A DNA stretch of 64,000 bases from Bacteriovoracaceae bacterium. Its GTDB lineage: Bacteria > Bdellovibrionota > Bacteriovoracia > Bacteriovoracales > Bacteriovoracaceae. How positions within the stretch are numbered: the first letter of the stretch is position 1; every line of letters begins with the position of its first letter. Both the position numbers and the translations under genes were made by a program. Below are positions 1 to 64,000 of the stretch, piece after piece. Under the pieces are notes generated by a model that was given only the letters and a program-made list of their open reading frames with translations, was not told the origin of the DNA and ran no database searches. The stretch spans positions 192,001 to 256,000 of the forward strand of contig JBLWTJ010000001.1 of the NCBI GenBank assembly GCA_048270185.1, written 5' to 3'.

Positions 1-829
1 CGATGGAAAGGTTAGGCTACAGATTAGAACGATTGAGTCTTATTCATTTGATGAGAAGTTTAGAAATCTACTTGATCTTGATTATTTCAAGTCCATTCAA
101 TTCATCTCTTATACAGAACAAGATCGCTTATCGATGAACTCTGGTAGGAGTAAACTTATCTTTGCTGTTGGTGAAGTTAATTATAATCAGTACTATGAGT
201 TAGAATTTACTAACACAAAAGATTTTACCATAAAAAGAAAGGGAAGAGCTCTTCAGTTACATAAATCTGATATTGCAACTGTTCGCTCAACTCGTGATGG
301 TGACTTTACTGATGAATTTATGATTACAAGGCAACAAGAGAGAAATAAACTTGCCTTTAAGTTTTCTCATTTAAGAAGAACTCTTCGCTTTGAAAGTGAT
401 TGGGAAGATCCACTTGCTTCAATCTTAGGTGTATTCAAAGAGGGAAATAGTTACTCGATTTATATTGAAGGACGTTATAATATTCATCTTCTAAAAACAG
501 ATGGAAATACAATATTAAGTCACTCCGTGACATCAATTAATCGTGAATCAAGTTTTCCTGGTGGTAATTTTTCTCAGTTATTTCAATTAGGTCAGCTTAA
601 CTCGACAACAGGCTTAATCTATTCTGATATGCAAATGTTATTTGGTGATAGTATTCACCTACTTACAAGTACTGATGGGCTTATTAGTAAAAAACTTAAG
701 TATAATCTTGCGATACCTAATGACTGTGCACTTCTTGGCCACTCACAGATTAAGTTTGAACAAGAAGTAAGGCTACATTGTTTAGGGCCTGGCAAGTTAA
801 CGTCAGTTCATTCGATAAAGGTTGATTAA
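1..829 (+). CDS. Hypothetical protein, 5'-truncated by the window edge
   Basis: The frame of ORF 134..829 is open back to position 2 (DGKVRLQIRTIES...), so the gene probably starts before the window. No recognisable motif. Confidence 0.7.
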   Translation, partial: DGKVRLQIRTIESYSFDEKFRNLLDLDYFKSIQFISYTEQDRLSMNSGRSKLIFAVGEVNYNQYYELEFTNTKDFTIKRKGRALQLHKSDIATVRSTRDGDFTDEFMITRQQERNKLAFKFSHLRRTLRFESDWEDPLASILGVFKEGNSYSIYIEGRYNIHLLKTDGNTILSHSVTSINRESSFPGGNFSQLFQLGQLNSTTGLIYSDMQMLFGDSIHLLTSTDGLISKKLKYNLAIPNDCALLGHSQIKFEQEVRLHCLGPGKLTSVHSIKVD

Positions 830-1632
830 TTGGTAAATGGAAAAAAGAGTGTTGAAACAGAATAGATTTGACACTCTTTTGAGCTACCTTCAGCCTGATC
901 AAATTCATCAGCAAAGCTTTCTATGAAATCAAGTATCTTCTGTCTTGCTTTTGGTAAATCTTCTCTTTTAACATTAATTAGAAAGTGTTCTAATAAACGG
1001 TTCTCTTTTGGGAGATAGTAGCTATCTGTCGACAATTCACAAATTTCGCGATGTAGAGGGATAAATTGTGATAATTCTAATTTATACTTTGGTGAATATG
1101 ATTCATTAAGATAAATTTTAGATTTTTTGATATCGACAATACCTGAGTTTTTCATCTGCTCAATTATCGTAGGATAGCCCTCACTCGACTGATATTTAAA
1201 TTGCTCATCTGAAATATCTTTTAGACTCTCAAAGTCGCTCCATTTTAGCATCTCTCGTAAGAGTGCCATTTCCCATTTAAATTCAACCTGGCGATCTTGT
1301 TTTTCAACTTCTTGAGTACGTTTTTCGACGATGGCCTTAAATGTTTCGTTATCACCTTTTGAACTCTTCTTGGCCTGAATTAAGGCCATAAAGAAATCGG
1401 CCTCTTTTTGAGTTAATTCAAGATTTTTAATGAGTTTCTTAGTTAGTGAAGGTCCTGGATGTCTTTGACCTTTAAGGATCATTGTTAGACCTGAGACACT
1501 CGATATACCGAGCTCCTTGGCCCACTGGCCAAAAGTGTACTTTCTATCCTGTGCTTTTCTGGCAGCAAATATATCTTCCAGATAGAGACGGTAGTCAATG
1601 TAGCTGAATAGGTCTAAGCCTCTAATATCCAT
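826..1632 (-). CDS. TIGR02147/DUF4423-type HTH protein (putative regulator)
   Basis: N-terminal DYRLYL...KYTFGQWAKELGISSVSGLTMILKGQRH, then FFMALI, and C-terminal FIESFADEF...IYSVSTLFFPFT, as recalled for this family. Confidence 0.85.
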   Translation of the reverse strand: MDIRGLDLFSYIDYRLYLEDIFAARKAQDRKYTFGQWAKELGISSVSGLTMILKGQRHPGPSLTKKLIKNLELTQKEADFFMALIQAKKSSKGDNETFKAIVEKRTQEVEKQDRQVEFKWEMALLREMLKWSDFESLKDISDEQFKYQSSEGYPTIIEQMKNSGIVDIKKSKIYLNESYSPKYKLELSQFIPLHREICELSTDSYYLPKENRLLEHFLINVKREDLPKARQKILDFIESFADEFDQAEGSSKECQIYSVSTLFFPFTN

Positions 1633-1807
1633 GACATACGTATCGACTACTTTTTTGAATTATTAATTATTTTCACAAATTTTTTGAAAATATTACATAT
1701 GTTAAGTAGATATTATTGAGGAATTTGTTCATAAAGATATTACACACATAGTTGAGCTAATTACACAATTATAGGATAAATACTTATAACTTTCATTAGG
1801 ATTATTT

Positions 1808-2305
1808 ATGCTTAAAATTATCTTCATCTCTATCATTACTGCATTCATTTCCCTTAATTCACAGGCCCTGCTTGTTAATGATGTAACACCATTTACTGGT
1901 GGGAAGAAATACGACTTCACTAAGAAGACAGGATGGGGTGCTAAGACTGGTTGGGGAGCTCGCGAAATTGAAGATCGTGTTAAGCAAATTATTAAAAGAG
2001 ATTATAGTGATCAGTGTTTTGGAGAAAGTTCATATCGTTATATGATACCAACTCAAAGTATTAATATTAACTTCTATGATGTACCAGCTCTGAATAAGAG
2101 AATCTATAAGGAATTGAGTCCACCAGAAGAAAATGAGAGTGATGTTCTCATGCTTAATATTCTTATTTCAAATGATTCAAAGTTTAAGTATCTTTCAAGC
2201 TTTGAAAAATATACGATTAAAATTCGTTATGATGATGTTGCTGACGATATCATAGTTGAATACTTAGATGATCTTGATCGCAATTATATGTCTAATTGCT
2301 ATTAG
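1808..2305 (+). CDS. Exported hypothetical protein with a KTGWGA tandem duplication
   Basis: Signal peptide ending SQA; SD-like AGGA upstream. Confidence 0.75.
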   Translation: MLKIIFISIITAFISLNSQALLVNDVTPFTGGKKYDFTKKTGWGAKTGWGAREIEDRVKQIIKRDYSDQCFGESSYRYMIPTQSININFYDVPALNKRIYKELSPPEENESDVLMLNILISNDSKFKYLSSFEKYTIKIRYDDVADDIIVEYLDDLDRNYMSNCY

Positions 2306-3151
2306 TTAGAGCCTAAAGCTCACCCCGGCACCGATGAGAACTCCTCCTATTGAGTCAACAACATCGGTGCTAAGCTCATCCATTGCACTCGATGACATTC
2401 CAATTAAGCCCGCTTGTCCGTAGAAGCCAATACGAGAAAAGGGTGCAATTCTTAAGCGGCCACCAATATCATAACCCCAAGCCGCACCCGCTGATTTTTC
2501 ACTATAGTTACTCTGTTCAAAGTCACCTGTTAGGATAAGGCCACCATAGGCTTCAAGGCTAAAGCTTGTGCGATTAATTAAACGGTATTGATATTGTAGT
2601 TCACCGTAGATACTTCTAATGCTACTAAATGAACTAGAGCCAAATAAGTAGCCAAGAGAAAACTTAAAGCCGTGGCGGCCTTTTGGGTCTCTGTGCTCTA
2701 TTGAGAGATCAACTCGGTTCAAGCTTGGTGCATCTTCATTTGCTTGGGCAATATTGAAGTCTTGCCATTCACTTCCTGCAGAAAAAATAGAGTAATCCAT
2801 TGAGAAATAGCTATTCTCTCTTAATTTCTGCGCATCATTCTTAAATATTGTTTCAACATCGTGGTTGGTGACTTCAGGCGTATGCTCAAGTTTTGAGCCA
2901 GATAAAGTGAAGGTAATATCGTCGGCCTTTATGTAGGCAATTTTACCTGAAACAACAAGAGGTACAATAGTCCCTTTTTTAAGACTATTATCGCCAACTT
3001 TTAACTTTCTTCCGCTTCTTATAAATCCAATTGGCGCAGTAAGCTCAACATCAGCATAGACAATTGTCTGTCTCGACTTTGAGATGGCATATCGATAGGC
3101 GTATGAATTTAAATTGATAAAAGCAAAAATAAATACTAAAAGTTTTCTCAT
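2306..3151 (-). CDS. Outer-membrane beta-barrel protein with N-terminal SH3-like domain
   Basis: Signal peptide, amphipathic beta strands, C-terminal GAGVSFRL barrel signal. Confidence 0.7.
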   Translation of the reverse strand: MRKLLVFIFAFINLNSYAYRYAISKSRQTIVYADVELTAPIGFIRSGRKLKVGDNSLKKGTIVPLVVSGKIAYIKADDITFTLSGSKLEHTPEVTNHDVETIFKNDAQKLRENSYFSMDYSIFSAGSEWQDFNIAQANEDAPSLNRVDLSIEHRDPKGRHGFKFSLGYLFGSSSFSSIRSIYGELQYQYRLINRTSFSLEAYGGLILTGDFEQSNYSEKSAGAAWGYDIGGRLRIAPFSRIGFYGQAGLIGMSSSAMDELSTDVVDSIGGVLIGAGVSFRL

Positions 3152-3204
3152 ATATCTATTATAATCAAAATAGAATTTTTGACTAGAATAGTTTAGGGTT
3201 TATT

Positions 3205-4503
3205 ATGAGATTTCCAGGCAAGAGAAGATCAAAACATTATTTCCCAGTTAGTGCAAAAGGAAGACTTTCTTTTGAAACTGACTTCACTCAAAAAGAGAAT
3301 GTCTACATTGTCGGAATTGATCAGTTGCTGGTTGATATTGAAATCGATGCTCCAGCTGAGCTTCTTTCTCAATATGGCCTAAAGCCTGGTGAATCCTATA
3401 TTTTAGATGATGACAAAATCGAGGCCCTTTATCAGAAATGTGTTATGGAGAATCGTATTCTAGGTCAATATGCTGGTGGTGCCGTAGGCAATACTCTTCA
3501 TAATTACTCGGTTTTATCTGATGATCAATCCTTTGCTCTAGGAACTATTTGTGAAACGATCAAAGTAGGGGATTACGCTTTCAAGTATATCTGTAGTACT
3601 TCTTCTAAAGTTGACTTCAGTTACCTTCAACCTTGTAAAGGAAATATGGCCCGTGCCATGTGTTTAATCACTCCTGACAAAGAAAGAACATTTGCCATTG
3701 GTAAAGGTATTATGAATCAGTTAAATGAGGACTTTGTTCCTGCTGATCTTATAAAGAAGTCTAGTGCGCTTTTAATTACAGCATTTCTATTAAGAGATAA
3801 GAGTGCTCCTCTTTATAAGGCCACGATGAAGGCCGTTAAAGTCGCTTGTGAAAATGATGTACCAGTGGTTTTTGCACTTGGAACGAGCTCTCTTATTGAG
3901 AGTGATCCGCTATTCTTTAAAGAATTTATTCGTGAAAACGTTAATGTCCTCGCTATGAATCGCGATGAGGCCCGGGCCTTAATTGGAATTGATGATCCAC
4001 TCTTAGTCGCTAAGGAAGTTCTTGATCTAACAGATTTAGTTCTTGTCACAGACGGTGAAAAAGGTCTTTATATGGGCTCTTGGGCCTGTCGAACGAAGGC
4101 ACGTGAGACAAAGGATACGATTCACTCAAAATCAATTGAAAACTATAATGAATATGAATACTCACGTTCTCAGTTAAAAGTAGACTGTGTTGAGCCGATG
4201 AAAGTTTACTCGCATATTAATCCATTTATGGGTGGACCTGAAAATATTGAAAATACTAATGGGGCAGGAGATGCTGCTTTAGCTGCTATTCTTCATGATA
4301 TTGCGGCCAATGTCTATCATCAAAAACTTCTTCCACATTCAATTAAACATGATGGAAAGTATCTTTCATATTCTTCCATTCACCAACTTTGTAAGTATGC
4401 CAATCGCACAAGTTATGAAGTTCTTAAGCAGAAGTCTCCAAGGCTCTCTCATAATCTACCGGTTAAGGAACAAAGTTTAGAAGAAAGCTATTGGTCAATG
4501 TAA
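3205..4503 (+). CDS. gsk: Inosine/guanosine kinase
   Basis: N-terminus MRFPGKRRSKHYFPV, PfkB motif NTNGAGD and C-terminal LEESYW all match enterobacterial Gsk. Confidence 0.93.
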   Translation: MRFPGKRRSKHYFPVSAKGRLSFETDFTQKENVYIVGIDQLLVDIEIDAPAELLSQYGLKPGESYILDDDKIEALYQKCVMENRILGQYAGGAVGNTLHNYSVLSDDQSFALGTICETIKVGDYAFKYICSTSSKVDFSYLQPCKGNMARAMCLITPDKERTFAIGKGIMNQLNEDFVPADLIKKSSALLITAFLLRDKSAPLYKATMKAVKVACENDVPVVFALGTSSLIESDPLFFKEFIRENVNVLAMNRDEARALIGIDDPLLVAKEVLDLTDLVLVTDGEKGLYMGSWACRTKARETKDTIHSKSIENYNEYEYSRSQLKVDCVEPMKVYSHINPFMGGPENIENTNGAGDAALAAILHDIAANVYHQKLLPHSIKHDGKYLSYSSIHQLCKYANRTSYEVLKQKSPRLSHNLPVKEQSLEESYWSM

Positions 4504-4512
4504 GATCAATTT

Positions 4513-5190
4513 CTATGGAAAGAGCTTCTTTCTGATATTTTCTGGGGCCCTTGTGATTGAGCGGCCTACAACCAGATAGCTCGCACCGTTGTCAATAGCA
4601 TCTTGAGGTGTCATAACCCTTACCTGGTCATCACTGCTATCTCCTGTCAGGCGGATTCCTGGCGTTACTTTTGTGAAAGCTACATTAGTGCGATTTTCAA
4701 AGGTCTTAATAATGTCAAGATCTGCTCCTGAACAAACAAGTCCACTTACTCCTGATTTATTAATCATTGTTAGAATTTCTTCTAATGCCAGATTTTTTTG
4801 TCTTCCCCAAATTGATTGAATTTCTTCTTCACTGTGAGATGTTAAAAGCGTTACCGCAAGGAGAGTACACTCAGGGATATAAGTTTGTGCGCTCTCTAGG
4901 GCCTGGGCCATCATTGTTGTTCCACCAGTTGCATGAATCGTTAGAAACTTTATTGGCAGGCCTTTTAATCCTTTAATCGCTTTTGCAACCGTTGTTGGAA
5001 TATCGTGTAATTTTAAATCGAGAAATATCTCAACTTGATAATTTTGAGCGAGGTCACGAATAAGATCATTACCGTATTGTAGGTAGAGCTCAAGCCCTAC
5101 CTTGATAAGTTTAATTTCAGGGTACTCTGACAGAAGCTTTGTAACTTCAACTCTATCCATTCCATCGAGAGCGACAAATGTCTTATTCAC
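4513..5190 (-). CDS. pyrF: Orotidine-5'-phosphate decarboxylase
   Basis: FLDLKLHDIPTTV, VTPGIR, DDQVR, LVVGRSIT motifs. Confidence 0.96.
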   Translation of the reverse strand: MNKTFVALDGMDRVEVTKLLSEYPEIKLIKVGLELYLQYGNDLIRDLAQNYQVEIFLDLKLHDIPTTVAKAIKGLKGLPIKFLTIHATGGTTMMAQALESAQTYIPECTLLAVTLLTSHSEEEIQSIWGRQKNLALEEILTMINKSGVSGLVCSGADLDIIKTFENRTNVAFTKVTPGIRLTGDSSDDQVRVMTPQDAIDNGASYLVVGRSITRAPENIRKKLFP

Positions 5191-8100
5191 TTAGCATCTC
5201 CTGTAGACTTACTGGCCCAAGTTCACTTGTAATGGTGTAAGTTAATGCCTCAACAACAGCATTGATATTTTCAAGTCTTGTAAAGCATGGAACTGCATAT
5301 TGAATGGAAGCATTTCGAATAAATTCACCATCCGACATTGATCGTCCCTGATTTAGAGGTGTATTTAAAACCATGGCCATATCTTCGTCTTTAATTGCAT
5401 CAAGCATTGATGGATTGTCTCCATTGCTTGATAGCTTGTCGACAATTGTAGCATCCACATAACACTTCTCTTTCAAGAATCTAAATGTACCCTTTGTAGC
5501 ATAGAATTTAAATCCATTGGCAGCAAGTTTCTTGAGGTTTGCAATCAATCTTTCATCGTCTTTATTTGATAGTGATATTAGAATTGATTTCTTATCGAGA
5601 AGATCAGGATAATTTCCAAGGTATGATTTGAGCATGGCCTTATCGAGATTCTTGTCAATTCCTAGTGTTTCACCAGTTGATCTCATCTTTGGACCTAAGA
5701 TGATAGAATCCTGTACGAAGCGGTCAAATGGGAAAGTTGATTGCTTTATAACTTTATATGAGCTCTTTAGTTCCTTAATTGTTTCAATTTCTTCACCAAG
5801 AAGTGCTCTTGTGGCAAGGCCTGCAAGATTGATATCATAGGCCTTTGATAAAAATGGTATCGTTCGCGATCCTCTTGGATTGGCCTCAATACAGTATATA
5901 TCTTCGCCTTTTAGAGCAAATTGAAAGTTAATAGGACCTGTGATTTCCATATTACCTGCCATTTCACTAGCAAGTTGTCTCATCTTTTCAATGATCTCCT
6001 TACTTGCTATTTTTGGAGGTGATATCATTCCCGAGTCACCAGAGTGAACACCTGCGTATTCGATATGTTCACAAATTGTAAAAACAGTATTTCCCTTCTT
6101 ATCTCGAATTAAATCGACATCATATTCAAGAGCATTTGAGATATAGTTTTCTACTTGAAATGTAATCGAATTTTCGTGCAGAGATTTTAAAATTTCTTGT
6201 GGTAGATTCTCGATATCTTCTTGTGATTCAAAGATAAACATACTTTCACCACCGATAACGTAGCTTGGTCTAATGATAACAGGAAAACCAATCTCGGTTA
6301 TTGCATTAATTAAGTTCTTATGGCCTCTTACTTCCTTTGAAGTAGTGTGCGCTAGAGCAACACCTTTGGTTAATTCATCAAATCGCTTCCTGTCTTCAAC
6401 TGCATCAAGTAAATCAAGGCTTGGCCCTAAAAAGTTAAATTTTTGATGCTTACTTCTAAATGGTGCTTCTAGGTGAGCGCGAATATTGATTCCCGTCTGA
6501 CCACTAAATGAAGTGATGACATGCTCTGGGTTTTCAAACGAGAGGATTTCAAATAAATCTTCAGAAAATAGTGGCGTGAGATAGAGTCTGTCCGAACTAT
6601 CGTAGTCAGTTGAAACGGTTTCAGGGTTAGAGTTTAGAAGAATTGACTTAACTCCAACTTCTGCAAGTGTTTTACAGCTTTTTACACAAGAGTAATCAAA
6701 CTCAATTCCTTGTCCAATTCTGTTAGGTCCTGAGCCAAAGATGGCACAGCTTTCTTCTTTAATTGGTTCGACGTCACTATATTGAGTATAAGTCGAATAG
6801 AAGTATGGGGTCAGGGCGTTGAACTCACCGGAACAAGTATCAACGGCCTTAAAGACTGGTCTAATTTTATTTTTAATTCTTAGATCAAGAACGTTTTCAA
6901 TACTTGATTTCGAAAGTAGTGCTAGATACTTATCCGAGAAACCTTCTCGCTTTAAATCAAAGAGTGATTCAGGATTATTAATTATTGTGTTATCGGCCTT
7001 AAGTTGATCTTCATAATCTTTGAAGACAACCATTTGTTCGATAAACCAAGGAGTGATGGCGCTAATCTCATGAATATCCTTTGCTGAAATTCCTGCTCTT
7101 AGTCCCTCTAGTGCCGTAAGAAGTGAGAGTTCTCTTTGATTTTTTAGACGCTGTTTTAGATAGTCGGCCGTCATCGGATACGGTGTTGTCTTTAGCTGTT
7201 CAAGGCTTGGAATCTCAAGTCCTTGCTCTGTTGCCCTTAAGGCCTTCATGAAGGCTTCGTTAAAACTTCCTCCAAGGGCCAAGACTTCACCAACAGATCT
7301 CATTTGAGGGCCTAGGGTTTGCGAGCTTGATGGAAATTTATTAAATGGAAAGATTGGAATCTTCACGGCAACATAGTCTAGTGTTGGCTCAAAGGCCACT
7401 GGTGAGATTCTTGTAATATCATTTAGAATTTCAAAAAGAGTAAGTCCTACCGCAAGTCCAGCTGAAATCTTAGCAATGGGATATCCTGTTGCTTTTGATG
7501 CTAGTGCTGATGAACGCGATACACGTGGATTCATTTCAATTACTACAATATCATCTTCATCCTTAGGATTTACTGCAAATTGAACATTTGCTCCACCTGC
7601 CACAACGTTCATATGCTTGGCAATTGTTAGAGACATGGTTCTGAGATTTTGGTAGCAGCGATCTGAAATTGTTTGGGCCGGTGCTACTGTAATTGAATCA
7701 CCTGTGTGAATTCCACATGGATCGACGTTTTCAATAGAGCAGATAACAACTCCACATCGATTCTTATCAACCATAACCTCAAGTTCAAGTTCCTTCCAAC
7801 CAAGAAGTGATTTTTCCATCGTAATAGGAAATTTAATATCACTTGAAGAAAGTGTCTCTCTTAATTCATCTGTATTATGAACTAAGGCGGCACCCTTGCC
7901 CCCAAGAGCAAAATCACGTCTAATGATAAGTGGAAATTTTACTTTTGAGTCTGCTAGTTCAATTGCATCCTTAAAACTTTGGGCCGTAAATCTCTTTCCT
8001 GATTTATATCCCAGCTTATCGAGTTCTTCAGCAAAGAGTTTTCGGTCTTCAGTTTTCTCAATTGTGTCGATATTGGCACCAAGTAGTGCTACATTGTGAT

Positions 8101-9631
8101 CTTTTAGGAAATTTTCTTTTTCCAAGTCAATACACATATTAAGGGCCGTTTGACCGCCCATAGTAGAGAGTACGGCATCAACTCTTTCTTTTTTTATTAT
8201 TTTCTTAATCGTCTCTTTAGTAATTGGCTCTATATAAGTTCGGTAACTCATTTCCTTATCAGTCATGATTGTTGCGGGGTTTGAGTTTAGAAGAACGACT
8301 TCAAAGCCTAATTCTCTAAGGGATTTCAGTGCTTGTGTCCCACTATAATCAAACTCTGATGCTTGACCAATTTTTATGGGCCCTGAGCCTATTAAAAGAA
8401 TTTTCTTATAAGGAGAGTTTAATTCTCCTTGATGATATTCAGGAATTGCATGAATATCTTCTTTTTTGATTATTTCATTTTTTCCATTTAAGTAATCACC
8501 AATTTCACTAAAAAAGATAAGGGCGTCTTTTGGTCCAGGATTGGCCTCTGGGTGAAATTGTACACTTCGAACTCTTGAGTCAAAGCTTCTAAGTCCTTCT
8601 AGAGAGCGATCAAATAGGGAAGTGAATTCACAAAATAATTCTATTCCAAATTCATTCTCAAGTGCTTTTGTCTTAAAAGATTGTGCATCAATGGCATAGC
8701 CGTGATTCTGACTTGTAATAAGAAGTTCTTTTGTATGATGTGAGAAAACAGGGTGATTGGCCCCTCTTTGTCCAAATGGCAGTTTAATTGTCTCCATCCC
8801 ACAAGCGAGTCCAATTAATTGGTGGCCAAGACAGATTCCACGAATTGGAATATCTGTTTTAAGAAGATCCTTTACTTGTGCAATTTGATCCTTGTGCTCT
8901 TTTGGATCTCCTGGCCCATTTGATAAAAAGACCATCCTTGGTCTAAGTCCTACAACTTCCTGTGCTGACGTATTGTATGGAACAACCACTGTTGGCATTC
9001 CAAGATCTTTTATATAATTAACAATTGCCTTCTTTATCCCATAGTCAATAATGACAATTGGGTTTTCACCTTTTGTGATAACTTGTTTTTCTTTTACTGA
9101 TACTCGTGCTAGATCGTTGCACTCTAGTTGCGTGTTAGAAAAATCTGGTGCAGATTCGCTTGCTGTTATTAGACAGCGATGATCCTTTGACTTACAAGAC
9201 AGATACTTTGTTAATTGCCTTGTATCGATATCACTAATGAGTGGTATTTCACAATTTTCTAGAAAATTATTATATGAGAAATTTCTTGCGATTAAGGTTT
9301 TGGCAACGGGACCTTCATTATTAAGTCTTTGGCCTACCCTTTCGTCATATTCATAATTACCAACATGAGCAGTTGTAAAGATAATGTGCTGGCCAAGAAA
9401 TGATGGATCTGTAGCCGTTTCTTGGTAGCCGGCCATTCCTGTTGTAAATGCAGCTTCACCAAGTATGCCGCCAGTCAGTCTTGGATCATCTTTTGAAATA
9501 TTGATATAGGCTTTGAATTTAGTTTGGTCGGGAAAATGAAGAAAAATAGGAGTTTGTTTAAGAGATTTTTTAAAAAGGAGTTCTTGAGACGTGGAAGTTG
9601 TAACTTCTGTATCAAACTTTGCTTTCTTCAT
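5183..9631 (-). CDS. carAB: Carbamoyl-phosphate synthase, fused small (CarA) and large (CarB) subunits
   Basis: Glutaminase motifs SNGPGDP, GICLGHQ, QFHPE followed in frame by GSGPIKIGQASEFDYSG, IEMNPRVSRSS, GSGPNRIGQGIEFDY and an MGS domain. Start placed at ATG 9631 (SD-like AAGGA upstream). Confidence 0.95.
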   Translation of the reverse strand: MKKAKFDTEVTTSTSQELLFKKSLKQTPIFLHFPDQTKFKAYINISKDDPRLTGGILGEAAFTTGMAGYQETATDPSFLGQHIIFTTAHVGNYEYDERVGQRLNNEGPVAKTLIARNFSYNNFLENCEIPLISDIDTRQLTKYLSCKSKDHRCLITASESAPDFSNTQLECNDLARVSVKEKQVITKGENPIVIIDYGIKKAIVNYIKDLGMPTVVVPYNTSAQEVVGLRPRMVFLSNGPGDPKEHKDQIAQVKDLLKTDIPIRGICLGHQLIGLACGMETIKLPFGQRGANHPVFSHHTKELLITSQNHGYAIDAQSFKTKALENEFGIELFCEFTSLFDRSLEGLRSFDSRVRSVQFHPEANPGPKDALIFFSEIGDYLNGKNEIIKKEDIHAIPEYHQGELNSPYKKILLIGSGPIKIGQASEFDYSGTQALKSLRELGFEVVLLNSNPATIMTDKEMSYRTYIEPITKETIKKIIKKERVDAVLSTMGGQTALNMCIDLEKENFLKDHNVALLGANIDTIEKTEDRKLFAEELDKLGYKSGKRFTAQSFKDAIELADSKVKFPLIIRRDFALGGKGAALVHNTDELRETLSSSDIKFPITMEKSLLGWKELELEVMVDKNRCGVVICSIENVDPCGIHTGDSITVAPAQTISDRCYQNLRTMSLTIAKHMNVVAGGANVQFAVNPKDEDDIVVIEMNPRVSRSSALASKATGYPIAKISAGLAVGLTLFEILNDITRISPVAFEPTLDYVAVKIPIFPFNKFPSSSQTLGPQMRSVGEVLALGGSFNEAFMKALRATEQGLEIPSLEQLKTTPYPMTADYLKQRLKNQRELSLLTALEGLRAGISAKDIHEISAITPWFIEQMVVFKDYEDQLKADNTIINNPESLFDLKREGFSDKYLALLSKSSIENVLDLRIKNKIRPVFKAVDTCSGEFNALTPYFYSTYTQYSDVEPIKEESCAIFGSGPNRIGQGIEFDYSCVKSCKTLAEVGVKSILLNSNPETVSTDYDSSDRLYLTPLFSEDLFEILSFENPEHVITSFSGQTGINIRAHLEAPFRSKHQKFNFLGPSLDLLDAVEDRKRFDELTKGVALAHTTSKEVRGHKNLINAITEIGFPVIIRPSYVIGGESMFIFESQEDIENLPQEILKSLHENSITFQVENYISNALEYDVDLIRDKKGNTVFTICEHIEYAGVHSGDSGMISPPKIASKEIIEKMRQLASEMAGNMEITGPINFQFALKGEDIYCIEANPRGSRTIPFLSKAYDINLAGLATRALLGEEIETIKELKSSYKVIKQSTFPFDRFVQDSIILGPKMRSTGETLGIDKNLDKAMLKSYLGNYPDLLDKKSILISLSNKDDERLIANLKKLAANGFKFYATKGTFRFLKEKCYVDATIVDKLSSNGDNPSMLDAIKDEDMAMVLNTPLNQGRSMSDGEFIRNASIQYAVPCFTRLENINAVVEALTYTITSELGPVSLQEMLSE

Positions 9632-10604
9632 GCGTGGAATTTCCTTGTGTATTAAATATTTTATTATATCGTGCGCCGATATTATCGTCGCCATTAGTAA
9701 TCATTGCTTCAATAATGGCCATGCGGACATAGATTGAATTTTCAACTTGTTTATGTGCTTTCCAAAGGTTTGAGTTAACAATAGCACTATCAACTTCAAT
9801 CCCAATATTTGCCGGGCCTGGGTGAAAAATTGGGATTTCATATCCTAATTTCTTAATGCGATCTATGTTAATTCCCCAGTCACTATTATAGCTTGTCATA
9901 TCAAATTGATGGCCGTGTCTTTCAGTTTGGATTCTGAGAAGATAAATAGCATCACTTTCTCTTAGACATTGGTCGAGATCAGTCATGACCTTAATATGAT
10001 TTGGAAGATTTTTAGGAATAAATTCCTTTGGTCCACATAAAGTAATTTCAATTCCAAACATTGGCAGTAGATCAATAAGTGAATGAGTTACACGCGAGTG
10101 AGTGCAATCTCCAACGATAGCAATCTTCTTACCTTTTAGATCTCCTGGCCTTTTTACTTTAAATTCTTCCATTAATGTATAGAGATCAAGAAGGGCCTGT
10201 GTCGGGTGTTGATTTGATCCATCCCCACCGTTTATCATCTTAATTGGTGGCCTTTCTTTAAATTCAGTAAGTAGCCCTGAATCCTTTGTTCGCACAATAC
10301 AAATATCAATGCCTTGATAATTCAATGTTAGAAGTGTTTGTTCAAGAGATTCACCTTTTTTAAGAGATGATTTCTCAGCGTCAAAATCAATATGAATACC
10401 TTCAAGTTGTTTGATGGCCATCGTAAATGATAATTTTGTTCTAGTTGAATTTTCGAGAAATGATGTTGCTACAGATATTTTGCGTTTTAGAGGAAGTCTT
10501 GCCGGTGAACCAAGTTTTAGTTCCTGAGATCTTTGGAGGAGTTGCTCAACTTGCTCGCGGTTTAAATCTTCTATTCCTTCCAGAATAGATGGAAATCCAT
10601 TCAT
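9612..10604 (-). CDS. pyrB: Aspartate carbamoyltransferase catalytic subunit
   Basis: ENSTRTKLSF, HPTQALLD, RIQTER, HPGP motifs. Confidence 0.96.
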   Translation of the reverse strand: MNGFPSILEGIEDLNREQVEQLLQRSQELKLGSPARLPLKRKISVATSFLENSTRTKLSFTMAIKQLEGIHIDFDAEKSSLKKGESLEQTLLTLNYQGIDICIVRTKDSGLLTEFKERPPIKMINGGDGSNQHPTQALLDLYTLMEEFKVKRPGDLKGKKIAIVGDCTHSRVTHSLIDLLPMFGIEITLCGPKEFIPKNLPNHIKVMTDLDQCLRESDAIYLLRIQTERHGHQFDMTSYNSDWGINIDRIKKLGYEIPIFHPGPANIGIEVDSAIVNSNLWKAHKQVENSIYVRMAIIEAMITNGDDNIGARYNKIFNTQGNSTHEESKV

Positions 10605-10700
10605 GACATTCCAGTAGTGCTGAGATACAATATTTTAAAAAAGTGTATTAAATGCAAGGCATCTTGGCCACCAAAAAGATGACTAAAATGACGACTTTTT

Positions 10701-11750
10701 TTGACAAGACCAAAAGAGACTAAAGTGGCTAATTTTACAGCAAATTTTAAAGAAATTCATAATAAGACTCAGCTTGAGGCCCTAAAGAATGAAATCAAAG
10801 GAAATCTCTTTGAATTCCTTGTTGCTAAAGAGATCTCTAGTATAAATAAGATTGAGGCCAACTTTCATCGCAATCTCAATCCATCTTTACTCGCTATGAT
10901 GCGAGATTATGAACTTTGGTTGAGACAGCATGATCGCAATCTCTTATCTAAGCTTCCAGTCCTGGCCAAAGCCTGTGCTGAAAAAATTAATAATCAATTT
11001 GATTGCCCTTTAACTAATATTACTGTTGTAGGAAAATTAAGTGATCACGATATAAAAAACTTCCTTCATGAAGCTGATATCGTTGTTCAAATGGAATCAA
11101 AGGTTATTCCAATTAGTCTAAAACTTGTAAAGTCTGGTGCTAATATTACAACGAAGTCGGCAGGGGCCAAGAGTATATTTCATAAATACTTCAAAGACTT
11201 TAAAGAAATTGACTTCATTCAGAATACATTAAATGAATATATTGACCAAGAATTTGATCGCTTTGCTCGTGGCCTATATGAAAGGCGAGGACTTGATTAT
11301 AATGGACGTTTTGACTCTCTGTGGACTGAAACTCACTTACCGGGAGAATTAGAAGGCAAGGATCGCGAAGATCTTTACTCTCTTTATCGCTCACTCATAA
11401 AGCACTACCATGATATCTTCACAAAACTCTTAGCGCAGGATCAATCTTTATTTATCAGTAGTATTCTTCCTCTAATGGGACTGGGGAATAAAGATGTTGT
11501 ACAGGGGATTTGTTTTTATAAACATGGGAGCTATGATTTGGATTACTCTCACGTCGTAAACTATACAAAAATGAACGATATTAGAATTTGTGCTCTTAAT
11601 CCTGATATATCTTCTTTTAATATCATCATTGGTGAGGATTCTTTACAGATCCGTGTAAAGCCCATGAATAAATTTAGTGCTCCTTCTTATAAGATTAACT
11701 GTTCGATGAAGTTTGCAAAAGACAATGAAAAAAAGGAAAGAAATGTTTGA
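10701..11750 (+). CDS. PD-(D/E)XK nuclease-like protein resembling HaeIII-family restriction endonucleases
   Basis: KGNLFE..., EADIVV...ISLK and C-terminal LQIRVK...PSYKIN motifs. Start codon uncertain. No methyltransferase nearby. Confidence 0.55.
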   Translation: MTRPKETKVANFTANFKEIHNKTQLEALKNEIKGNLFEFLVAKEISSINKIEANFHRNLNPSLLAMMRDYELWLRQHDRNLLSKLPVLAKACAEKINNQFDCPLTNITVVGKLSDHDIKNFLHEADIVVQMESKVIPISLKLVKSGANITTKSAGAKSIFHKYFKDFKEIDFIQNTLNEYIDQEFDRFARGLYERRGLDYNGRFDSLWTETHLPGELEGKDREDLYSLYRSLIKHYHDIFTKLLAQDQSLFISSILPLMGLGNKDVVQGICFYKHGSYDLDYSHVVNYTKMNDIRICALNPDISSFNIIIGEDSLQIRVKPMNKFSAPSYKINCSMKFAKDNEKKERNV

Positions 11751-12690
11751 TATCGTACTTTGTCAAAGAGACTATAAAGAAATTAGTAGTATAGCTCAAA
11801 ACTTTTTTGAGGTTCTAGAGTTTAGTGGAGATGAGCAGTTAAAGGATCTCTTAAATGCCAAGAAGAAGGTTCTTCTTGTGACGGCCAAGTCTAGTGTTGT
11901 GCCGGATCTCTTTAATCTCTATAATCAAGCAAAAAATGGAAATTGTGAATATTACTATCTCTCTCGTTTAAATCTCAATCTTGATGAATTAGAGTCTTGT
12001 GAGAAATTCTTCCCGGAAGTAAATGATATAAGTGTCTGCGCTGACTACTATAGCGCCAGCGGAGTTTTCTTTATTGATACAATCGATCCCGTTGGAATGC
12101 CTAATTTTAAAAAAGATATCATGCCAATATTAAAGTCTTATGTTGATTTTAAAGAATACAAGGCCGCACTTTTCCTCGATCGCGATGGCGTTTTAAATAT
12201 TGACCATTCCTATGTTCATAAAATTGATGATCTTGAGCTTGTTGATGGTGCATATGATTTTCTTCTTCATGATTTTAATCGTGAACGCATTAAAATTGTT
12301 GTGACAAATCAATCAGGTGTTTCTAAGGGAATGTTTGAATACCAGGAAGTGGAAAATTTCAATGCTGAGTTGAATAAGTGTTTAAGTCATCTCATTGATG
12401 CCTTCTATATTGCTCCTTTTGAATTTACCAAGGGGGTAGGTCAGTACAAGTATCACTCTTTACTTAGAAAGCCGCACCCTGGGATGATCTTCATGGCCTG
12501 CTATGATTTTCCAATTGATCTTTCAACATCATACTTAGTTGGAGATAAGGCCAGTGACGATCTTAATTATGAACTTCTTCAGACTGTTCATTTAAGTGGT
12601 AAGTATGATCTTTCTCGTTGTAAACGAGTTGCTTCAGATTTTGAAGAAGTAATAAAAATTGCCAGCTTATTGCCAAATAAGACAAATTGA
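11743..12690 (+). CDS. gmhB: HAD-IIIA phosphatase (GmhB-like) with an N-terminal extension of about 140 aa
   Basis: FLDRDGVLN, VTNQSG, RKPHPGM, VGDKASD motifs. ATG 11743 overlaps the upstream stop. Confidence 0.8.
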   Translation: MFDIVLCQRDYKEISSIAQNFFEVLEFSGDEQLKDLLNAKKKVLLVTAKSSVVPDLFNLYNQAKNGNCEYYYLSRLNLNLDELESCEKFFPEVNDISVCADYYSASGVFFIDTIDPVGMPNFKKDIMPILKSYVDFKEYKAALFLDRDGVLNIDHSYVHKIDDLELVDGAYDFLLHDFNRERIKIVVTNQSGVSKGMFEYQEVENFNAELNKCLSHLIDAFYIAPFEFTKGVGQYKYHSLLRKPHPGMIFMACYDFPIDLSTSYLVGDKASDDLNYELLQTVHLSGKYDLSRCKRVASDFEEVIKIASLLPNKTN

Positions 12691-12722
12691 GTCAAAATTC
12701 CTCTATGTAAAAGGAATTACAT

Positions 12723-13121
12723 ATGAAAATGAACTTATTGGGCCTATTTGGTCTCTTTACTATATTTACTATACTATATCCAAGCTCGGTCTTTGCACGT
12801 GAGCTTAATTCAAAAGAAATCGAACTTGAGTCTAAGGCGCAGCTCTTAAAGCAACTCAATGAAGAGTATGTTTCGCGCTTTGATATTAAGGATCTGCCTT
12901 TATCAAAGTATCTCTCATTTGTTATCTTAAAAAATGGTTGTGCCCCTTTTTATCAAACGATTGAAGAGATTCGATTAGAAGATGAGAGTTTTCCTGATAA
13001 GAGTGCGCAGCTCGATCAACAATATCATCTTTGTCACAAATCAAATATGGCCTTAAAGGAATTTAATCCTGATGATGTCGATTCTTCTGAGACACTACAG
13101 CGCTTAAGCAATGAGCACTAG
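12723..13121 (+). CDS. Exported hypothetical protein
   Basis: Signal peptide ending VFA; SD AAGGA; two Cys. Confidence 0.7.
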   Translation: MKMNLLGLFGLFTIFTILYPSSVFARELNSKEIELESKAQLLKQLNEEYVSRFDIKDLPLSKYLSFVILKNGCAPFYQTIEEIRLEDESFPDKSAQLDQQYHLCHKSNMALKEFNPDDVDSSETLQRLSNEH

Positions 13122-14076
13122 TTCTGTTAAGTATAAAGTCTATCTGGTTTCAAGTAATAATCCATATGTAAATTTGGCATTTGAAGATCACCTTCTGCGA
13201 ACTCATATTGCAAGCAAGAGTAATGCTCAGATTCTCATTCTTTGGCAGAGTTCTCCTAGTATTGTGATGGGAAAATTTCAAAACCCATGGCTTGAATGTC
13301 AGGTGGGTAAAGTAAATGAACTTGGTATCAATCTCGTTAGACGCCAAAGTGGTGGCGGCTGTGTTTACCACGACCTTGGTAATATGAATTACTCATTTAT
13401 TAGTCCCAAGTCAGATTACAATAAATCTCGTAATGCAGGGATTATTGTCGACGCTCTTAAGTCACTTGGTATAAATGCTTTTGAAAATGAAAGACATGAT
13501 TTAAGGGTTATTCACGATAATATCGACTATAAAATTTCTGGGTGCGCCTTTAAAGAAACAAAGCATAGTGCTCTTCATCATGGAACACTTCTAATTAATG
13601 CTGATACGGCCCTTTTAAATGAACTACTGCGTTCTAAGTTTAAGAGTGAGGCTGCCTTGGGGGTAAAATCTGTGCGCTCAAGTGTAACAAACATACAAAA
13701 GCTATTACCAGAGCTCACAAAGGCCAAGCTAACTTCGGCCATTATTAAGTCATTTTCGCCAGATTGTGAAATAGTTGAGATATTTGAGCAGGATATTTGT
13801 ATGATCGAAGGAATGCTTACTAAAGTTGAAGAGCTTAAAAGTTGGCAATGGATCTTAGGCTCCACTCCTAAATTTTCTCTTAATGTTGATGGGATGGAAC
13901 TTACTATAAAGAATGCCAGGGTTATTGCTGTCGATCCTCAAACAGACGAATCAGAGACTTTGATCAATTTAGTAATCGATAAGAAATTTTATGAGCAAGA
14001 AGAAAATCAACTAGGACAATTAAGCTCCTATCAGTCCGACTTTATAAATAAATGTTATAATATCCTCTATATTTGA
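13111..14076 (+). CDS. lplA: Lipoate-protein ligase A
   Basis: NPYVNLAFED, RRQSGGGCVYHDLGN, KISGCA, HHGTLL, SVRSSV motifs. Confidence 0.93.
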   Translation: MSTSSVKYKVYLVSSNNPYVNLAFEDHLLRTHIASKSNAQILILWQSSPSIVMGKFQNPWLECQVGKVNELGINLVRRQSGGGCVYHDLGNMNYSFISPKSDYNKSRNAGIIVDALKSLGINAFENERHDLRVIHDNIDYKISGCAFKETKHSALHHGTLLINADTALLNELLRSKFKSEAALGVKSVRSSVTNIQKLLPELTKAKLTSAIIKSFSPDCEIVEIFEQDICMIEGMLTKVEELKSWQWILGSTPKFSLNVDGMELTIKNARVIAVDPQTDESETLINLVIDKKFYEQEENQLGQLSSYQSDFINKCYNILYI

Positions 14077-14085
14077 TGATTTAAA

Positions 14086-14445
14086 TTGGGGATGAAAATG
14101 CGCGAACGTATCAATCTTATTATCGATGAAACTCTCATTAGTGAGGGAGAAGCAAGTGATTGTATGTATCTTTTAAAGAAGGGATGCCTGGCCGTCTTTA
14201 AGGAAGTTGATGGTGTTCAAAAGCAGATTGGTACAATCTATGAAGGTGAATTCGTTGGGGAAGTTAGCTTTTTAGATAAGAGAAAGCGTTGTGCATCTGT
14301 TAAGGCCATGGTTGAGAGTGAAGTCGAAGTCTTTGATAGTCAAAAATTTCAAGAATTTATCGATTCAAGACCTAAGTGGCTACAAAGTATGATGCGAACT
14401 CTTGCAGATCGTCTACGTTCAACCAATGATAAGATAAAGGTATAA
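14086..14445 (+). CDS. Stand-alone cyclic-nucleotide-binding domain protein
   Basis: EGE...MY...GEVSFLD..RCASV phosphate-binding cassette; no HTH. The true start may be ATG 14092 or 14098. Confidence 0.88.
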   Translation: MGMKMRERINLIIDETLISEGEASDCMYLLKKGCLAVFKEVDGVQKQIGTIYEGEFVGEVSFLDKRKRCASVKAMVESEVEVFDSQKFQEFIDSRPKWLQSMMRTLADRLRSTNDKIKV

Positions 14446-14446
14446 G

Positions 14447-14806
14447 ATGGCAAATCCAACGACAGTCTTTATTAATGAGGGGCAATACTTAATTCGCGAA
14501 GGGGAAGAAAGTAAGGAAATCTATATTCTTGAAGAGGGAACTCTTGGAGTTTATAAAGTTCGCTCAAGTACGGAAGTTAAAATTGGTTCAATCTTTCAAG
14601 GTGAAATGGTTGGAGAGATGAGCTTCTTTGATAATGAGCCTCGAAGTGCAACGATTAAGGCCGAAACAAATGCCAGACTTCTAGTTATTCCATCTGCAAA
14701 GTTTGAACTCTACTTGAAGAAGCAACCAAAGTGGTTCACTGAGCTTTTAGAGACACTCATAGATCGAATAAGAAAGGCTTCCTCAAGAGTTAGACCTGAA
14801 GTTTAA
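14447..14806 (+). CDS. Stand-alone cyclic-nucleotide-binding domain protein (paralogue of the preceding gene)
   Basis: GEMSFFDNEPRSATI motif; no HTH. Confidence 0.88.
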   Translation: MANPTTVFINEGQYLIREGEESKEIYILEEGTLGVYKVRSSTEVKIGSIFQGEMVGEMSFFDNEPRSATIKAETNARLLVIPSAKFELYLKKQPKWFTELLETLIDRIRKASSRVRPEV

Positions 14807-15357
14807 TTTGAATTTCTAAGTCTTCTAAAATTTTCAAAATCTTCTCTTGTCACCTCATTGTCATCAATTGAGAGATGATTAAGAATTGGCAGCATGGCAA
14901 GGACTCGAGGAATTTCGCGAAAGCTATTCTTATCAAGATTTATACGTTTCAAATTCTTAAGCCATTCAAATTCATTTGGTAATTCATGCAGGTTATTTCC
15001 TTGTAATTCGAGGCCTTCAAGATTTTCTAGCTCACATATCCAATGTGATATCGAATGTAGGTCACAATAAGCAAGTTTTAAATGTTTGAGTTTGGATGGG
15101 CCATTAATTACTAATTCATTGATATTTGTTATTCCACTTAATTTTAAAATTTCTAATTGATTAAGATTAGTCATCTCAAAGCGGCATGCACTTTGTGCAT
15201 TAATACTTAAATTAGTGAGTTTACTAAGGCTTGCAAGATCTCCCGTAATTGTAATCGGGTGCTTTGCCATAATCTCAAGAAGTCTAATCTCAAGATTTAG
15301 GTCTGTGATCTCATTGATATTGAGATGAGTTTGTTTCTTCGTAGGCTTAACTAGCAT
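14803..15357 (-). CDS. Leucine-rich repeat protein
   Basis: LxxLxLxxNxLxxLP repeats, e.g. LEGLELQGNNLHELP and LKRINLDKNSFREIP. Confidence 0.88.
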   Translation of the reverse strand: MLVKPTKKQTHLNINEITDLNLEIRLLEIMAKHPITITGDLASLSKLTNLSINAQSACRFEMTNLNQLEILKLSGITNINELVINGPSKLKHLKLAYCDLHSISHWICELENLEGLELQGNNLHELPNEFEWLKNLKRINLDKNSFREIPRVLAMLPILNHLSIDDNEVTREDFENFRRLRNSN

Positions 15358-15386
15358 ATTCTAATTTTAACACAAATTAGAAATGA

Positions 15387-15731
15387 CTAAAGGTATTGAA
15401 TGAATTTATTATTTTCGTCCACAAGGATCTGCTTTGGATGAATATCTTTCTTATCAGTCATTTGAAAACCAATAATGATAACTTCATGACCTTCATTGAT
15501 AAGATGAGCTGCTGCACCGTTTAAGCAGATTTCTCCTGAACCGCGCTCTCCCTTAATTACATAAGTCTCAAGTCGAGCACCGTTTGTATTTGATACAATA
15601 AGAACTTTTTGTCCTGGCCACAAGTCAACCATCTCTAAGAGCTCTTCATCAATTGTAATTGAGCCAATATAGTTTAGGTCTGCCTGAGTAACACGGGCCT
15701 TGTGAATTTTTGATTGAAGCATTTCGCGCAT
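15387..15731 (-). CDS. panD: Aspartate 1-decarboxylase
   Basis: SKIHKARVT, YIG-SITID autocleavage site, NGARLETY, NGAAA. Confidence 0.96.
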   Translation of the reverse strand: MREMLQSKIHKARVTQADLNYIGSITIDEELLEMVDLWPGQKVLIVSNTNGARLETYVIKGERGSGEICLNGAAAHLINEGHEVIIIGFQMTDKKDIHPKQILVDENNKFIQYL

Positions 15732-15812
15732 ATACGCTTTTTATCAAATAACTTAAGGCCCGCCAACGAAAATTTTTACTAGCGAAACACTTTCATTCTT
15801 AGTCAGTACTTT

Positions 15813-17024
15813 TTATTTGGTTTCAGGTCCTGGAATTCCTAAAAAATAGAGAATTGAGGTCATAGGGCCAAAACTCATATTATTTTGAGCATTTTTACGC
15901 ACAATGTCTTTTGCGTGAAAGGCAATACCGAGTCCTGCTTGAGCGAGCATTGGGAGATCATTTGCTCCATCTCCAATGGCCACAACTTGTTCAAGAGAAA
16001 TTCCTTCTTGCTGAGCAATGAGGTTAACTAAAACGGCCTTTTGTTCAGCATTAACAATTGTCCCTTTTACTTTTCCTGTTAATTCACCGTCTATGATTTC
16101 AAGTTCATTGGCAAAAGCGTAATCGAGGTCTAGTTTCTCTTTTAGGTGATTGGCAAAGTATGTAAATCCCCCTGAGATCAAAGCGACTTTATAACCATAC
16201 TTCTTTACTGTTTTGATAAAGTCTTCTACACCGTCTGTCAGTGGAAGTTTTGCTGCAATGTCAGATAGAGTTGATTCTTTAAGACCTTTTAAGTGGCCGA
16301 CTCTCTCGATTAGAGATTGGTTGAAATCAAGTTCACCGTTCATGGCCCTTTCTGTAATCTCACTGACCTTGGCCCCTATTCCGTGTACATGGGCAAGTTC
16401 ATCGATGACCTCTGCTTGAATGAGAGTTGAATCCATGTCAAAAACGATAAGCCTTTTTGAGCGGCGATAGACATCATCGCGAATGAAGGCAATATCGGTA
16501 CTATGCTCATTGCTAATAGTTAGAAGCTCTGACTTAACTTCATCAAGGCCACTTGGATCTGGCACATCAGTTAAAACTTCAAGGGAATTAAAGCCCTCTT
16601 TTGAAACGTTATCAATACGATAAATATTAATTCCATGATTGGCCAAGGATTGGGCCACATGGGAGATAAAGCCTGCAGAGATTTTCTTTGGTGCAACACA
16701 ATTTAAAATGAAGCTATTATAAGGAGTCTTGTACTTAGTGATCCCTTGAATGATTGAATACTCTAGCCTTAGTCCGAGTTCATGGGCCTCAAATAAGAGG
16801 TCTTTTAGTACTGTTTGATTGCTTGTCTTATCACTACTGATTTTAATAACAAAAGATAGAGATAGAAGATTGTGAGTAATGGCCTGGTTTATATCAGTGA
16901 TATCTGAGTTATTATCATTAATGATCTTCATCAGACGAGCAGTAATTCCTGGCCTATCTTCACCTGATACGGTGATTATTATTTCTTTAAATACTTTAGC
17001 ATTTGTTTGTGAATTATCTTCCAT
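15813..17024 (-). CDS. serB: Phosphoserine phosphatase with ACT domains
   Basis: GEDRPGI ACT motif; FDMDSTLI, SGGF, GDGANDL HAD motifs. Confidence 0.95.
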   Translation of the reverse strand: MEDNSQTNAKVFKEIIITVSGEDRPGITARLMKIINDNNSDITDINQAITHNLLSLSFVIKISSDKTSNQTVLKDLLFEAHELGLRLEYSIIQGITKYKTPYNSFILNCVAPKKISAGFISHVAQSLANHGINIYRIDNVSKEGFNSLEVLTDVPDPSGLDEVKSELLTISNEHSTDIAFIRDDVYRRSKRLIVFDMDSTLIQAEVIDELAHVHGIGAKVSEITERAMNGELDFNQSLIERVGHLKGLKESTLSDIAAKLPLTDGVEDFIKTVKKYGYKVALISGGFTYFANHLKEKLDLDYAFANELEIIDGELTGKVKGTIVNAEQKAVLVNLIAQQEGISLEQVVAIGDGANDLPMLAQAGLGIAFHAKDIVRKNAQNNMSFGPMTSILYFLGIPGPETK

Positions 17025-17035
17025 GAAAATTCCTT

Positions 17036-17686
17036 TTATTTGCGTCTACTCTTTCTAACTTCTGCAATTTTCTTTAGAAGCCCGAAGGTATAGACCATGG
17101 CAGAGAAAATAGAAAATACAAATGAGACATAAATTAAGATTGTTCCTACTAGTGGATAGGAAAAGCCCCACGGTTTATCCCATGCCATAAGCATTGGAAT
17201 GGCCATCATTTGTAATGTAGTTTTCCACTTTCCGAGATTATTAACACTTACCTTCAATCCTTTTTCCATGGCAAGAAGGCGAAGTGCAGTCATATACATT
17301 TCTCTAAGCACAAGGACAATAACGACGATGACATTAATGCGCTCTAGTGATTGGAGTAGAATAAGAGAAGAGACAACTAAGAATTTATCTGCAATCGGAT
17401 CAAGGAAAGATCCAAAAACTGTAACAATATTTCTCTTTCTTGCGATGTATCCATCAAAGAAATCTGTTACTGAAGCAAGGACAAAAGTCCAAGCAGCAAT
17501 ATAGCCGAGTGTTTTAGTCGTTGCTTGAAAAATATTTTCTTCAAATAGACATAGATATAAAGTCAGACAAATAACAGGAATGAGGGCCACCCTGAAAACT
17601 GTTAGCCTATTAGGTAGATTATCAATCTCCCATTCGCTTAAAATTTCTTTTTCTGTGACACTAATTTGATTTTTATTTTCTGACAT
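17036..17686 (-). CDS. pgsA: CDP-diacylglycerol--glycerol-3-phosphate 3-phosphatidyltransferase
   Basis: NLPNRLT, TDFFDGYIAR...GSFLDPIADK, GKWKT motifs. Confidence 0.95.
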   Translation of the reverse strand: MSENKNQISVTEKEILSEWEIDNLPNRLTVFRVALIPVICLTLYLCLFEENIFQATTKTLGYIAAWTFVLASVTDFFDGYIARKRNIVTVFGSFLDPIADKFLVVSSLILLQSLERINVIVVIVLVLREMYMTALRLLAMEKGLKVSVNNLGKWKTTLQMMAIPMLMAWDKPWGFSYPLVGTILIYVSFVFSIFSAMVYTFGLLKKIAEVRKSRRK

Positions 17687-17723
17687 AATTACTCAAAGAA
17701 AGATTTTCCTATTTATTAAACTT

Positions 17724-17751
17724 TAAACCTTACGGCCATAAACGTCTATAA
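17724..17751 (+). promoter_or_regulatory. Possible sigma28 (FliA)-like promoter of the PilZ gene
   Basis: TAAAC-N15-GTCTATAA, same spacing as the other candidates in the window. Confidence 0.4.
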
Positions 17752-17797
17752 TAATTAACATAAATTCTAAAAAACAAAATAAAGGATAAGTAGTCTC

Positions 17798-18517
17798 ATG
17801 AAGAAGCATCTCAATCTAATCAAAACTGGTCATCAATCTATTGAAAAGCGTGTTTTTCCTCGTTTTCCTTTCAGTTACTTAGTTTTTAAAAGAGATGATA
17901 ACTCGATGAATTATCAAGTTAGAGATATTTCATACGGAGGAATGAGTCTAACTCTCAATGATGAGAGTGAACATGCCAAAATGGAAGATGAATTCTCTGG
18001 TGAGATCCATTGGTATGATCAAAAAGTAAATGTGAAATGCAAAGTGAAGCGTGTTGAAAAAGATAATCTTGGCCTTGAGTTCATTAAGGATGATATCTTT
18101 GATAAAACGCTACTCAACTTCCTGTCTGTTTCTAATGTATCGAGAAATCTAAGGCCAATCCATGAGTACGATGAGCAACTTGAGCTTCCAGTAGGACTTA
18201 AGACATGGCTTCGTTGTGATGGGCCGTTTGAAATCTTTGTTTGGCATCATCGAGATGGAGAAATATCTAAAATTCAAATTCTCATGATGAATTCAATTCT
18301 TGAATGGACTGATGGTGAAGGCCTACAGACTGGGAAAGTATTGAATGTGAGAAGCTCTGACAAGCCACTTACACATGAAGAAGAATTTGAATTCTTAATT
18401 GACTCACCACTAGATCATGAAAAGCTTGATTTTGCTAAAGAGTTAATTAATCACATCCCTGAAAGTTTAATTTCAGAAACTGATCTGCAGTTCTTAACGC
18501 GAAAGATCATTGGTTAG
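17798..18517 (+). CDS. PilZ domain protein (putative c-di-GMP receptor)
   Basis: RVFPR (RxxxR) and DISYGG (DxSxxG) motifs. Confidence 0.88.
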   Translation: MKKHLNLIKTGHQSIEKRVFPRFPFSYLVFKRDDNSMNYQVRDISYGGMSLTLNDESEHAKMEDEFSGEIHWYDQKVNVKCKVKRVEKDNLGLEFIKDDIFDKTLLNFLSVSNVSRNLRPIHEYDEQLELPVGLKTWLRCDGPFEIFVWHHRDGEISKIQILMMNSILEWTDGEGLQTGKVLNVRSSDKPLTHEEEFEFLIDSPLDHEKLDFAKELINHIPESLISETDLQFLTRKIIG

Positions 18518-18603
18518 AACCTTTTTATTTTAAAAGGACGCTTTTCAATTGGGAATTAACTTCTTAAAATATAGCTAAATATTTTAAATTAAAAGGATTC
18601 CCA

Positions 18604-19557
18604 ATGAATAGAAATCTCGCTTTAGAATTTGTAAGAGTAACAGAAATGGCCGCTATCAATAGTGCTAGGCTTATGGGACGTGGTGATGAAAAAGCCGCTG
18701 ATCAAGCGGCCGTTGATGCCATGAGAACAATGCTTGACTCAGTTGACTGTAAGGCAACAGTTGTTATCGGTGAGGGAGAGCGTGATGAAGCTCCAATGCT
18801 CTACATTGGTGAAGAAGTTGGCTCTGGTAATGGACCGGAACTTGATATTGCTCTTGATCCACTAGAAGGAACTACTGTTTGTGCAAATGGTGGTTGGAAC
18901 TCAATTGCGGTAATGGCCATTGCTGAAAAAGGTAACTTCTTAAATGCTCCTGATACATATATGGAAAAGATCGCTGTTGGCCCTGAAGGCCGTGGCCTTA
19001 TCAATATTGACGATACTCCAGCAGAAAACTTAAAGAGACTTGCTGAAGCTAAGAAATGTCGTATTCAAGATTTAACAGCAGTTATTCTTGATCGTCCTCG
19101 TCATGAAGAATTAATCAGACAAGTAAGAGATGCCGGTGCTCGTATCCAACTTATTGGAGATGGCGATGTTTCAGCTGCAATTGCTTGTAGTGAACCAGAT
19201 TCTGGTATTGATATTCTCTTTGGTATTGGTGGTGCTCCTGAGGGCGTAATCGCTGCCGCTGCACTTAGATGTACTGGTGGTGACTTCCAAGGAAGATTAA
19301 AACCAAGAAATAATGAAGAAATTGAGCGCGCTAAGAAAATGGGTATTAACGATATTAATAAAGTTTATGCAATTGATGAACTTGCAGCAGGCCCTGTCAT
19401 GTTTTGTGCAACAGGTGTAACGGATGGCCACTTCTTAAATGGTGTTAAATTTAAATCATGGGGAGCGGTGACGGAATCAATTGTTATGAGAAGTCAGTCG
19501 GGTACAATTAGAAGAATAACTGCTGAACACAGATTTGATACTAAACCACGCTACTAA
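18604..19557 (+). CDS. glpX: Fructose-1,6-bisphosphatase class II
   Basis: VIGEGERDEAPML, DPLEGT, DGDV, GGAPEGV motifs. Confidence 0.97.
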   Translation: MNRNLALEFVRVTEMAAINSARLMGRGDEKAADQAAVDAMRTMLDSVDCKATVVIGEGERDEAPMLYIGEEVGSGNGPELDIALDPLEGTTVCANGGWNSIAVMAIAEKGNFLNAPDTYMEKIAVGPEGRGLINIDDTPAENLKRLAEAKKCRIQDLTAVILDRPRHEELIRQVRDAGARIQLIGDGDVSAAIACSEPDSGIDILFGIGGAPEGVIAAAALRCTGGDFQGRLKPRNNEEIERAKKMGINDINKVYAIDELAAGPVMFCATGVTDGHFLNGVKFKSWGAVTESIVMRSQSGTIRRITAEHRFDTKPRY

Positions 19558-19586
19558 TACATAGTTTAAAACAAGGAAGTTGAAAA

Positions 19587-20015
19587 ATGGCAAAGGCAAG
19601 CCGAACAGAAGTATTTAATGGACCAATTGAAAAGCTTTATAATGTAATTGCTGACTTTGAGTCGTACCCGGAGTTTGTTCTTGGTGTAAATGACATTAAA
19701 GTTCATGATATGAGTGAAACGAGTGGTGTTGTTGAGTATACGATCGATATGATTAAGAAGCTCAACTACAAATTAGATATGAAGCTTTCTCGTCCAACAA
19801 ATGTTGAGTGGACATTTAAAAGTGGTGATCTTTTTAAGACAAATTCAGGTGGTTGGCAGCTTAAGGACCTAGGTGATGGTAAGACTGAGGTAACTTACAG
19901 TCTTGAAATTGAAGTCAAAGGCTTCATTCCTGGTTCTAAGATGATTGTTAATAAATTAACAGAAACCTCTCTACCATCAATGATGAAGAGTTTCTTTGAT
20001 CGAGCGAGTAAGTAA
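19587..20015 (+). CDS. SRPBCC/START (RatA/Coq10-like) protein
   Basis: VIADFESYPEFV, GDLFKTNSGGWQL, TEVTYSL. Confidence 0.85.
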   Translation: MAKASRTEVFNGPIEKLYNVIADFESYPEFVLGVNDIKVHDMSETSGVVEYTIDMIKKLNYKLDMKLSRPTNVEWTFKSGDLFKTNSGGWQLKDLGDGKTEVTYSLEIEVKGFIPGSKMIVNKLTETSLPSMMKSFFDRASK

Positions 20016-20338
20016 TGAGCGAAGACCACAAGAGCGATAAGAAAGAAGGTTTACTAGGTGATACGATAAAGAAGGTTGTTTCTATCGGAATCGGTGCGGC
20101 CTTTATGACTGAAGAATCTGTTAAAAAGGTTCTCGAAGATCTTCCTCTACCTAAAGATATCGTCTCAGGTCTATTATCAAATGCTAAGAAATCTAAAGAA
20201 GACTTTATTGAGTCTGTTCGAGGTGAGCTTAGGCACTATCTAAAAACAGTTGATCCAAAAGTAATCATTGAATCTATTCTTGAAGATTATGAAATCAATG
20301 TTTCTTTTAAAAAGAAAAAGTCGAACACAAAAAAATAA
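20015..20338 (+). CDS. Phasin-like hypothetical protein
   Basis: KKVVSIGIGAAFMTEE motif; translationally coupled on both sides (TAATG). Confidence 0.6.
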   Translation: MSEDHKSDKKEGLLGDTIKKVVSIGIGAAFMTEESVKKVLEDLPLPKDIVSGLLSNAKKSKEDFIESVRGELRHYLKTVDPKVIIESILEDYEINVSFKKKKSNTKK

Positions 20339-20979
20339 TGTCTTCACAAATTAAAGAAAATTATCAAGAAATTGTAACGGCCATTGGAGATAAGAATAAG
20401 CTAATGGCCGTTACAAAATATAGTGATTTTAAAGAAATTAAAACTGTTTACGACCTTGGTCATCGTGACTTTGGTGAGAATCGAATTGAATCACTTATGC
20501 CCAAAGCACTTCAAGCAAAGTCCTTGGGACTTAATGATATTCGCTGGCATTTCATCGGAAATATTCAGTCAAATAAGATTGCAAAAATCTGTGAGGTTCC
20601 AAATCTTTCAAGTGTGCAATCAATTGATTCTCTTAAACACCTAAAGCTCTTTTCCAAAAATCTTAGTTCAACTTGTGACTTCTATATTCAAGTTAATACT
20701 AGTGAAGAGGAACAAAAAGGTGGCCTGTGGCAATTAGATGATGTGAAAAATCTCATTGAAGAGGCCCATAAATTACCAAATATTGTTATCAAAGGGCTAA
20801 TGACCATGGCACAAGCACATGGGCTCGCACCACGTGTCTCGTTTCAAAGACTCGTGGATATAAGGGATGCCATCGATCCATCACTTAAGCTTTCAATGGG
20901 GATGAGTGGTGATATGCATGATGCTCTTGAGCTAGGTAGTGACTGCATTCGCGTCGGAAGCGCTATTTTCAAGTCCTAA
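20338..20979 (+). CDS. yggS: Pyridoxal phosphate homeostasis protein
   Basis: AVTKY, FGENR, WHFIGNIQSNK, LSMGMSGD, RVGSAIF motifs. Confidence 0.95.
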   Translation: MSSQIKENYQEIVTAIGDKNKLMAVTKYSDFKEIKTVYDLGHRDFGENRIESLMPKALQAKSLGLNDIRWHFIGNIQSNKIAKICEVPNLSSVQSIDSLKHLKLFSKNLSSTCDFYIQVNTSEEEQKGGLWQLDDVKNLIEEAHKLPNIVIKGLMTMAQAHGLAPRVSFQRLVDIRDAIDPSLKLSMGMSGDMHDALELGSDCIRVGSAIFKS

Positions 20980-21138
20980 TTTTTGTATCTTTATTATCTA
21001 ATTTATACACTTCGCATTCTAACATGTTGTAATTATAATAATTATTAGTTTGAACTAATGATAACGCTGGTTGACGTCATTTTATGCGCAATGTAGATGT
21101 TATTTATACGAATTAAAATCAATCTTTTGGAGAGCCTT

Positions 21139-22080
21139 ATGAGCGAAAGAAGAGTACCAGAATTAAGCCTAACATCTTACACACAAGGAAGCGCAAGCGA
21201 CCAAGTTCAATTTGTTGATACATTAATGTACGGATTAAAAGAGTACGGATTTGTTATTCTTAATGATCATACAGTTGATCAAAACAAAGTTGATGAAGCA
21301 TACGATATGGTAAAGAAGTTCTTCTCTCTACCTGTTGAGACAAAGCTTAACTACCAAGGTGAAAACGGTGGCCAACGTGGTTACACTCCATTTGGAATGG
21401 AGCACGCTAAAGATAGTAAGCACCCAGACCTTAAAGAGTTCTGGCATGTTGGGCGTGAGCTAGCTGCTACTTCTCAGTATAAAGGTGTATACCCAGAAAA
21501 TATTTGGCCTGCTGAAGTTGAAGGCTTTAAAGAAAAATTCCTATCTTTATATGAGTCAATGGATGCAACAGCTAATATCTTACTTGAAGCAATCGGAAAA
21601 GGACTTGATGTACCAGAAGGCTTCTTTGCAGATATGGTAAATGATGGAAATTCAATTCTAAGAACAATTCATTATCCACCAACAACAGGGCATGATACAA
21701 CAAATTCAATTAGAGCTGGTGCACACGAAGATATCAACCTTATTACAATGTTAGTAGGAGCGACTTCTTCAGGTTTACAGCTACTAGACCGTGATGGAAC
21801 TTGGCTAGATGTAAGTTCAAAGCCAGGACAACTTGTGGTTGACTCAGGGGATATGATGGCAAGATTAACTAATAATCTACTTCCTGCCACTACTCATAGA
21901 GTAATTAATCCAGATAACTCTGGTGAAGAGAGATATTCAATGCCATACTTCGTGCACCCACACTCGAATGCTTCCCTTGCTTGCCTTGAAAGCTGTATTG
22001 GTGAAGGAAAGAAGTGGGATGACATCACTGCAGGTGACTTTCTAAATCAAAGACTTAGAGAAATCGGTCTTATTAAATAA
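21139..22080 (+). CDS. 2-oxoglutarate/Fe(II) oxygenase, isopenicillin N synthase-like family
   Basis: HED...H...RYS facial triad and 2OG motif; QRGYTPFG, DLKEFWH. Start placed at ATG 21139 after GGAGAG. Confidence 0.92.
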   Translation: MSERRVPELSLTSYTQGSASDQVQFVDTLMYGLKEYGFVILNDHTVDQNKVDEAYDMVKKFFSLPVETKLNYQGENGGQRGYTPFGMEHAKDSKHPDLKEFWHVGRELAATSQYKGVYPENIWPAEVEGFKEKFLSLYESMDATANILLEAIGKGLDVPEGFFADMVNDGNSILRTIHYPPTTGHDTTNSIRAGAHEDINLITMLVGATSSGLQLLDRDGTWLDVSSKPGQLVVDSGDMMARLTNNLLPATTHRVINPDNSGEERYSMPYFVHPHSNASLACLESCIGEGKKWDDITAGDFLNQRLREIGLIK

Positions 22081-22124
22081 GCAAATTACTGGGGAATAAC
22101 CAGGACAACAACACTACGAATATC

Positions 22125-22157
22125 AAAGGCCTCCCTCACTGATGGAGGCTTTTTTTT
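22125..22157 (+). terminator. Rho-independent terminator
   Basis: AAAGGCCTCC-loop-GGAGGCT followed by a T run. Confidence 0.85.
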
Positions 22158-22221
22158 GTTCACCTGTCTAAATTGTGAACACTCTCAAACTTATAATTGC
22201 CTAAATTCATAACATTTATTG

Positions 22222-22237
22222 TGGCATCTCCTTTGCA
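22222..22237 (+). promoter_or_regulatory. Sigma54 (-24/-12) promoter
   Basis: TGGCAT-CTCCT-TTGCA with GG and GC exactly 12 nt apart. Confidence 0.75.
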
Positions 22238-22248
22238 TCATGTACCTC

Positions 22249-24051
22249 ATGCAAAACCTTAAGAAGATATCGACAGTGATGTGGATGCTATTCACACTAA
22301 CTCTTTTAAACCTAACATCAGCTCAGGCATCATATGATGTAGCGATTAAGCGTGAAGTTCTAGAGGCCAAGCGTGTATCTCGTAAAGTAATAGGTCGCTT
22401 GAGGCAATTATCTGGTCACAGTAATCAAACTGAGCGCCAGAGGGATTTCGAACAAGCGTACTTCGTTTATCGTAAGATCAATTCTACTATAAGAAAGTTT
22501 CATAAACATGTCCTAAAAAAGGATCGTCTTGGAACAGATGCCAATGGTGAATACAGTGAAGACCAAGTTATAAAGGATCTATCTGAATATATAAATGAGG
22601 TTGCAAATGGCCTTGTCGCATTTGCTGAACTTGATGGATATAAGAAGCTACCATCTTCAAGACGCTTAATGGTGTCTCAAATTGCCGTGACAATAGATAC
22701 TTTAGTTGAGTACCTGAGAGAGGATGATATTATTATTTCTCTACCAAAAGAATTTGATTCATTAGCAAGTACATACCGTCGCCAAGAAGAATTCTTAGAA
22801 AATAAGCAAGAAATTTTAGGTGATTACTTTGATGCTAAAGATGCCTTTGAAGAGGGAATTGAGCAATTACGTGAATTTGTAAAAAAATATATAAAGCGCA
22901 ATCACGGTCCTAATAAGGACGATCATCGCATATATACTAGCGAGTCTTATGACTATATCAATTATCGTCGTCTAGCGCGCAAGCTTGTCAAAGAACTTGA
23001 AGACTTCGACGTTAACTCAACAAAGACTTTTGCAAGCATCTCAGAAAAAGTGTCTAAAATGCAACACTTAGTAAACTTTTCACGAACTAATACAAAAAAT
23101 GCCAAAGTCCTTCTAAATCATGTTAACAAGCTTTTCAATAAGTTTTCTTTAGAGCTGTCTAAAGTTAATTCAAAGATCGTGCACAAGCCGATCCAAGCGA
23201 CTTTAGGTGTTAAAGAAGTTGAGTTTGACTATTACCGTGCAACTCAAGTGTGTTCAATGCTTGGTGGACCGGGAGATATTCTTTTAAGACGAGCTATTGA
23301 AACTGATATTGACCTCTTTGAAGACTTTAGCCCAAGAACTTCAGGGGCCATTAAGTTGGTTGAATTTTTAAAGTTTAACGATCGTCAGCTAGATTTTAGA
23401 CACGCAGAAGTTATTACTGAAATTGAGCGTGATACTAATATTTCGACAGTAGGCTTTTACCCATTAAGTTTTAACTGGGGAAAAGATGAAGAAGATAAGA
23501 TGCCTCCTTTTATTGAAATATCAAAGGGCTATCGCAAATGTCACTCAGATGGTTGTGACACTTATAGCGACTACCGTACTAATTTTGCTTGGCTAAGTAT
23601 TAATGAAAAGACGGCCAAGAAGGTAACAAGAAAGAAGGAGAAGGCCTTAAGCAAGGTAGCAAAGAAGGAAAAATACTCGAAACTAGGTGTTTGTTCTGAC
23701 TTCGTTAACTGGGCCTTTGGCAATGTTATTTCTTCTAATTGGAATCGTATTCCAATACTTAGAAATCTTATTCAGATTATTTACCCTCCAGAAGGGCTTC
23801 AGACTCCAGATAATCTCTACGAGTCTTATAAAACAAATGTGGTGTGTGAAGTAGAAAATAGAAAACTTACATATCCTGAATATGTGAATGCTCACACTTT
23901 AAAAGAGCAAGTGCTTAGAGATCTTAATTCTAAAAATGTTGAGATCAGCACACATGCTAAGAATACTTTAAATAAGTTAATTAAAGAAAATATTATGGAT
24001 GAAGAATTAAACCTAAACTACGACGTAATCAATTTTAAAACTTATAAATAA
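22249..24051 (+). CDS. Exported protein: helical N-terminus plus C-terminal permuted papain-like (YiiX/YaeF-type NlpC/P60) domain
   Basis: Signal peptide ending AQA; PGDILL...RHAEV...VCSDFV..AF...TPDNL (His before Cys). Start moved downstream of the sigma54 promoter. Confidence 0.65.
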   Translation: MQNLKKISTVMWMLFTLTLLNLTSAQASYDVAIKREVLEAKRVSRKVIGRLRQLSGHSNQTERQRDFEQAYFVYRKINSTIRKFHKHVLKKDRLGTDANGEYSEDQVIKDLSEYINEVANGLVAFAELDGYKKLPSSRRLMVSQIAVTIDTLVEYLREDDIIISLPKEFDSLASTYRRQEEFLENKQEILGDYFDAKDAFEEGIEQLREFVKKYIKRNHGPNKDDHRIYTSESYDYINYRRLARKLVKELEDFDVNSTKTFASISEKVSKMQHLVNFSRTNTKNAKVLLNHVNKLFNKFSLELSKVNSKIVHKPIQATLGVKEVEFDYYRATQVCSMLGGPGDILLRRAIETDIDLFEDFSPRTSGAIKLVEFLKFNDRQLDFRHAEVITEIERDTNISTVGFYPLSFNWGKDEEDKMPPFIEISKGYRKCHSDGCDTYSDYRTNFAWLSINEKTAKKVTRKKEKALSKVAKKEKYSKLGVCSDFVNWAFGNVISSNWNRIPILRNLIQIIYPPEGLQTPDNLYESYKTNVVCEVENRKLTYPEYVNAHTLKEQVLRDLNSKNVEISTHAKNTLNKLIKENIMDEELNLNYDVINFKTYK

Positions 24052-24075
24052 GTTTTAGAGAGAACAAAAGGGAGA

Positions 24076-26496
24076 ATGACAATGAGTAAAAAGAGAAAAC
24101 TATTAATCGCAGCTTTCTTGATGACACAAGCTCCTGCAGTACTTGCAGACTACTACCGTTCATCAATTGAGGGTATTTCTTTAGATGGTACGTACACGCC
24201 AGAAAACCTAAGTAATATCTCGAAAACTGTATGTAAGAAAGTTTATGACGATCCTCAAATGGATAAAGAGCATACTCAAATGTGTGAGCGTGGTGTTCAA
24301 TCAGCTCAACGTATGGCCGCTGTATACGCTGCTGGTGAAGGGACACACCTTGGTTGTGTTGACGGTTACCAACAAGGTGTTTACCGTGGATACAACACAA
24401 CATCTAATCCATCAATTGATGTTTTAAGAGAAGAGCAAAGAGCACTTAAAGGTGTAACTCTTGAAAATGCAGTTGCTCGCGGTAAGGTAAAAGCTTCTAA
24501 AGATTCACGTCACTCAACTGAAGGTGAAATTATTAAGCGCTTTAGAGATAATATTAGATCATCAAGTAATGATTCAATCCAAGCTCCAAGTGATGATTAC
24601 TCTGATATCCTAAAAGTACCTCGTTTTGAAGGTTTCTCAGATGGATATGCTGCAGATGGAAAAGGTGGATCATTCAGTGATGTTATCAACGCTGGTTGGG
24701 TTTCTTCAAGCTCATCAATTAATAAGAGAATCCAAGCTCGTGCAGTAGCAAGACAGTTTGGAATTAACTCAAACCTTTCAGATAAGTGTTCATCAACACC
24801 TATTCTATTTAATAAAGGTCTTCACACAGTATCAATGTGGTCACTATTCTCAGCTTATGGAGAGTATAACTTCAAAGATTACGGTTGGAAGTCAACTTCA
24901 CGTGCATGGACAAAGTTCCAAACATCTGAAGAGCAAGAAGCAATCGCTTTTAGAAATATCCAGGATGTTAAAGAGCAAAAGCAAGTTCAAGATGGTTACC
25001 ACAAGAAAAGTGTAGCAGTTGAGATTGATGAGATCGATCCTGCAACTGGGCAACCAACAGGTAAGAAAGTTGTAAAAAGAGATGCAAACGGAAATATCGT
25101 ATACACTCAAGTTGATGATCTTTCGAGACCAAAATTTAAAACGGTATACGTAACTGTACCTGGTAAATCAGCAAAAGATCTTAAAGCAGTATATGAAGAC
25201 GCATTCTCTGAGTCATACAGAAATCTTGCAAAAGAGCACTTCGGTAAAGCATTCATATCGACGCACACTATGGCCCGTCGTATGGGGGAGGACGCTGGTA
25301 AAGCAGTTGGTCTTATCGTAGCAAGAGACGCAGCTAAGCAACAAGCTTATGATGATGCTTACAAAGCACAATCTGCTGTTTCATTTGCAAAAGAGTACGA
25401 AAACCTATTTAAGACTTCATGGTTTAACAACTTTAACTACTTTGCAAATAACCCAATGGTTGAAATCACTGAGTTTGAACTTGTTGGTGATGGAAATGGT
25501 ATCTTTACTCGTGGTGAAGAACTTAAAGCTAGACTTGGTCTAAACAATCTAGGTCTTAAGTCTGGTCAAGTAAAAGTATCTCTTGATTCTGCTTCATTTG
25601 AAACAGGTAGCTCAAGATCTGACTATGTACAAGCTCCAGCTTCTCTTGGGTTTGACTATGTTTCAAATAAATCACTTGGAAAGCTTAAGGATAGCTTAAA
25701 TGTATTCGATAGAGCAAACCTTGTAATTTCAATTGATGGAACAGATATTAAGAAAGTATACGCTCTTAAAAGCTCTGCTGATAAGACTGTTACGATTCAA
25801 GACGTTGCTCAAATTGAAAAAACAAATGTTGAAGTTACTTCTACGATTGCAGGTGATGCAACAGTTTTCGTAAATGTTCACAACCCATCAAACACAGAAA
25901 CATCATCTTCTGTTGATATTGTTGTAACAACGAACCATGGTCTAACTTTTAGAACAAGTGCAACTGCTCTTAAAGCTGGTGAGTCAAAGAGAATTCCAGT
26001 ACGTGTAACTGGTCTTGATCCACTAGATATCATTAAGAAAGGTGTTGGTGGGACTGCTACTTCATCTGTCGGTGGAAGAGTAATGAACACAGTTAACACT
26101 GGTACTGCAACTGTAAACAGAGCTAAAGAAATCGCTAACTACTTCAATGAAGTACTTATCGGTGGAACTAATAACTTTGGTGACGAAGATAGAGACGGTA
26201 GAACACAAACTTTGATTGATCTAATTCTACGTGAGACAAGCGATATTGCTGATAAGCACTTTGATTGGGATGATTCAAGCGCAGTATCAAGAACAATTCT
26301 TGGTAATATGATGAGAGTTTACAAGGCATCATCTGCAGCAGGAAGAATGACTGACGAAGCTAGAAATATCTACGCTGATCTTGCTCAAGATTTAGAAAAA
26401 GAATACAAAGATGTTGGTGGATACAAAGATTACGTAAAAAACCTAGAAGTATTCAATAAGAAGCTTAAGACTCGTAAGAAGAAAGATCGTAAATAA
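24076..26496 (+). CDS. Large exported hypothetical protein (helical N-half, Ig/CARDB-like beta domains in the C-half)
   Basis: Signal peptide ending VLA; SD GGGAG; codon choices typical of highly expressed genes (TAC, AAC, ATC, GGT, CGT). Confidence 0.8.
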   Translation: MTMSKKRKLLIAAFLMTQAPAVLADYYRSSIEGISLDGTYTPENLSNISKTVCKKVYDDPQMDKEHTQMCERGVQSAQRMAAVYAAGEGTHLGCVDGYQQGVYRGYNTTSNPSIDVLREEQRALKGVTLENAVARGKVKASKDSRHSTEGEIIKRFRDNIRSSSNDSIQAPSDDYSDILKVPRFEGFSDGYAADGKGGSFSDVINAGWVSSSSSINKRIQARAVARQFGINSNLSDKCSSTPILFNKGLHTVSMWSLFSAYGEYNFKDYGWKSTSRAWTKFQTSEEQEAIAFRNIQDVKEQKQVQDGYHKKSVAVEIDEIDPATGQPTGKKVVKRDANGNIVYTQVDDLSRPKFKTVYVTVPGKSAKDLKAVYEDAFSESYRNLAKEHFGKAFISTHTMARRMGEDAGKAVGLIVARDAAKQQAYDDAYKAQSAVSFAKEYENLFKTSWFNNFNYFANNPMVEITEFELVGDGNGIFTRGEELKARLGLNNLGLKSGQVKVSLDSASFETGSSRSDYVQAPASLGFDYVSNKSLGKLKDSLNVFDRANLVISIDGTDIKKVYALKSSADKTVTIQDVAQIEKTNVEVTSTIAGDATVFVNVHNPSNTETSSSVDIVVTTNHGLTFRTSATALKAGESKRIPVRVTGLDPLDIIKKGVGGTATSSVGGRVMNTVNTGTATVNRAKEIANYFNEVLIGGTNNFGDEDRDGRTQTLIDLILRETSDIADKHFDWDDSSAVSRTILGNMMRVYKASSAAGRMTDEARNIYADLAQDLEKEYKDVGGYKDYVKNLEVFNKKLKTRKKKDRK

Positions 26497-26513
26497 TAAG
26501 ATCGATAAAAAAG

Positions 26514-26541
26514 AAAGGCCCGCATCTTGCGGGCCTTTTTT
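26514..26541. terminator. Bidirectional Rho-independent terminator
   Basis: AAAGGCCCGCA-TCT-TGCGGGCCTTTTTT between convergent genes. Confidence 0.9.
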
Positions 26542-26567
26542 ATTTGGTAATAATTTCTTTTAAAGAA

Positions 26568-27461
26568 TTATTGAGCGTCAACTACTGTTTGACCTGGCTT
26601 GAACCAACATAGTGGTCTTAGACCAGTTTCGAAGTTTTCACTTCTGTTACAAGTACCGATGTTAGCATCGTCCTTTGAAACATCTGTGTAAGCGTCAACT
26701 GTACAAAGTGCACCTTGGAAGTAAGTATCAAGACGACATTGTGGAGCTGGGTGATTGTGATTAGTAGTTGTAACAACTGCTGGATCTGGAGTATCAAACT
26801 TAAGCTCAGTAGTCATGCTTCTTAGCGCTCTAAAAAGGTTAGCTAGTGACATACCTGCCATTGAACCTCTTAAACACATTGCATATTCATTTTCGTTAGA
26901 GAAGTTCTTAGCACATGCTTCAGTAGCAACAGCTGGAACTTCAACTTCACTCATGATTGAAGTGTTGTCATCGTTTTCCATGAATTTTCTTAGACACTTA
27001 GAAGTACCGAAGTAATCAGCTTGACCTTCGTTAGATGCCCATGAAGTACCACCAAACCAGCTAGACTTCTTTGGAGCTCCACCTAGGTGGTGACCAAGTT
27101 CGTGACAAACAACAGTAGCAAATCCGTCTCTAGTGATTGTTTCGTGTCTTGCAAGACCACCAAACATACTAACACGCCAAGTGTTTCCAGACTGTTGAGC
27201 GTAAGCGTTAACAGTTCCGTCTTCCCACTTTCTTTCGATTACTAAAGTTTTACCTCTTTCTGCGATGATTGGAGCATAGATCGCTTCAATTTTATCAATA
27301 ATGTCGTTGAACTCAGTTTCTGAAATTGAGTTAACACTTTTTACATTTGATGGAATCCAAAGATTATTATCTTCAACGATTCCTGTCTTACCGTGCTCGT
27401 CACATGCGAATGAAAAAGTCGATACACATGCAAGTAGTAGAGCTAAAATTCCTTTTTTCAA
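26568..27461 (-). CDS. Exported zinc metalloprotease (HEXXH plus downstream E, M48-like)
   Basis: VNAYA, CHELGHHLGG, NEGQADY and HP motifs. TTG start at 27461 follows SD GGGAGG and gives a clean signal peptide. Confidence 0.85.
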   Translation of the reverse strand: MKKGILALLLACVSTFSFACDEHGKTGIVEDNNLWIPSNVKSVNSISETEFNDIIDKIEAIYAPIIAERGKTLVIERKWEDGTVNAYAQQSGNTWRVSMFGGLARHETITRDGFATVVCHELGHHLGGAPKKSSWFGGTSWASNEGQADYFGTSKCLRKFMENDDNTSIMSEVEVPAVATEACAKNFSNENEYAMCLRGSMAGMSLANLFRALRSMTTELKFDTPDPAVVTTTNHNHPAPQCRLDTYFQGALCTVDAYTDVSKDDANIGTCNRSENFETGLRPLCWFKPGQTVVDAQ

Positions 27462-27693
27462 ATCAGTCCTCCCTGAAAAAGTATATTGTTGATTTGTTTT
27501 CACTTTTATATTTCCCTTTGTCGGTTTTATGATTTTTCTATTTTGAACACGATATGTCTAAAGCTTTTTTACTCAAACACATAGATGTAAGTTTTTGTTG
27601 GTTTCTGGATGCTGTGTTGTATTAAATAGCTGATATAATGTTTGTGTTAAATTTTTGTTAATTACTTATAACTAATTAAAATTATGGTAGTAT

Positions 27694-28182
27694 TTGGTCA
27701 TGAGTAAGAAATTTCTATTACTATTCCTTTGTTCAATAAATCTTGTTTTCGCTCAGGTTGATGACCCGATTATGAAGCAATTTCAGCAAATGCGTGATGA
27801 AATGATGAAGCAAATGCAGGCAACTGATAGCTTTGATGCTGAAATTCAGAAAATGTTTCAACGCATGCAAAAGATGGGACAGATACAAGGGCTACCTGAT
27901 CGCTTCAATAAGACTGTATCAATGGTAGATTATTATTGGAAAGACTCTCAGACTCTAGTTCTGAAAGTTTCCAAAGATGATGAAATCAACGTTGAAGTAA
28001 AGGATGGAATGGTCGTTCTATCTGGGAGTAGGGTATCAAAAAGTCAAAATTCTTTTTCTAAATCCAGCTTTTCTCAATCAATTGAATTACGTCCAGCTCT
28101 TGATTCAACAAAAGTAGATATGTCGATGAAAGATGGGAATATTGTTTTGTCTTTCAAGTTAAAGTCAAATCGACAAATCTAA
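27694..28182 (+). CDS. Hsp20/alpha-crystallin-like protein with signal peptide
   Basis: EINVEVKDGMVVLSG...SFSQSIEL...DGNIVL; signal peptide ending VFA; Met/Gln-rich helix. Confidence 0.7.
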   Translation: MVMSKKFLLLFLCSINLVFAQVDDPIMKQFQQMRDEMMKQMQATDSFDAEIQKMFQRMQKMGQIQGLPDRFNKTVSMVDYYWKDSQTLVLKVSKDDEINVEVKDGMVVLSGSRVSKSQNSFSKSSFSQSIELRPALDSTKVDMSMKDGNIVLSFKLKSNRQI

Positions 28183-28601
28183 GCTGCTATTATTTCACCG
28201 TTTAAGTTCTCCAATATCGAGTATAACTTCTTATTGAAGTCATTTGCATTAAAGGGCTTTCTTAAAACTTCTTCGACATTCATCTTTGAAGCATCGTGTA
28301 TTTTACTTTCATCCAGCTCTCCTGAAATAAGCATTATGTGAGGGTAGTTACGGCCATGCATATCTAGGTGGTAGAGCCTTTCAATATATTTTAATACTTC
28401 TTGTCCATTCATTTCAGGTAGATTTAAGTCGATGACAATTAGATCGAAGTTATCTTCCTCAATCATTTGACAGGCATCAATCCCATTTGTTGCTGTTACA
28501 ACATTTGAAAAGTAGCCGCTGCTTGAGATCAGAGATTTTAGTGATTCAGAAATTCTTTTTTTATCATCCACGATAAGTGCCTTCATATTTGATCCTTGCA
28601 T
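28179..28601 (-). CDS. Single-domain response regulator
   Basis: LIVDD, IDLNLPEMNG, KPF motifs. Confidence 0.9.
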   Translation of the reverse strand: MQGSNMKALIVDDKKRISESLKSLISSSGYFSNVVTATNGIDACQMIEEDNFDLIVIDLNLPEMNGQEVLKYIERLYHLDMHGRNYPHIMLISGELDESKIHDASKMNVEEVLRKPFNANDFNKKLYSILENLNGEIIAA

Positions 28602-28736
28602 GAATTGGGTTTAACTACACACATATCTTAATTCCAAGGGATGGCCCTTATTACTTAAGAAAGAATAATATTTGTTTAAATAAGGTAACCTATTGTTTTT
28701 ACAGTGCTTAGAAGATGTAAAATTTGAGCCTTAAAC

Positions 28737-28764
28737 TAAAGTATGGGCAAGAATTGTCCGATAA
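28737..28764 (+). promoter_or_regulatory. Sigma28 (FliA)-like promoter
   Basis: TAAAG-N15-TCCGATAA, 7 nt before the ATG at 28772. Confidence 0.7.
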
Positions 28765-28771
28765 ATAAATT

Positions 28772-29218
28772 ATGAAAAGCTTCGCTATCACAATATTGAC
28801 GTTTATTTTAAGCCTAAGTGTTTTTGCGATTGACGAAAATTACTTTGCTAAAGAAAAATTCGACGTGCCAAAGCGTGATATTTCAGTAATTGCAACGGGA
28901 AGTGGTTTCTTTCCGTCGACAATCACGGCCTTTGTTGGTGAGAAATTACACCTATATGTAACGGCGGCCAGTGAAAGACCAAGTTGTCTTATTTTAAAAG
29001 AACATGAAGTTTATGTTGAGGCGAAGAAAGGTGAAGTTAAAGAAGCTTCATTATTTCTTGATACTCCTGGAAGATTCCAGTTCTACTGCCCATCAGGTGA
29101 AATTAGTGGAACTTTAACAGTTATTGATCATCCACGTGAGCAGGCCAAGAAACAAAAAAGAGAAATTGCTTCTCGCTTAGAGAGGCGAGTAAGGGTTTGG
29201 CGTCCAAGGGACGAGTAG
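28772..29218 (+). CDS. Exported cupredoxin-fold protein
   Basis: GFFPSTI...PGRFQFYCP...GTLTV; signal peptide. Confidence 0.8.
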   Translation: MKSFAITILTFILSLSVFAIDENYFAKEKFDVPKRDISVIATGSGFFPSTITAFVGEKLHLYVTAASERPSCLILKEHEVYVEAKKGEVKEASLFLDTPGRFQFYCPSGEISGTLTVIDHPREQAKKQKREIASRLERRVRVWRPRDE

Positions 29219-29260
29219 TATTTAGCGGTCGCCATTCTTATAATTGATGTGTGAGGGATT

Positions 29261-30397
29261 ATGTCTTCAGTATTTACGGATGCTATTAAAAGTTTATTAT
29301 CGCCAATTGGTGATCTTCTTGATGATGAGGGTGTTTCAGAGGTTATGATTAATGGACCTCATGAAATCTTTGTTGAAAAGAAAGGACTTGTGTATAAAGT
29401 TCCAAATCAATTTGAAGATGAAAGCTCACTAATCTCAGCTATGCGTGCGATTGCACAGTCAGTTAATCGAACTATTGATGAAGACAATCCAAGGCTAGAT
29501 GCTCGTCTACCTGATGGCTCTCGTATTCACGTTGTTCTTCCTCCAATGGCAAAGAATGGAACGACTGTGGCCATTCGTAAATTTTCGAAAGAGAGTCTAA
29601 CACTAAAAGACTTAATTGATTTCGGCTCTGTTTCTGATCTTGGTGCAAGATTCTTAGATATATGTGTTTACCTTGGTAAGAATATTTTGGTGTCTGGTGG
29701 AACTGGTTCTGGTAAGACGACAATGTTAAATGTTTTAGGTGGACGAATTCCAAAGACGCAAAGACTTATAATTATCGAAGATGCGGCCGAGCTCCAAGTT
29801 GATGCTGAACACGTTGTAAATTTTGAAACTCGTAAAGCAGACGAGCTTAAGGGTGTTGATGAAGTTACAATTCGTGACCTCGTAATTTCTGCCATGAGAC
29901 TTCGTCCCGATCGTATTATCGTCGGTGAGGTTCGTGGTGATGAAGCACTAGATCTTGTTCAAGTTATGAACACGGGGCATGATGGCTCAATGGGAACAGT
30001 TCACGCCAATAATCCAGTGGATGCATGTACTCGTCTTGAAACTCTATGTTTAATGGGGGATACAAAAATTCCACCTGATGCAGTTAGAAAGATGGTTGGA
30101 AGTGCTCTTCAGGTTGTTGTTCAATGTAGCCGTTATCATGATGGTGGACGCCGAACTTCACATATTTCTGAAGTGCTTGGAGTCGATGTAAACGGTAATT
30201 ATATTACTCGTGACATCTTTCGTTGGGTGCAAACTGGAAAGGATCCTGAAACAGGTAAGTATATCGGTGAAATGGTTCCTTGTAATTATGTACCAAGCTT
30301 CTTTGAGGATATCGTTGTCCACAAGCTGCCATTTCCTAAGCAGAGTTTCTTGGCACCTGATTGGGCCAAGCCATTAGTAAAGAAGAAAGCAGCTTAA
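29261..30397 (+). CDS. cpaF: CpaF/TadA family pilus assembly ATPase
   Basis: DARLPDGSR, GGTGSGKTT, IEDAAEL, RLRPDRIIVGEVRG, MNTGHDGSMGTVHAN. Confidence 0.93.
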   Translation: MSSVFTDAIKSLLSPIGDLLDDEGVSEVMINGPHEIFVEKKGLVYKVPNQFEDESSLISAMRAIAQSVNRTIDEDNPRLDARLPDGSRIHVVLPPMAKNGTTVAIRKFSKESLTLKDLIDFGSVSDLGARFLDICVYLGKNILVSGGTGSGKTTMLNVLGGRIPKTQRLIIIEDAAELQVDAEHVVNFETRKADELKGVDEVTIRDLVISAMRLRPDRIIVGEVRGDEALDLVQVMNTGHDGSMGTVHANNPVDACTRLETLCLMGDTKIPPDAVRKMVGSALQVVVQCSRYHDGGRRTSHISEVLGVDVNGNYITRDIFRWVQTGKDPETGKYIGEMVPCNYVPSFFEDIVVHKLPFPKQSFLAPDWAKPLVKKKAA

Positions 30398-30407
30398 ATC
30401 TTGTTTA

Positions 30408-30656
30408 TTAGATATCGACTTCGATACCATCTTCATAGATTTCAACGATAAAGCGATCTTGATCAAGCTCTTTGGTTTTTTCAATGATTTCTTTAATATC
30501 GTCGATTTCAAGCTCTGGTTCGAGCTCCATATCTGCACTAAAGACCTTCGTGATTGCAATACACATCTTAAAATCACTTAAGTCACTGAATTCACTTATA
30601 GGGAATGTTACTTTGTAACCCCCCGAAAACTTGTCTATATCAACATCTATCTTCAT
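30408..30656 (-). CDS. Small acidic hypothetical protein
   Basis: 82-aa ORF filling the intergenic gap; TACAAT 7 nt upstream of the ATG. Confidence 0.65.
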   Translation of the reverse strand: MKIDVDIDKFSGGYKVTFPISEFSDLSDFKMCIAITKVFSADMELEPELEIDDIKEIIEKTKELDQDRFIVEIYEDGIEVDI

Positions 30657-30847
30657 ATAATTAATTGTAATTACAAAGGTGAAAAAAGCAATATTATTTT
30701 TATTTCGCAGATTCCTGTTGTTCGATCAATATTGTCCAAAGATTAGTGCATACAAAATGAACATGCCCTTGAATATTTTCACTTCACAACAAAATAACTC
30801 GCAGAATTGATAAGATGATCTCGTTGATTAATTAAGAGGGATATTGA

Positions 30848-31723
30848 ATGAAATTAAGTTCTGTTTTTAAAAGTATTTTAACACTTGTCGTAGTTGTTTC
30901 TAGTACACATGCTATTGGTTCTCAAGTGATTCAAGATGATATTAAAGCGATATCATTTGATTTAAAATCAGAGCAGATTTTTACAATGAAAAATTATGCA
31001 AAGGGTGAATATAAGGAATTAGCGTTCACTCGTATTGAAAGACCAAATTTATCTGTAAGCTTGCAAAGATCGGACAAGAAAGCAGCTGAAGTATATCAGG
31101 TTGATATTGATGAGTCCGCACTAACTCTTAAGAAAGAATTATTAAATATCGAACTTAAAAAGAATTCAATTGCAAATATCGGTATTGAAAAAAATCAAAT
31201 TTTAGCAAAATTACAATCTAATAAAGTTATGCTTTCTAAAGTTGACACGGCAAAAATTCTTAAAAAGGCCATGGTTTCTAATTTAAATCAAATTGTTTCT
31301 AAGATTGGCTTCAAAGATCAAACGACTCTTAAGTATGAAATCAAGAGCGCAAGTTTAAGATGCCCAGAGCTATCGGGAAGAATTTTAAACTGTCGTGCAA
31401 AATATGAAATATCAGCAACGATTAAAAATGTTAAAAAGAAAGTAAGCTCTAATCTAATAGAGATTCTTGAAAATTCAAAGGGTAACTTCAATACTCTTGG
31501 TTCTGAAATTGAGATTAATACTTATATCTCAGAGCTTCGTTCAATTAATAAAAAGCTCAACACTCTTGCGGAAAGTGATAGTGCAAAAGCTAATCTAAAA
31601 CAAATCTACGGTATTAAGAAAGATGTTCAATCTGAGATTCTAGACTCATACCAATACACAGCTGTAGCAGGGTCAAGTGCTGTTAAATTTATCGATGGAC
31701 TTCGCCAGAAAGTTTTAAACTAA
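30848..31723 (+). CDS. Exported hypothetical protein
   Basis: Signal peptide ending THA; SD GAGGG. Confidence 0.75.
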   Translation: MKLSSVFKSILTLVVVVSSTHAIGSQVIQDDIKAISFDLKSEQIFTMKNYAKGEYKELAFTRIERPNLSVSLQRSDKKAAEVYQVDIDESALTLKKELLNIELKKNSIANIGIEKNQILAKLQSNKVMLSKVDTAKILKKAMVSNLNQIVSKIGFKDQTTLKYEIKSASLRCPELSGRILNCRAKYEISATIKNVKKKVSSNLIEILENSKGNFNTLGSEIEINTYISELRSINKKLNTLAESDSAKANLKQIYGIKKDVQSEILDSYQYTAVAGSSAVKFIDGLRQKVLN

Positions 31724-32451
31724 TAGGTAATTTCTTTAAATTTAATAAAGAGGTTAATGACTTCATTTAAAACTTCATTATGAAGACTTGTGAACTTAGC
31801 TTCATAAGCTTTTGCCCCTTCGAATGTCGCACGATTTTCTTTATTTTTAACAATCAGTTCAAGTGCATCATTTGTGAAAGTGAGCTTGATATCTAAGTTG
31901 TAAATAATAACCCTTAAAATGGGATTATCTTCCCATTGGCCATAGAAGATTTTGTAACTAAGGATAGTATTTTCATGATCGATCTTTGATAGTGATTTCT
32001 TTAAAGTTAAAAGTGTTACCTTTAACCATTCAAGTGACTTATCTTCATTTAGAGACGTCTTAGGTGCAATTTTCTTGAGTTCTTCTATACTATTATCGAT
32101 TATGTGTTTGATTGTCTTTTGTTCATAAGACTTGCTGTCAATATGAACTGGTGAATTTTGATATTCGAGATAGTCTTTATCGACTAATGTAAGGGTATTA
32201 CTTTGATCATGATGGAGAATATATGAATTACTTCCTTCTTCAAGGTGGATGTAAATATCATGGCGATTGTCACGATTATCCATTAGGGGAGTACTCTCAA
32301 AATTATTGTGAGCAAGACAAAGTTTTGAAACACTTGTGCTTTCAAGGAGCTTATCGATAAGGGACGTATAATGATCTTTCTTGGCATTACTCGCCAACTT
32401 ATTTTTCATAAGCTTTTTGTTTAAAGATTTAAAAAATTCTAATACACTCAT
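31720..32451 (-). CDS. Hypothetical protein
   Basis: 243-aa ORF with no recognisable motif. Confidence 0.7.
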   Translation of the reverse strand: MSVLEFFKSLNKKLMKNKLASNAKKDHYTSLIDKLLESTSVSKLCLAHNNFESTPLMDNRDNRHDIYIHLEEGSNSYILHHDQSNTLTLVDKDYLEYQNSPVHIDSKSYEQKTIKHIIDNSIEELKKIAPKTSLNEDKSLEWLKVTLLTLKKSLSKIDHENTILSYKIFYGQWEDNPILRVIIYNLDIKLTFTNDALELIVKNKENRATFEGAKAYEAKFTSLHNEVLNEVINLFIKFKEITY

Positions 32452-32503
32452 ATAAGTTAAAATAACGACTTTTTTGTCGATGTCTAGTATTAAAGGCTAA
32501 AAT

Positions 32504-33274
32504 TTGAAAATTGGTATTTTCGATTCAGGAATAGGTGGCTTAAGTGTCTTAAGAGAAGTCGCAAAAGTCATGCCTACCAGTGAGATTTACTATCACGCAG
32601 ATCGTCTAAATGCTCCTTATGGAAATAAATCTCGCTTTGAAGTCTTTAATTTTTGTAAACTTATTGTGGATGACTTTGTCGCACTTGGTATCTCAAATAT
32701 TTTAATAGCTTGTAATTCGGCCACGGCAATGGCCATCGATGAGTTAAGACAGGCCTACCCTAATATTCGCTTCTTTGGTATCGAACCTTTTATCAATGTT
32801 ATTAATTTTAGAGAAGAATTAAAGGAAAAGAAAGGTGTTGTGCTGACAACCAAGCTAACGGGTGAATCTAAGCGCTTTAATGACTTGAAAGAGAAATACG
32901 ACTCTAATGGAATCCTCGATTACAAAGTCTCATTATCATTAGCGAAATTAATTGAAGAAAGCTTTGACTGCGGTCGACTCGATGAAGAGGCCATGGTTTT
33001 TGAAATTAAAACATCATTAAAACAACTCGATTATCAATTCATTATTCTAGGCTGTACGCATTATCCATTTATTAACGATATCTTTACACGTCACTTTAAT
33101 TTTGAATGCATTTCTCCTTGTGTTCATGTGGCAAATTATATGGCAATGCAAATCAATAACTATGAGCATAGCGAGGAGTTAAACTATTTTAACTATCGTG
33201 AAAGACTCAATGGTGGCGCTATGCAATGGCGCAAAGTCAAAAAGAATAATTTAGAGGGATTCCCTTTTTTCTAA
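32504..33274 (+). CDS. murI: Glutamate racemase
   Basis: FDSGIGGLSV, PYGNKS, ACNSAT, LGCTHYP motifs. Confidence 0.95.
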   Translation: MKIGIFDSGIGGLSVLREVAKVMPTSEIYYHADRLNAPYGNKSRFEVFNFCKLIVDDFVALGISNILIACNSATAMAIDELRQAYPNIRFFGIEPFINVINFREELKEKKGVVLTTKLTGESKRFNDLKEKYDSNGILDYKVSLSLAKLIEESFDCGRLDEEAMVFEIKTSLKQLDYQFIILGCTHYPFINDIFTRHFNFECISPCVHVANYMAMQINNYEHSEELNYFNYRERLNGGAMQWRKVKKNNLEGFPFF

Positions 33275-33354
33275 GTGACGTTTAAGTTCCGATAACGTTA
33301 GAATATAGCAACTTTTAATTTTCTATTTTTGAATCATTTTAAAAAGGATTTAAT

Positions 33355-34635
33355 ATGACAAGAATCAAGTCGATTACACCAAGACAAATTTTAGACTCAC
33401 GTGGAAACCCAACGGTTGAAGTTGATCTCGTAACTGAGAATGGTATTCTCGCACGTGCCGCTGTTCCTTCTGGCGCTTCAACTGGCTCTAAAGAGGCCCT
33501 GGAGTTAAGAGATGGAGACAAGTCTTACTATTTAGGAAAGTCTGTTCGTAAGGCAATCGCAAATATTAATGAATATATCACTCCGGCCATCGTGGGGATG
33601 GATGTTTTTGATCTTGAAAGTGTTGATAAGAAAATGCTTGAGATTGACGGAACTGAAAATAAAGAAAAACTTGGCGCAAATGCTATCCTTGCTGTTTCAA
33701 TGTGTGTGGCCCGTGCTGGTGCACTTGAAAAAGGAAAGTCACTGTATCAATACCTAAGAGAAGACCTTAAAGTGCCAGTTGCAACTGAAAAAGTTAGGCT
33801 TCCTACTCCTATGATGAATATCATCAATGGTGGTGAACACGCTTCAAATAATCTTGATATCCAGGAATTCATGATCATTCCTCATCTTGATAAACCGTTT
33901 AATGAAAACTTAAGAGCTGGAGTTGAAACTTTCCATGCTTTAAAGAGCGTTTTATCAGAGAAGAATTATTCAACAAATGTAGGGGACGAGGGTGGATTTG
34001 CTCCATCTCTAAAATCACATGAAGAGGCCCTGGATCTTATTTTAAGTGCTATTGAGAAGGCCGGGTATCGACCAGGTGAAGAGATCAGTATCTGTCTTGA
34101 TGCTGCAGCGTCTGAGTTCTACAAAGATGGTGCATACCATATGCAAGGAAAGACGTATTCAAGTGAAGATATGGTGGAATATTACTCAAATTTAGTGGCG
34201 AAATATCCGATATATTCAATAGAAGATGGACTTGATGAAGCTGACTATTCTGGTTGGGTAAAGCTAACAGAAAAGCTTGGAAGCAAGTGCTTACTTGTTG
34301 GAGATGACTTATTTGTAACGAATAAGAAAATACTTGCTGAAGGAATTGAAAAGAAGCAGGCCAATTCGATTCTTGTAAAAATTAATCAAATTGGATCTTT
34401 AAGTGAAACGTTTGAAACACTTAGACTAGCTTTCGACAATAACTTTAAAGCAATCATCTCTCACCGCTCTGGTGAAACAAGTGATGCCTTCATTGCTGAC
34501 CTTGCTGTTGCAACTTCAAGTGGTCTTATCAAGACTGGTTCTGCTAGCCGTAGTGACCGTCTTGCAAAGTACAATCAACTACTAAGAATTGAAGAGGCCC
34601 TTGGTAGTGACGCCAATTATGACGGATTAATCTAA
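33355..34635 (+). CDS. eno: Enolase
   Basis: [37 protein letters not shown] motifs. Confidence 0.98.
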
Positions 34636-34676
34636 TTCGATAAATTAGGCCTCTTTAAGAAATTAGAGAGGCCAAT

Positions 34677-35315
34677 ATGTCTAAGTCTAAAAAATTAAAT
34701 GATGCCCAATCAAATGAAGCACTCATGTTTCTACATGATCTACTCAATCATACTCATGGCCTAAAATTATTCCTAGAATCACAAACAGATTCAATCCAAA
34801 AGGCTCCGTTAGAATTAATTTACACAGAAGTTCAGGCCTTAGAGAATCAAATAGCATCTCAATTTAATCGTTTGGTGCAAGGTGATATTCACACTGTGGC
34901 CGAATTGATTGAATATTGCTGTTCACAATTTAAGCTGTATAAGCTTGGTTTTGACCTTCACAAGAACGATTGGCAATACCTTGCTGATGAGAAGATTGAG
35001 GTTGATGCTAGTCTTATTCAACGATTAGTAAAAAATATAATTAAAAATATCTATCTATGGGCAGATAAAAATGAAAGTATTCAAATGAAAATCTCTTGGA
35101 CAAATTCACAATTAGAATTATTCTTTGAGAATTCAATCGCCCAAGATAATCGTTTTGATCACGACTCTAATGGAGTTGGACTTAAGTCCATGGCCAAGCT
35201 TGCGGCCGAACAGGGAATTGATCTGGCCTATGGGCCCTCTAAGAACTCACAGAAATGGACAACAACAATGTTGATTAATTTAGTAGGTCAAAAACACTTG
35301 AAATTGGCCTGCTAG
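34677..35315 (+). CDS. Sensor-less histidine kinase-like (GHKL) protein
   Basis: H-box-like FLHDLLN, N-box-like NIIKN, G-box-like GVGL; degenerate. Confidence 0.6.
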   Translation: MSKSKKLNDAQSNEALMFLHDLLNHTHGLKLFLESQTDSIQKAPLELIYTEVQALENQIASQFNRLVQGDIHTVAELIEYCCSQFKLYKLGFDLHKNDWQYLADEKIEVDASLIQRLVKNIIKNIYLWADKNESIQMKISWTNSQLELFFENSIAQDNRFDHDSNGVGLKSMAKLAAEQGIDLAYGPSKNSQKWTTTMLINLVGQKHLKLAC

Positions 35316-35370
35316 GTAAAAGAATACTATTGCTATAAAAAACTCAAAAACGCGTTATTCTATATAACGT

Positions 35371-36549
35371 ATGGAATTTATAAAGAAATTAATATGTTTA
35401 TTTAGTATTCTTAGTGCAACTTCTGTAGTCGCTAATAATCGCCTCTATCAATCTGATGCTTCCATGTTGCGCAAAGGTGGCTCGCAAACTCGAGTCGAAG
35501 CCTATCTTTCTTCAACCATTTCGCAAGTCGATTCTGAAGGCACAGAGATTACAACAGTTGATGGCACGACTTATTCTCTCATGGATTTTAATATTGATTA
35601 CCGTTATGGAATTATGGATCGCTTCCAGCTCCTATCTGGTATTAAGGCGCGCTATATTTCAAGTGGAGATGCAAATACAACAATAACAAGTGCTGGCCTT
35701 GAGTCTTTCTATGTTGGTGCTATTTATGGTTTTGAAAAAAAACGTGGACGAGACTTCGCTCTTAGCGCTGTTTATCGCTTTAGGCCCTACTCTGTTGATA
35801 CCGGTGTAACAACGGCCTCAACTGGCGAAGTTATACTAGGTGATGGTGGTAACGATATTGAGTTTAATTTTCTTGCAAAATACGAGTCAACAAAATGGAC
35901 TAGTTATGAAATGCAGGTTGGTTATCGTTTACCTGGGGCCCCTATCTCAAGTGAAATCCCTTTTGATTTCCGATTAATTAAGCACTACGTGGATTGGGCC
36001 TTTTGGGTCTCTGCCAATGGTATTTATAGTCTTGGGGGAGACGAGTACACTGATAGTCCATCGTTAAAGCCAACAGTTTCAAGTGGTAACACTTCACGCT
36101 GGAACTCAGTAAATCGTCAGTGGCTTAACTTAGATATTACAGCTCAAACTCTAATTAAGAATAAATACAAACTCTACGCAATGGCCGGAACAAAAGTTAT
36201 GGCCACTTCAACTGATAAGGACTTTCACGGATCTGTAGGTCTTTCATGGGTTACTGGTGGAGTTAGTGCACAGAAGAAATTTGAAGAGAGTTTCAAGGAA
36301 TACACTGTCGAGGCAAATGTTATTAAAGTTTCTCCTCGTGGCGTCTTTATTAAAATTGATCATGGTTCACTGGATGATATCCAAGTAGGTGATGTTGTGG
36401 ATATTTATAAAACTGACTACTTTGGTGGCAATATTTTAGTTGCACAGGGGAAAGTCTTTGAAGTCAGTAGTAATGCCTCAATTGTTAAAGTGATCTCTCG
36501 TTATCGAAATGTGCCAATAACTAAAGGCTTTGCTGCTAGGATTAAGTAG
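35371..36549 (+). CDS. Outer-membrane beta-barrel protein with C-terminal FlgT-C-like domain
   Basis: Signal peptide, barrel strands, C-terminal IKIDHGSLDDIQVGDVVDIY. Confidence 0.6.
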   Translation: MEFIKKLICLFSILSATSVVANNRLYQSDASMLRKGGSQTRVEAYLSSTISQVDSEGTEITTVDGTTYSLMDFNIDYRYGIMDRFQLLSGIKARYISSGDANTTITSAGLESFYVGAIYGFEKKRGRDFALSAVYRFRPYSVDTGVTTASTGEVILGDGGNDIEFNFLAKYESTKWTSYEMQVGYRLPGAPISSEIPFDFRLIKHYVDWAFWVSANGIYSLGGDEYTDSPSLKPTVSSGNTSRWNSVNRQWLNLDITAQTLIKNKYKLYAMAGTKVMATSTDKDFHGSVGLSWVTGGVSAQKKFEESFKEYTVEANVIKVSPRGVFIKIDHGSLDDIQVGDVVDIYKTDYFGGNILVAQGKVFEVSSNASIVKVISRYRNVPITKGFAARIK

Positions 36550-36631
36550 CTGAAAAGAGGAAATATTTAGCATTTGATATAATTGTAAGTTAAGTTAAAA
36601 TATTGAATACAAACATAAAAAGGATTTATCG

Positions 36632-37399
36632 ATGATTAAGCAAATTTTAGTTGCTTTCTTTTTACTGGCCTCAGGGGCCGCTTTGGCCAAGCCTTACACT
36701 TCAAATTTCTTAGAATTCGAATTACCTAATGGTTGGGATTGCTCAATCGAAGGTAGTGAGTATGTTTGTCAGTCGACAAATGATCGTCGTAAGAAAGAAG
36801 CGATAATTATCTTTGCGGCCAAGCACCGCGGTAAGCAAGATGATTTAATTCAGTACAAGGCCTACCTTGAACAAGCTAAAACTTTTAAGCTTCCTGGTGG
36901 TAAGACTCAGATCTCAGAACCTTCTTATACGAGAATGAAGAAGATTCAAGGCCAGGGCCATAATTGGGTTGATTCACTACACTTATCAAGTGAGGTTCCA
37001 GGATTCTACACTCGCTACCTTGCAACAGTTAAAGGTGAGCTTGGTGTGGCCGTAACATTCTCTGTTGCTAAGGAACACTACCAAACTTATAAGCCTATTT
37101 TTGATAAAATTATTGAAACCATGCAAGTCTTTTCTCGAATTAAGAATAATGCAGATGGATTAAAGCTAGCAGGTAATCAAGCAGAAGCAGTTCCTGGAGC
37201 ATCAGGTGATTTCCTTGATTCAGAATCAGGCCTTAATGATATCGGTGTTAATAAACAACGAGGAAAGAAAGGCGGAGCTGGCGATGGTGATATGACTTTA
37301 TATATTATCTTAGCTCTTGTTGCTGGTGCAGCTATCTTTATTATGAAGAATAAGAAGAAGGGCAAAAAGAAAGGTAAGAAGAAAAAGAAAAAGTCATAG
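36632..37399 (+). CDS. Exported protein with C-terminal TM anchor and poly-Lys tail
   Basis: Signal peptide ending ALA; GGAGDG linker, TM helix, KNKKKGKKKGKKKKKKS. Confidence 0.8.
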   Translation: MIKQILVAFFLLASGAALAKPYTSNFLEFELPNGWDCSIEGSEYVCQSTNDRRKKEAIIIFAAKHRGKQDDLIQYKAYLEQAKTFKLPGGKTQISEPSYTRMKKIQGQGHNWVDSLHLSSEVPGFYTRYLATVKGELGVAVTFSVAKEHYQTYKPIFDKIIETMQVFSRIKNNADGLKLAGNQAEAVPGASGDFLDSESGLNDIGVNKQRGKKGGAGDGDMTLYIILALVAGAAIFIMKNKKKGKKKGKKKKKKS

Positions 37400-37411
37400 G
37401 ATATAGAAAAT

Positions 37412-37442
37412 AAAAAGCCTCTCGTAATGAGAGGCTTTTTTT
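37412..37442. terminator. Bidirectional Rho-independent terminator
   Basis: AAAAAGCCTCTC-GTAAT-GAGAGGCTTTTTTT. Confidence 0.9.
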
Positions 37443-37473
37443 ATATTCAAATTTTAGATTAAAATTAGAAGAA

Positions 37474-38220
37474 TTAAAGATCTGAAGCTAGACAGCTTTC
37501 CACTGCTGCTTTGAACTCTGGGTGTAGTTGAAGAAATGTTCCAGCATTCTTACTGCTATCATTTGTATAACAACCACCGTGAGAGTGAACTCCAACGATT
37601 TCACTTGTCTCAAGGTTGATAATACTTGAACCTGAGTTTCCACCCATTGTATCTACTCTGTGCTCAAGTAGTGCTGGTCTAAATTGACCGTAGTAATCAC
37701 CACCAACAACCATCAGTGGACCGATATTATTTTGTTGAGCAAATTTTCTTTCAACTTCTGTATCACTCCCGTAACCAGTAATTGTTAGAATTGTTCCAAC
37801 TTCTGGAACTTCTTTAGCGATCTCATAGAACCCTTGAGCTTGACCTGGTAGAAGTCCAGTTTTTTCATTTGCTTTAATTTTAAAAACTGCCCAGTCGTCA
37901 CCTTGTCCGTTATCTTTAGACTTAATCGTTGAACGATCTGCTAGATAAATATCTTTTGGACCTGGGTGTCTGATTCCTCTTCTATCTGAAGTAGGAGTAT
38001 TGAATTCAATTACATTTAATGTACTTTTACAGTGTCCAACAGAGATAGCACATGAGTTAGAGATTAGAGTAACAGTACAACCTGCTCTTGCAGTTGCTGT
38101 CTCTAGTGAGCGTCCAACTTTAGGATCCGCTGAAGGAACTCTATCATCCATTCCACAAATTGACTTATCCGTGGCAAAAATCGTGAATGGTAATAAAGTG
38201 ATGAGTAGTAGTTTTTTCAC
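37474..38220 (-). CDS. Exported trypsin-like (V8/S1B-type) serine protease
   Basis: SVGHC, DDWA, DTMGGNSGS triad motifs; GVHSHG. Confidence 0.92.
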   Translation of the reverse strand: MKKLLLITLLPFTIFATDKSICGMDDRVPSADPKVGRSLETATARAGCTVTLISNSCAISVGHCKSTLNVIEFNTPTSDRRGIRHPGPKDIYLADRSTIKSKDNGQGDDWAVFKIKANEKTGLLPGQAQGFYEIAKEVPEVGTILTITGYGSDTEVERKFAQQNNIGPLMVVGGDYYGQFRPALLEHRVDTMGGNSGSSIINLETSEIVGVHSHGGCYTNDSSKNAGTFLQLHPEFKAAVESCLASDL

Positions 38221-38327
38221 TTTCTTTCTCCCTTTTTAATCGTGAAGATAAATATTAGGGAGGAAATTATCATCCGACAAATAAAGTATAGTTATAGTAA
38301 GAAGATGTTAGACAAAAATGATTTCTG

Positions 38328-40397
38328 TCACATATTGATAATATTTTTTAATATTTCCAAATATCTGTTTTTATTCATGAAATGAGTGTTGTGAGATGCG
38401 TTATCTACTGGATAAGAATGGTATTGGCGGCCAGTGTAGATATCTTTGTATTGTGAGTATTTTTTGTCATTTACACCATAGATATAGTGGTAACTAAGCC
38501 CTTTAGGAAGCTTGCTAAGGTCTCTCAGATCGTCTTGATTGGCCACTGAAACGATTCCACTTGCTACACGCCAGCTATCTTTCATCGAGTAAAACTGTTC
38601 AATCTTATCTTTTAAGAGAGCAGAATCAAAGCCAACAACTTCTTTAATCCCCTCAAAGACACTTTGATCATACCATTTATCAAAGAAGATATGAGCTTCA
38701 CTTTTATCCTCTAGGAGCTTTTCATCATGGGCGAGGCGTTTGTGTCGTGCTTCTTCTTCCAGAGTAAATCCAGGCGCACCTGACTCATTGATAAAGTGTC
38801 CAAAACATTTAAGATTTGATATTGAATCATTTCTTAAAAATTGATTAAAGAGTCTGGCCGACATTGAATAGGTGATAAAGTGAAGTTTACCCTCAAGTTT
38901 GTCGATATTTTTAATCAACTGACATAAGTCTTGTTCAAACTTTTCAATATTTAAATATTTGGCGTTTAGGCCATGGCCTACAATATCAACAAAGACAAGT
39001 AGGTGAGTCTCGCTAAAAGAATCTTTAAGATATTCAAACTCTGCACTATCTCCCATAAAGCCGTGACTAACGATAATTATATCGCCTGTCGGGTTTCCTA
39101 TTGCTCGTAGCTTGAAGTCCTTGCTGATGTTAACGTAGAGTTTTGACATGAACTCACTAAGTTTAGGGCGACTTATTTTAATTCCTGTTTGGAAGTTCGA
39201 AAGATGAGTCGTTTGTAGAATGAAGTTAGGTTTTTCAAACGACGTTAATGACTCATCGATTATCTTATCGACTTTGCGAATGCCTAATTGATTTGAAAAA
39301 CTCATTCCAATTAAGTTTTCATAACTCTTGTGCTTGATAGGAATAATAAAATTAGGGCCCAGGCCAAGGTTGCTAAGCTTTGTTTCAAGTATTTCAGGAT
39401 TAATATTTTCGGCCGCTTTTTGAAAAACAAAATCACGTCGGCCATGAATTTGATAATTGCCTCTTGAGTCAGCTTCTATATGATCACTAACTTGAAAGCG
39501 ACCTGCAAATGGCGCCTCGCCAAGATAGCCTAAACTAATACTTTCACCTACAAAAAATATTTTATCATCAACTTCAGAAACACTGCCTCTCATTGGTTTT
39601 CCACTTGTGGTAAGTGTTGATAGATCAGTTGTTAGCTGGGTTGCAAGAAATTGGGCACTCGTTTCAGTAGCGCCATATGAATTTGATATTTTAATGCCGA
39701 GATCAATTGCTTTCTTTATTAACGAAGAGTCTACCTTTGATCCACCAAGAACGATGCCACGTAGGCGTCTTAATTTATCTAGAACAGAGTCACAGTTTAG
39801 TAGCCTTTCTAATTGTAGTTGAACGAGAGATATTATCGATACCTGAGGATTTTTGCTGAGATCATCAGTAAGATTTGCTGGCGAGATAATTGTTAGGCTA
39901 CTACCTGTAGCGATAGTTCGCCATATGATCATGATCGCACCAATGTGAAAAAGAGGCAGGGATAGGGCCCAATTATCTTCTTTAGTGATATTGTAGAGAT
40001 CAACAGATGCCTTTGCACTTGCCATAAAATTCGACGTTGATAGGCAAACCCCTTTAGGTTTTCCCGTTGAGCCAGAAGTGAAGATAATACTTGCTGTGTC
40101 TTTGTGAATTTTGTCTTCTGTAATATCTTCCAAAGCATAATCTGCTGGAGAATGATGGAGCCTGCTCTTGTCTAATAAAACTGCAATGCCGCCGTTATTT
40201 ATTATTTTTAAATAATTGATGATAAATTCTTTTGAAGATGATGCTTCCCAAGGGAGGAGGGAGAGGCCGGGATCATCGCTTTGCTCACTTATTAAATTTC
40301 TAAGTTCATTATATGTTAGAGAAACACTTCCATTCTCATAAATAAAAGGAGCATCATAATCTTTAATAAGGTCTGTGATAAAACCTTTCTTATTCAT
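38328..40397 (-). CDS. menE: Fused o-succinylbenzoate-CoA ligase (MenE) and MenH-like alpha/beta hydrolase
   Basis: FTSGSTGKPKGV, LPLFHIGA, SYGATET in the N-part; HGFMG, DIVGHG, TYSMSAR, W..Q.VF, G..D.KY, ASHNTH in the C-part. Confidence 0.8.
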   Translation of the reverse strand: MNKKGFITDLIKDYDAPFIYENGSVSLTYNELRNLISEQSDDPGLSLLPWEASSSKEFIINYLKIINNGGIAVLLDKSRLHHSPADYALEDITEDKIHKDTASIIFTSGSTGKPKGVCLSTSNFMASAKASVDLYNITKEDNWALSLPLFHIGAIMIIWRTIATGSSLTIISPANLTDDLSKNPQVSIISLVQLQLERLLNCDSVLDKLRRLRGIVLGGSKVDSSLIKKAIDLGIKISNSYGATETSAQFLATQLTTDLSTLTTSGKPMRGSVSEVDDKIFFVGESISLGYLGEAPFAGRFQVSDHIEADSRGNYQIHGRRDFVFQKAAENINPEILETKLSNLGLGPNFIIPIKHKSYENLIGMSFSNQLGIRKVDKIIDESLTSFEKPNFILQTTHLSNFQTGIKISRPKLSEFMSKLYVNISKDFKLRAIGNPTGDIIIVSHGFMGDSAEFEYLKDSFSETHLLVFVDIVGHGLNAKYLNIEKFEQDLCQLIKNIDKLEGKLHFITYSMSARLFNQFLRNDSISNLKCFGHFINESGAPGFTLEEEARHKRLAHDEKLLEDKSEAHIFFDKWYDQSVFEGIKEVVGFDSALLKDKIEQFYSMKDSWRVASGIVSVANQDDLRDLSKLPKGLSYHYIYGVNDKKYSQYKDIYTGRQYHSYPVDNASHNTHFMNKNRYLEILKNIINM

Positions 40398-41019
40398 AAC
40401 TTCTAAGAAGGCCTACAACGATTCCAGCAATACGAAAATCATTTTCACCTGTAATAACAAATGGAGAGAGTCGATCGTTTGCTGGGTGTAGTTCAATAAC
40501 ACTATTCTTTCGATAGAAGTTTTTAACTGTTGCCTCATTATCAACGAGAGCAATGACAGTCTGCCCTTGGTTAGCATTTTCTTGTGCACGACAAACAAGA
40601 GTATCGCCTTCAAAGATTCCATCATTAATCATCGAGTCACCTTGAACATTTAGTGCAAAATAGCGCCCTGGTCGTGCAACCATATGATTTGGTACTAAGG
40701 TGTGTTCACTTGGGTTTTCAATGGCCTCGATGGGATTACCTGCAGCGACGTCTCCAAGAAGAGGAATTTCACTAAAGTGTTGATTAACCAGAGGTGTTTC
40801 AACTTCTTCAACTTCTAATAACTTGATTCCACGGCGGGCATTCCAGTCGACTTCGATTTTTCCCGCATCCTGAAGATAGTGCATATACTTATTTACAGAT
40901 CCGAAGGATTTTAGTCCGAAGTGGTCTTTAATTTCCTTTTGAGTAGGTGCGAAGCCTTCTTTGAGGTAGTATTCTTTAATATAGAGATAAACTTGGTTTT
41001 GTTTCTTTGTTAATGCCAT
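40390..41019 (-). CDS. lexA: LexA repressor
   Basis: Winged HTH (PTQKEI...RRGI), VAAG cleavage site, GDSM Ser and TVK Lys dyad. Confidence 0.96.
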   Translation of the reverse strand: MALTKKQNQVYLYIKEYYLKEGFAPTQKEIKDHFGLKSFGSVNKYMHYLQDAGKIEVDWNARRGIKLLEVEEVETPLVNQHFSEIPLLGDVAAGNPIEAIENPSEHTLVPNHMVARPGRYFALNVQGDSMINDGIFEGDTLVCRAQENANQGQTVIALVDNEATVKNFYRKNSVIELHPANDRLSPFVITGENDFRIAGIVVGLLRSYE

Positions 41020-41025
41020 ATTATT

Positions 41026-41054
41026 ATATTATGCGTAAGTATTGCGTAAGTCAA
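41026..41054 (-). promoter_or_regulatory. lexA sigma70 promoter overlapped by a perfect 9-bp direct repeat (candidate operator)
   Basis: TTGACT-N17-TAATAT on the minus strand; ACTTACGCA at 41032-41040 and 41043-41051. Confidence 0.7.
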
Positions 41055-41075
41055 CATTTCAATAACTTGCAATAA

Positions 41076-41114
41076 TTCACATTTATTGTGAAAAATGTTC
41101 ACGGAATTTGTGAA
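41076..41114. promoter_or_regulatory. Two tandem TTCAC-N7-GTGAA palindromes
   Basis: Sites at 41076-41092 and 41098-41114, 22 bp apart. Confidence 0.55.
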
Positions 41115-41207
41115 ATTTTCTTACAATCACAATTGTTTCATTGAATTCGTTGACGTGCCCCCCTGTCATTAGATACATATATGCCATCAATTCATACGGG
41201 AGGAGAA

Positions 41208-41969
41208 ATGAATTTTTTCACTAAGTTTAATAAGCTTGTTTTTATTACTGCATTATTACTATCTGCGAATGCATTCTCCATTCATGAGTCTGCGCTTTCG
41301 AGTTTAAATGAGAAGAAATTTGAGTCTTTAAACCCACAGGACAAAGAGCTTTATGCAACTATTGTTGATAAAGAAGTTGTTGAGGTTTACCCACGTTATG
41401 ACCTTGTTGAAGAAGCTCTTTTAGGTCAAGAGAAAGCTGCTGGTGGTGGAATCGGTGAAGTGATTATGATCGCTGATAAACTTCTAGCACTAGGACAAAA
41501 AATTTGGAAGATTGTTGAAGCAGGAAGACCTGTTAGTAACGCTAACTTCACAAAGCCAGTTAGTATTATTCCAAATATGAGTGATGTTAATGGTACTTTT
41601 ACATCGATGACAAATTGGAAGATGCCGATGGTAAAGTCTTTCAGAGTCGCATACAAGAATGGCTTTGGTAGTGAAGTTGTTTCATTTGTTTATACAGTTG
41701 TTTTTCAATACGGTGGAAAGTTTGAAGGGAAGGGTTCTTATATTACAGGACTTTTTGTAACAGCAAGTAACGTAAGTGTTTCTTGGGGATTTAACTTCAA
41801 TGCTTCAAGTGAGATCATGTCAATTACTAACCAAGGTAGTGCAGATGAGCCAATTGCTTCAGCAGTTGTGAATATCAAATACAAGGTTAGCTCTGTTCTT
41901 AAATCAATCGATGAAAGTGATATTTTCTTTGTTAATGGACAGGGAATGTTACAGAGAATGAATTACTAA
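41208..41969 (+). CDS. Exported hypothetical protein
   Basis: SD GGAGGAG before ATG 41208; signal peptide ending AFS; beta-rich C-half. Confidence 0.8.
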   Translation: MNFFTKFNKLVFITALLLSANAFSIHESALSSLNEKKFESLNPQDKELYATIVDKEVVEVYPRYDLVEEALLGQEKAAGGGIGEVIMIADKLLALGQKIWKIVEAGRPVSNANFTKPVSIIPNMSDVNGTFTSMTNWKMPMVKSFRVAYKNGFGSEVVSFVYTVVFQYGGKFEGKGSYITGLFVTASNVSVSWGFNFNASSEIMSITNQGSADEPIASAVVNIKYKVSSVLKSIDESDIFFVNGQGMLQRMNY

Positions 41970-41993
41970 TTCTTTAATTAATATTCAATAATT

Positions 41994-42022
41994 AAAAAGG
42001 CCTGCTTTAGCGGGCCTTTTTT
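41994..42022. terminator. Bidirectional Rho-independent terminator
   Basis: AAAAAGGCCTGC-TTTA-GCGGGCCTTTTTT. Confidence 0.88.
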
Positions 42023-45000
42023 AATGATTTGCTTCTTTTAGAGCTTTGGTTAGTAGATCTTTAAAATAGGCCATATTCTGTTCAGAACGATTCTTATACT
42101 TCTTCTTTGTACTTGGTATGCTCTCAAGGTTAATACCCGCAATGGCCGGTGCCATAATTTGCTTGATCATAAATTCCCGTGCTTTTTTACCATTCTTGGT
42201 CTGAGTGATTTTCTCCCATTTAAAATCTTTCTTATCAATAATATCAAAGAGATCACCCATATTGATGGTAAACTCCCTAAAGAAACCTTTAAAGCCTCTT
42301 GAGCGGTTTCGCATTTTTGTCAGTTCTGTTTGCACAAGAGCGTAGGCCAATTGATCACCAAATGAGTCATCTCCTGTGTCGCTTGTTAGCATTTCCGATA
42401 AGAGGGCACGAAGCTGTAAATCCTCTGCGACATTTTCCATGTCACCTTCATCAACCTTCTTAAAAATATAGGCCTGTAGTTTCTTTCCGGCAGGGGTTTT
42501 AAGAAGTTTTGACAGCATGGCATTATTTGTAATCTTATCAACCTGTTTGAAAACTAAATTATCCTTTCCATTATAGTCTTTTAATTCTTGTTTAAATGTT
42601 TGATTGAGATTCATTCCAAGTTGCGATGCTACAAGGTTTCTTGCAATATCACTACTCATGAAAAATTTAATATTCTCACTTGTTTGAGCATCTGGATTAT
42701 TCTTTTTAAACTCTTTAAATGCGATGGCAGCACTATTAATGTCTTTTGAGCACACGCTTGCATTATTTGTACAAGAGTAGCTCATGGTTTCACCAACAAG
42801 CTCTAGTGTTGATAAAAGTTCAGCATTAGGCATCCCTTTAGCATTAGGATCTTTAAAATTATCTGATTTCTTTGTACTTGGAATTGTCAGAAGTAGATCC
42901 ATGACGTCACTTAATTCATTAGGAGAGTTCTTTCCATAGACTTTTACGAAACGATTCTTAAGCTCTGATTTTATATTGACTTCAAGGGCCTCTATACACT
43001 TTGTCATATTTTCATTTGTTTCATTTAATGTTTCAAATTTTTGATCCATACACTGCTCAAAAGTATAATACGATCTCGTTTCTAAGAATGGAGTCTGAAT
43101 GCCATCTTTGTTTGCGAATTTATTAAGATCTTTTATAAGGCTTGAAGCAATGGTCTTAGCAATAGGAGAGATCTGATCTTTTAGGCAAGTTTGCGCATTA
43201 TCCTGCGCATGGACATCATTTTCAATACTATCTAAGCATTTACTGACAAGATGAAGGGCCGAGTGACTAAGGGCCTCTGCCTTCTCTTTTTCTCCAGGGA
43301 ATAGACCGATAATTGTCTCTAAAACAATCTTTGGTGCAAGGTTCTTATAAGCATCTTTAACTGCAACTGACATGCAGACTTTTGTTTCATCACTTGCTTT
43401 AACCTCGCTATCAGCATCTTTTCTTGCGAGAATATCGTTAATACAACTTTGAATTTGTTGGTTGATTGTATTTGAATAATGGTCGAACTCTTCTTTTGTT
43501 AATTTATTCTTAAAATCATAAAGTGTTGTTTCAATTGCAATTGGAGCAATATCTTTTACGAGTATTGGTGTTAGCGTATCTATCTTGAAATCAATATTTT
43601 CTTTCGTCGAATTTTGAATATGACTATTGATAAGATTACTTAGACTTGATTTTTGAGAATCACTTAATTTGTAATCTTTTGTCTGATCATATGCTGTCTC
43701 TAGGGCGATGACATTAACGACATCCTTTTGAGTAATAAACGTACAATTTTGTATTTCCTTATTTAGATTATCTTGAAATGACTGCATACTCTCATATTTG
43801 CTTAAACTTTCATTTAAGCACTCTTTCATGACTCCTTTAAAAGTGGAAAGTCGCTTTTGTGTCATCGTCTTATCCACAATCTCTTTTTCAAGGCCTTTTT
43901 CAAGTGCTGCTTTCTCAATGCTCTTAGGTAATATTTTTGAAGAGAGTGAAATAATCGCCTGCTTCAGGCAATTATTAACTTCTTTCTCATTTGGTTCTTC
44001 TTTAAGGTTACGATAGAATTTATCTTTTGCTTGCTTCGCACAATGATCATAATCTGTAAGAATTTCTTTTTTGAATTTCTCGCTTTCTTGTTCTGATAGA
44101 TCAAGTGCAATAAATTGTTTATCAAATTCAATTTCAAGAATAGAGCTTGCTGCAGTTAAAGTCGCAATGGCCGTTACAAATTTTGCACATTTATTTCCAT
44201 CATTTGTGTTTTTTGCCTTAAGACATGCAGGTAGATGTACTTCTTTAATTTCATTAACTAGCTTATCTCTTTTTATTAGCGTTAGCGCACTACTGATTGT
44301 TGGATTTGTTGTGATAGCCAGTTCAACGACATCAAAAGTTGCATTCTTAGTCAGACTTGCTACACACTCTGAAATTGTTTGCGCAAATAACTCAGTATCC
44401 ATTTTTGCAAGCGCTAGGTATTCACCATCTGTATGCTTACTCTTGTTGATGACAGGGGAGAAACGGCAGTCATTTGATCGATCTAAGATTGATGTAACAA
44501 GTTTGCTATTATCATCTTTACCTGTATAGCCTTTAATAACATCATTAATTCTCTTCTTTCTTGTTTCTTGATAACTTAAAAGGATACCCTTATAAACACA
44601 TCCTTTAACAATCCCTGTTGTATCCAGGACTTTTTTAAATTTTCCAAGATTATTATCAATACACTTCATGTAAGTATGAGTTGAATGATTTGTTAAAAGA
44701 GAGATACCATCTTCTTGTGAGAAGTTCTTTGCTACTTGTCGCTTAAGTTCCTCTTCTCCAATTCCTATTGCAATATTATTCGTAAATATGGCCGCACACT
44801 CTTTAACCTGTGACGAGTTTACTGAGCGCTGAATACATGCTTTAAAATCTTTCTTATAACCATTGATGAAAGCTATCTTCTCTTGATCTTTATCACCAAA
44901 TGTACCCATCTCATCAAGGATTTTATTAACAATTGTTTCGGCATAGGCAATTGTTAACTCTTTGATTTTCTCAAGATTTCCAAGATCTTTTTTATTAACT

Positions 45001-46022
45001 TCATTAAAAATCTCAACAATTTTGTCATCAGAGAGATTATCTGCAATTGATTTAGTTTTTCTAAATTGACCTAACAAGAAATCTTCTTCATCAAGTGGGT
45101 TTATCGATTCAATGAAGCGTGCCACACTAATAGCACTCTTTTCTAAAACACCAGTTGCTGAATCACCGAAACCAGCTTCTTCAACTTGATCATAGCTTAT
45201 GCGCTCAATAATTCGTCCACGACGGCACTCTTTTTCAATATCTTTGAAGTCTTGAGCTAATTTCTCTCTTTCCTCTTTTAATTTCTGATCCTGGTAAACC
45301 TTAAGAATCTCTTCTAATTTGTCATTTAATTCTTTAACGGGTTTAATCAAATTGCTTACACAGTTAAGAGCATCTTCGCATACTGTTTGAATTGTCTCAT
45401 CAGCATAGTTACTATCATCAAAATCAACATTAAAATTTGAGTTTAATTGATATTTTTCTTTAAGATCGCTAATTGGAATAAATTCTTGTTTATTTGAAAC
45501 TACACCCATTAGGACTCTTCGGTCACTATTTCCATCATGACAGAAAACAGGTGCCGCACTAAGTGCGTTTTTTGATTTAGGTTTAGAAGTTCTAATCCTT
45601 GCGATATCAATGGTCAATTTATCAGAGCGAATAGGGTAGTCCTTATCGTGGCCCTTAACATAACAATTTCTAGTGTCTTCATCGGAGTAATGCTTTGTTG
45701 GGAAATACGGAAGTCGATTTCCAATATTGATGATTTCATGATTTGAATTTCTAGAAAAATCTCTCTTTATTGAAATATTAAAGATGCCATCTCCACAATT
45801 TAGGCTCAATCTTTTTTGACGACTTTGTCTACCATTGCCAAGGTAGCGACAAGATCTTTCCATTAAAATATTTGATTGATCAATGATAGTTGCTTGGCAT
45901 ATGGCCTTAGGATTAGCTGAATTTAAACTTAGATTGACGGTACAAGAAGATAATTCGTTACTTGCGTAACTAGCAAATTGCACTAGTGAATATAGTAAAA
46001 ATAATGTTAAGCCTCGCTTCAT
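42021..46022 (-). CDS. Large exported helical protein with repeated Cys pairs
   Basis: Signal peptide ending SYA; at least eight helix-C-x(12-21)-C-helix units. Confidence 0.8.
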   Translation of the reverse strand: MKRGLTLFLLYSLVQFASYASNELSSCTVNLSLNSANPKAICQATIIDQSNILMERSCRYLGNGRQSRQKRLSLNCGDGIFNISIKRDFSRNSNHEIINIGNRLPYFPTKHYSDEDTRNCYVKGHDKDYPIRSDKLTIDIARIRTSKPKSKNALSAAPVFCHDGNSDRRVLMGVVSNKQEFIPISDLKEKYQLNSNFNVDFDDSNYADETIQTVCEDALNCVSNLIKPVKELNDKLEEILKVYQDQKLKEEREKLAQDFKDIEKECRRGRIIERISYDQVEEAGFGDSATGVLEKSAISVARFIESINPLDEEDFLLGQFRKTKSIADNLSDDKIVEIFNEVNKKDLGNLEKIKELTIAYAETIVNKILDEMGTFGDKDQEKIAFINGYKKDFKACIQRSVNSSQVKECAAIFTNNIAIGIGEEELKRQVAKNFSQEDGISLLTNHSTHTYMKCIDNNLGKFKKVLDTTGIVKGCVYKGILLSYQETRKKRINDVIKGYTGKDDNSKLVTSILDRSNDCRFSPVINKSKHTDGEYLALAKMDTELFAQTISECVASLTKNATFDVVELAITTNPTISSALTLIKRDKLVNEIKEVHLPACLKAKNTNDGNKCAKFVTAIATLTAASSILEIEFDKQFIALDLSEQESEKFKKEILTDYDHCAKQAKDKFYRNLKEEPNEKEVNNCLKQAIISLSSKILPKSIEKAALEKGLEKEIVDKTMTQKRLSTFKGVMKECLNESLSKYESMQSFQDNLNKEIQNCTFITQKDVVNVIALETAYDQTKDYKLSDSQKSSLSNLINSHIQNSTKENIDFKIDTLTPILVKDIAPIAIETTLYDFKNKLTKEEFDHYSNTINQQIQSCINDILARKDADSEVKASDETKVCMSVAVKDAYKNLAPKIVLETIIGLFPGEKEKAEALSHSALHLVSKCLDSIENDVHAQDNAQTCLKDQISPIAKTIASSLIKDLNKFANKDGIQTPFLETRSYYTFEQCMDQKFETLNETNENMTKCIEALEVNIKSELKNRFVKVYGKNSPNELSDVMDLLLTIPSTKKSDNFKDPNAKGMPNAELLSTLELVGETMSYSCTNNASVCSKDINSAAIAFKEFKKNNPDAQTSENIKFFMSSDIARNLVASQLGMNLNQTFKQELKDYNGKDNLVFKQVDKITNNAMLSKLLKTPAGKKLQAYIFKKVDEGDMENVAEDLQLRALLSEMLTSDTGDDSFGDQLAYALVQTELTKMRNRSRGFKGFFREFTINMGDLFDIIDKKDFKWEKITQTKNGKKAREFMIKQIMAPAIAGINLESIPSTKKKYKNRSEQNMAYFKDLLTKALKEANH

Positions 46023-46032
46023 CTCAATTAAC

Positions 46033-46060
46033 TTTTCGGTGAGTTTAGCTTAATACTTGA
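46033..46060 (-). promoter_or_regulatory. Sigma28 (FliA)-like promoter
   Basis: TCAAG-N15-ACCGAAAA on the minus strand, 10 nt before the ATG at 46022. Confidence 0.6.
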
Positions 46061-46077
46061 GTGTTATATTTGGTTTA

Positions 46078-46851
46078 TTAGAATAAATTAGGGCCACTTA
46101 TGGAGTCTAAGTAGCTGATTATTCCTGCTGCCGAGTATTTTGCGTAGAGATGGTGAAACCAATCGTTTAAAACGAGGTCCGCTTCGTGGGAATTTGTGAG
46201 AAATCCAGCTTCCAGTAAGATTGATGGCCTTTTTGAAAGGGCCAAGACATAGAAGAGACCTGGCTTTAATCCACGATCCTTCATCTTATAATTCTTAGTT
46301 AATAATTTACTTATTTGTGTGTGAACCTTTTCTCCAAGTTTTTTTGATTCTGGGGCCACTCTTTCGACAACTAAGTCAGTTAGAATATTATTGATGATGA
46401 CTTGCTTTCCTTCAATATCACGGTTTTCTACGGCTTCAATTTTTGCCACGGCCGCATCTTGGTGATTATCCAGAAAGTATGTCTCAAAACCATTTGAGCT
46501 CTTATCTGTGGCCGCATTTAAGTGGATTGAAATGAAAATATCGGCCTTAATACTATCGGCCATATCTGCTCTTTTTTGTAAAGAAACTGTCGTATCAATT
46601 GTTCTTGTCAGATAAGCACGATGGCGCTTTGTACTATTTATGAATTTTTTTAATTTAAGGGCTATTTTTAGAGCAACGTCTTTTTCACAGACGATACTTA
46701 GTTTTTTCTTCTTTGTTTTCTTGTTCTTTTGCCAGACCTTTGCTTTTGCACCACAGTCCTCGCCACCATGGCCTGGGTCGATCAAAACTGTTGCAGCTAA
46801 GGCTTGGCAGCTAATAATGATACTCAATAGTAATAGGAATCTTTTAATCAT
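46078..46851 (-). CDS. N-acetylmuramoyl-L-alanine amidase (Amidase_3, AmiC-like catalytic domain)
   Basis: IDPGHGGED, EKDVAL, FISIHLNA, LLEAGFLTN motifs; signal peptide. Confidence 0.93.
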   Translation of the reverse strand: MIKRFLLLLSIIISCQALAATVLIDPGHGGEDCGAKAKVWQKNKKTKKKKLSIVCEKDVALKIALKLKKFINSTKRHRAYLTRTIDTTVSLQKRADMADSIKADIFISIHLNAATDKSSNGFETYFLDNHQDAAVAKIEAVENRDIEGKQVIINNILTDLVVERVAPESKKLGEKVHTQISKLLTKNYKMKDRGLKPGLFYVLALSKRPSILLEAGFLTNSHEADLVLNDWFHHLYAKYSAAGIISYLDSISGPNLF

Positions 46852-46876
46852 GTTCTACTATTATAGGGAGAATGAC

Positions 46877-47803
46877 CTATGGGCGCAAATGGATTTTATA
46901 AAGCCTATGTATCTTTGCATCATGAAAGTCTTGGGGGATACTCCAACGAGTCATATCTCTTATTTCAAACTCTTCTTGTAACCCTTCGTCGAGTTTAAAT
47001 GAACGTAAGTTATTTGAGAAGTAAAGCACTCCTTTAGGCTTTAAGAGTCCTGTGCATAACTTCACAAGTTCAATATGATCTCTTTGAACATCAAAGAGTT
47101 TTTCCATTTTCTTCGATTTAGACATAGTTGGTGGATCGAGAATGATCGTATCAAAGCGTTCATCATCTCTTTGCTTTTCCATAAGATACTTCATGGCATC
47201 TTCACGAATAAATTGGTGTTCATCCTTGTTAAGTTCATTTAACGCGAAATTCTCTTGTGCCCACATAATATAGGTATTTGACATATCAACGCTTGTCACT
47301 TTCGCTCCGGCAAAGGCGCTGGCAACCGACAGACTTCCTGTGTAACAAAAAAGGTTTAAGACATTCGTACCTTTGAAGTCTTCGCTAGCAAGCTTCTGCC
47401 TCAATGGCCTGTGATCAAGAAAGAGTCCTGTGTCGATATATTTGTTCAATAGTAGCTTGAATTTAAGTGGGCCTTCTTGAGAAATGAATTTAACTTCATC
47501 CTTTTCTTTTTGATACTGAAATTCGGAATCTTGAACTTTTCTTTCTTTAATAAAGATATTGTCTTGCTCGATTGAGCAAATCTCTTTAATAGCATCAATT
47601 AATAGGGGAAGATGATTCTTCTCTTCATCAATATGATCGATGCTTCTCTTATAGATAATACAGTAAGGTCCATGAAGGTCGACGATGAATGGAAAATCTG
47701 GAATGTCACGATCATAGAGGCGATAAGAATCAATACCAGCTTTTGTCGTCCATTTTTTCTTATGTCGATATAATTTTTTTATTCTACCTGCGATTGCGCT
47801 CAT
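46877..47803 (-). CDS. 23S rRNA methyltransferase, RlmK/RlmI-like (C-terminal half of RlmKL)
   Basis: YRLYDRDIP, DTGLFLDHR, LNLFCYTG, DPPT, FDVQRDH, IPQDF motifs. Confidence 0.88.
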   Translation of the reverse strand: MSAIAGRIKKLYRHKKKWTTKAGIDSYRLYDRDIPDFPFIVDLHGPYCIIYKRSIDHIDEEKNHLPLLIDAIKEICSIEQDNIFIKERKVQDSEFQYQKEKDEVKFISQEGPLKFKLLLNKYIDTGLFLDHRPLRQKLASEDFKGTNVLNLFCYTGSLSVASAFAGAKVTSVDMSNTYIMWAQENFALNELNKDEHQFIREDAMKYLMEKQRDDERFDTIILDPPTMSKSKKMEKLFDVQRDHIELVKLCTGLLKPKGVLYFSNNLRSFKLDEGLQEEFEIRDMTRWSIPQDFHDAKIHRLYKIHLRP

Positions 47804-47893
47804 TTACTTCCTGAAATTTATTATTTGATTAAAGTTAAGTATCTACTTTTACGATGATTATGCTTTAAATTTCTTGAAATGCAAGTACTTGAC

Positions 47894-47921
47894 TAAAGTT
47901 CGCGGTTAAAATGCCCGTAAA
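47894..47921 (+). promoter_or_regulatory. Possible sigma28 (FliA)-like promoter
   Basis: TAAAG-N15-CCCGTAAA. Confidence 0.45.
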
Positions 47922-47977
47922 GAGATACGTTAAATTAAAAACTTAGCTTTAAATTGGTTAAGTGAGGAGAGTTATTA

Positions 47978-48910
47978 ATGAAGTTGATTGGTAGAGGCCT
48001 TACGGCCCTTTTCTTATGTGTCTTCTTAGCACATTCAGTAAGCGCCAGTGTTTTCTCTTTTGGAGAATTGTTATTAAGGCCAGTATTGATTAAGTCAAAG
48101 GTTATTAAAGAGGGGATCTCAGGGGCTTCAATTACAAGCTTAAAGAATTCAATTGAATATAGTGTTCGAACAATTGCGCAAGATCATTCTTCATTAAAAG
48201 AAGGTCTAGAAACAATTCTTTCAAAAGCTTCGAGAGAAGATAAAGACAAAGTTCAAAGAATCATTTCATCACTAGATGCACCAACAGATTCGATAAGCGG
48301 TGAGCGTTTTAAGGCCATCGCAAATGATCTTGCTTATCTTGCAAGTGCATATGGGACACATGCAGATGATATTTTAAGCTGTTCGATCTGTAAGACAGAT
48401 CAACTTGCTTCTCTTGGATATAAGTCAAAGATTGTTAAAGTATCTGATCCTAGTTTAAAGAGAATGATGGTTAGACTTCCAAAGGACCAAGATGCACTTA
48501 ATCGTTATATTGGTCAAAAGTCTAGATCTCTAAAAGTAAAAGATGTTACACGCTACCTTGATAAAGCAGACCGTAAAACACTTGCCTTATTTCTAAGTTT
48601 CAACAATAGAGGAGCGAAGAAAGAGTACGCTGAATTTTATCAAGCAGTAGCTAAGTATAGTTCTGATTCAAATGGTAGGGCGCTATTTGCAGGCCCTGGT
48701 TCTTCGAATCATTTATGGAAAGTTATCGATGGAAAGTTCTCTCCTGAAAAAGCTCAGAAATTAGCAACAGCTATTAATGAAGCTTCACGTGTTCCAGCAT
48801 CAAAGAGAGAAGATGCATTCTTTGATCAGCTTTATAAAGTGAGTGACAAAACTCCTGAGACTAAAGCTAAGATTGAAGAATTAAAAAAGAAGAAATGTCT
48901 GTTTAAATAA
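47978..48910 (+). CDS. Exported hypothetical protein
   Basis: Signal peptide ending VSA; SD GAGGAG; CSIC motif; C-terminal CLFK. Confidence 0.78.
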   Translation: MKLIGRGLTALFLCVFLAHSVSASVFSFGELLLRPVLIKSKVIKEGISGASITSLKNSIEYSVRTIAQDHSSLKEGLETILSKASREDKDKVQRIISSLDAPTDSISGERFKAIANDLAYLASAYGTHADDILSCSICKTDQLASLGYKSKIVKVSDPSLKRMMVRLPKDQDALNRYIGQKSRSLKVKDVTRYLDKADRKTLALFLSFNNRGAKKEYAEFYQAVAKYSSDSNGRALFAGPGSSNHLWKVIDGKFSPEKAQKLATAINEASRVPASKREDAFFDQLYKVSDKTPETKAKIEELKKKKCLFK

Positions 48911-48965
48911 TTTTAGAGCAGGATAAAGAATCAAAGAATAACTTTATGTAATAAAGGCTATATAT

Positions 48966-51900
48966 ATGGAAAACAAAAATAAAAGATTTAAAGATTATTA
49001 CTTGCCAGTTCTTGGTACTGTAGCAATCGGGACTGCTGCGGTTTTTGGAATCTCGCATCTTAAGAGTTATGACTTTCGTAACCCTTCATCGAATGGCGAT
49101 GGAGATTATAAAACTGCATATGAAGCTTGGGCCGACCTTCAATACTCTGGTTCTAGTTATAATGCAAAAGCGATCCTAGTGGGTGGAGAAGCATTACCTG
49201 GAATGACTGGTGGTCTTACATTCGGTGCAGAAAAAGAAGCATCATCAAGTCTTATCACACGTGTTATGTCTCCTTCTAATCAACTTATTAAAAAGAAGAT
49301 TGCAGCATTGTCACAAGAAGATCAAGAAAAGTTTTATCGAGATTTTCTTGAAAATTATGCAAAGGATGCCAATGGATATCGTACGTATCGTAATAAAGAA
49401 GGTTTAAAAGTTGATCTTGCACGCGATGTTGTTGATATTGACGGCAATCCAAAAGTTATCAATCTAGAAGAGCTTAAAGCGACAAATATTGCTGAGGCTG
49501 ACTACGATAAATTAAAGTTAGTATTTGAAAACCTAATTGATCAAATGGAAGACAGGGCAATGACTTTCATAAAGCCTCGTGTTCGTATGAAGTTCTTCGA
49601 TGGTTCACTACCTGGTTTAACTAAGAAATTCTTAGCATATCGATATGACTACAGTGATTGGAAGCCTAACTTTGGTAAGGCCGAAAGATTCCTCGTGGAC
49701 GCCCATGGACACAATGGTGGTGGCGGAGGTTGGGAAATCAACTTTAAGGCACAAAATACATATGGAGAGTTTGAGGAGCTTGTTGCATGGTTTAGAGATG
49801 AATTATCACAAGTCATTAAAGATCCTAAAACTCTTGAAAATAAAGTTAAGCTCTTTCAGGCTCCTGGGCACCAGCGAATGGTATTTGTTAAGCATCCTGA
49901 GCTTGATGAAAGTAAACTCTCAGAGTTCTATCGTACGATTCAATCATATATTGTTCTAAATGGTATTAATGGTGACTCAGGAATTGAGTTTGCGAATTAT
50001 AAGCAAGTACAACCTGAATCGGCGTTGAAAGATCTATATAGTGGGGGACGAGGGGTAATCAGGCCAGATGGAAAGTTTAAGCCTTGGATTGCCAACACAG
50101 GTGGACTTGGAATCGAGTTTAGAGCAGGGACAAAGAACTTAGCTCCTGCTAGATATTATCAAACAACTCTTGGTGCACGCATCGCTGCTAATGACTTTAG
50201 CGGAATTGCTAGTATCGACGATTATAATCTAAATAGTGCTAGCTTTCAGTCGAAGGAAAGTATTGTTGCTCGATTCGGCATTGAAGATGAAGTGGCCGAC
50301 AAGGCACTCAAGGTTCTTGATAAGGCCGGCATTAAACCTGGCTACCGTGTACAGTACTGGGGATGGACCGAAGAAGGTGTTGCTTTTATTGGTGATACAA
50401 AGAGAAAGCTTGTAAAAGATCTAGTAAGGCAATTTACTGAACAAGTTGCGGCCCTTGATATTGAACAGGACCAAGCAGTGCTTAAGCAACAAGTTCGTAA
50501 GATGAATAAGTCTTGGGTTTCAGCATCAAAGCTAATTGATGATCTTGAAAATTATATGAGACCTAAAATGGTTGATTATGATGCATTAACGATGGACTTC
50601 AAGGCCAATGTGGATGCTCCACATCGAATTAATAATCCAGTCGATGTTAATAAGATCGACCTAGGGATTGAGTATTCTGGTAAGTTCCCACTGAGACTTA
50701 AGTCCATAACATCACAAGAGCGAATGGAAGATGGGAAACGTGCATGGGTACAAACTACGGTTGACCTCTCAAGTGAGGATCGTGAAGCGATTATTAAAAA
50801 AGTAGCTCAAGATCTCTTTGAAGAAATTGGTGGCGAAAATGGCGAGGCTCCAGTTAAGCTCGATGTTGACGGCCACGGGCACGGACTTGATGTTGCCTAT
50901 TCTATTCGTGATGATAAGGGCCGTAAGTGGCAAGTCGAGTGGGATGGTATTGGCCGCTCTTATTCGCCGTCTGGTGAAATCATTGGTGAGTCTCCACGTG
51001 GTGGGACAATTGAGCTTATTACGCCTAAGTTTACGCCAACAATTGATGAAGTAGCTTCAGTTTATAAGGCTTTTGAAAAAAATAATGTTCTACCATCGCT
51101 AATGGCCGGTGGTGGTCACGTTAATATTGACCTTGCGGCCTTTGATGGAAAGCCAAAACAACTTGCTCGCTTCTTATCAATCTTTCATGAGCACCGTGGG
51201 ATCATTTCTCTCATGTTCCAACATATTAATCGTTCTCACACGTCTGAGCCTGTTGAAGTAAGTGATACTTTAAGAAATGCACTTAAGAACTTTAACGGAA
51301 GCGAAGAAGAGCTTAAAAAACTTCTCTACAATGAAAGGTATTTTAATACTCGTTTTGGACGTAAGACTCGTTATATTCAATTAGATGTTTCTGCTTATTT
51401 TCAAGATGTTATCCCTGAGCAATTTGTAACAGATGACTTTGATATTTCTAACCCAACAGTTGACTGGCGCCGTACTTTCCGAGTTGATCCAAAGATTAGA
51501 AAGGCCGAGTTTAGAATGTTTAATGCTCCAAGAGATGCCGCAGAGTCTGCTCTACAGATTAAACTAGTACGTGCAATGCTTGATAAAGCACTCAATAGCA
51601 CTGAAGAATTAAGTGGTAAGGTTGATTACACAAGTCATGTTGACTATGTTAAGAAACCTGCTTCTGTTGAAGCTGATCTCAAGAAACTTTGTGATGACTT
51701 AGGCCTTGATATTAATCAATATCGTACATCAGCAATGGAAGGACTATCTATTTCAGAACTTGAAAGTAAGAAGTTATTCTTTAGAAGTCTTGATGAAAAA
51801 ATGGCAATTCACCCACACCAGCCAGGTTGGGGGAATGCAGTTAATGCAAGAAGCAGCGAAGATGCTCTTAATTCAACTGGACGCCAATGGGTTCATGGTG

Positions 51901-52055
51901 CAGCTGATGAAACAAATACAATGGATAATGCTCACCGTGTTCGTGCGGCCCTTGCTGCACAAGAGATGCGTGAAAATACAATTCCTGCGCGAGAAATGCC
52001 GGGAGAATTTATTAGAACAAATAGTTGCCAGGAATTAATTAACGAAATTCTATAA
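48966..52055 (+). CDS. Membrane-anchored or exported protein with two tandem amidoligase (COOH-NH2 ligase type 2) domains
   Basis: Domain 2: LGIEY, TIELITP, GGGHVNI, RY, AEFRMF. Domain 1: TFGAE, WEINF, PGHQR, IEFRAG. N-terminal hydrophobic helix. Confidence 0.7.
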   Translation: MENKNKRFKDYYLPVLGTVAIGTAAVFGISHLKSYDFRNPSSNGDGDYKTAYEAWADLQYSGSSYNAKAILVGGEALPGMTGGLTFGAEKEASSSLITRVMSPSNQLIKKKIAALSQEDQEKFYRDFLENYAKDANGYRTYRNKEGLKVDLARDVVDIDGNPKVINLEELKATNIAEADYDKLKLVFENLIDQMEDRAMTFIKPRVRMKFFDGSLPGLTKKFLAYRYDYSDWKPNFGKAERFLVDAHGHNGGGGGWEINFKAQNTYGEFEELVAWFRDELSQVIKDPKTLENKVKLFQAPGHQRMVFVKHPELDESKLSEFYRTIQSYIVLNGINGDSGIEFANYKQVQPESALKDLYSGGRGVIRPDGKFKPWIANTGGLGIEFRAGTKNLAPARYYQTTLGARIAANDFSGIASIDDYNLNSASFQSKESIVARFGIEDEVADKALKVLDKAGIKPGYRVQYWGWTEEGVAFIGDTKRKLVKDLVRQFTEQVAALDIEQDQAVLKQQVRKMNKSWVSASKLIDDLENYMRPKMVDYDALTMDFKANVDAPHRINNPVDVNKIDLGIEYSGKFPLRLKSITSQERMEDGKRAWVQTTVDLSSEDREAIIKKVAQDLFEEIGGENGEAPVKLDVDGHGHGLDVAYSIRDDKGRKWQVEWDGIGRSYSPSGEIIGESPRGGTIELITPKFTPTIDEVASVYKAFEKNNVLPSLMAGGGHVNIDLAAFDGKPKQLARFLSIFHEHRGIISLMFQHINRSHTSEPVEVSDTLRNALKNFNGSEEELKKLLYNERYFNTRFGRKTRYIQLDVSAYFQDVIPEQFVTDDFDISNPTVDWRRTFRVDPKIRKAEFRMFNAPRDAAESALQIKLVRAMLDKALNSTEELSGKVDYTSHVDYVKKPASVEADLKKLCDDLGLDINQYRTSAMEGLSISELESKKLFFRSLDEKMAIHPHQPGWGNAVNARSSEDALNSTGRQWVHGAADETNTMDNAHRVRAALAAQEMRENTIPAREMPGEFIRTNSCQELINEIL

Positions 52056-52058
52056 ATT

Positions 52059-52090
52059 AAAAGGGGCCCTACTTATTGGGCCCCTTTTTT
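52059..52090. terminator. Bidirectional Rho-independent terminator
   Basis: AAAAGGGGCCC-TACTTATT-GGGCCCCTTTTTT. Confidence 0.9.
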
Positions 52091-52442
52091 ATGCTTGTAA
52101 ATCTTGAATATAATCCATGAAAACTTTATGCCTTATTGGCTTATAAAGTATATCGTGCCCACCCATTCTTTTTACCTCATCCAGAGATACCTCTTGGTGT
52201 GCAGTAACAAAGACAAATTTTTTGAAGTCGAGACCCTCATTAATTAGGTTTTTTAAAAATTCAATTCCATTCATCTTTGGCATACGAATATCTGAGAAAA
52301 TATAGTCAAATTGACTATGTTTTACTTTTTCTAAAGCTTCTTCACCGTTATAAGCTACCTCATAGTCTAAACCGATACGGTCAAACATGTATTGGTAGAG
52401 CTCAACTAATTCAACTTCGTCTTCAACAAATAAAAATCTCAA
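52089..52442 (-). CDS. Single-domain response regulator
   Basis: FVEDE, SDIRMPKMNG, KP motifs. Confidence 0.9.
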   Translation of the reverse strand: MRFLFVEDEVELVELYQYMFDRIGLDYEVAYNGEEALEKVKHSQFDYIFSDIRMPKMNGIEFLKNLINEGLDFKKFVFVTAHQEVSLDEVKRMGGHDILYKPIRHKVFMDYIQDLQA

Positions 52443-52545
52443 ATTGCGTATCCTGTTGTGTATGTAGCGTCTGCAACTGAGTTATCATAGATAATTTTTA
52501 TGTAATTATCAAGTAATTTAGTTTGATGATGTAAACAATTTATAA

Positions 52546-54138
52546 TTATTTGAAATCATTTGTCTTAAAGAATTCCACATCAGCATATTTTTCCGTGGCC
52601 AATTTTAGATCCCATTCTGTACGGTAAATAAAGCAAGGTCGATCTTTAATATCAAAGGCAATATTTGAACTATAACGCGAAATAAACTCGTCTTTGATCT
52701 TCTCATTTGGAAATTTAATCCATCGAATCCCGTTATAAGGAAAGCCCTCATAATCTCCTTTAACATTATATTCGTCTTCGAGACGACGCTGAACAACTTC
52801 AAACTGTAGTGCACCAACAGCACCTAAGATTTTCTCAGTCGAATTATGTCGTCTAAAAAGCTGAACGGAGCCTTCTTCTGAAAGTTGTTGTAACCCCTTA
52901 TCAAGTTGTTTTCCTTTCATCGGATCTTTTAAAAGAACACGTTTGAATAATTCTGGAGCAAAACTTGGTATTCCTGTAAATTGCATGATTTCACCATCTG
53001 TGAAGGTATCACCAATTTGTAACTTCCCTGAGTCGTGAATACCAATGATATCACCTGGAATTGCATACTCTGTTATTTCTCGATCTTGTGCTTGAAAGAT
53101 TAAAGGAGTGGCAATTTTTAATTCCTTTCCCGTTCTCGCTAGAGTTACTTTTTGTCCTCTTTCAAATCTTCCAGAACAAACGCGGATAAAGGCGACGCGG
53201 TCTCTGTGTTTCTTATCCATATTGGCCTGAATCTTAAAAACAAAACCACTGAACTTCTTTTCACTTGGATCGACCATGCGTGTCTCACCACTTTCAATTG
53301 GGGCCGTAATAACCTCACGCTTACCAGGGCCAGGAGCGTATTTTGAGAATGTATCAATTACTTCTTTTACACCAAAGTTATTAAGTGCAGAGCCAAAATA
53401 CATTGGCGTCATTATCCCAGCTAAGAATTCTTCTTCGTTAAATTCTGGCATAAGTTCTTCAATCATTAAGAGATCTTCTTCTAGTTTTTCTAGCAGGCTA
53501 GCTCCAACAAAATCTTTTACATGTGAAGCTGTTAAATCACTTGCATCAATGATTGTTGGACTAAATGGATCTTGAGCATCTTTAAAGCTCATAATTGTCT
53601 TATTTCTGAGGTCGTAAACACCTTTGAAGTCGACACCCGAGCCGATTGGCCAAGTCATAGGCACACATTGAATTGAACATGTCTTTTCAACGTCATCAAT
53701 TAGTTCAAATGGATCAAGAGCATCGCGATCAAATTTATTACAGAAGGAAACAATTGGCGTATCTCGCATACGACATACTTCCATAAGCTTCTTAGTCTGT
53801 GTTTCAACACCTTTTGCAGAGTCAATCATCATAAGAACACTTTCAACCGCTGTCAGTGTTCGGTAGGTATCTTCTGAGAAATCCTTGTGACCTGGTGTAT
53901 CTAAAAGGTGCATCGCTCGATTATTATATGGAAATGACATAACAGAAGAAGTAATCGAGATACCACGCTCTTTCTCCATCTCCATCCAGTCAGACTTAGC
54001 GTAGTTTCCTTGCTTACTTTTAACCATACCGACACTTCGCACAACTTGACCAAACCAAAGTAGTTTCTCCGTCATTGTTGTCTTACCAGCATCCGGGTGA
54101 GAGATAATTGCAAATGTTGCACGCTTTAAGTCTTCCAT
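52546..54138 (-). CDS. prfC: Peptide chain release factor 3
   Basis: FAIISHPDAGKTT, SDWMEMEKERGIS, DTPGHKDFSEDTYR, FKIQANMD..HRDR. Confidence 0.97.
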   Translation of the reverse strand: MEDLKRATFAIISHPDAGKTTMTEKLLWFGQVVRSVGMVKSKQGNYAKSDWMEMEKERGISITSSVMSFPYNNRAMHLLDTPGHKDFSEDTYRTLTAVESVLMMIDSAKGVETQTKKLMEVCRMRDTPIVSFCNKFDRDALDPFELIDDVEKTCSIQCVPMTWPIGSGVDFKGVYDLRNKTIMSFKDAQDPFSPTIIDASDLTASHVKDFVGASLLEKLEEDLLMIEELMPEFNEEEFLAGIMTPMYFGSALNNFGVKEVIDTFSKYAPGPGKREVITAPIESGETRMVDPSEKKFSGFVFKIQANMDKKHRDRVAFIRVCSGRFERGQKVTLARTGKELKIATPLIFQAQDREITEYAIPGDIIGIHDSGKLQIGDTFTDGEIMQFTGIPSFAPELFKRVLLKDPMKGKQLDKGLQQLSEEGSVQLFRRHNSTEKILGAVGALQFEVVQRRLEDEYNVKGDYEGFPYNGIRWIKFPNEKIKDEFISRYSSNIAFDIKDRPCFIYRTEWDLKLATEKYADVEFFKTNDFK

Positions 54139-54331
54139 CTTTATTCCTAAATATAATTATTAACTGCAGCATATATAACACTTAATCAATTAATTGAATA
54201 GCTTACAACTAATCTTATTTATATTTTAATTTTAATCAAGTACTCAAGTTGTGCATAATCTCTGTAAACAATTTTATGTGAGATTAGTTAGCAATATTAA
54301 CTATTTAAGGAGTATTTATTAATTAATCAAA

Positions 54332-54357
54332 GGTAGCCTGAAACGGGGTCCAATCCA
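54332..54357. mobile_element. Possible isolated IS3-family terminal inverted repeat (scar)
   Basis: Reverse complement TGGATTGGACCCCGTTTCAGGCTACC has the TG..A.TG..CCCC look of IS3-family ends and sits exactly where cytochrome similarity stops. Confidence 0.45.
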
Positions 54358-55422
54358 CAGTGTCATACCCCTGAATATTCACAACCTTCTCATACACAAC
54401 ATAAGGCGAATGCTAATTTTAACTGTATGGATTGTCATATGCTTAAGAAAGCCTACATGGGAATCGATATGAGGGCCGACCATAAATTCGTTATTCCACG
54501 CCCTGATTATACTCTTAAGTATGGTGGTCCAAATAGTTGTACAAATTGTCATGGTGATAAGTCTAAGGTTGAAATGGATAAGCTCTTTAGAACTAAGTTT
54601 AATAATCTAAAAACGAAAGACTCTCTACTTGAAATTATTGGAGAAATTCAAAAAGGAAATTTTAAGAATAAAAATGAACTTCTAGGATTTATTAAAGATT
54701 CAAATAATGCGCAAATGAGAAGGGCCTATGCCATAAGTTTTCTACGTGAATTTCATAGTATGAAGGCCCAGGATTATAACTCGTTATTAAGCGATTCGTC
54801 TGTGCTTGTGGTTCAAGCGACTCTGGAGCTCTTAGCAAATTTTCCTGATATCAAACAACTCCAAGACAGTGTTTTAAAACTTACAAGTCATAAGTATAAA
54901 ACAATCTCATATAGTACTGATAGTATGCTAAAGCTCGCTTCTCTTTCTCGCTTCGGATATGTTGCAAAATCTCCCGCTAAATTTTACGAGGATTCAGTTA
55001 AACGCTTCCCATACTTTCTTCCAGCGTATGTGAATCTGGCCGATTTGCATCGTCAAGTTGGTAATGAGGCACAGTCTCTTCAAATATTAAAGGATGCTTT
55101 TTCTAAGAATCCACAAGATGCAAGCTTACTTGTGGCACTTGGAATGTATCATATAAGAATTAGAGATTATCATATGGCCATTGATCTCTTTGATTCGGCC
55201 AGCAAGTACGAGCCTGAAAATCCATACTTTCGCTATCTCTATATACTGACTTACAAAGAACTGTATGGTGCTAAGAAAGCATTTTCTCAAGCAAAGTTAT
55301 ATGAATCCAAATACGAGGGGAGTTTCCTCTTTAATCAATTACTATTCGCTCTTAGCGTTGAGCTACAAGATGTCGAAAATGTTAAATTTTATTCTTCAAA
55401 AATAAATAAATTTAGGCAGTAA
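54358..55422 (+). pseudogene. 5'-truncated multiheme cytochrome c / HEAT-TPR protein
   Basis: The frame upstream of ATG 54427 reads QCH...H..H...CMDCHM, so the ATG lies inside a CxxCH motif. Next come DH...PRPD, PNSCTNCH and TPR-like helices. In-frame TAG at 54334; no signal peptide. Confidence 0.75.
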
Positions 55423-55474
55423 TGGCATCTGTTAAATTTGCCTATGTAAATATTACAAAGGGCGTAGACGTAGG

Positions 55475-55503
55475 TTGTAAGTTCAAAATTAGCGTCGTAT
55501 AAA
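55475..55503 (+). promoter_or_regulatory. Sigma70-type promoter
   Basis: TTGTAA-N17-TATAAA; predicted start near 55510. Confidence 0.6.
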
Positions 55504-55509
55504 ACGGGC

Positions 55510-55690
55510 ATAACTGTAGCAGGGATTGATGAATAAACATATTGTTAAAGTTGTGTTGTTGTTCTTTGTTCCCCAAATTCGTGTTAATTTTCGTGTTGTT
55601 GTTATTCTCGAATTATTCGTATGTTTTTCAATCTCTGCTACTTTCTATATATAAAAAACGCCAGTTTCATACTGGCGTTTTCTTTTTTTT
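55510..55690 (+). ncRNA. Candidate small RNA, or small-peptide mRNA (ORF 55529..55654)
   Basis: Own promoter and terminator; 14-bp stem 55516-55529/55628-55641 with a G-U pair on the plus strand; two GTGTTGTTGTT repeats inside. Confidence 0.55.
55653..55690. terminator. Bidirectional Rho-independent terminator
   Basis: AAAAAACGCCAGT-TTCAT-ACTGGCGTTTTCTTTTTTTT. Confidence 0.9.
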
Positions 55691-55717
55691 CTTTATTTTA
55701 TTTATTTTTCGTCAATT

Positions 55718-58700
55718 TTATTTCGCTTGATGCTTTTCTCTAATCATTGCAATTACGTCATGAACATTTGTATGACGAAGTTTCTTTGGTGAGATTTCAT
55801 CTGTTGGAAGTTCCCATAACTTATTAAGTTCTGTGTAGAATTTTAGATTCTTATTGGCCCAAACTTCATCAACTTTTCCTACCGCAGTAAAATGAGGAGC
55901 TGTTTGTAATACTTCAGGTGAGTCTGATAGAACATTCTTAATTGCCACTAAAACTTCTGCAAAATCATCTAATTCTTTCTTTGTGAAAGATTCAGTTGGT
56001 TCAATCATTAGTCCGAATACTTCAGGGAAAGCAACAGTTGGGGCATGAAGACCAAAGTCTAAGAATAGTTTTCCTACTTTTGCTATAATCTGATTCTTAA
56101 GAGTTCCTGACTTTTCAATGTGTGAGAACATGTCATCACTAAGAGTAATGATGAACTCGTGCATTCTTGGTGTTTTATCTGCACCATGAGGTAGCATTGG
56201 ATATACATCTTTAAGTTTATTAAAGAGGTAGCGTGCACTAAGGACTGCTATTTCACTCATCGTTACAACACCATCTTGTCCTAAGGCCTTTAGGTAAGTA
56301 TAGGCGCGAACTTTGTGAGCTACGTTCCCATCATGGCGATGAAAATCTCCAATGCACTTAGATGCACGAACTTTTTTGAAGCTTCCATCAGCTAGTTTTT
56401 CTATTTGTGTACCAGGAATATAGTCGATAAGTTTATTACTTACTGCTACGATTGCATCACCTGGGCCTCCTCCACCGTGCGGAATTGTCCAAGTTTTGTG
56501 AAGGTTATTATGGCAAGCATCGACGCCAAGCTTTTCAAGTGAGACGATTCCCGCAATCGCATTCATATTAGCGCCGTCCATATAAACGAGTCCGTCAACA
56601 GAGTGAATTAGATCAGCAACTTCTTTGAAGTTTTCTTCAAAAACACCAGCTGTATTTGGATTGGTTACCATGATACCAGCGATTCTTTCACCATCAGTTT
56701 TAATGATCTCTTTTAGTTGTTCAAGATCGATTTGACCTCTTTCATCTGCATCTAGTGTAATGATTCCTACTTGTTTACCATCGACACGGCCTGGAACAAA
56801 TCCAGCAACAGCTGCTGTCGCAGGGTTGGTACCATGTGCTGAACGAGGAATTAGAATAGTATTTTTAACTTCTCCATTGCCTTTGTCTGCATGGTAGGCT
56901 TGAAACATCTTTATTCCGACAAGCTCTCCTTGGGCACCTGCAACTGCTTGAGTAACAACACCAGGTAGACCTGTGATGGCCTTGAAATCTTCTTGTATTT
57001 CATGAAGTAACTCAAGTGTACCTTGAGTGAATTTATCATCTAGGTCTGGGTGTGCCATTGTAAAGCCACTAAGACCTGCGGCCCAGTCGTTAACATATGG
57101 ATTATATTTCATTGTACATGAGCCAAGAGGGTAGATTGCATCATCTGGTGATACGTTTAAGCTTCCACATTTATCATAGAATGCTTTCACTTCTTCGAGA
57201 GGAAATTGTGCAATACCCGGAGCTTCTAATCGAAGATTATTAACAGGGATTTCAGGTAGGAAGATTTCTGCTTCTTCATTTTCGCTAAAATTCTTATTAA
57301 AGACTTCAATTAGTGCAGTAAGTTCTTCTTGTGATTGTATATCACCGAAAGATACTTTAAGAAGATTTCCTGCAAGTCCATGACGGCCAGAAATATTCTT
57401 TCCAATAACAATCTCACTACTTTTATTAATTAGTGAATCAAGATCACCTTCAATCTTTAATACAACTTCATTGTAGAATGGTGCTGCAAAAGCAAGCTCA
57501 ACACCATTTAGTCCTAGAACTTGAGAAGTGAAGTTAATTGCATTCTGCCTTGAAGTTTCAAGTTTTGCCGCAAGACCTTCGTCTCCAAGAGCTAGAAGTG
57601 AGGCACCTGCAATCGTTGCTACAAACGATTGATTTGAACAAATATTACTTGTCGCTTTCTCTCGGCGAATATGTTGCTCACGAGTTGAAAGAACCATGGC
57701 AAGACATTCATTATTATTCATGTCAACAGCGTTACCTACGTAGCGGCCTGCTGTTTGGCGAATTTCATTCTTATTCTTTTCATTAAAACGGATTCCAAAG
57801 ATTCCAAGCCCTGGGCCACCATAATTTGCATCGAGACAAAGGTGTTGTCCTTCACCAACGATCATTGTTGTCCCTTGTTTGTTTGTACCATAAACACTTG
57901 GCTTCTTCAGTCCACCTTTTGCAAGTAGCATCGGATCGATGATAGCAATAGAATAGACGTCGTGTTCTGTACACAGGTCTGTAAGTGCATCAACATCTTC
58001 TAGTAATCCTAGAGAGTTTACTTGGCCAAAGGCAAAGCAAGCAATGTCATTAGTTGATGTAATGATTTCGCGAGCTTTATCGATATCAATTAAACCGCTT
58101 TCTTTATTAATTGGAGCATAAATAATCTCAAGTCCTGTGTGGGCAGCATTTGTTTCTAATACACTTCTGTCTTGAGGATAAATGGCCTCACTAACTAAGA
58201 CTTTATTTTTCTTTTTAGCTAATCTAAGACCTGTCTTTAATGCTTCATATAGACAAGTTGATCTCTCATATAGAGACGAGTTGATAGCTTCAAAACCTGT
58301 TAGGGCAGTAAGGGCACTAGAGTAAATCCAAAGTGTGTTTAATGTACCTTGGCTTCTTTCTGGTTGGTATGGTGTATAGGCCGTTGTCAGTCCCCTAATA
58401 TTACAAACATAAGGAACAATGTCGTGAATTTTAAATTGTGGCAGCCCATCTCCCAAGAAATTTGTAGGGATGTTATTCTTCTTTGCAAGTTCATCAAGAC
58501 GCTCAACTAGTTGATCGTAAGATAGTCCAGCAGCTAGAGGAATCTTTTCACTGAACTTCACATCGTCTTTTATATGGTTGAATAATTCTTTGGTATTACT
58601 TAAGCCTAGGGTTGCTAGCATTTCTTTTATATCTTCGTCACTGGCGCTGATATAATTCTTTGCTAATTCGCGATTAATTTCGCCCTTTAAACTTCTTGGA

Positions 58701-58753
58701 TCAAAACCAAGAGTAGAAATTGTTTTTTCAGAAATCTCTTGTGAGTGTGACAT
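55718..58753 (-). CDS. gcvP: Glycine dehydrogenase (P protein), single chain resembling a GcvPA+GcvPB fusion
   Basis: TAYTPYQPERSQG, TREQHIRREKATSNIC, YPLGSCTMKYNP, SAHGTNPA, NLHKTW.IPHGGGGPG. Confidence 0.95.
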   Translation of the reverse strand: MSHSQEISEKTISTLGFDPRSLKGEINRELAKNYISASDEDIKEMLATLGLSNTKELFNHIKDDVKFSEKIPLAAGLSYDQLVERLDELAKKNNIPTNFLGDGLPQFKIHDIVPYVCNIRGLTTAYTPYQPERSQGTLNTLWIYSSALTALTGFEAINSSLYERSTCLYEALKTGLRLAKKKNKVLVSEAIYPQDRSVLETNAAHTGLEIIYAPINKESGLIDIDKAREIITSTNDIACFAFGQVNSLGLLEDVDALTDLCTEHDVYSIAIIDPMLLAKGGLKKPSVYGTNKQGTTMIVGEGQHLCLDANYGGPGLGIFGIRFNEKNKNEIRQTAGRYVGNAVDMNNNECLAMVLSTREQHIRREKATSNICSNQSFVATIAGASLLALGDEGLAAKLETSRQNAINFTSQVLGLNGVELAFAAPFYNEVVLKIEGDLDSLINKSSEIVIGKNISGRHGLAGNLLKVSFGDIQSQEELTALIEVFNKNFSENEEAEIFLPEIPVNNLRLEAPGIAQFPLEEVKAFYDKCGSLNVSPDDAIYPLGSCTMKYNPYVNDWAAGLSGFTMAHPDLDDKFTQGTLELLHEIQEDFKAITGLPGVVTQAVAGAQGELVGIKMFQAYHADKGNGEVKNTILIPRSAHGTNPATAAVAGFVPGRVDGKQVGIITLDADERGQIDLEQLKEIIKTDGERIAGIMVTNPNTAGVFEENFKEVADLIHSVDGLVYMDGANMNAIAGIVSLEKLGVDACHNNLHKTWTIPHGGGGPGDAIVAVSNKLIDYIPGTQIEKLADGSFKKVRASKCIGDFHRHDGNVAHKVRAYTYLKALGQDGVVTMSEIAVLSARYLFNKLKDVYPMLPHGADKTPRMHEFIITLSDDMFSHIEKSGTLKNQIIAKVGKLFLDFGLHAPTVAFPEVFGLMIEPTESFTKKELDDFAEVLVAIKNVLSDSPEVLQTAPHFTAVGKVDEVWANKNLKFYTELNKLWELPTDEISPKKLRHTNVHDVIAMIREKHQAK

Positions 58754-58839
58754 CTATTCTCCGTGTGTGTTATAAAGTAAGTGTCGTTTTAAGAGAAAGT
58801 TATAGCACGATTGGTACACTCCATCTATTTGATTTTTAT

Positions 58840-59667
58840 ATGAATACTGCATCAAAAGAAAATATTATTTTAGAGCTTATCCTGGCTCCTGGACATATTG
58901 ATTCAATAGAATCTCAGAACGATGCGTTGCATGGTTATTTGCTTCATTTAAAATCTCATAATATTGAGTTCAAAATAGTCAAAGAAGCGACAAACTCTCT
59001 TTACTTTAATTATGATGGTGAATTATCTCTTGTCGATCAAGATAAGGCCCACGTACTAAAACTTGATTGGGCCCGTGATCTCAAAACACACTTATCACGT
59101 AAGTATGCTCTAACAAAGGAGCCACTTTTTAAGGCCTTGAAGTTAAAAGGTGATGGTTTTGCTAGTAATTTTCTCGTTGACGCAAGTCTTGGCACAGGAA
59201 AGGATGCTTGCTTACTTTTAAGTTTCGGTTGTCACTTAATGTGTTTTGAGAGAAATCCACATGTCTTTGCCTTGGCCTTATGGGCCTATCAAAAGGCGGT
59301 TAATTATAAAGATTCGGCCATAGGTGATATTTTTAAGAATCATTTTTCATTACACTTTGGACAGGCCATTGATGCCGATGTAATTGATAATAGATTTAAT
59401 AAATGCTTCTTTGATCCAATGTATGAAATGCCTAGTAATAAGAAAGCAAAATCGGCCTTAAGCCGCAAAGAAATGGAAGTTTTTAAAAATCTCGTTGGTA
59501 AAGACGAGGATCAGGATCAATATCTTGCTTCTTTGTTGGAGCAATTTTCTCTTGTCTGCCTTAAGCGTCCAATTAAAGCTCGCACAATAGAGCTGACTCA
59601 GTCTAAATATCAGATGGTTAGTTTTAGTGGGAAATCAACGCGCTATGATCGTTATTTTCTGCCTTAA
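58840..59667 (+). CDS. RsmJ-like SAM-dependent methyltransferase
   Basis: VDASLGTGKDA, FERNP, FDPMY, LKRP, RYDRY. Start moved to ATG 58840 to avoid overlap with gcvP. Confidence 0.8.
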   Translation: MNTASKENIILELILAPGHIDSIESQNDALHGYLLHLKSHNIEFKIVKEATNSLYFNYDGELSLVDQDKAHVLKLDWARDLKTHLSRKYALTKEPLFKALKLKGDGFASNFLVDASLGTGKDACLLLSFGCHLMCFERNPHVFALALWAYQKAVNYKDSAIGDIFKNHFSLHFGQAIDADVIDNRFNKCFFDPMYEMPSNKKAKSALSRKEMEVFKNLVGKDEDQDQYLASLLEQFSLVCLKRPIKARTIELTQSKYQMVSFSGKSTRYDRYFLP

Positions 59668-59755
59668 ATCACTCGCAAATTGATAATTAACTTGTTAATA
59701 TTTCAGGCGTTTAATACTAATTATTACTTGTAATATACAAAGAAGAAGGACATTC

Positions 59756-60526
59756 ATGGATATTGTCATCTCTCCTGCCAAAAAGCTTAATTTTGAACAT
59801 AATGAAATTGAAGCCAGCTTCGATCTAGAAACTCCAACCTTCATGGATGAGGCCCGCGAACTTGCAACAAAAATGGCCCGTTTAGAAAGCTCAGATCTAG
59901 AGAAAATGATGAAGCTCTCTAAAGCTCTTGCTGATCTTAATATCAATCGTTTCAAGAATTTTAAAAAGACTAATGATCTTGGTGCTGCAATCTTTAGTTT
60001 TGCTGGTGATACCTACCAAGGTTTAAATGCTAGTGAATTAACAAAGAGTGAATTAAAATATGCCAATAAGCATTTAAGAATTCTTTCCGGCCTCTATGGA
60101 GTACTCGCTCCATTTGATGAACTTCGTGCTTATCGCCTAGAGATGGGTACTCGTATTAATAGCGAGGGTCTCACTAATCTTTATAAATTTTGGGGTGATA
60201 AGATCGTCACAAAATTAAATGCCGATGCAAAGAAGAACAAATCAAAGTATCTTGTTAATCTTGCAAGTGAAGAATATTTTAAAAGTGTAAAAACACAATT
60301 ACTTGAGAGTGAGTTAGTAAATGTACGCTTTCTTGATTATAAGAATGGCCAATATAAGGTGATCTCTTTTAATGCAAAAAGAGCACGTGGAATGATGGCG
60401 CGCTTTATTATCAAGAATAAAGTAAAAGATATCGAAGGTCTTAAGGCCTTTGACTATGCCGGATACAAGTATACAGAATTTGATAAATCAAAGAATGAAT
60501 TGATATTTAAAAGAAAGGAAGAGTAA
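59756..60526 (+). CDS. yaaA: Peroxide stress protein YaaA (UPF0246)
   Basis: ISPAKKL, ILSGLYGVL, YRLEMG, NLASEEY, AKRARG motifs. Confidence 0.95.
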   Translation: MDIVISPAKKLNFEHNEIEASFDLETPTFMDEARELATKMARLESSDLEKMMKLSKALADLNINRFKNFKKTNDLGAAIFSFAGDTYQGLNASELTKSELKYANKHLRILSGLYGVLAPFDELRAYRLEMGTRINSEGLTNLYKFWGDKIVTKLNADAKKNKSKYLVNLASEEYFKSVKTQLLESELVNVRFLDYKNGQYKVISFNAKRARGMMARFIIKNKVKDIEGLKAFDYAGYKYTEFDKSKNELIFKRKEE

Positions 60527-61525
60527 ATGAAGAAGTATGATGTTTACGGAATGGGAAATGCCCTAGTTGATATGGAGTTTAAAGTTAGTGATGAATTCCT
60601 AGCTGATCACGCAATTGAAAAGGGTTTGATGACACTTGTTGAAAGTGAGCGTCAAGAGCACCTACTTAAGGCCTTAAGCGGTAATAATGTAGGTCATTCA
60701 AGAGCTTGTGGAGGTTCAGCTGCTAATACAATTATTGGAGCTACACAACTTGGTGCAAAGACATTTTACTCTTGTAAAGTAGCTGATGATGAAACTGGTG
60801 ATTTCTACCGTAAAGATTTAGTTGCAAACGGTGTAAGTTCTAATATCGAAAATGGCCTATATGATGGTGATACTGGAAAGTGCCTTGTTATGATTTCTGA
60901 AGATGCTGAAAGAACTATGAATACATATCTTGGAACAACGGCAACTTATTCTGACCAACAACTTGATCTCGCTTCTTTAAGTGAGAGTAAGTGGCTTTAT
61001 ATCGAAGGCTATCTTGTTACTGGAGAAGCAGGAATTGCTGCTTGTCAAAAGGCACGTGATTTTGCTCGTAAGAACGATGTTAAAGTTGCGCTAACTTTTT
61101 CTGACCCTGGAATTGTCGGATTCTTTAAAGATGGTTTCAAACAAATGATTGGTGATCAAAAAATCGATCTACTGTTTTGTAATGATGCGGAGGCCATGTC
61201 ATTTACTGACACATCTTCTGTTGATGAAGCTTTTGAAGCGCTAAAAACTATTGCAAATACATTTGCTATTACTGTTGGTGCAAAAGGTGCGCTTATCTTT
61301 GATGGTCAAGAGCGTTTAGAAGTATCTGGAACGAAAGTTGAAGCAATTGATACAAATGGTGCAGGTGATTTATTTGCAGGTGCTTTCCTATATGGAATCA
61401 CTAATGGTTTAGGTTATAAGCAATCAGGTGAACTTGCTTGTGCATGTTCAGCTAAATTAGTTACTCAGTTTGGGCCACGTCTTGAAAAAGCTCAAGCTCA
61501 AGAGATTTTAAAATCTGTATTATAG
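60527..61525 (+). CDS. PfkB family kinase (adenosine kinase-like)
   Basis: GNALVD, GGSAANT, ERTMNTYLG, DTNGAGDLFAGAFL. Confidence 0.9.
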   Translation: MKKYDVYGMGNALVDMEFKVSDEFLADHAIEKGLMTLVESERQEHLLKALSGNNVGHSRACGGSAANTIIGATQLGAKTFYSCKVADDETGDFYRKDLVANGVSSNIENGLYDGDTGKCLVMISEDAERTMNTYLGTTATYSDQQLDLASLSESKWLYIEGYLVTGEAGIAACQKARDFARKNDVKVALTFSDPGIVGFFKDGFKQMIGDQKIDLLFCNDAEAMSFTDTSSVDEAFEALKTIANTFAITVGAKGALIFDGQERLEVSGTKVEAIDTNGAGDLFAGAFLYGITNGLGYKQSGELACACSAKLVTQFGPRLEKAQAQEILKSVL

Positions 61526-61534
61526 GAATAATTA

Positions 61535-62938
61535 ATGAAAAGAATTGAATTAAAAACGCTATTTACACAGGCCCAAACATATATTGGTCAGGAAGTAATT
61601 GTTAAGGGTTGGGTTCGCTCTGTTCGTAAGTCTAAGAAGTTTTCTTTCATCGTTTTAAATGATGGATCATCTCAGGACTTATTGCAAATTGTTGCGGATG
61701 CAGAGATCGAAAATTATGAGGCACTGTCTTCAATGCTTACAGGTACTTGTGTTTCAATAACTGGAAAAGTTGTTGAATCTCAAGGTAAGAATCAAACGAT
61801 TGAGATGCAAGCGACAACGGGTGAAATTATTGGTGCTGTTGATGAGAGTTATCCTCTTCAGAAAAAGGGTACTTCACTCGAACACTTAAGAGATATTGCT
61901 CACCTAAGAGTAAGAACAAATCTTTTTGGGGCCGTTTTCCGTGTTCGTCATGCACTTGCAATGGCCACACATAATTTCTTTAATGAAAAAGGTTTCTTCT
62001 ATCTTAATTCGCCAATCATAACAGCTGTCGATGGTGAAGGTGCGGGTGAGATGTTTAACGTTTCAACGCTAGATAAGAATAACCCACCTAAGACAGATAA
62101 GGGTGAAGTCGATTTTTCACGTGATTACTTTGGTAAAGATGTATCATTATGTGTAACAGGTCAACTAGAAGGAGAGTGCCATGCTCTTGGTCTTGGAAAG
62201 GTTTATACTTTCGGGCCAACATTTAGATCTGAAAATTCGAATACAAAGCGTCACTTAGCTGAATTCTGGATGATTGAGCCAGAAGTAGCATTTGCTGACC
62301 TTGAAGATGTTGCAGAGCTTGCTGCTGATTACATCAAATATATGATTGATTATGCTTTCACTCATTGTAAGAAGGAACTTGATTTCCTTTACTCAATGCC
62401 ATTTACTGATGTTGATAAGACACACTTTGATACATTAACTTCGGTTCGTGATAGCGAGTTCAAAAAAATTACTTATACAGAAGCTATCGATATTCTTTCT
62501 TCTTCAGGGGCCAAGTTCGAATTTCCAACTAACTGGGGTGAAGAGCTTCAGACTGAACATGAAAAATATCTAACAGATGTACATTTTAAATCCCCTGTAA
62601 TCGTTACTGATTATCCAAAGAATTGTAAGGCCTTCTATATGAAGCAAAACGAAGATGGGAAAACAGTACGTGCTATGGATGTTCTTGTTCCAGGTATTGG
62701 TGAACTTATTGGTGGCTCCCAACGTGAGGAAGATCTTGATAAGTTAATTAAGAGAATGGATGAGATGGGTATGGAGAAGGAAGGATACTGGTGGTATCTC
62801 GAACTTCGTAAGTTCGGATCAGCTCCACACTCTGGTTTTGGCCTTGGATTTGAGCGTGCGATTATGTATATCACTGGTATGAGCAATATCCGTGATGTTA
62901 TCGCTTTTCCAAGAACACCTGGAAATTGTGACTTCTAA
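61535..62938 (+). CDS. asnS: Asparagine--tRNA ligase
   Basis: YPLQKK, EGAGEMF, FGPTFRSENSNT.RHLAEFWMIEPE, GELIGGSQREE, GFGLGFER. Confidence 0.97.
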   Translation: MKRIELKTLFTQAQTYIGQEVIVKGWVRSVRKSKKFSFIVLNDGSSQDLLQIVADAEIENYEALSSMLTGTCVSITGKVVESQGKNQTIEMQATTGEIIGAVDESYPLQKKGTSLEHLRDIAHLRVRTNLFGAVFRVRHALAMATHNFFNEKGFFYLNSPIITAVDGEGAGEMFNVSTLDKNNPPKTDKGEVDFSRDYFGKDVSLCVTGQLEGECHALGLGKVYTFGPTFRSENSNTKRHLAEFWMIEPEVAFADLEDVAELAADYIKYMIDYAFTHCKKELDFLYSMPFTDVDKTHFDTLTSVRDSEFKKITYTEAIDILSSSGAKFEFPTNWGEELQTEHEKYLTDVHFKSPVIVTDYPKNCKAFYMKQNEDGKTVRAMDVLVPGIGELIGGSQREEDLDKLIKRMDEMGMEKEGYWWYLELRKFGSAPHSGFGLGFERAIMYITGMSNIRDVIAFPRTPGNCDF

Positions 62939-63515
62939 GAAACGAAAAATACTTTTTATGCCGGGGCTTAATCAGGCCCCGGATTCTTTTCAATTTAATA
63001 ATCCAAATATTACAAAATCGACACTATCATTTAATCGCTTAGGCCCCATCTCTTTAAAAGAAGATTTAAAAACAATTAAGAATTTAATTAGTGTTAATAA
63101 TAATGGCCTTATTGTTGCGCACTCCCTTAGTGCACTCTTGATTGAATGGCTGCGACAAAATGAATTAATTGATTTTAAAGCACATGAGCTTATCTATGTT
63201 GCTCCTGCTTTCTATCCTTCACGCTACCATTCTAAAATGATCCGATATTTAACATCTAAGCTTCATATCCCATCTCTTGCTCGCGCTGATACGAGAGTGT
63301 CCGCTAGTGTTCAGGCCAGTGTCTACTTCGAGATACTTGATTTCAATAAGGCCATTGAGCTGGATAAGTGTTTCATTAAGACTTATGTAGATGAAGAGGA
63401 TGAGATGCTAAATTTGAATTACTTGAAGCAATTGAGTAGTTTAGAGATAGTGAGAGAAAATAAATTCCCTCACCATCGTTGTTTTGAAACTATAAAGAAA
63501 ATAATTGATAATTAA
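62928..63515 (+). CDS. Alpha/beta hydrolase-like hypothetical protein
   Basis: FMPGLN oxyanion-like segment, VAHSLS nucleophile elbow, D.ED and PHH near the C-terminus. Start uncertain (GTG 62928). Confidence 0.55.
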   Translation: MTSKKRKILFMPGLNQAPDSFQFNNPNITKSTLSFNRLGPISLKEDLKTIKNLISVNNNGLIVAHSLSALLIEWLRQNELIDFKAHELIYVAPAFYPSRYHSKMIRYLTSKLHIPSLARADTRVSASVQASVYFEILDFNKAIELDKCFIKTYVDEEDEMLNLNYLKQLSSLEIVRENKFPHHRCFETIKKIIDN

Positions 63516-64000
63516 GATTCAGATTTTTTGTTTTGATCACCTTGGGATTCGCCAGAAGGTTTTCTGAAATTGCGATTCTTGTTGCGATTTCTGTTTCTGT
63601 TACGGTTCTGACGAGGCTTCGCTTCACCGTCTTTTGCTTGAATATCACCTTGTGCATTGTCTCTATTTTTTGGACGATTACGGTTGAAATTCTTCTTATC
63701 ACCTTTATTTTGATCATTCTTATCTTGGCGATTTCTGTTGTTATTGCGTGGACGAGATTGTCTCTTCCCGTTTGAGCGATTTGATGACGAGTTGTCGTCA
63801 TCTTCTGTCGCATCAAGTGGAAGCTTTTCAATCTCTTCGTCAATATTATTTGATGAAGTAGTTTCCTCATCATCAGTTAACTCATGGCCTTCTTCTTCGA
63901 TATCATCGTTTGTATCGATGAGTGAGTTCTGTTGTTTTCTTAGCCTTAATTCTTCTTCGAGTTCTTCGATCCCGATAATTACAGAGTTTTCTTTAGTAAT
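63512..64000 (-). CDS. 3' end of a gene that starts beyond the window; acidic then Arg/Asn-rich disordered tail
   Basis: Frame open from 64000 (ITKENSVIIGIEELEEEL...RNRNRNRNKNRNFRK...KKSES*). Not in the supplied ORF track. Confidence 0.8.
   Translation of the reverse strand: MTKENSVIIGIEELEEELRLRKQQNSLIDTNDDIEEEGHELTDDEETTSSNNIDEEIEKLPLDATEDDDNSSSNRSNGKRQSRPRNNNRNRQDKNDQNKGDKKNFNRNRPKNRDNAQGDIQAKDGEAKPRQNRNRNRNRNKNRNFRKPSGESQGDQNKKSES

Follow-up and report, generated by a model that had tools for sequence, protein, structure and literature searches.

Strand discrimination in mismatch repair is understood for the Dam/MutH system, which, according to PMC4390886, only a group of gammaproteobacteria possesses. 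In E. coli, whose system is described in PMC4390886 and PMC12907096, a core orphan methyltransferase places 6mA in a 4-bp palindrome, GATC, which is also clustered at the replication origin, and repair relies on MutS, on a MutL lacking the endonuclease motif and on MutH, a nuclease of restriction-enzyme descent. Dcm/Vsr and the ScmA/VsrA system of Caulobacter are built, in turn, on an orphan C5 methyltransferase, and the signature of Dcm/Vsr is the suppression of one transition at one position, together with a shortage of the T neighbour and a surplus of the site. A further precedent is the GmeC-directed repair model of Elhai for HIP1, a methyltransferase-linked ratchet with an abundant palindrome as its by-product, for which PMC4390886 postulates a MutH analogue that reads 5mC and names no gene.

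The DNA compared here with these systems is a window of 64,000 nt (the whole stretch analysed) from a Bacteriovoracaceae genome (G000), in which GGCC occurs 288 times versus 72.7 expected (Markov ratio 2.19; positions 1..64000, no strand assigned). Within positions 1..6000 (likewise unstranded), the first-pass annotation had roughly counted 30 GGCC, 3 CCGG and 4 GCGC against about 6 expected, and had described GGCC as strongly over-represented there and across most of the window. Both claims hold: the measured counts are 33, 3 and 4, with 6.7 expected for each from base composition, and GGCC is the top tetramer of the stretch (maximal-order Markov ratio 2.02), its sites being scattered, with no repeat array, among only 8 GGCT and 14 AGCC. 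This diffuse excess belongs to a genome-wide and family-wide signature. Over the genome, GGCC (12,131 sites; Markov ratio 1.97; z about 98) ranks first among tetramers and AGCC/GGCT last (0.58), and the spacing of the sites is uneven on contig C1, with 42 gaps longer than 1.5 kb versus 17 expected. GATC shows no excess (Markov ratio 0.89 in the window; 0.98 after codon shuffling).

It is extremely improbable that codon pairs, amino-acid usage or assembly generate this signal. The strongest excess does fall in one frame (nnG|GCC, 3.2-fold); however, when synonymous codons are shuffled within each of 2,787 ORFs, the enrichment persists in all three frames (1.75, 1.80 and 3.20) and it is also present in intergenic DNA (Markov ratio 1.79), so that the annotation's concern about an effect of codon context, or of a single frame, can be set aside. 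The bias is mirrored on both strands and present in 13 of 13 codon families, with an odds ratio that is constant across expression levels, and the codon-pair and amino-acid explanation was rejected on these grounds. As for assembly, long contigs of an independent run (X3) match the window with few differences. Moreover, the bias is found in 48 of 54 Bacteriovoracaceae loci and in none of 20 genomes from other families.

Losses of the outer base of GGCC by C>T are cut about 15-fold (6/792 vs 28/244), transversion losses run at the control rate, inner-base losses are frequent and the A>T flux at the outer base finishes as C; these changes were polarised with an outgroup near saturation (four-fold identity 0.55-0.58), and some events are mis-polarised. 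Among the one-mismatch neighbours, GGCT/AGCC is depleted and GGTC/GACC much less so, and in some genomes the inner base is biased as well (odds ratio 15.6 in G085 and, for loci from the genus of the window, 3.5-9.6). The position-specific suppression of C>T loss at the outer base, with transversion loss normal, fits a T:G repair that creates GGCC, and not selection for the sites. The first-pass annotation had postulated a process actively creating GGCC, with Dcm/Vsr as a parallel. The process is supported, and its behaviour is that of a T:G repair linked to a methylase, with the position-specific C>T suppression and depleted T neighbour of the Dcm/Vsr type; the parallel does not extend to the enzyme, Vsr (PF03852) and DUF559 being absent from the window's genome and Vsr occurring in no more than 5 of the family's 151 genomes. 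Its proposed mark, GGmCC, has to be moved, as it is the outer C that the bias indicates (GGC5mC). The characterised C5 enzymes for GGCC mark the inner C, and no GGCC methyltransferase is known to mark the outer one.

Selection for methylation sites, as a regulatory or replication signal, would suppress every type of loss, at odds with these transversion and inner-base losses. In its favour, the dnaA-dnaN spacer outside the window (C4:175479-176179) carries 13 GGCC over its 701 bp, more than any other spacer between genes, and no 300- or 400-bp interval of the genome is denser; another 5 sites lie upstream of dnaA, and there are clusters also in G146 (16), G013 (9) and G079 (7). Nevertheless, of 14 relatives only 3 have a significant cluster at the origin, and we consider selection a very unlikely cause of the bias, although local selection at the origin may add to the ratchet described below.

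A candidate methyltransferase for the mark is encoded outside the window (G000:C1:546351-547538, + strand). This orphan C5 enzyme matches PF00145 over its full length (241 bits over 1-324), carries the catalytic PC motif (GGPPCQ) plus ENV, and is present in 111 of 111 good Bacteriovoracaceae genomes; it has no close characterised relative (at most 38.5% on plasmids). Its predicted target is the last C of GGCC, as suggested by the substitution pattern and by a Bacteriovorax methylome with 5mC in a 'CpGGCC context' (PMC11789641).

The window itself encodes, at 10701..11750 on the + strand, an unannotated PD-(D/E)xK nuclease of 349 aa, a single-copy core gene of the family found in 108 of the 111 good genomes and in 0 of 154 outside it. 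The nuclease has an intact catalytic core on a HinP1I/MspI-type fold, with E31-x-K33-G34-x-x-F37-E38, D126 and K141 invariant. Its nearest language-model neighbours are HaeIII-type enzymes (PF09556; 0.97), and in a global alignment with one PF09556 member the catalytic E, D and K are collinear; it is only the language-model search that ties it to the HaeIII family, since PF09556 matches nothing in 67 genomes of the family or among 116 aligned nuclease members, the profile link is not significant (hhalign probability 2.8%) and the HaeIII protein scored no higher than its shuffles. Restriction enzymes are typically patchy in distribution and accompanied by avoidance of their sites. As in HaeIII-type restriction-modification (R-M) systems, a C5 methyltransferase accompanies the nuclease, and in four genomes the two genes are neighbours, which hints at an R-M origin. 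Unlike in such systems, the family genes are vertical, core (108-111 of 111 genomes) and mostly unlinked (344 kb apart in the window's genome), the variable region of the methyltransferase does not resemble M.HaeIII, GGCC is enriched and not avoided, and the bias lies at the outer C. The nuclease is a candidate MutH analogue or T:G nickase, with a specificity that, like that of the methyltransferase, is presumptive.

The endonuclease motif of MutL is DQHA(X)2E(X)4E. It is missing from the MutL of 30 of 30 Bacteriovoracaceae and of 1 of 20 genomes outside the family (G154), the other 19 keeping DQHA. The partner genes of the window's genome lie outside the window, mutL at C1:1345808-1347475 and mutS1, whose product MutS1 was found, near C1:1274715 (both + strand). 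MutH (PF02976) gave no match in this genome, with the E. coli control detected, and occurs in 2 of 151 family genomes. The orphan methyltransferase, the nuclease and the MutL without endonuclease motif share the range of the GGCC bias, a family-wide co-occurrence that counts as one evolutionary event and not as many.

On balance, we lean towards the view that the Bacteriovoracaceae domesticated an R-M pair into a convergent form of methyl-directed mismatch repair, with GGC5mC as the strand mark, the nuclease as MutH analogue and the GGCC excess as by-product. The methyltransferase would methylate the last C of GGCC and the nuclease would nick the unmethylated strand of hemimethylated GGCC, its incision standing in for the one that a MutL without endonuclease is unable to introduce, the part played in E. 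coli by MutH. Because a T at the methylated position cannot be methylated, a T opposite G there would always make its strand look new and be replaced, which would repair 5mC deamination. Likewise, any G wrongly inserted across from the T in GGCT would become fixed, giving a one-way ratchet from GGCT/AGCC to GGCC; the substitution pattern of this step is observed, and the repair is its putative cause. Sites would accumulate as a by-product, with transversion still removing them freely. Several of the observations above weigh against this view: the distance of the methyltransferase from characterised enzymes, the inner-C mark of characterised GGCC enzymes, the non-significant profile link to HaeIII, the inner-base bias of some genomes, the MutL of G154, the uneven spacing of the sites, the near-saturated outgroup and the single evolutionary event behind the co-occurrence. 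The arrangement resembles Dam/MutH in its core orphan methyltransferase with a palindromic 4-bp site, its MutS with a MutL lacking the motif, its nuclease of probable restriction-enzyme descent and, in some lineages, the site cluster at the predicted origin. It would differ in using 5mC in GGCC instead of 6mA in GATC, in a predicted HinP1I/MspI/HaeIII-type scaffold in place of the MutH domain, and in a mark that deaminates and therefore drives a T-to-C ratchet. There is about an even chance, in our judgement, that methyl-directed mismatch repair arose a second time here, independently, and that the MutL endonuclease was swapped family-wide for a domesticated restriction nuclease reading hemimethylated GGC5mC, one enzyme taking on the roles of MutH and Vsr, and some lineages using the mark at the replication origin.

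The substitution pattern is accounted for equally well by very-short-patch repair only, with the methyltransferase marking GGC5mC, the nuclease as a Vsr analogue nicking only T:G in GGCT/GGCC, and general strand choice coming from elsewhere. This would also account for the absence of Vsr, and Caulobacter provides a case in which the methyltransferase and Vsr-like genes are not linked (PMC12907096). However, it leaves unexplained the loss of the MutL motif in exactly the Bacteriovoracaceae, without MutH, and Vsr is not among the matches listed for the HinP1I/MspI-like fold of the nuclease, which makes this explanation possible but rather doubtful. Dcm/Vsr itself acts at a different site, and the bias of the family is far stronger (odds ratio about 20) and paired with the MutL motif loss.

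It is also conceivable, albeit unlikely, that the ratchet is real and methyltransferase-linked, but driven by another enzyme (a glycosylase or an undetected nuclease), the window nuclease being a conventional restriction enzyme or having an unrelated job. The window's genome does encode a second stand-alone nuclease-like gene (C1:1115708-1116613), one UDG-family gene and two HhH-GPD genes, although the latter, judging by their motifs, are presumably ordinary Nth and MutY. Furthermore, the bias is weak in three genomes with both methyltransferase and nuclease genes (odds ratios 1.6, 1.7 and 2.1 in G028, G018 and G069) and is kept in three where the nuclease was not found (10.7, 8.0 and 2.5 in G141, G040 and G001, 91-95% complete). 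Incompleteness or a relic would explain the latter, but they lend no support to a role of the nuclease. Against this explanation stands the single-copy, near-universal presence, unlike that of the patchy restriction enzymes, of the nuclease gene 344 kb from the methyltransferase, and three misses in 111 genomes (90-100% complete) are about the incompleteness rate.

With domestication of the R-M pair as the preferred reading, a three-gene candidate for strand discrimination can be named in predators that are culturable and harmless; for one of them, which can be grown prey-free, a methylome has been published, making the idea directly testable. A methyltransferase and a nickase with new specificities are predicted, and a search rule follows, namely to look for clades that lack MutH and whose MutL is without the motif it once had. 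The excess would also show cleanly that a palindrome can become over-abundant through repair, as a by-product, and not through selection, a point of relevance to the debate on HIP1. In the HIP1 model the nicking enzyme is hypothetical, whereas here there are a candidate gene for it and a MutL that has been disarmed, and the title of PMC5861425 gives a selection result, whereas transversion losses are not suppressed here.

Finally, the first-pass annotation had found the excess weak in the apparently highly expressed genes at 24076-27461. The sites are indeed few in the two genes with high optimal-codon use at 24076..27503 (no strand assigned; 0.8 and 0.0 GGCC per kb; G|GCC 2, G|GCT 0), but the bias is undiminished, the GGCC:GGCT odds ratio being equal (21-27) in six of six codon-bias bins. 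The scarcity reflects low opportunity and not an escape from the bias, because fewer GCC and G-ending codons are used in such genes.

In the first 6,000 bases, the first-pass annotation had estimated about 30 GGCC, 3 CCGG and 4 GCGC; counting gives 33, 3 and 4, against 6.7 expected for each (Markov ratio 2.02 for GGCC), and the surplus that it saw across most of the window (G000:C1:192001-256000, contig C1 of the window's own genome, G000) amounts to 288 GGCC vs 72.7 expected (ratio 2.19). Throughout G000, no tetramer is more enriched than GGCC (1.97) or more depleted than AGCC/GGCT (0.58), whose depletion had been suggested as a check. The excess survives correction for codon and amino-acid usage in all three frames (1.75-, 1.80- and 3.20-fold after synonymous shuffling within 2,787 ORFs) and extends to intergenic DNA (1.79), and that it is an artefact is scarcely conceivable. 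As for the supposed weakness of GGCC in highly expressed genes, it stands for density, which drops to 1.85/kb in the 123 genes with the strongest codon bias, from 3.5-4.1/kb in the others, but not for the bias itself, the GGCC:GGCT odds ratio being 21-27 in all six codon-bias bins. This genome has further word biases: GTCAA/TTGAC (0.68) and CGAA/TTCG (0.76) are depleted, CACC/GGTG (1.39) and CAGG/CCTG (1.30) are enriched, and the codon CGG is nearly absent. Furthermore, 180 of the 642 intergenic GGCC sites form inverted pairs like intrinsic terminator stems (e.g., C1:1323, C1:17417 and C1:36400).

The alanine GCY codons of G000 show which base is affected: GCC is used in 6974/7817 (89%) following G and in 17-30% following other bases, while a synonymous purine preceding a GCC codon is G in 5656/6713 cases (odds ratio 13.8; 2.4 in the next context), a preference found in 13/13 codon families. 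These are one event on opposite strands, a symmetric T -> C bias at the last (outer) base of GGCC; the inner C is mildly affected (GGC makes up 43% of GGY before C vs 12-36% before other bases). Synonymous changes were polarised in two relatives (G146 and G015, outgroup G106) over 259 ortholog triplets and 95,736 codon columns, limited to reciprocal best hits above 70% identity, with rates that are approximate given an outgroup close to saturation (four-fold identity 0.55-0.58). At GGCC, outer C>T loss is seen in 6/792 cases, vs 28/244 at control Ala codons (p 2.5e-13); for G>A on the template strand the figures are 7/687 and 17/235 (p 3e-6). Transversion loss at the outer base is normal (64/792 vs 16/244, p 0.49). 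GGCA changes to C more often than controls (29/240 vs 34/1266) and to T less often (5/240 vs 103/1266), as would be expected of rapid onward conversion of GGCT; unpolarised pairs after G are 122 A/C and 13 A/T, vs 84 and 395 in control contexts. An earlier run over 55 genes gave the same picture. The outer-base pattern points to repair and not to selection for GGCC sites, which we consider very improbable, and it bears out the GGCC-creating process proposed from the window. At the inner base, C>T is partly reduced (20/241 vs 78/369) and transversions are raised (55/241 vs 29/369); before C, Gly GGN codons of the triplets show inner-C transversions at 2.5-4 times control in both directions, which may come from wrongly polarised changes or from genuine damage where a methylase is bound. 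Window positions 892 and 2480 read AGCC here and GGCC in contigs of an independent run from a very close strain (X3), 2480 also in a second run (X9), so turnover of the outer base within the species may be ongoing.

The bias is real and family-wide, the outer-base odds ratio exceeding 2.5 in 48 of 54 Bacteriovoracaceae loci (and reaching 10 or more in 27), of which 34 were chosen via their methyltransferase and some share one genome. Weak values occur in G028 (1.6), G018 (1.7) and G069 (2.1), and all 20 loci sampled from the phylum's other families give 0.4-2.4 (pooled 1.0, 0.9-1.2). The family was read as Bacteriovoracaceae because the named relatives of the G000 methyltransferase belong to Halobacteriovorax and other members of it. 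This enzyme, encoded by the sole PF00145 gene of G000 (C1:546351-547538; METHYLTRANSFERASE), lies among housekeeping-type genes, with no nuclease gene adjoining it in these flanks. It is present in 144/151 family genomes (111/111 good ones) and, in a phylum sample, in 46/46 family genomes, the 11/154 matches elsewhere being only 30-39% identical; its variable region did not align with that of M.HaeIII. GGCC methylation would appear as CpG solely via GGC(5mC)G (CGGCC on the other strand); with a caller that presumably reports CpG by default, the 5mC that Marinov et al. report in a 'CpGGCC context' for a Bacteriovorax may reflect methylation of the last C.

When MutL lacks its endonuclease motif, a separate enzyme has to make the nick, as happens in E. 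coli. G000 has MutS1 and a MutL lacking the DQHA motif, with a C-terminal Pfam score below cut-off. The motif is missing in 30/30 family genomes, all retaining mutL with invariant N-terminal ATPase residues, and kept in 19/20 other-family genomes (20 fetched out of 30; the exception is G154). A MutH domain occurs in 2 and Vsr in 5 of 151 family genomes. Among the genes examined, the sole family-wide nuclease tracking with the methyltransferase was the unannotated PD-(D/E)xK ORF, HinP1I/MspI-like in fold, at window positions 10701-11750 (+); methyltransferase, nuclease and disarmed MutL co-occur across the family. The methyltransferase would write GGC5mC and the nuclease would nick the unmethylated strand under MutS/MutL; since a T at the marked position would always read as unmethylated, T:G would resolve to C:G, both reversing deamination and making new GGCC sites. 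We lean towards this methyl-directed reading. That the same nuclease has a Vsr-like role only is a tentative alternative, and one of these two readings, which share their genes, very probably holds; that another enzyme does the repair is rather unlikely. A methyl-directed system of this kind would work like Dam/MutH and Dcm/Vsr combined, yet it belongs to neither, since there is no MutH, no Vsr and no GATC excess, and it would be a new form of methyl-linked repair. Our literature search found no earlier description of a GGCC repair system in Bacteriovoracaceae; for HIP sites, Elhai 2015 postulated a ratchet together with a MutH analogue guided by 5mC, but named no gene (PMC4390886). Outside the family, the MutL endonuclease motif is degenerate at G154:C53:31660-32170 (locus L264, family f5), and G161, G249 and G192, also of f5, score low in the C-terminal region; the motif may have been lost independently here too, with a different nickase at work.

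The highest intergenic count of G000 is in the dnaA-dnaN spacer (C4:175479-176179), with 13 GGCC at 32% GC and at the GC-skew switch. Several of these sites are joined directly to DnaA-box-like words, and a further 5 are found upstream of dnaA. For Halobacteriovorax marinus, oriC has been predicted in this spacer (PMC5124646). The cluster is lineage-limited, as it is significant in only 3/14 relatives (G146, 16; G013, 9; G079, 7), and six other-family spacers hold 0-1 GGCC each. It may partly stem from the ratchet (GGCT/AGCC -> GGCC) acting beside DnaA boxes.

Nineteen small contigs of G000 (C6-C8, C10-C12, C14-C16, C18-C20, C23-C28 and C30; 147 kb) hold 7 GGCC and 0 CCGG where 158 of each would be expected, whereas their GCGC and GATC counts are close to the expected values or higher. 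By eye, the gene content resembles that of a large plasmid or a phage and includes radical-SAM-like clusters as well as an SSB of gammaproteobacterial type; the contigs are probably mis-binned DNA strongly avoiding two sites, a GGCC-avoiding element of the G000 host being possible.

Around the methyltransferase, most family loci, though not G000, carry directly upstream a gene of 200-280 aa without Pfam match (cluster c3; L005:9298-9930 and 25 other loci), by eye like a degenerate ABC ATPase. At L087 (G049:C66:115000-124500), in a phage-like context, a paralogous methyltransferase has an 81-aa gene behind it and then a radical-SAM-like one of 470 aa, together a possible DNA hypermodification module. 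Cluster c19 adjoins paralogous methyltransferases in four loci (L081, L082, L083 and L086), with a true Vsr alongside in L083; these genes resemble a mobile R-M family with ties to the core methyltransferase, and a 301-aa stand-alone protein of G000 (C1:1115708-1116613, -) is 22-26% identical to c19.
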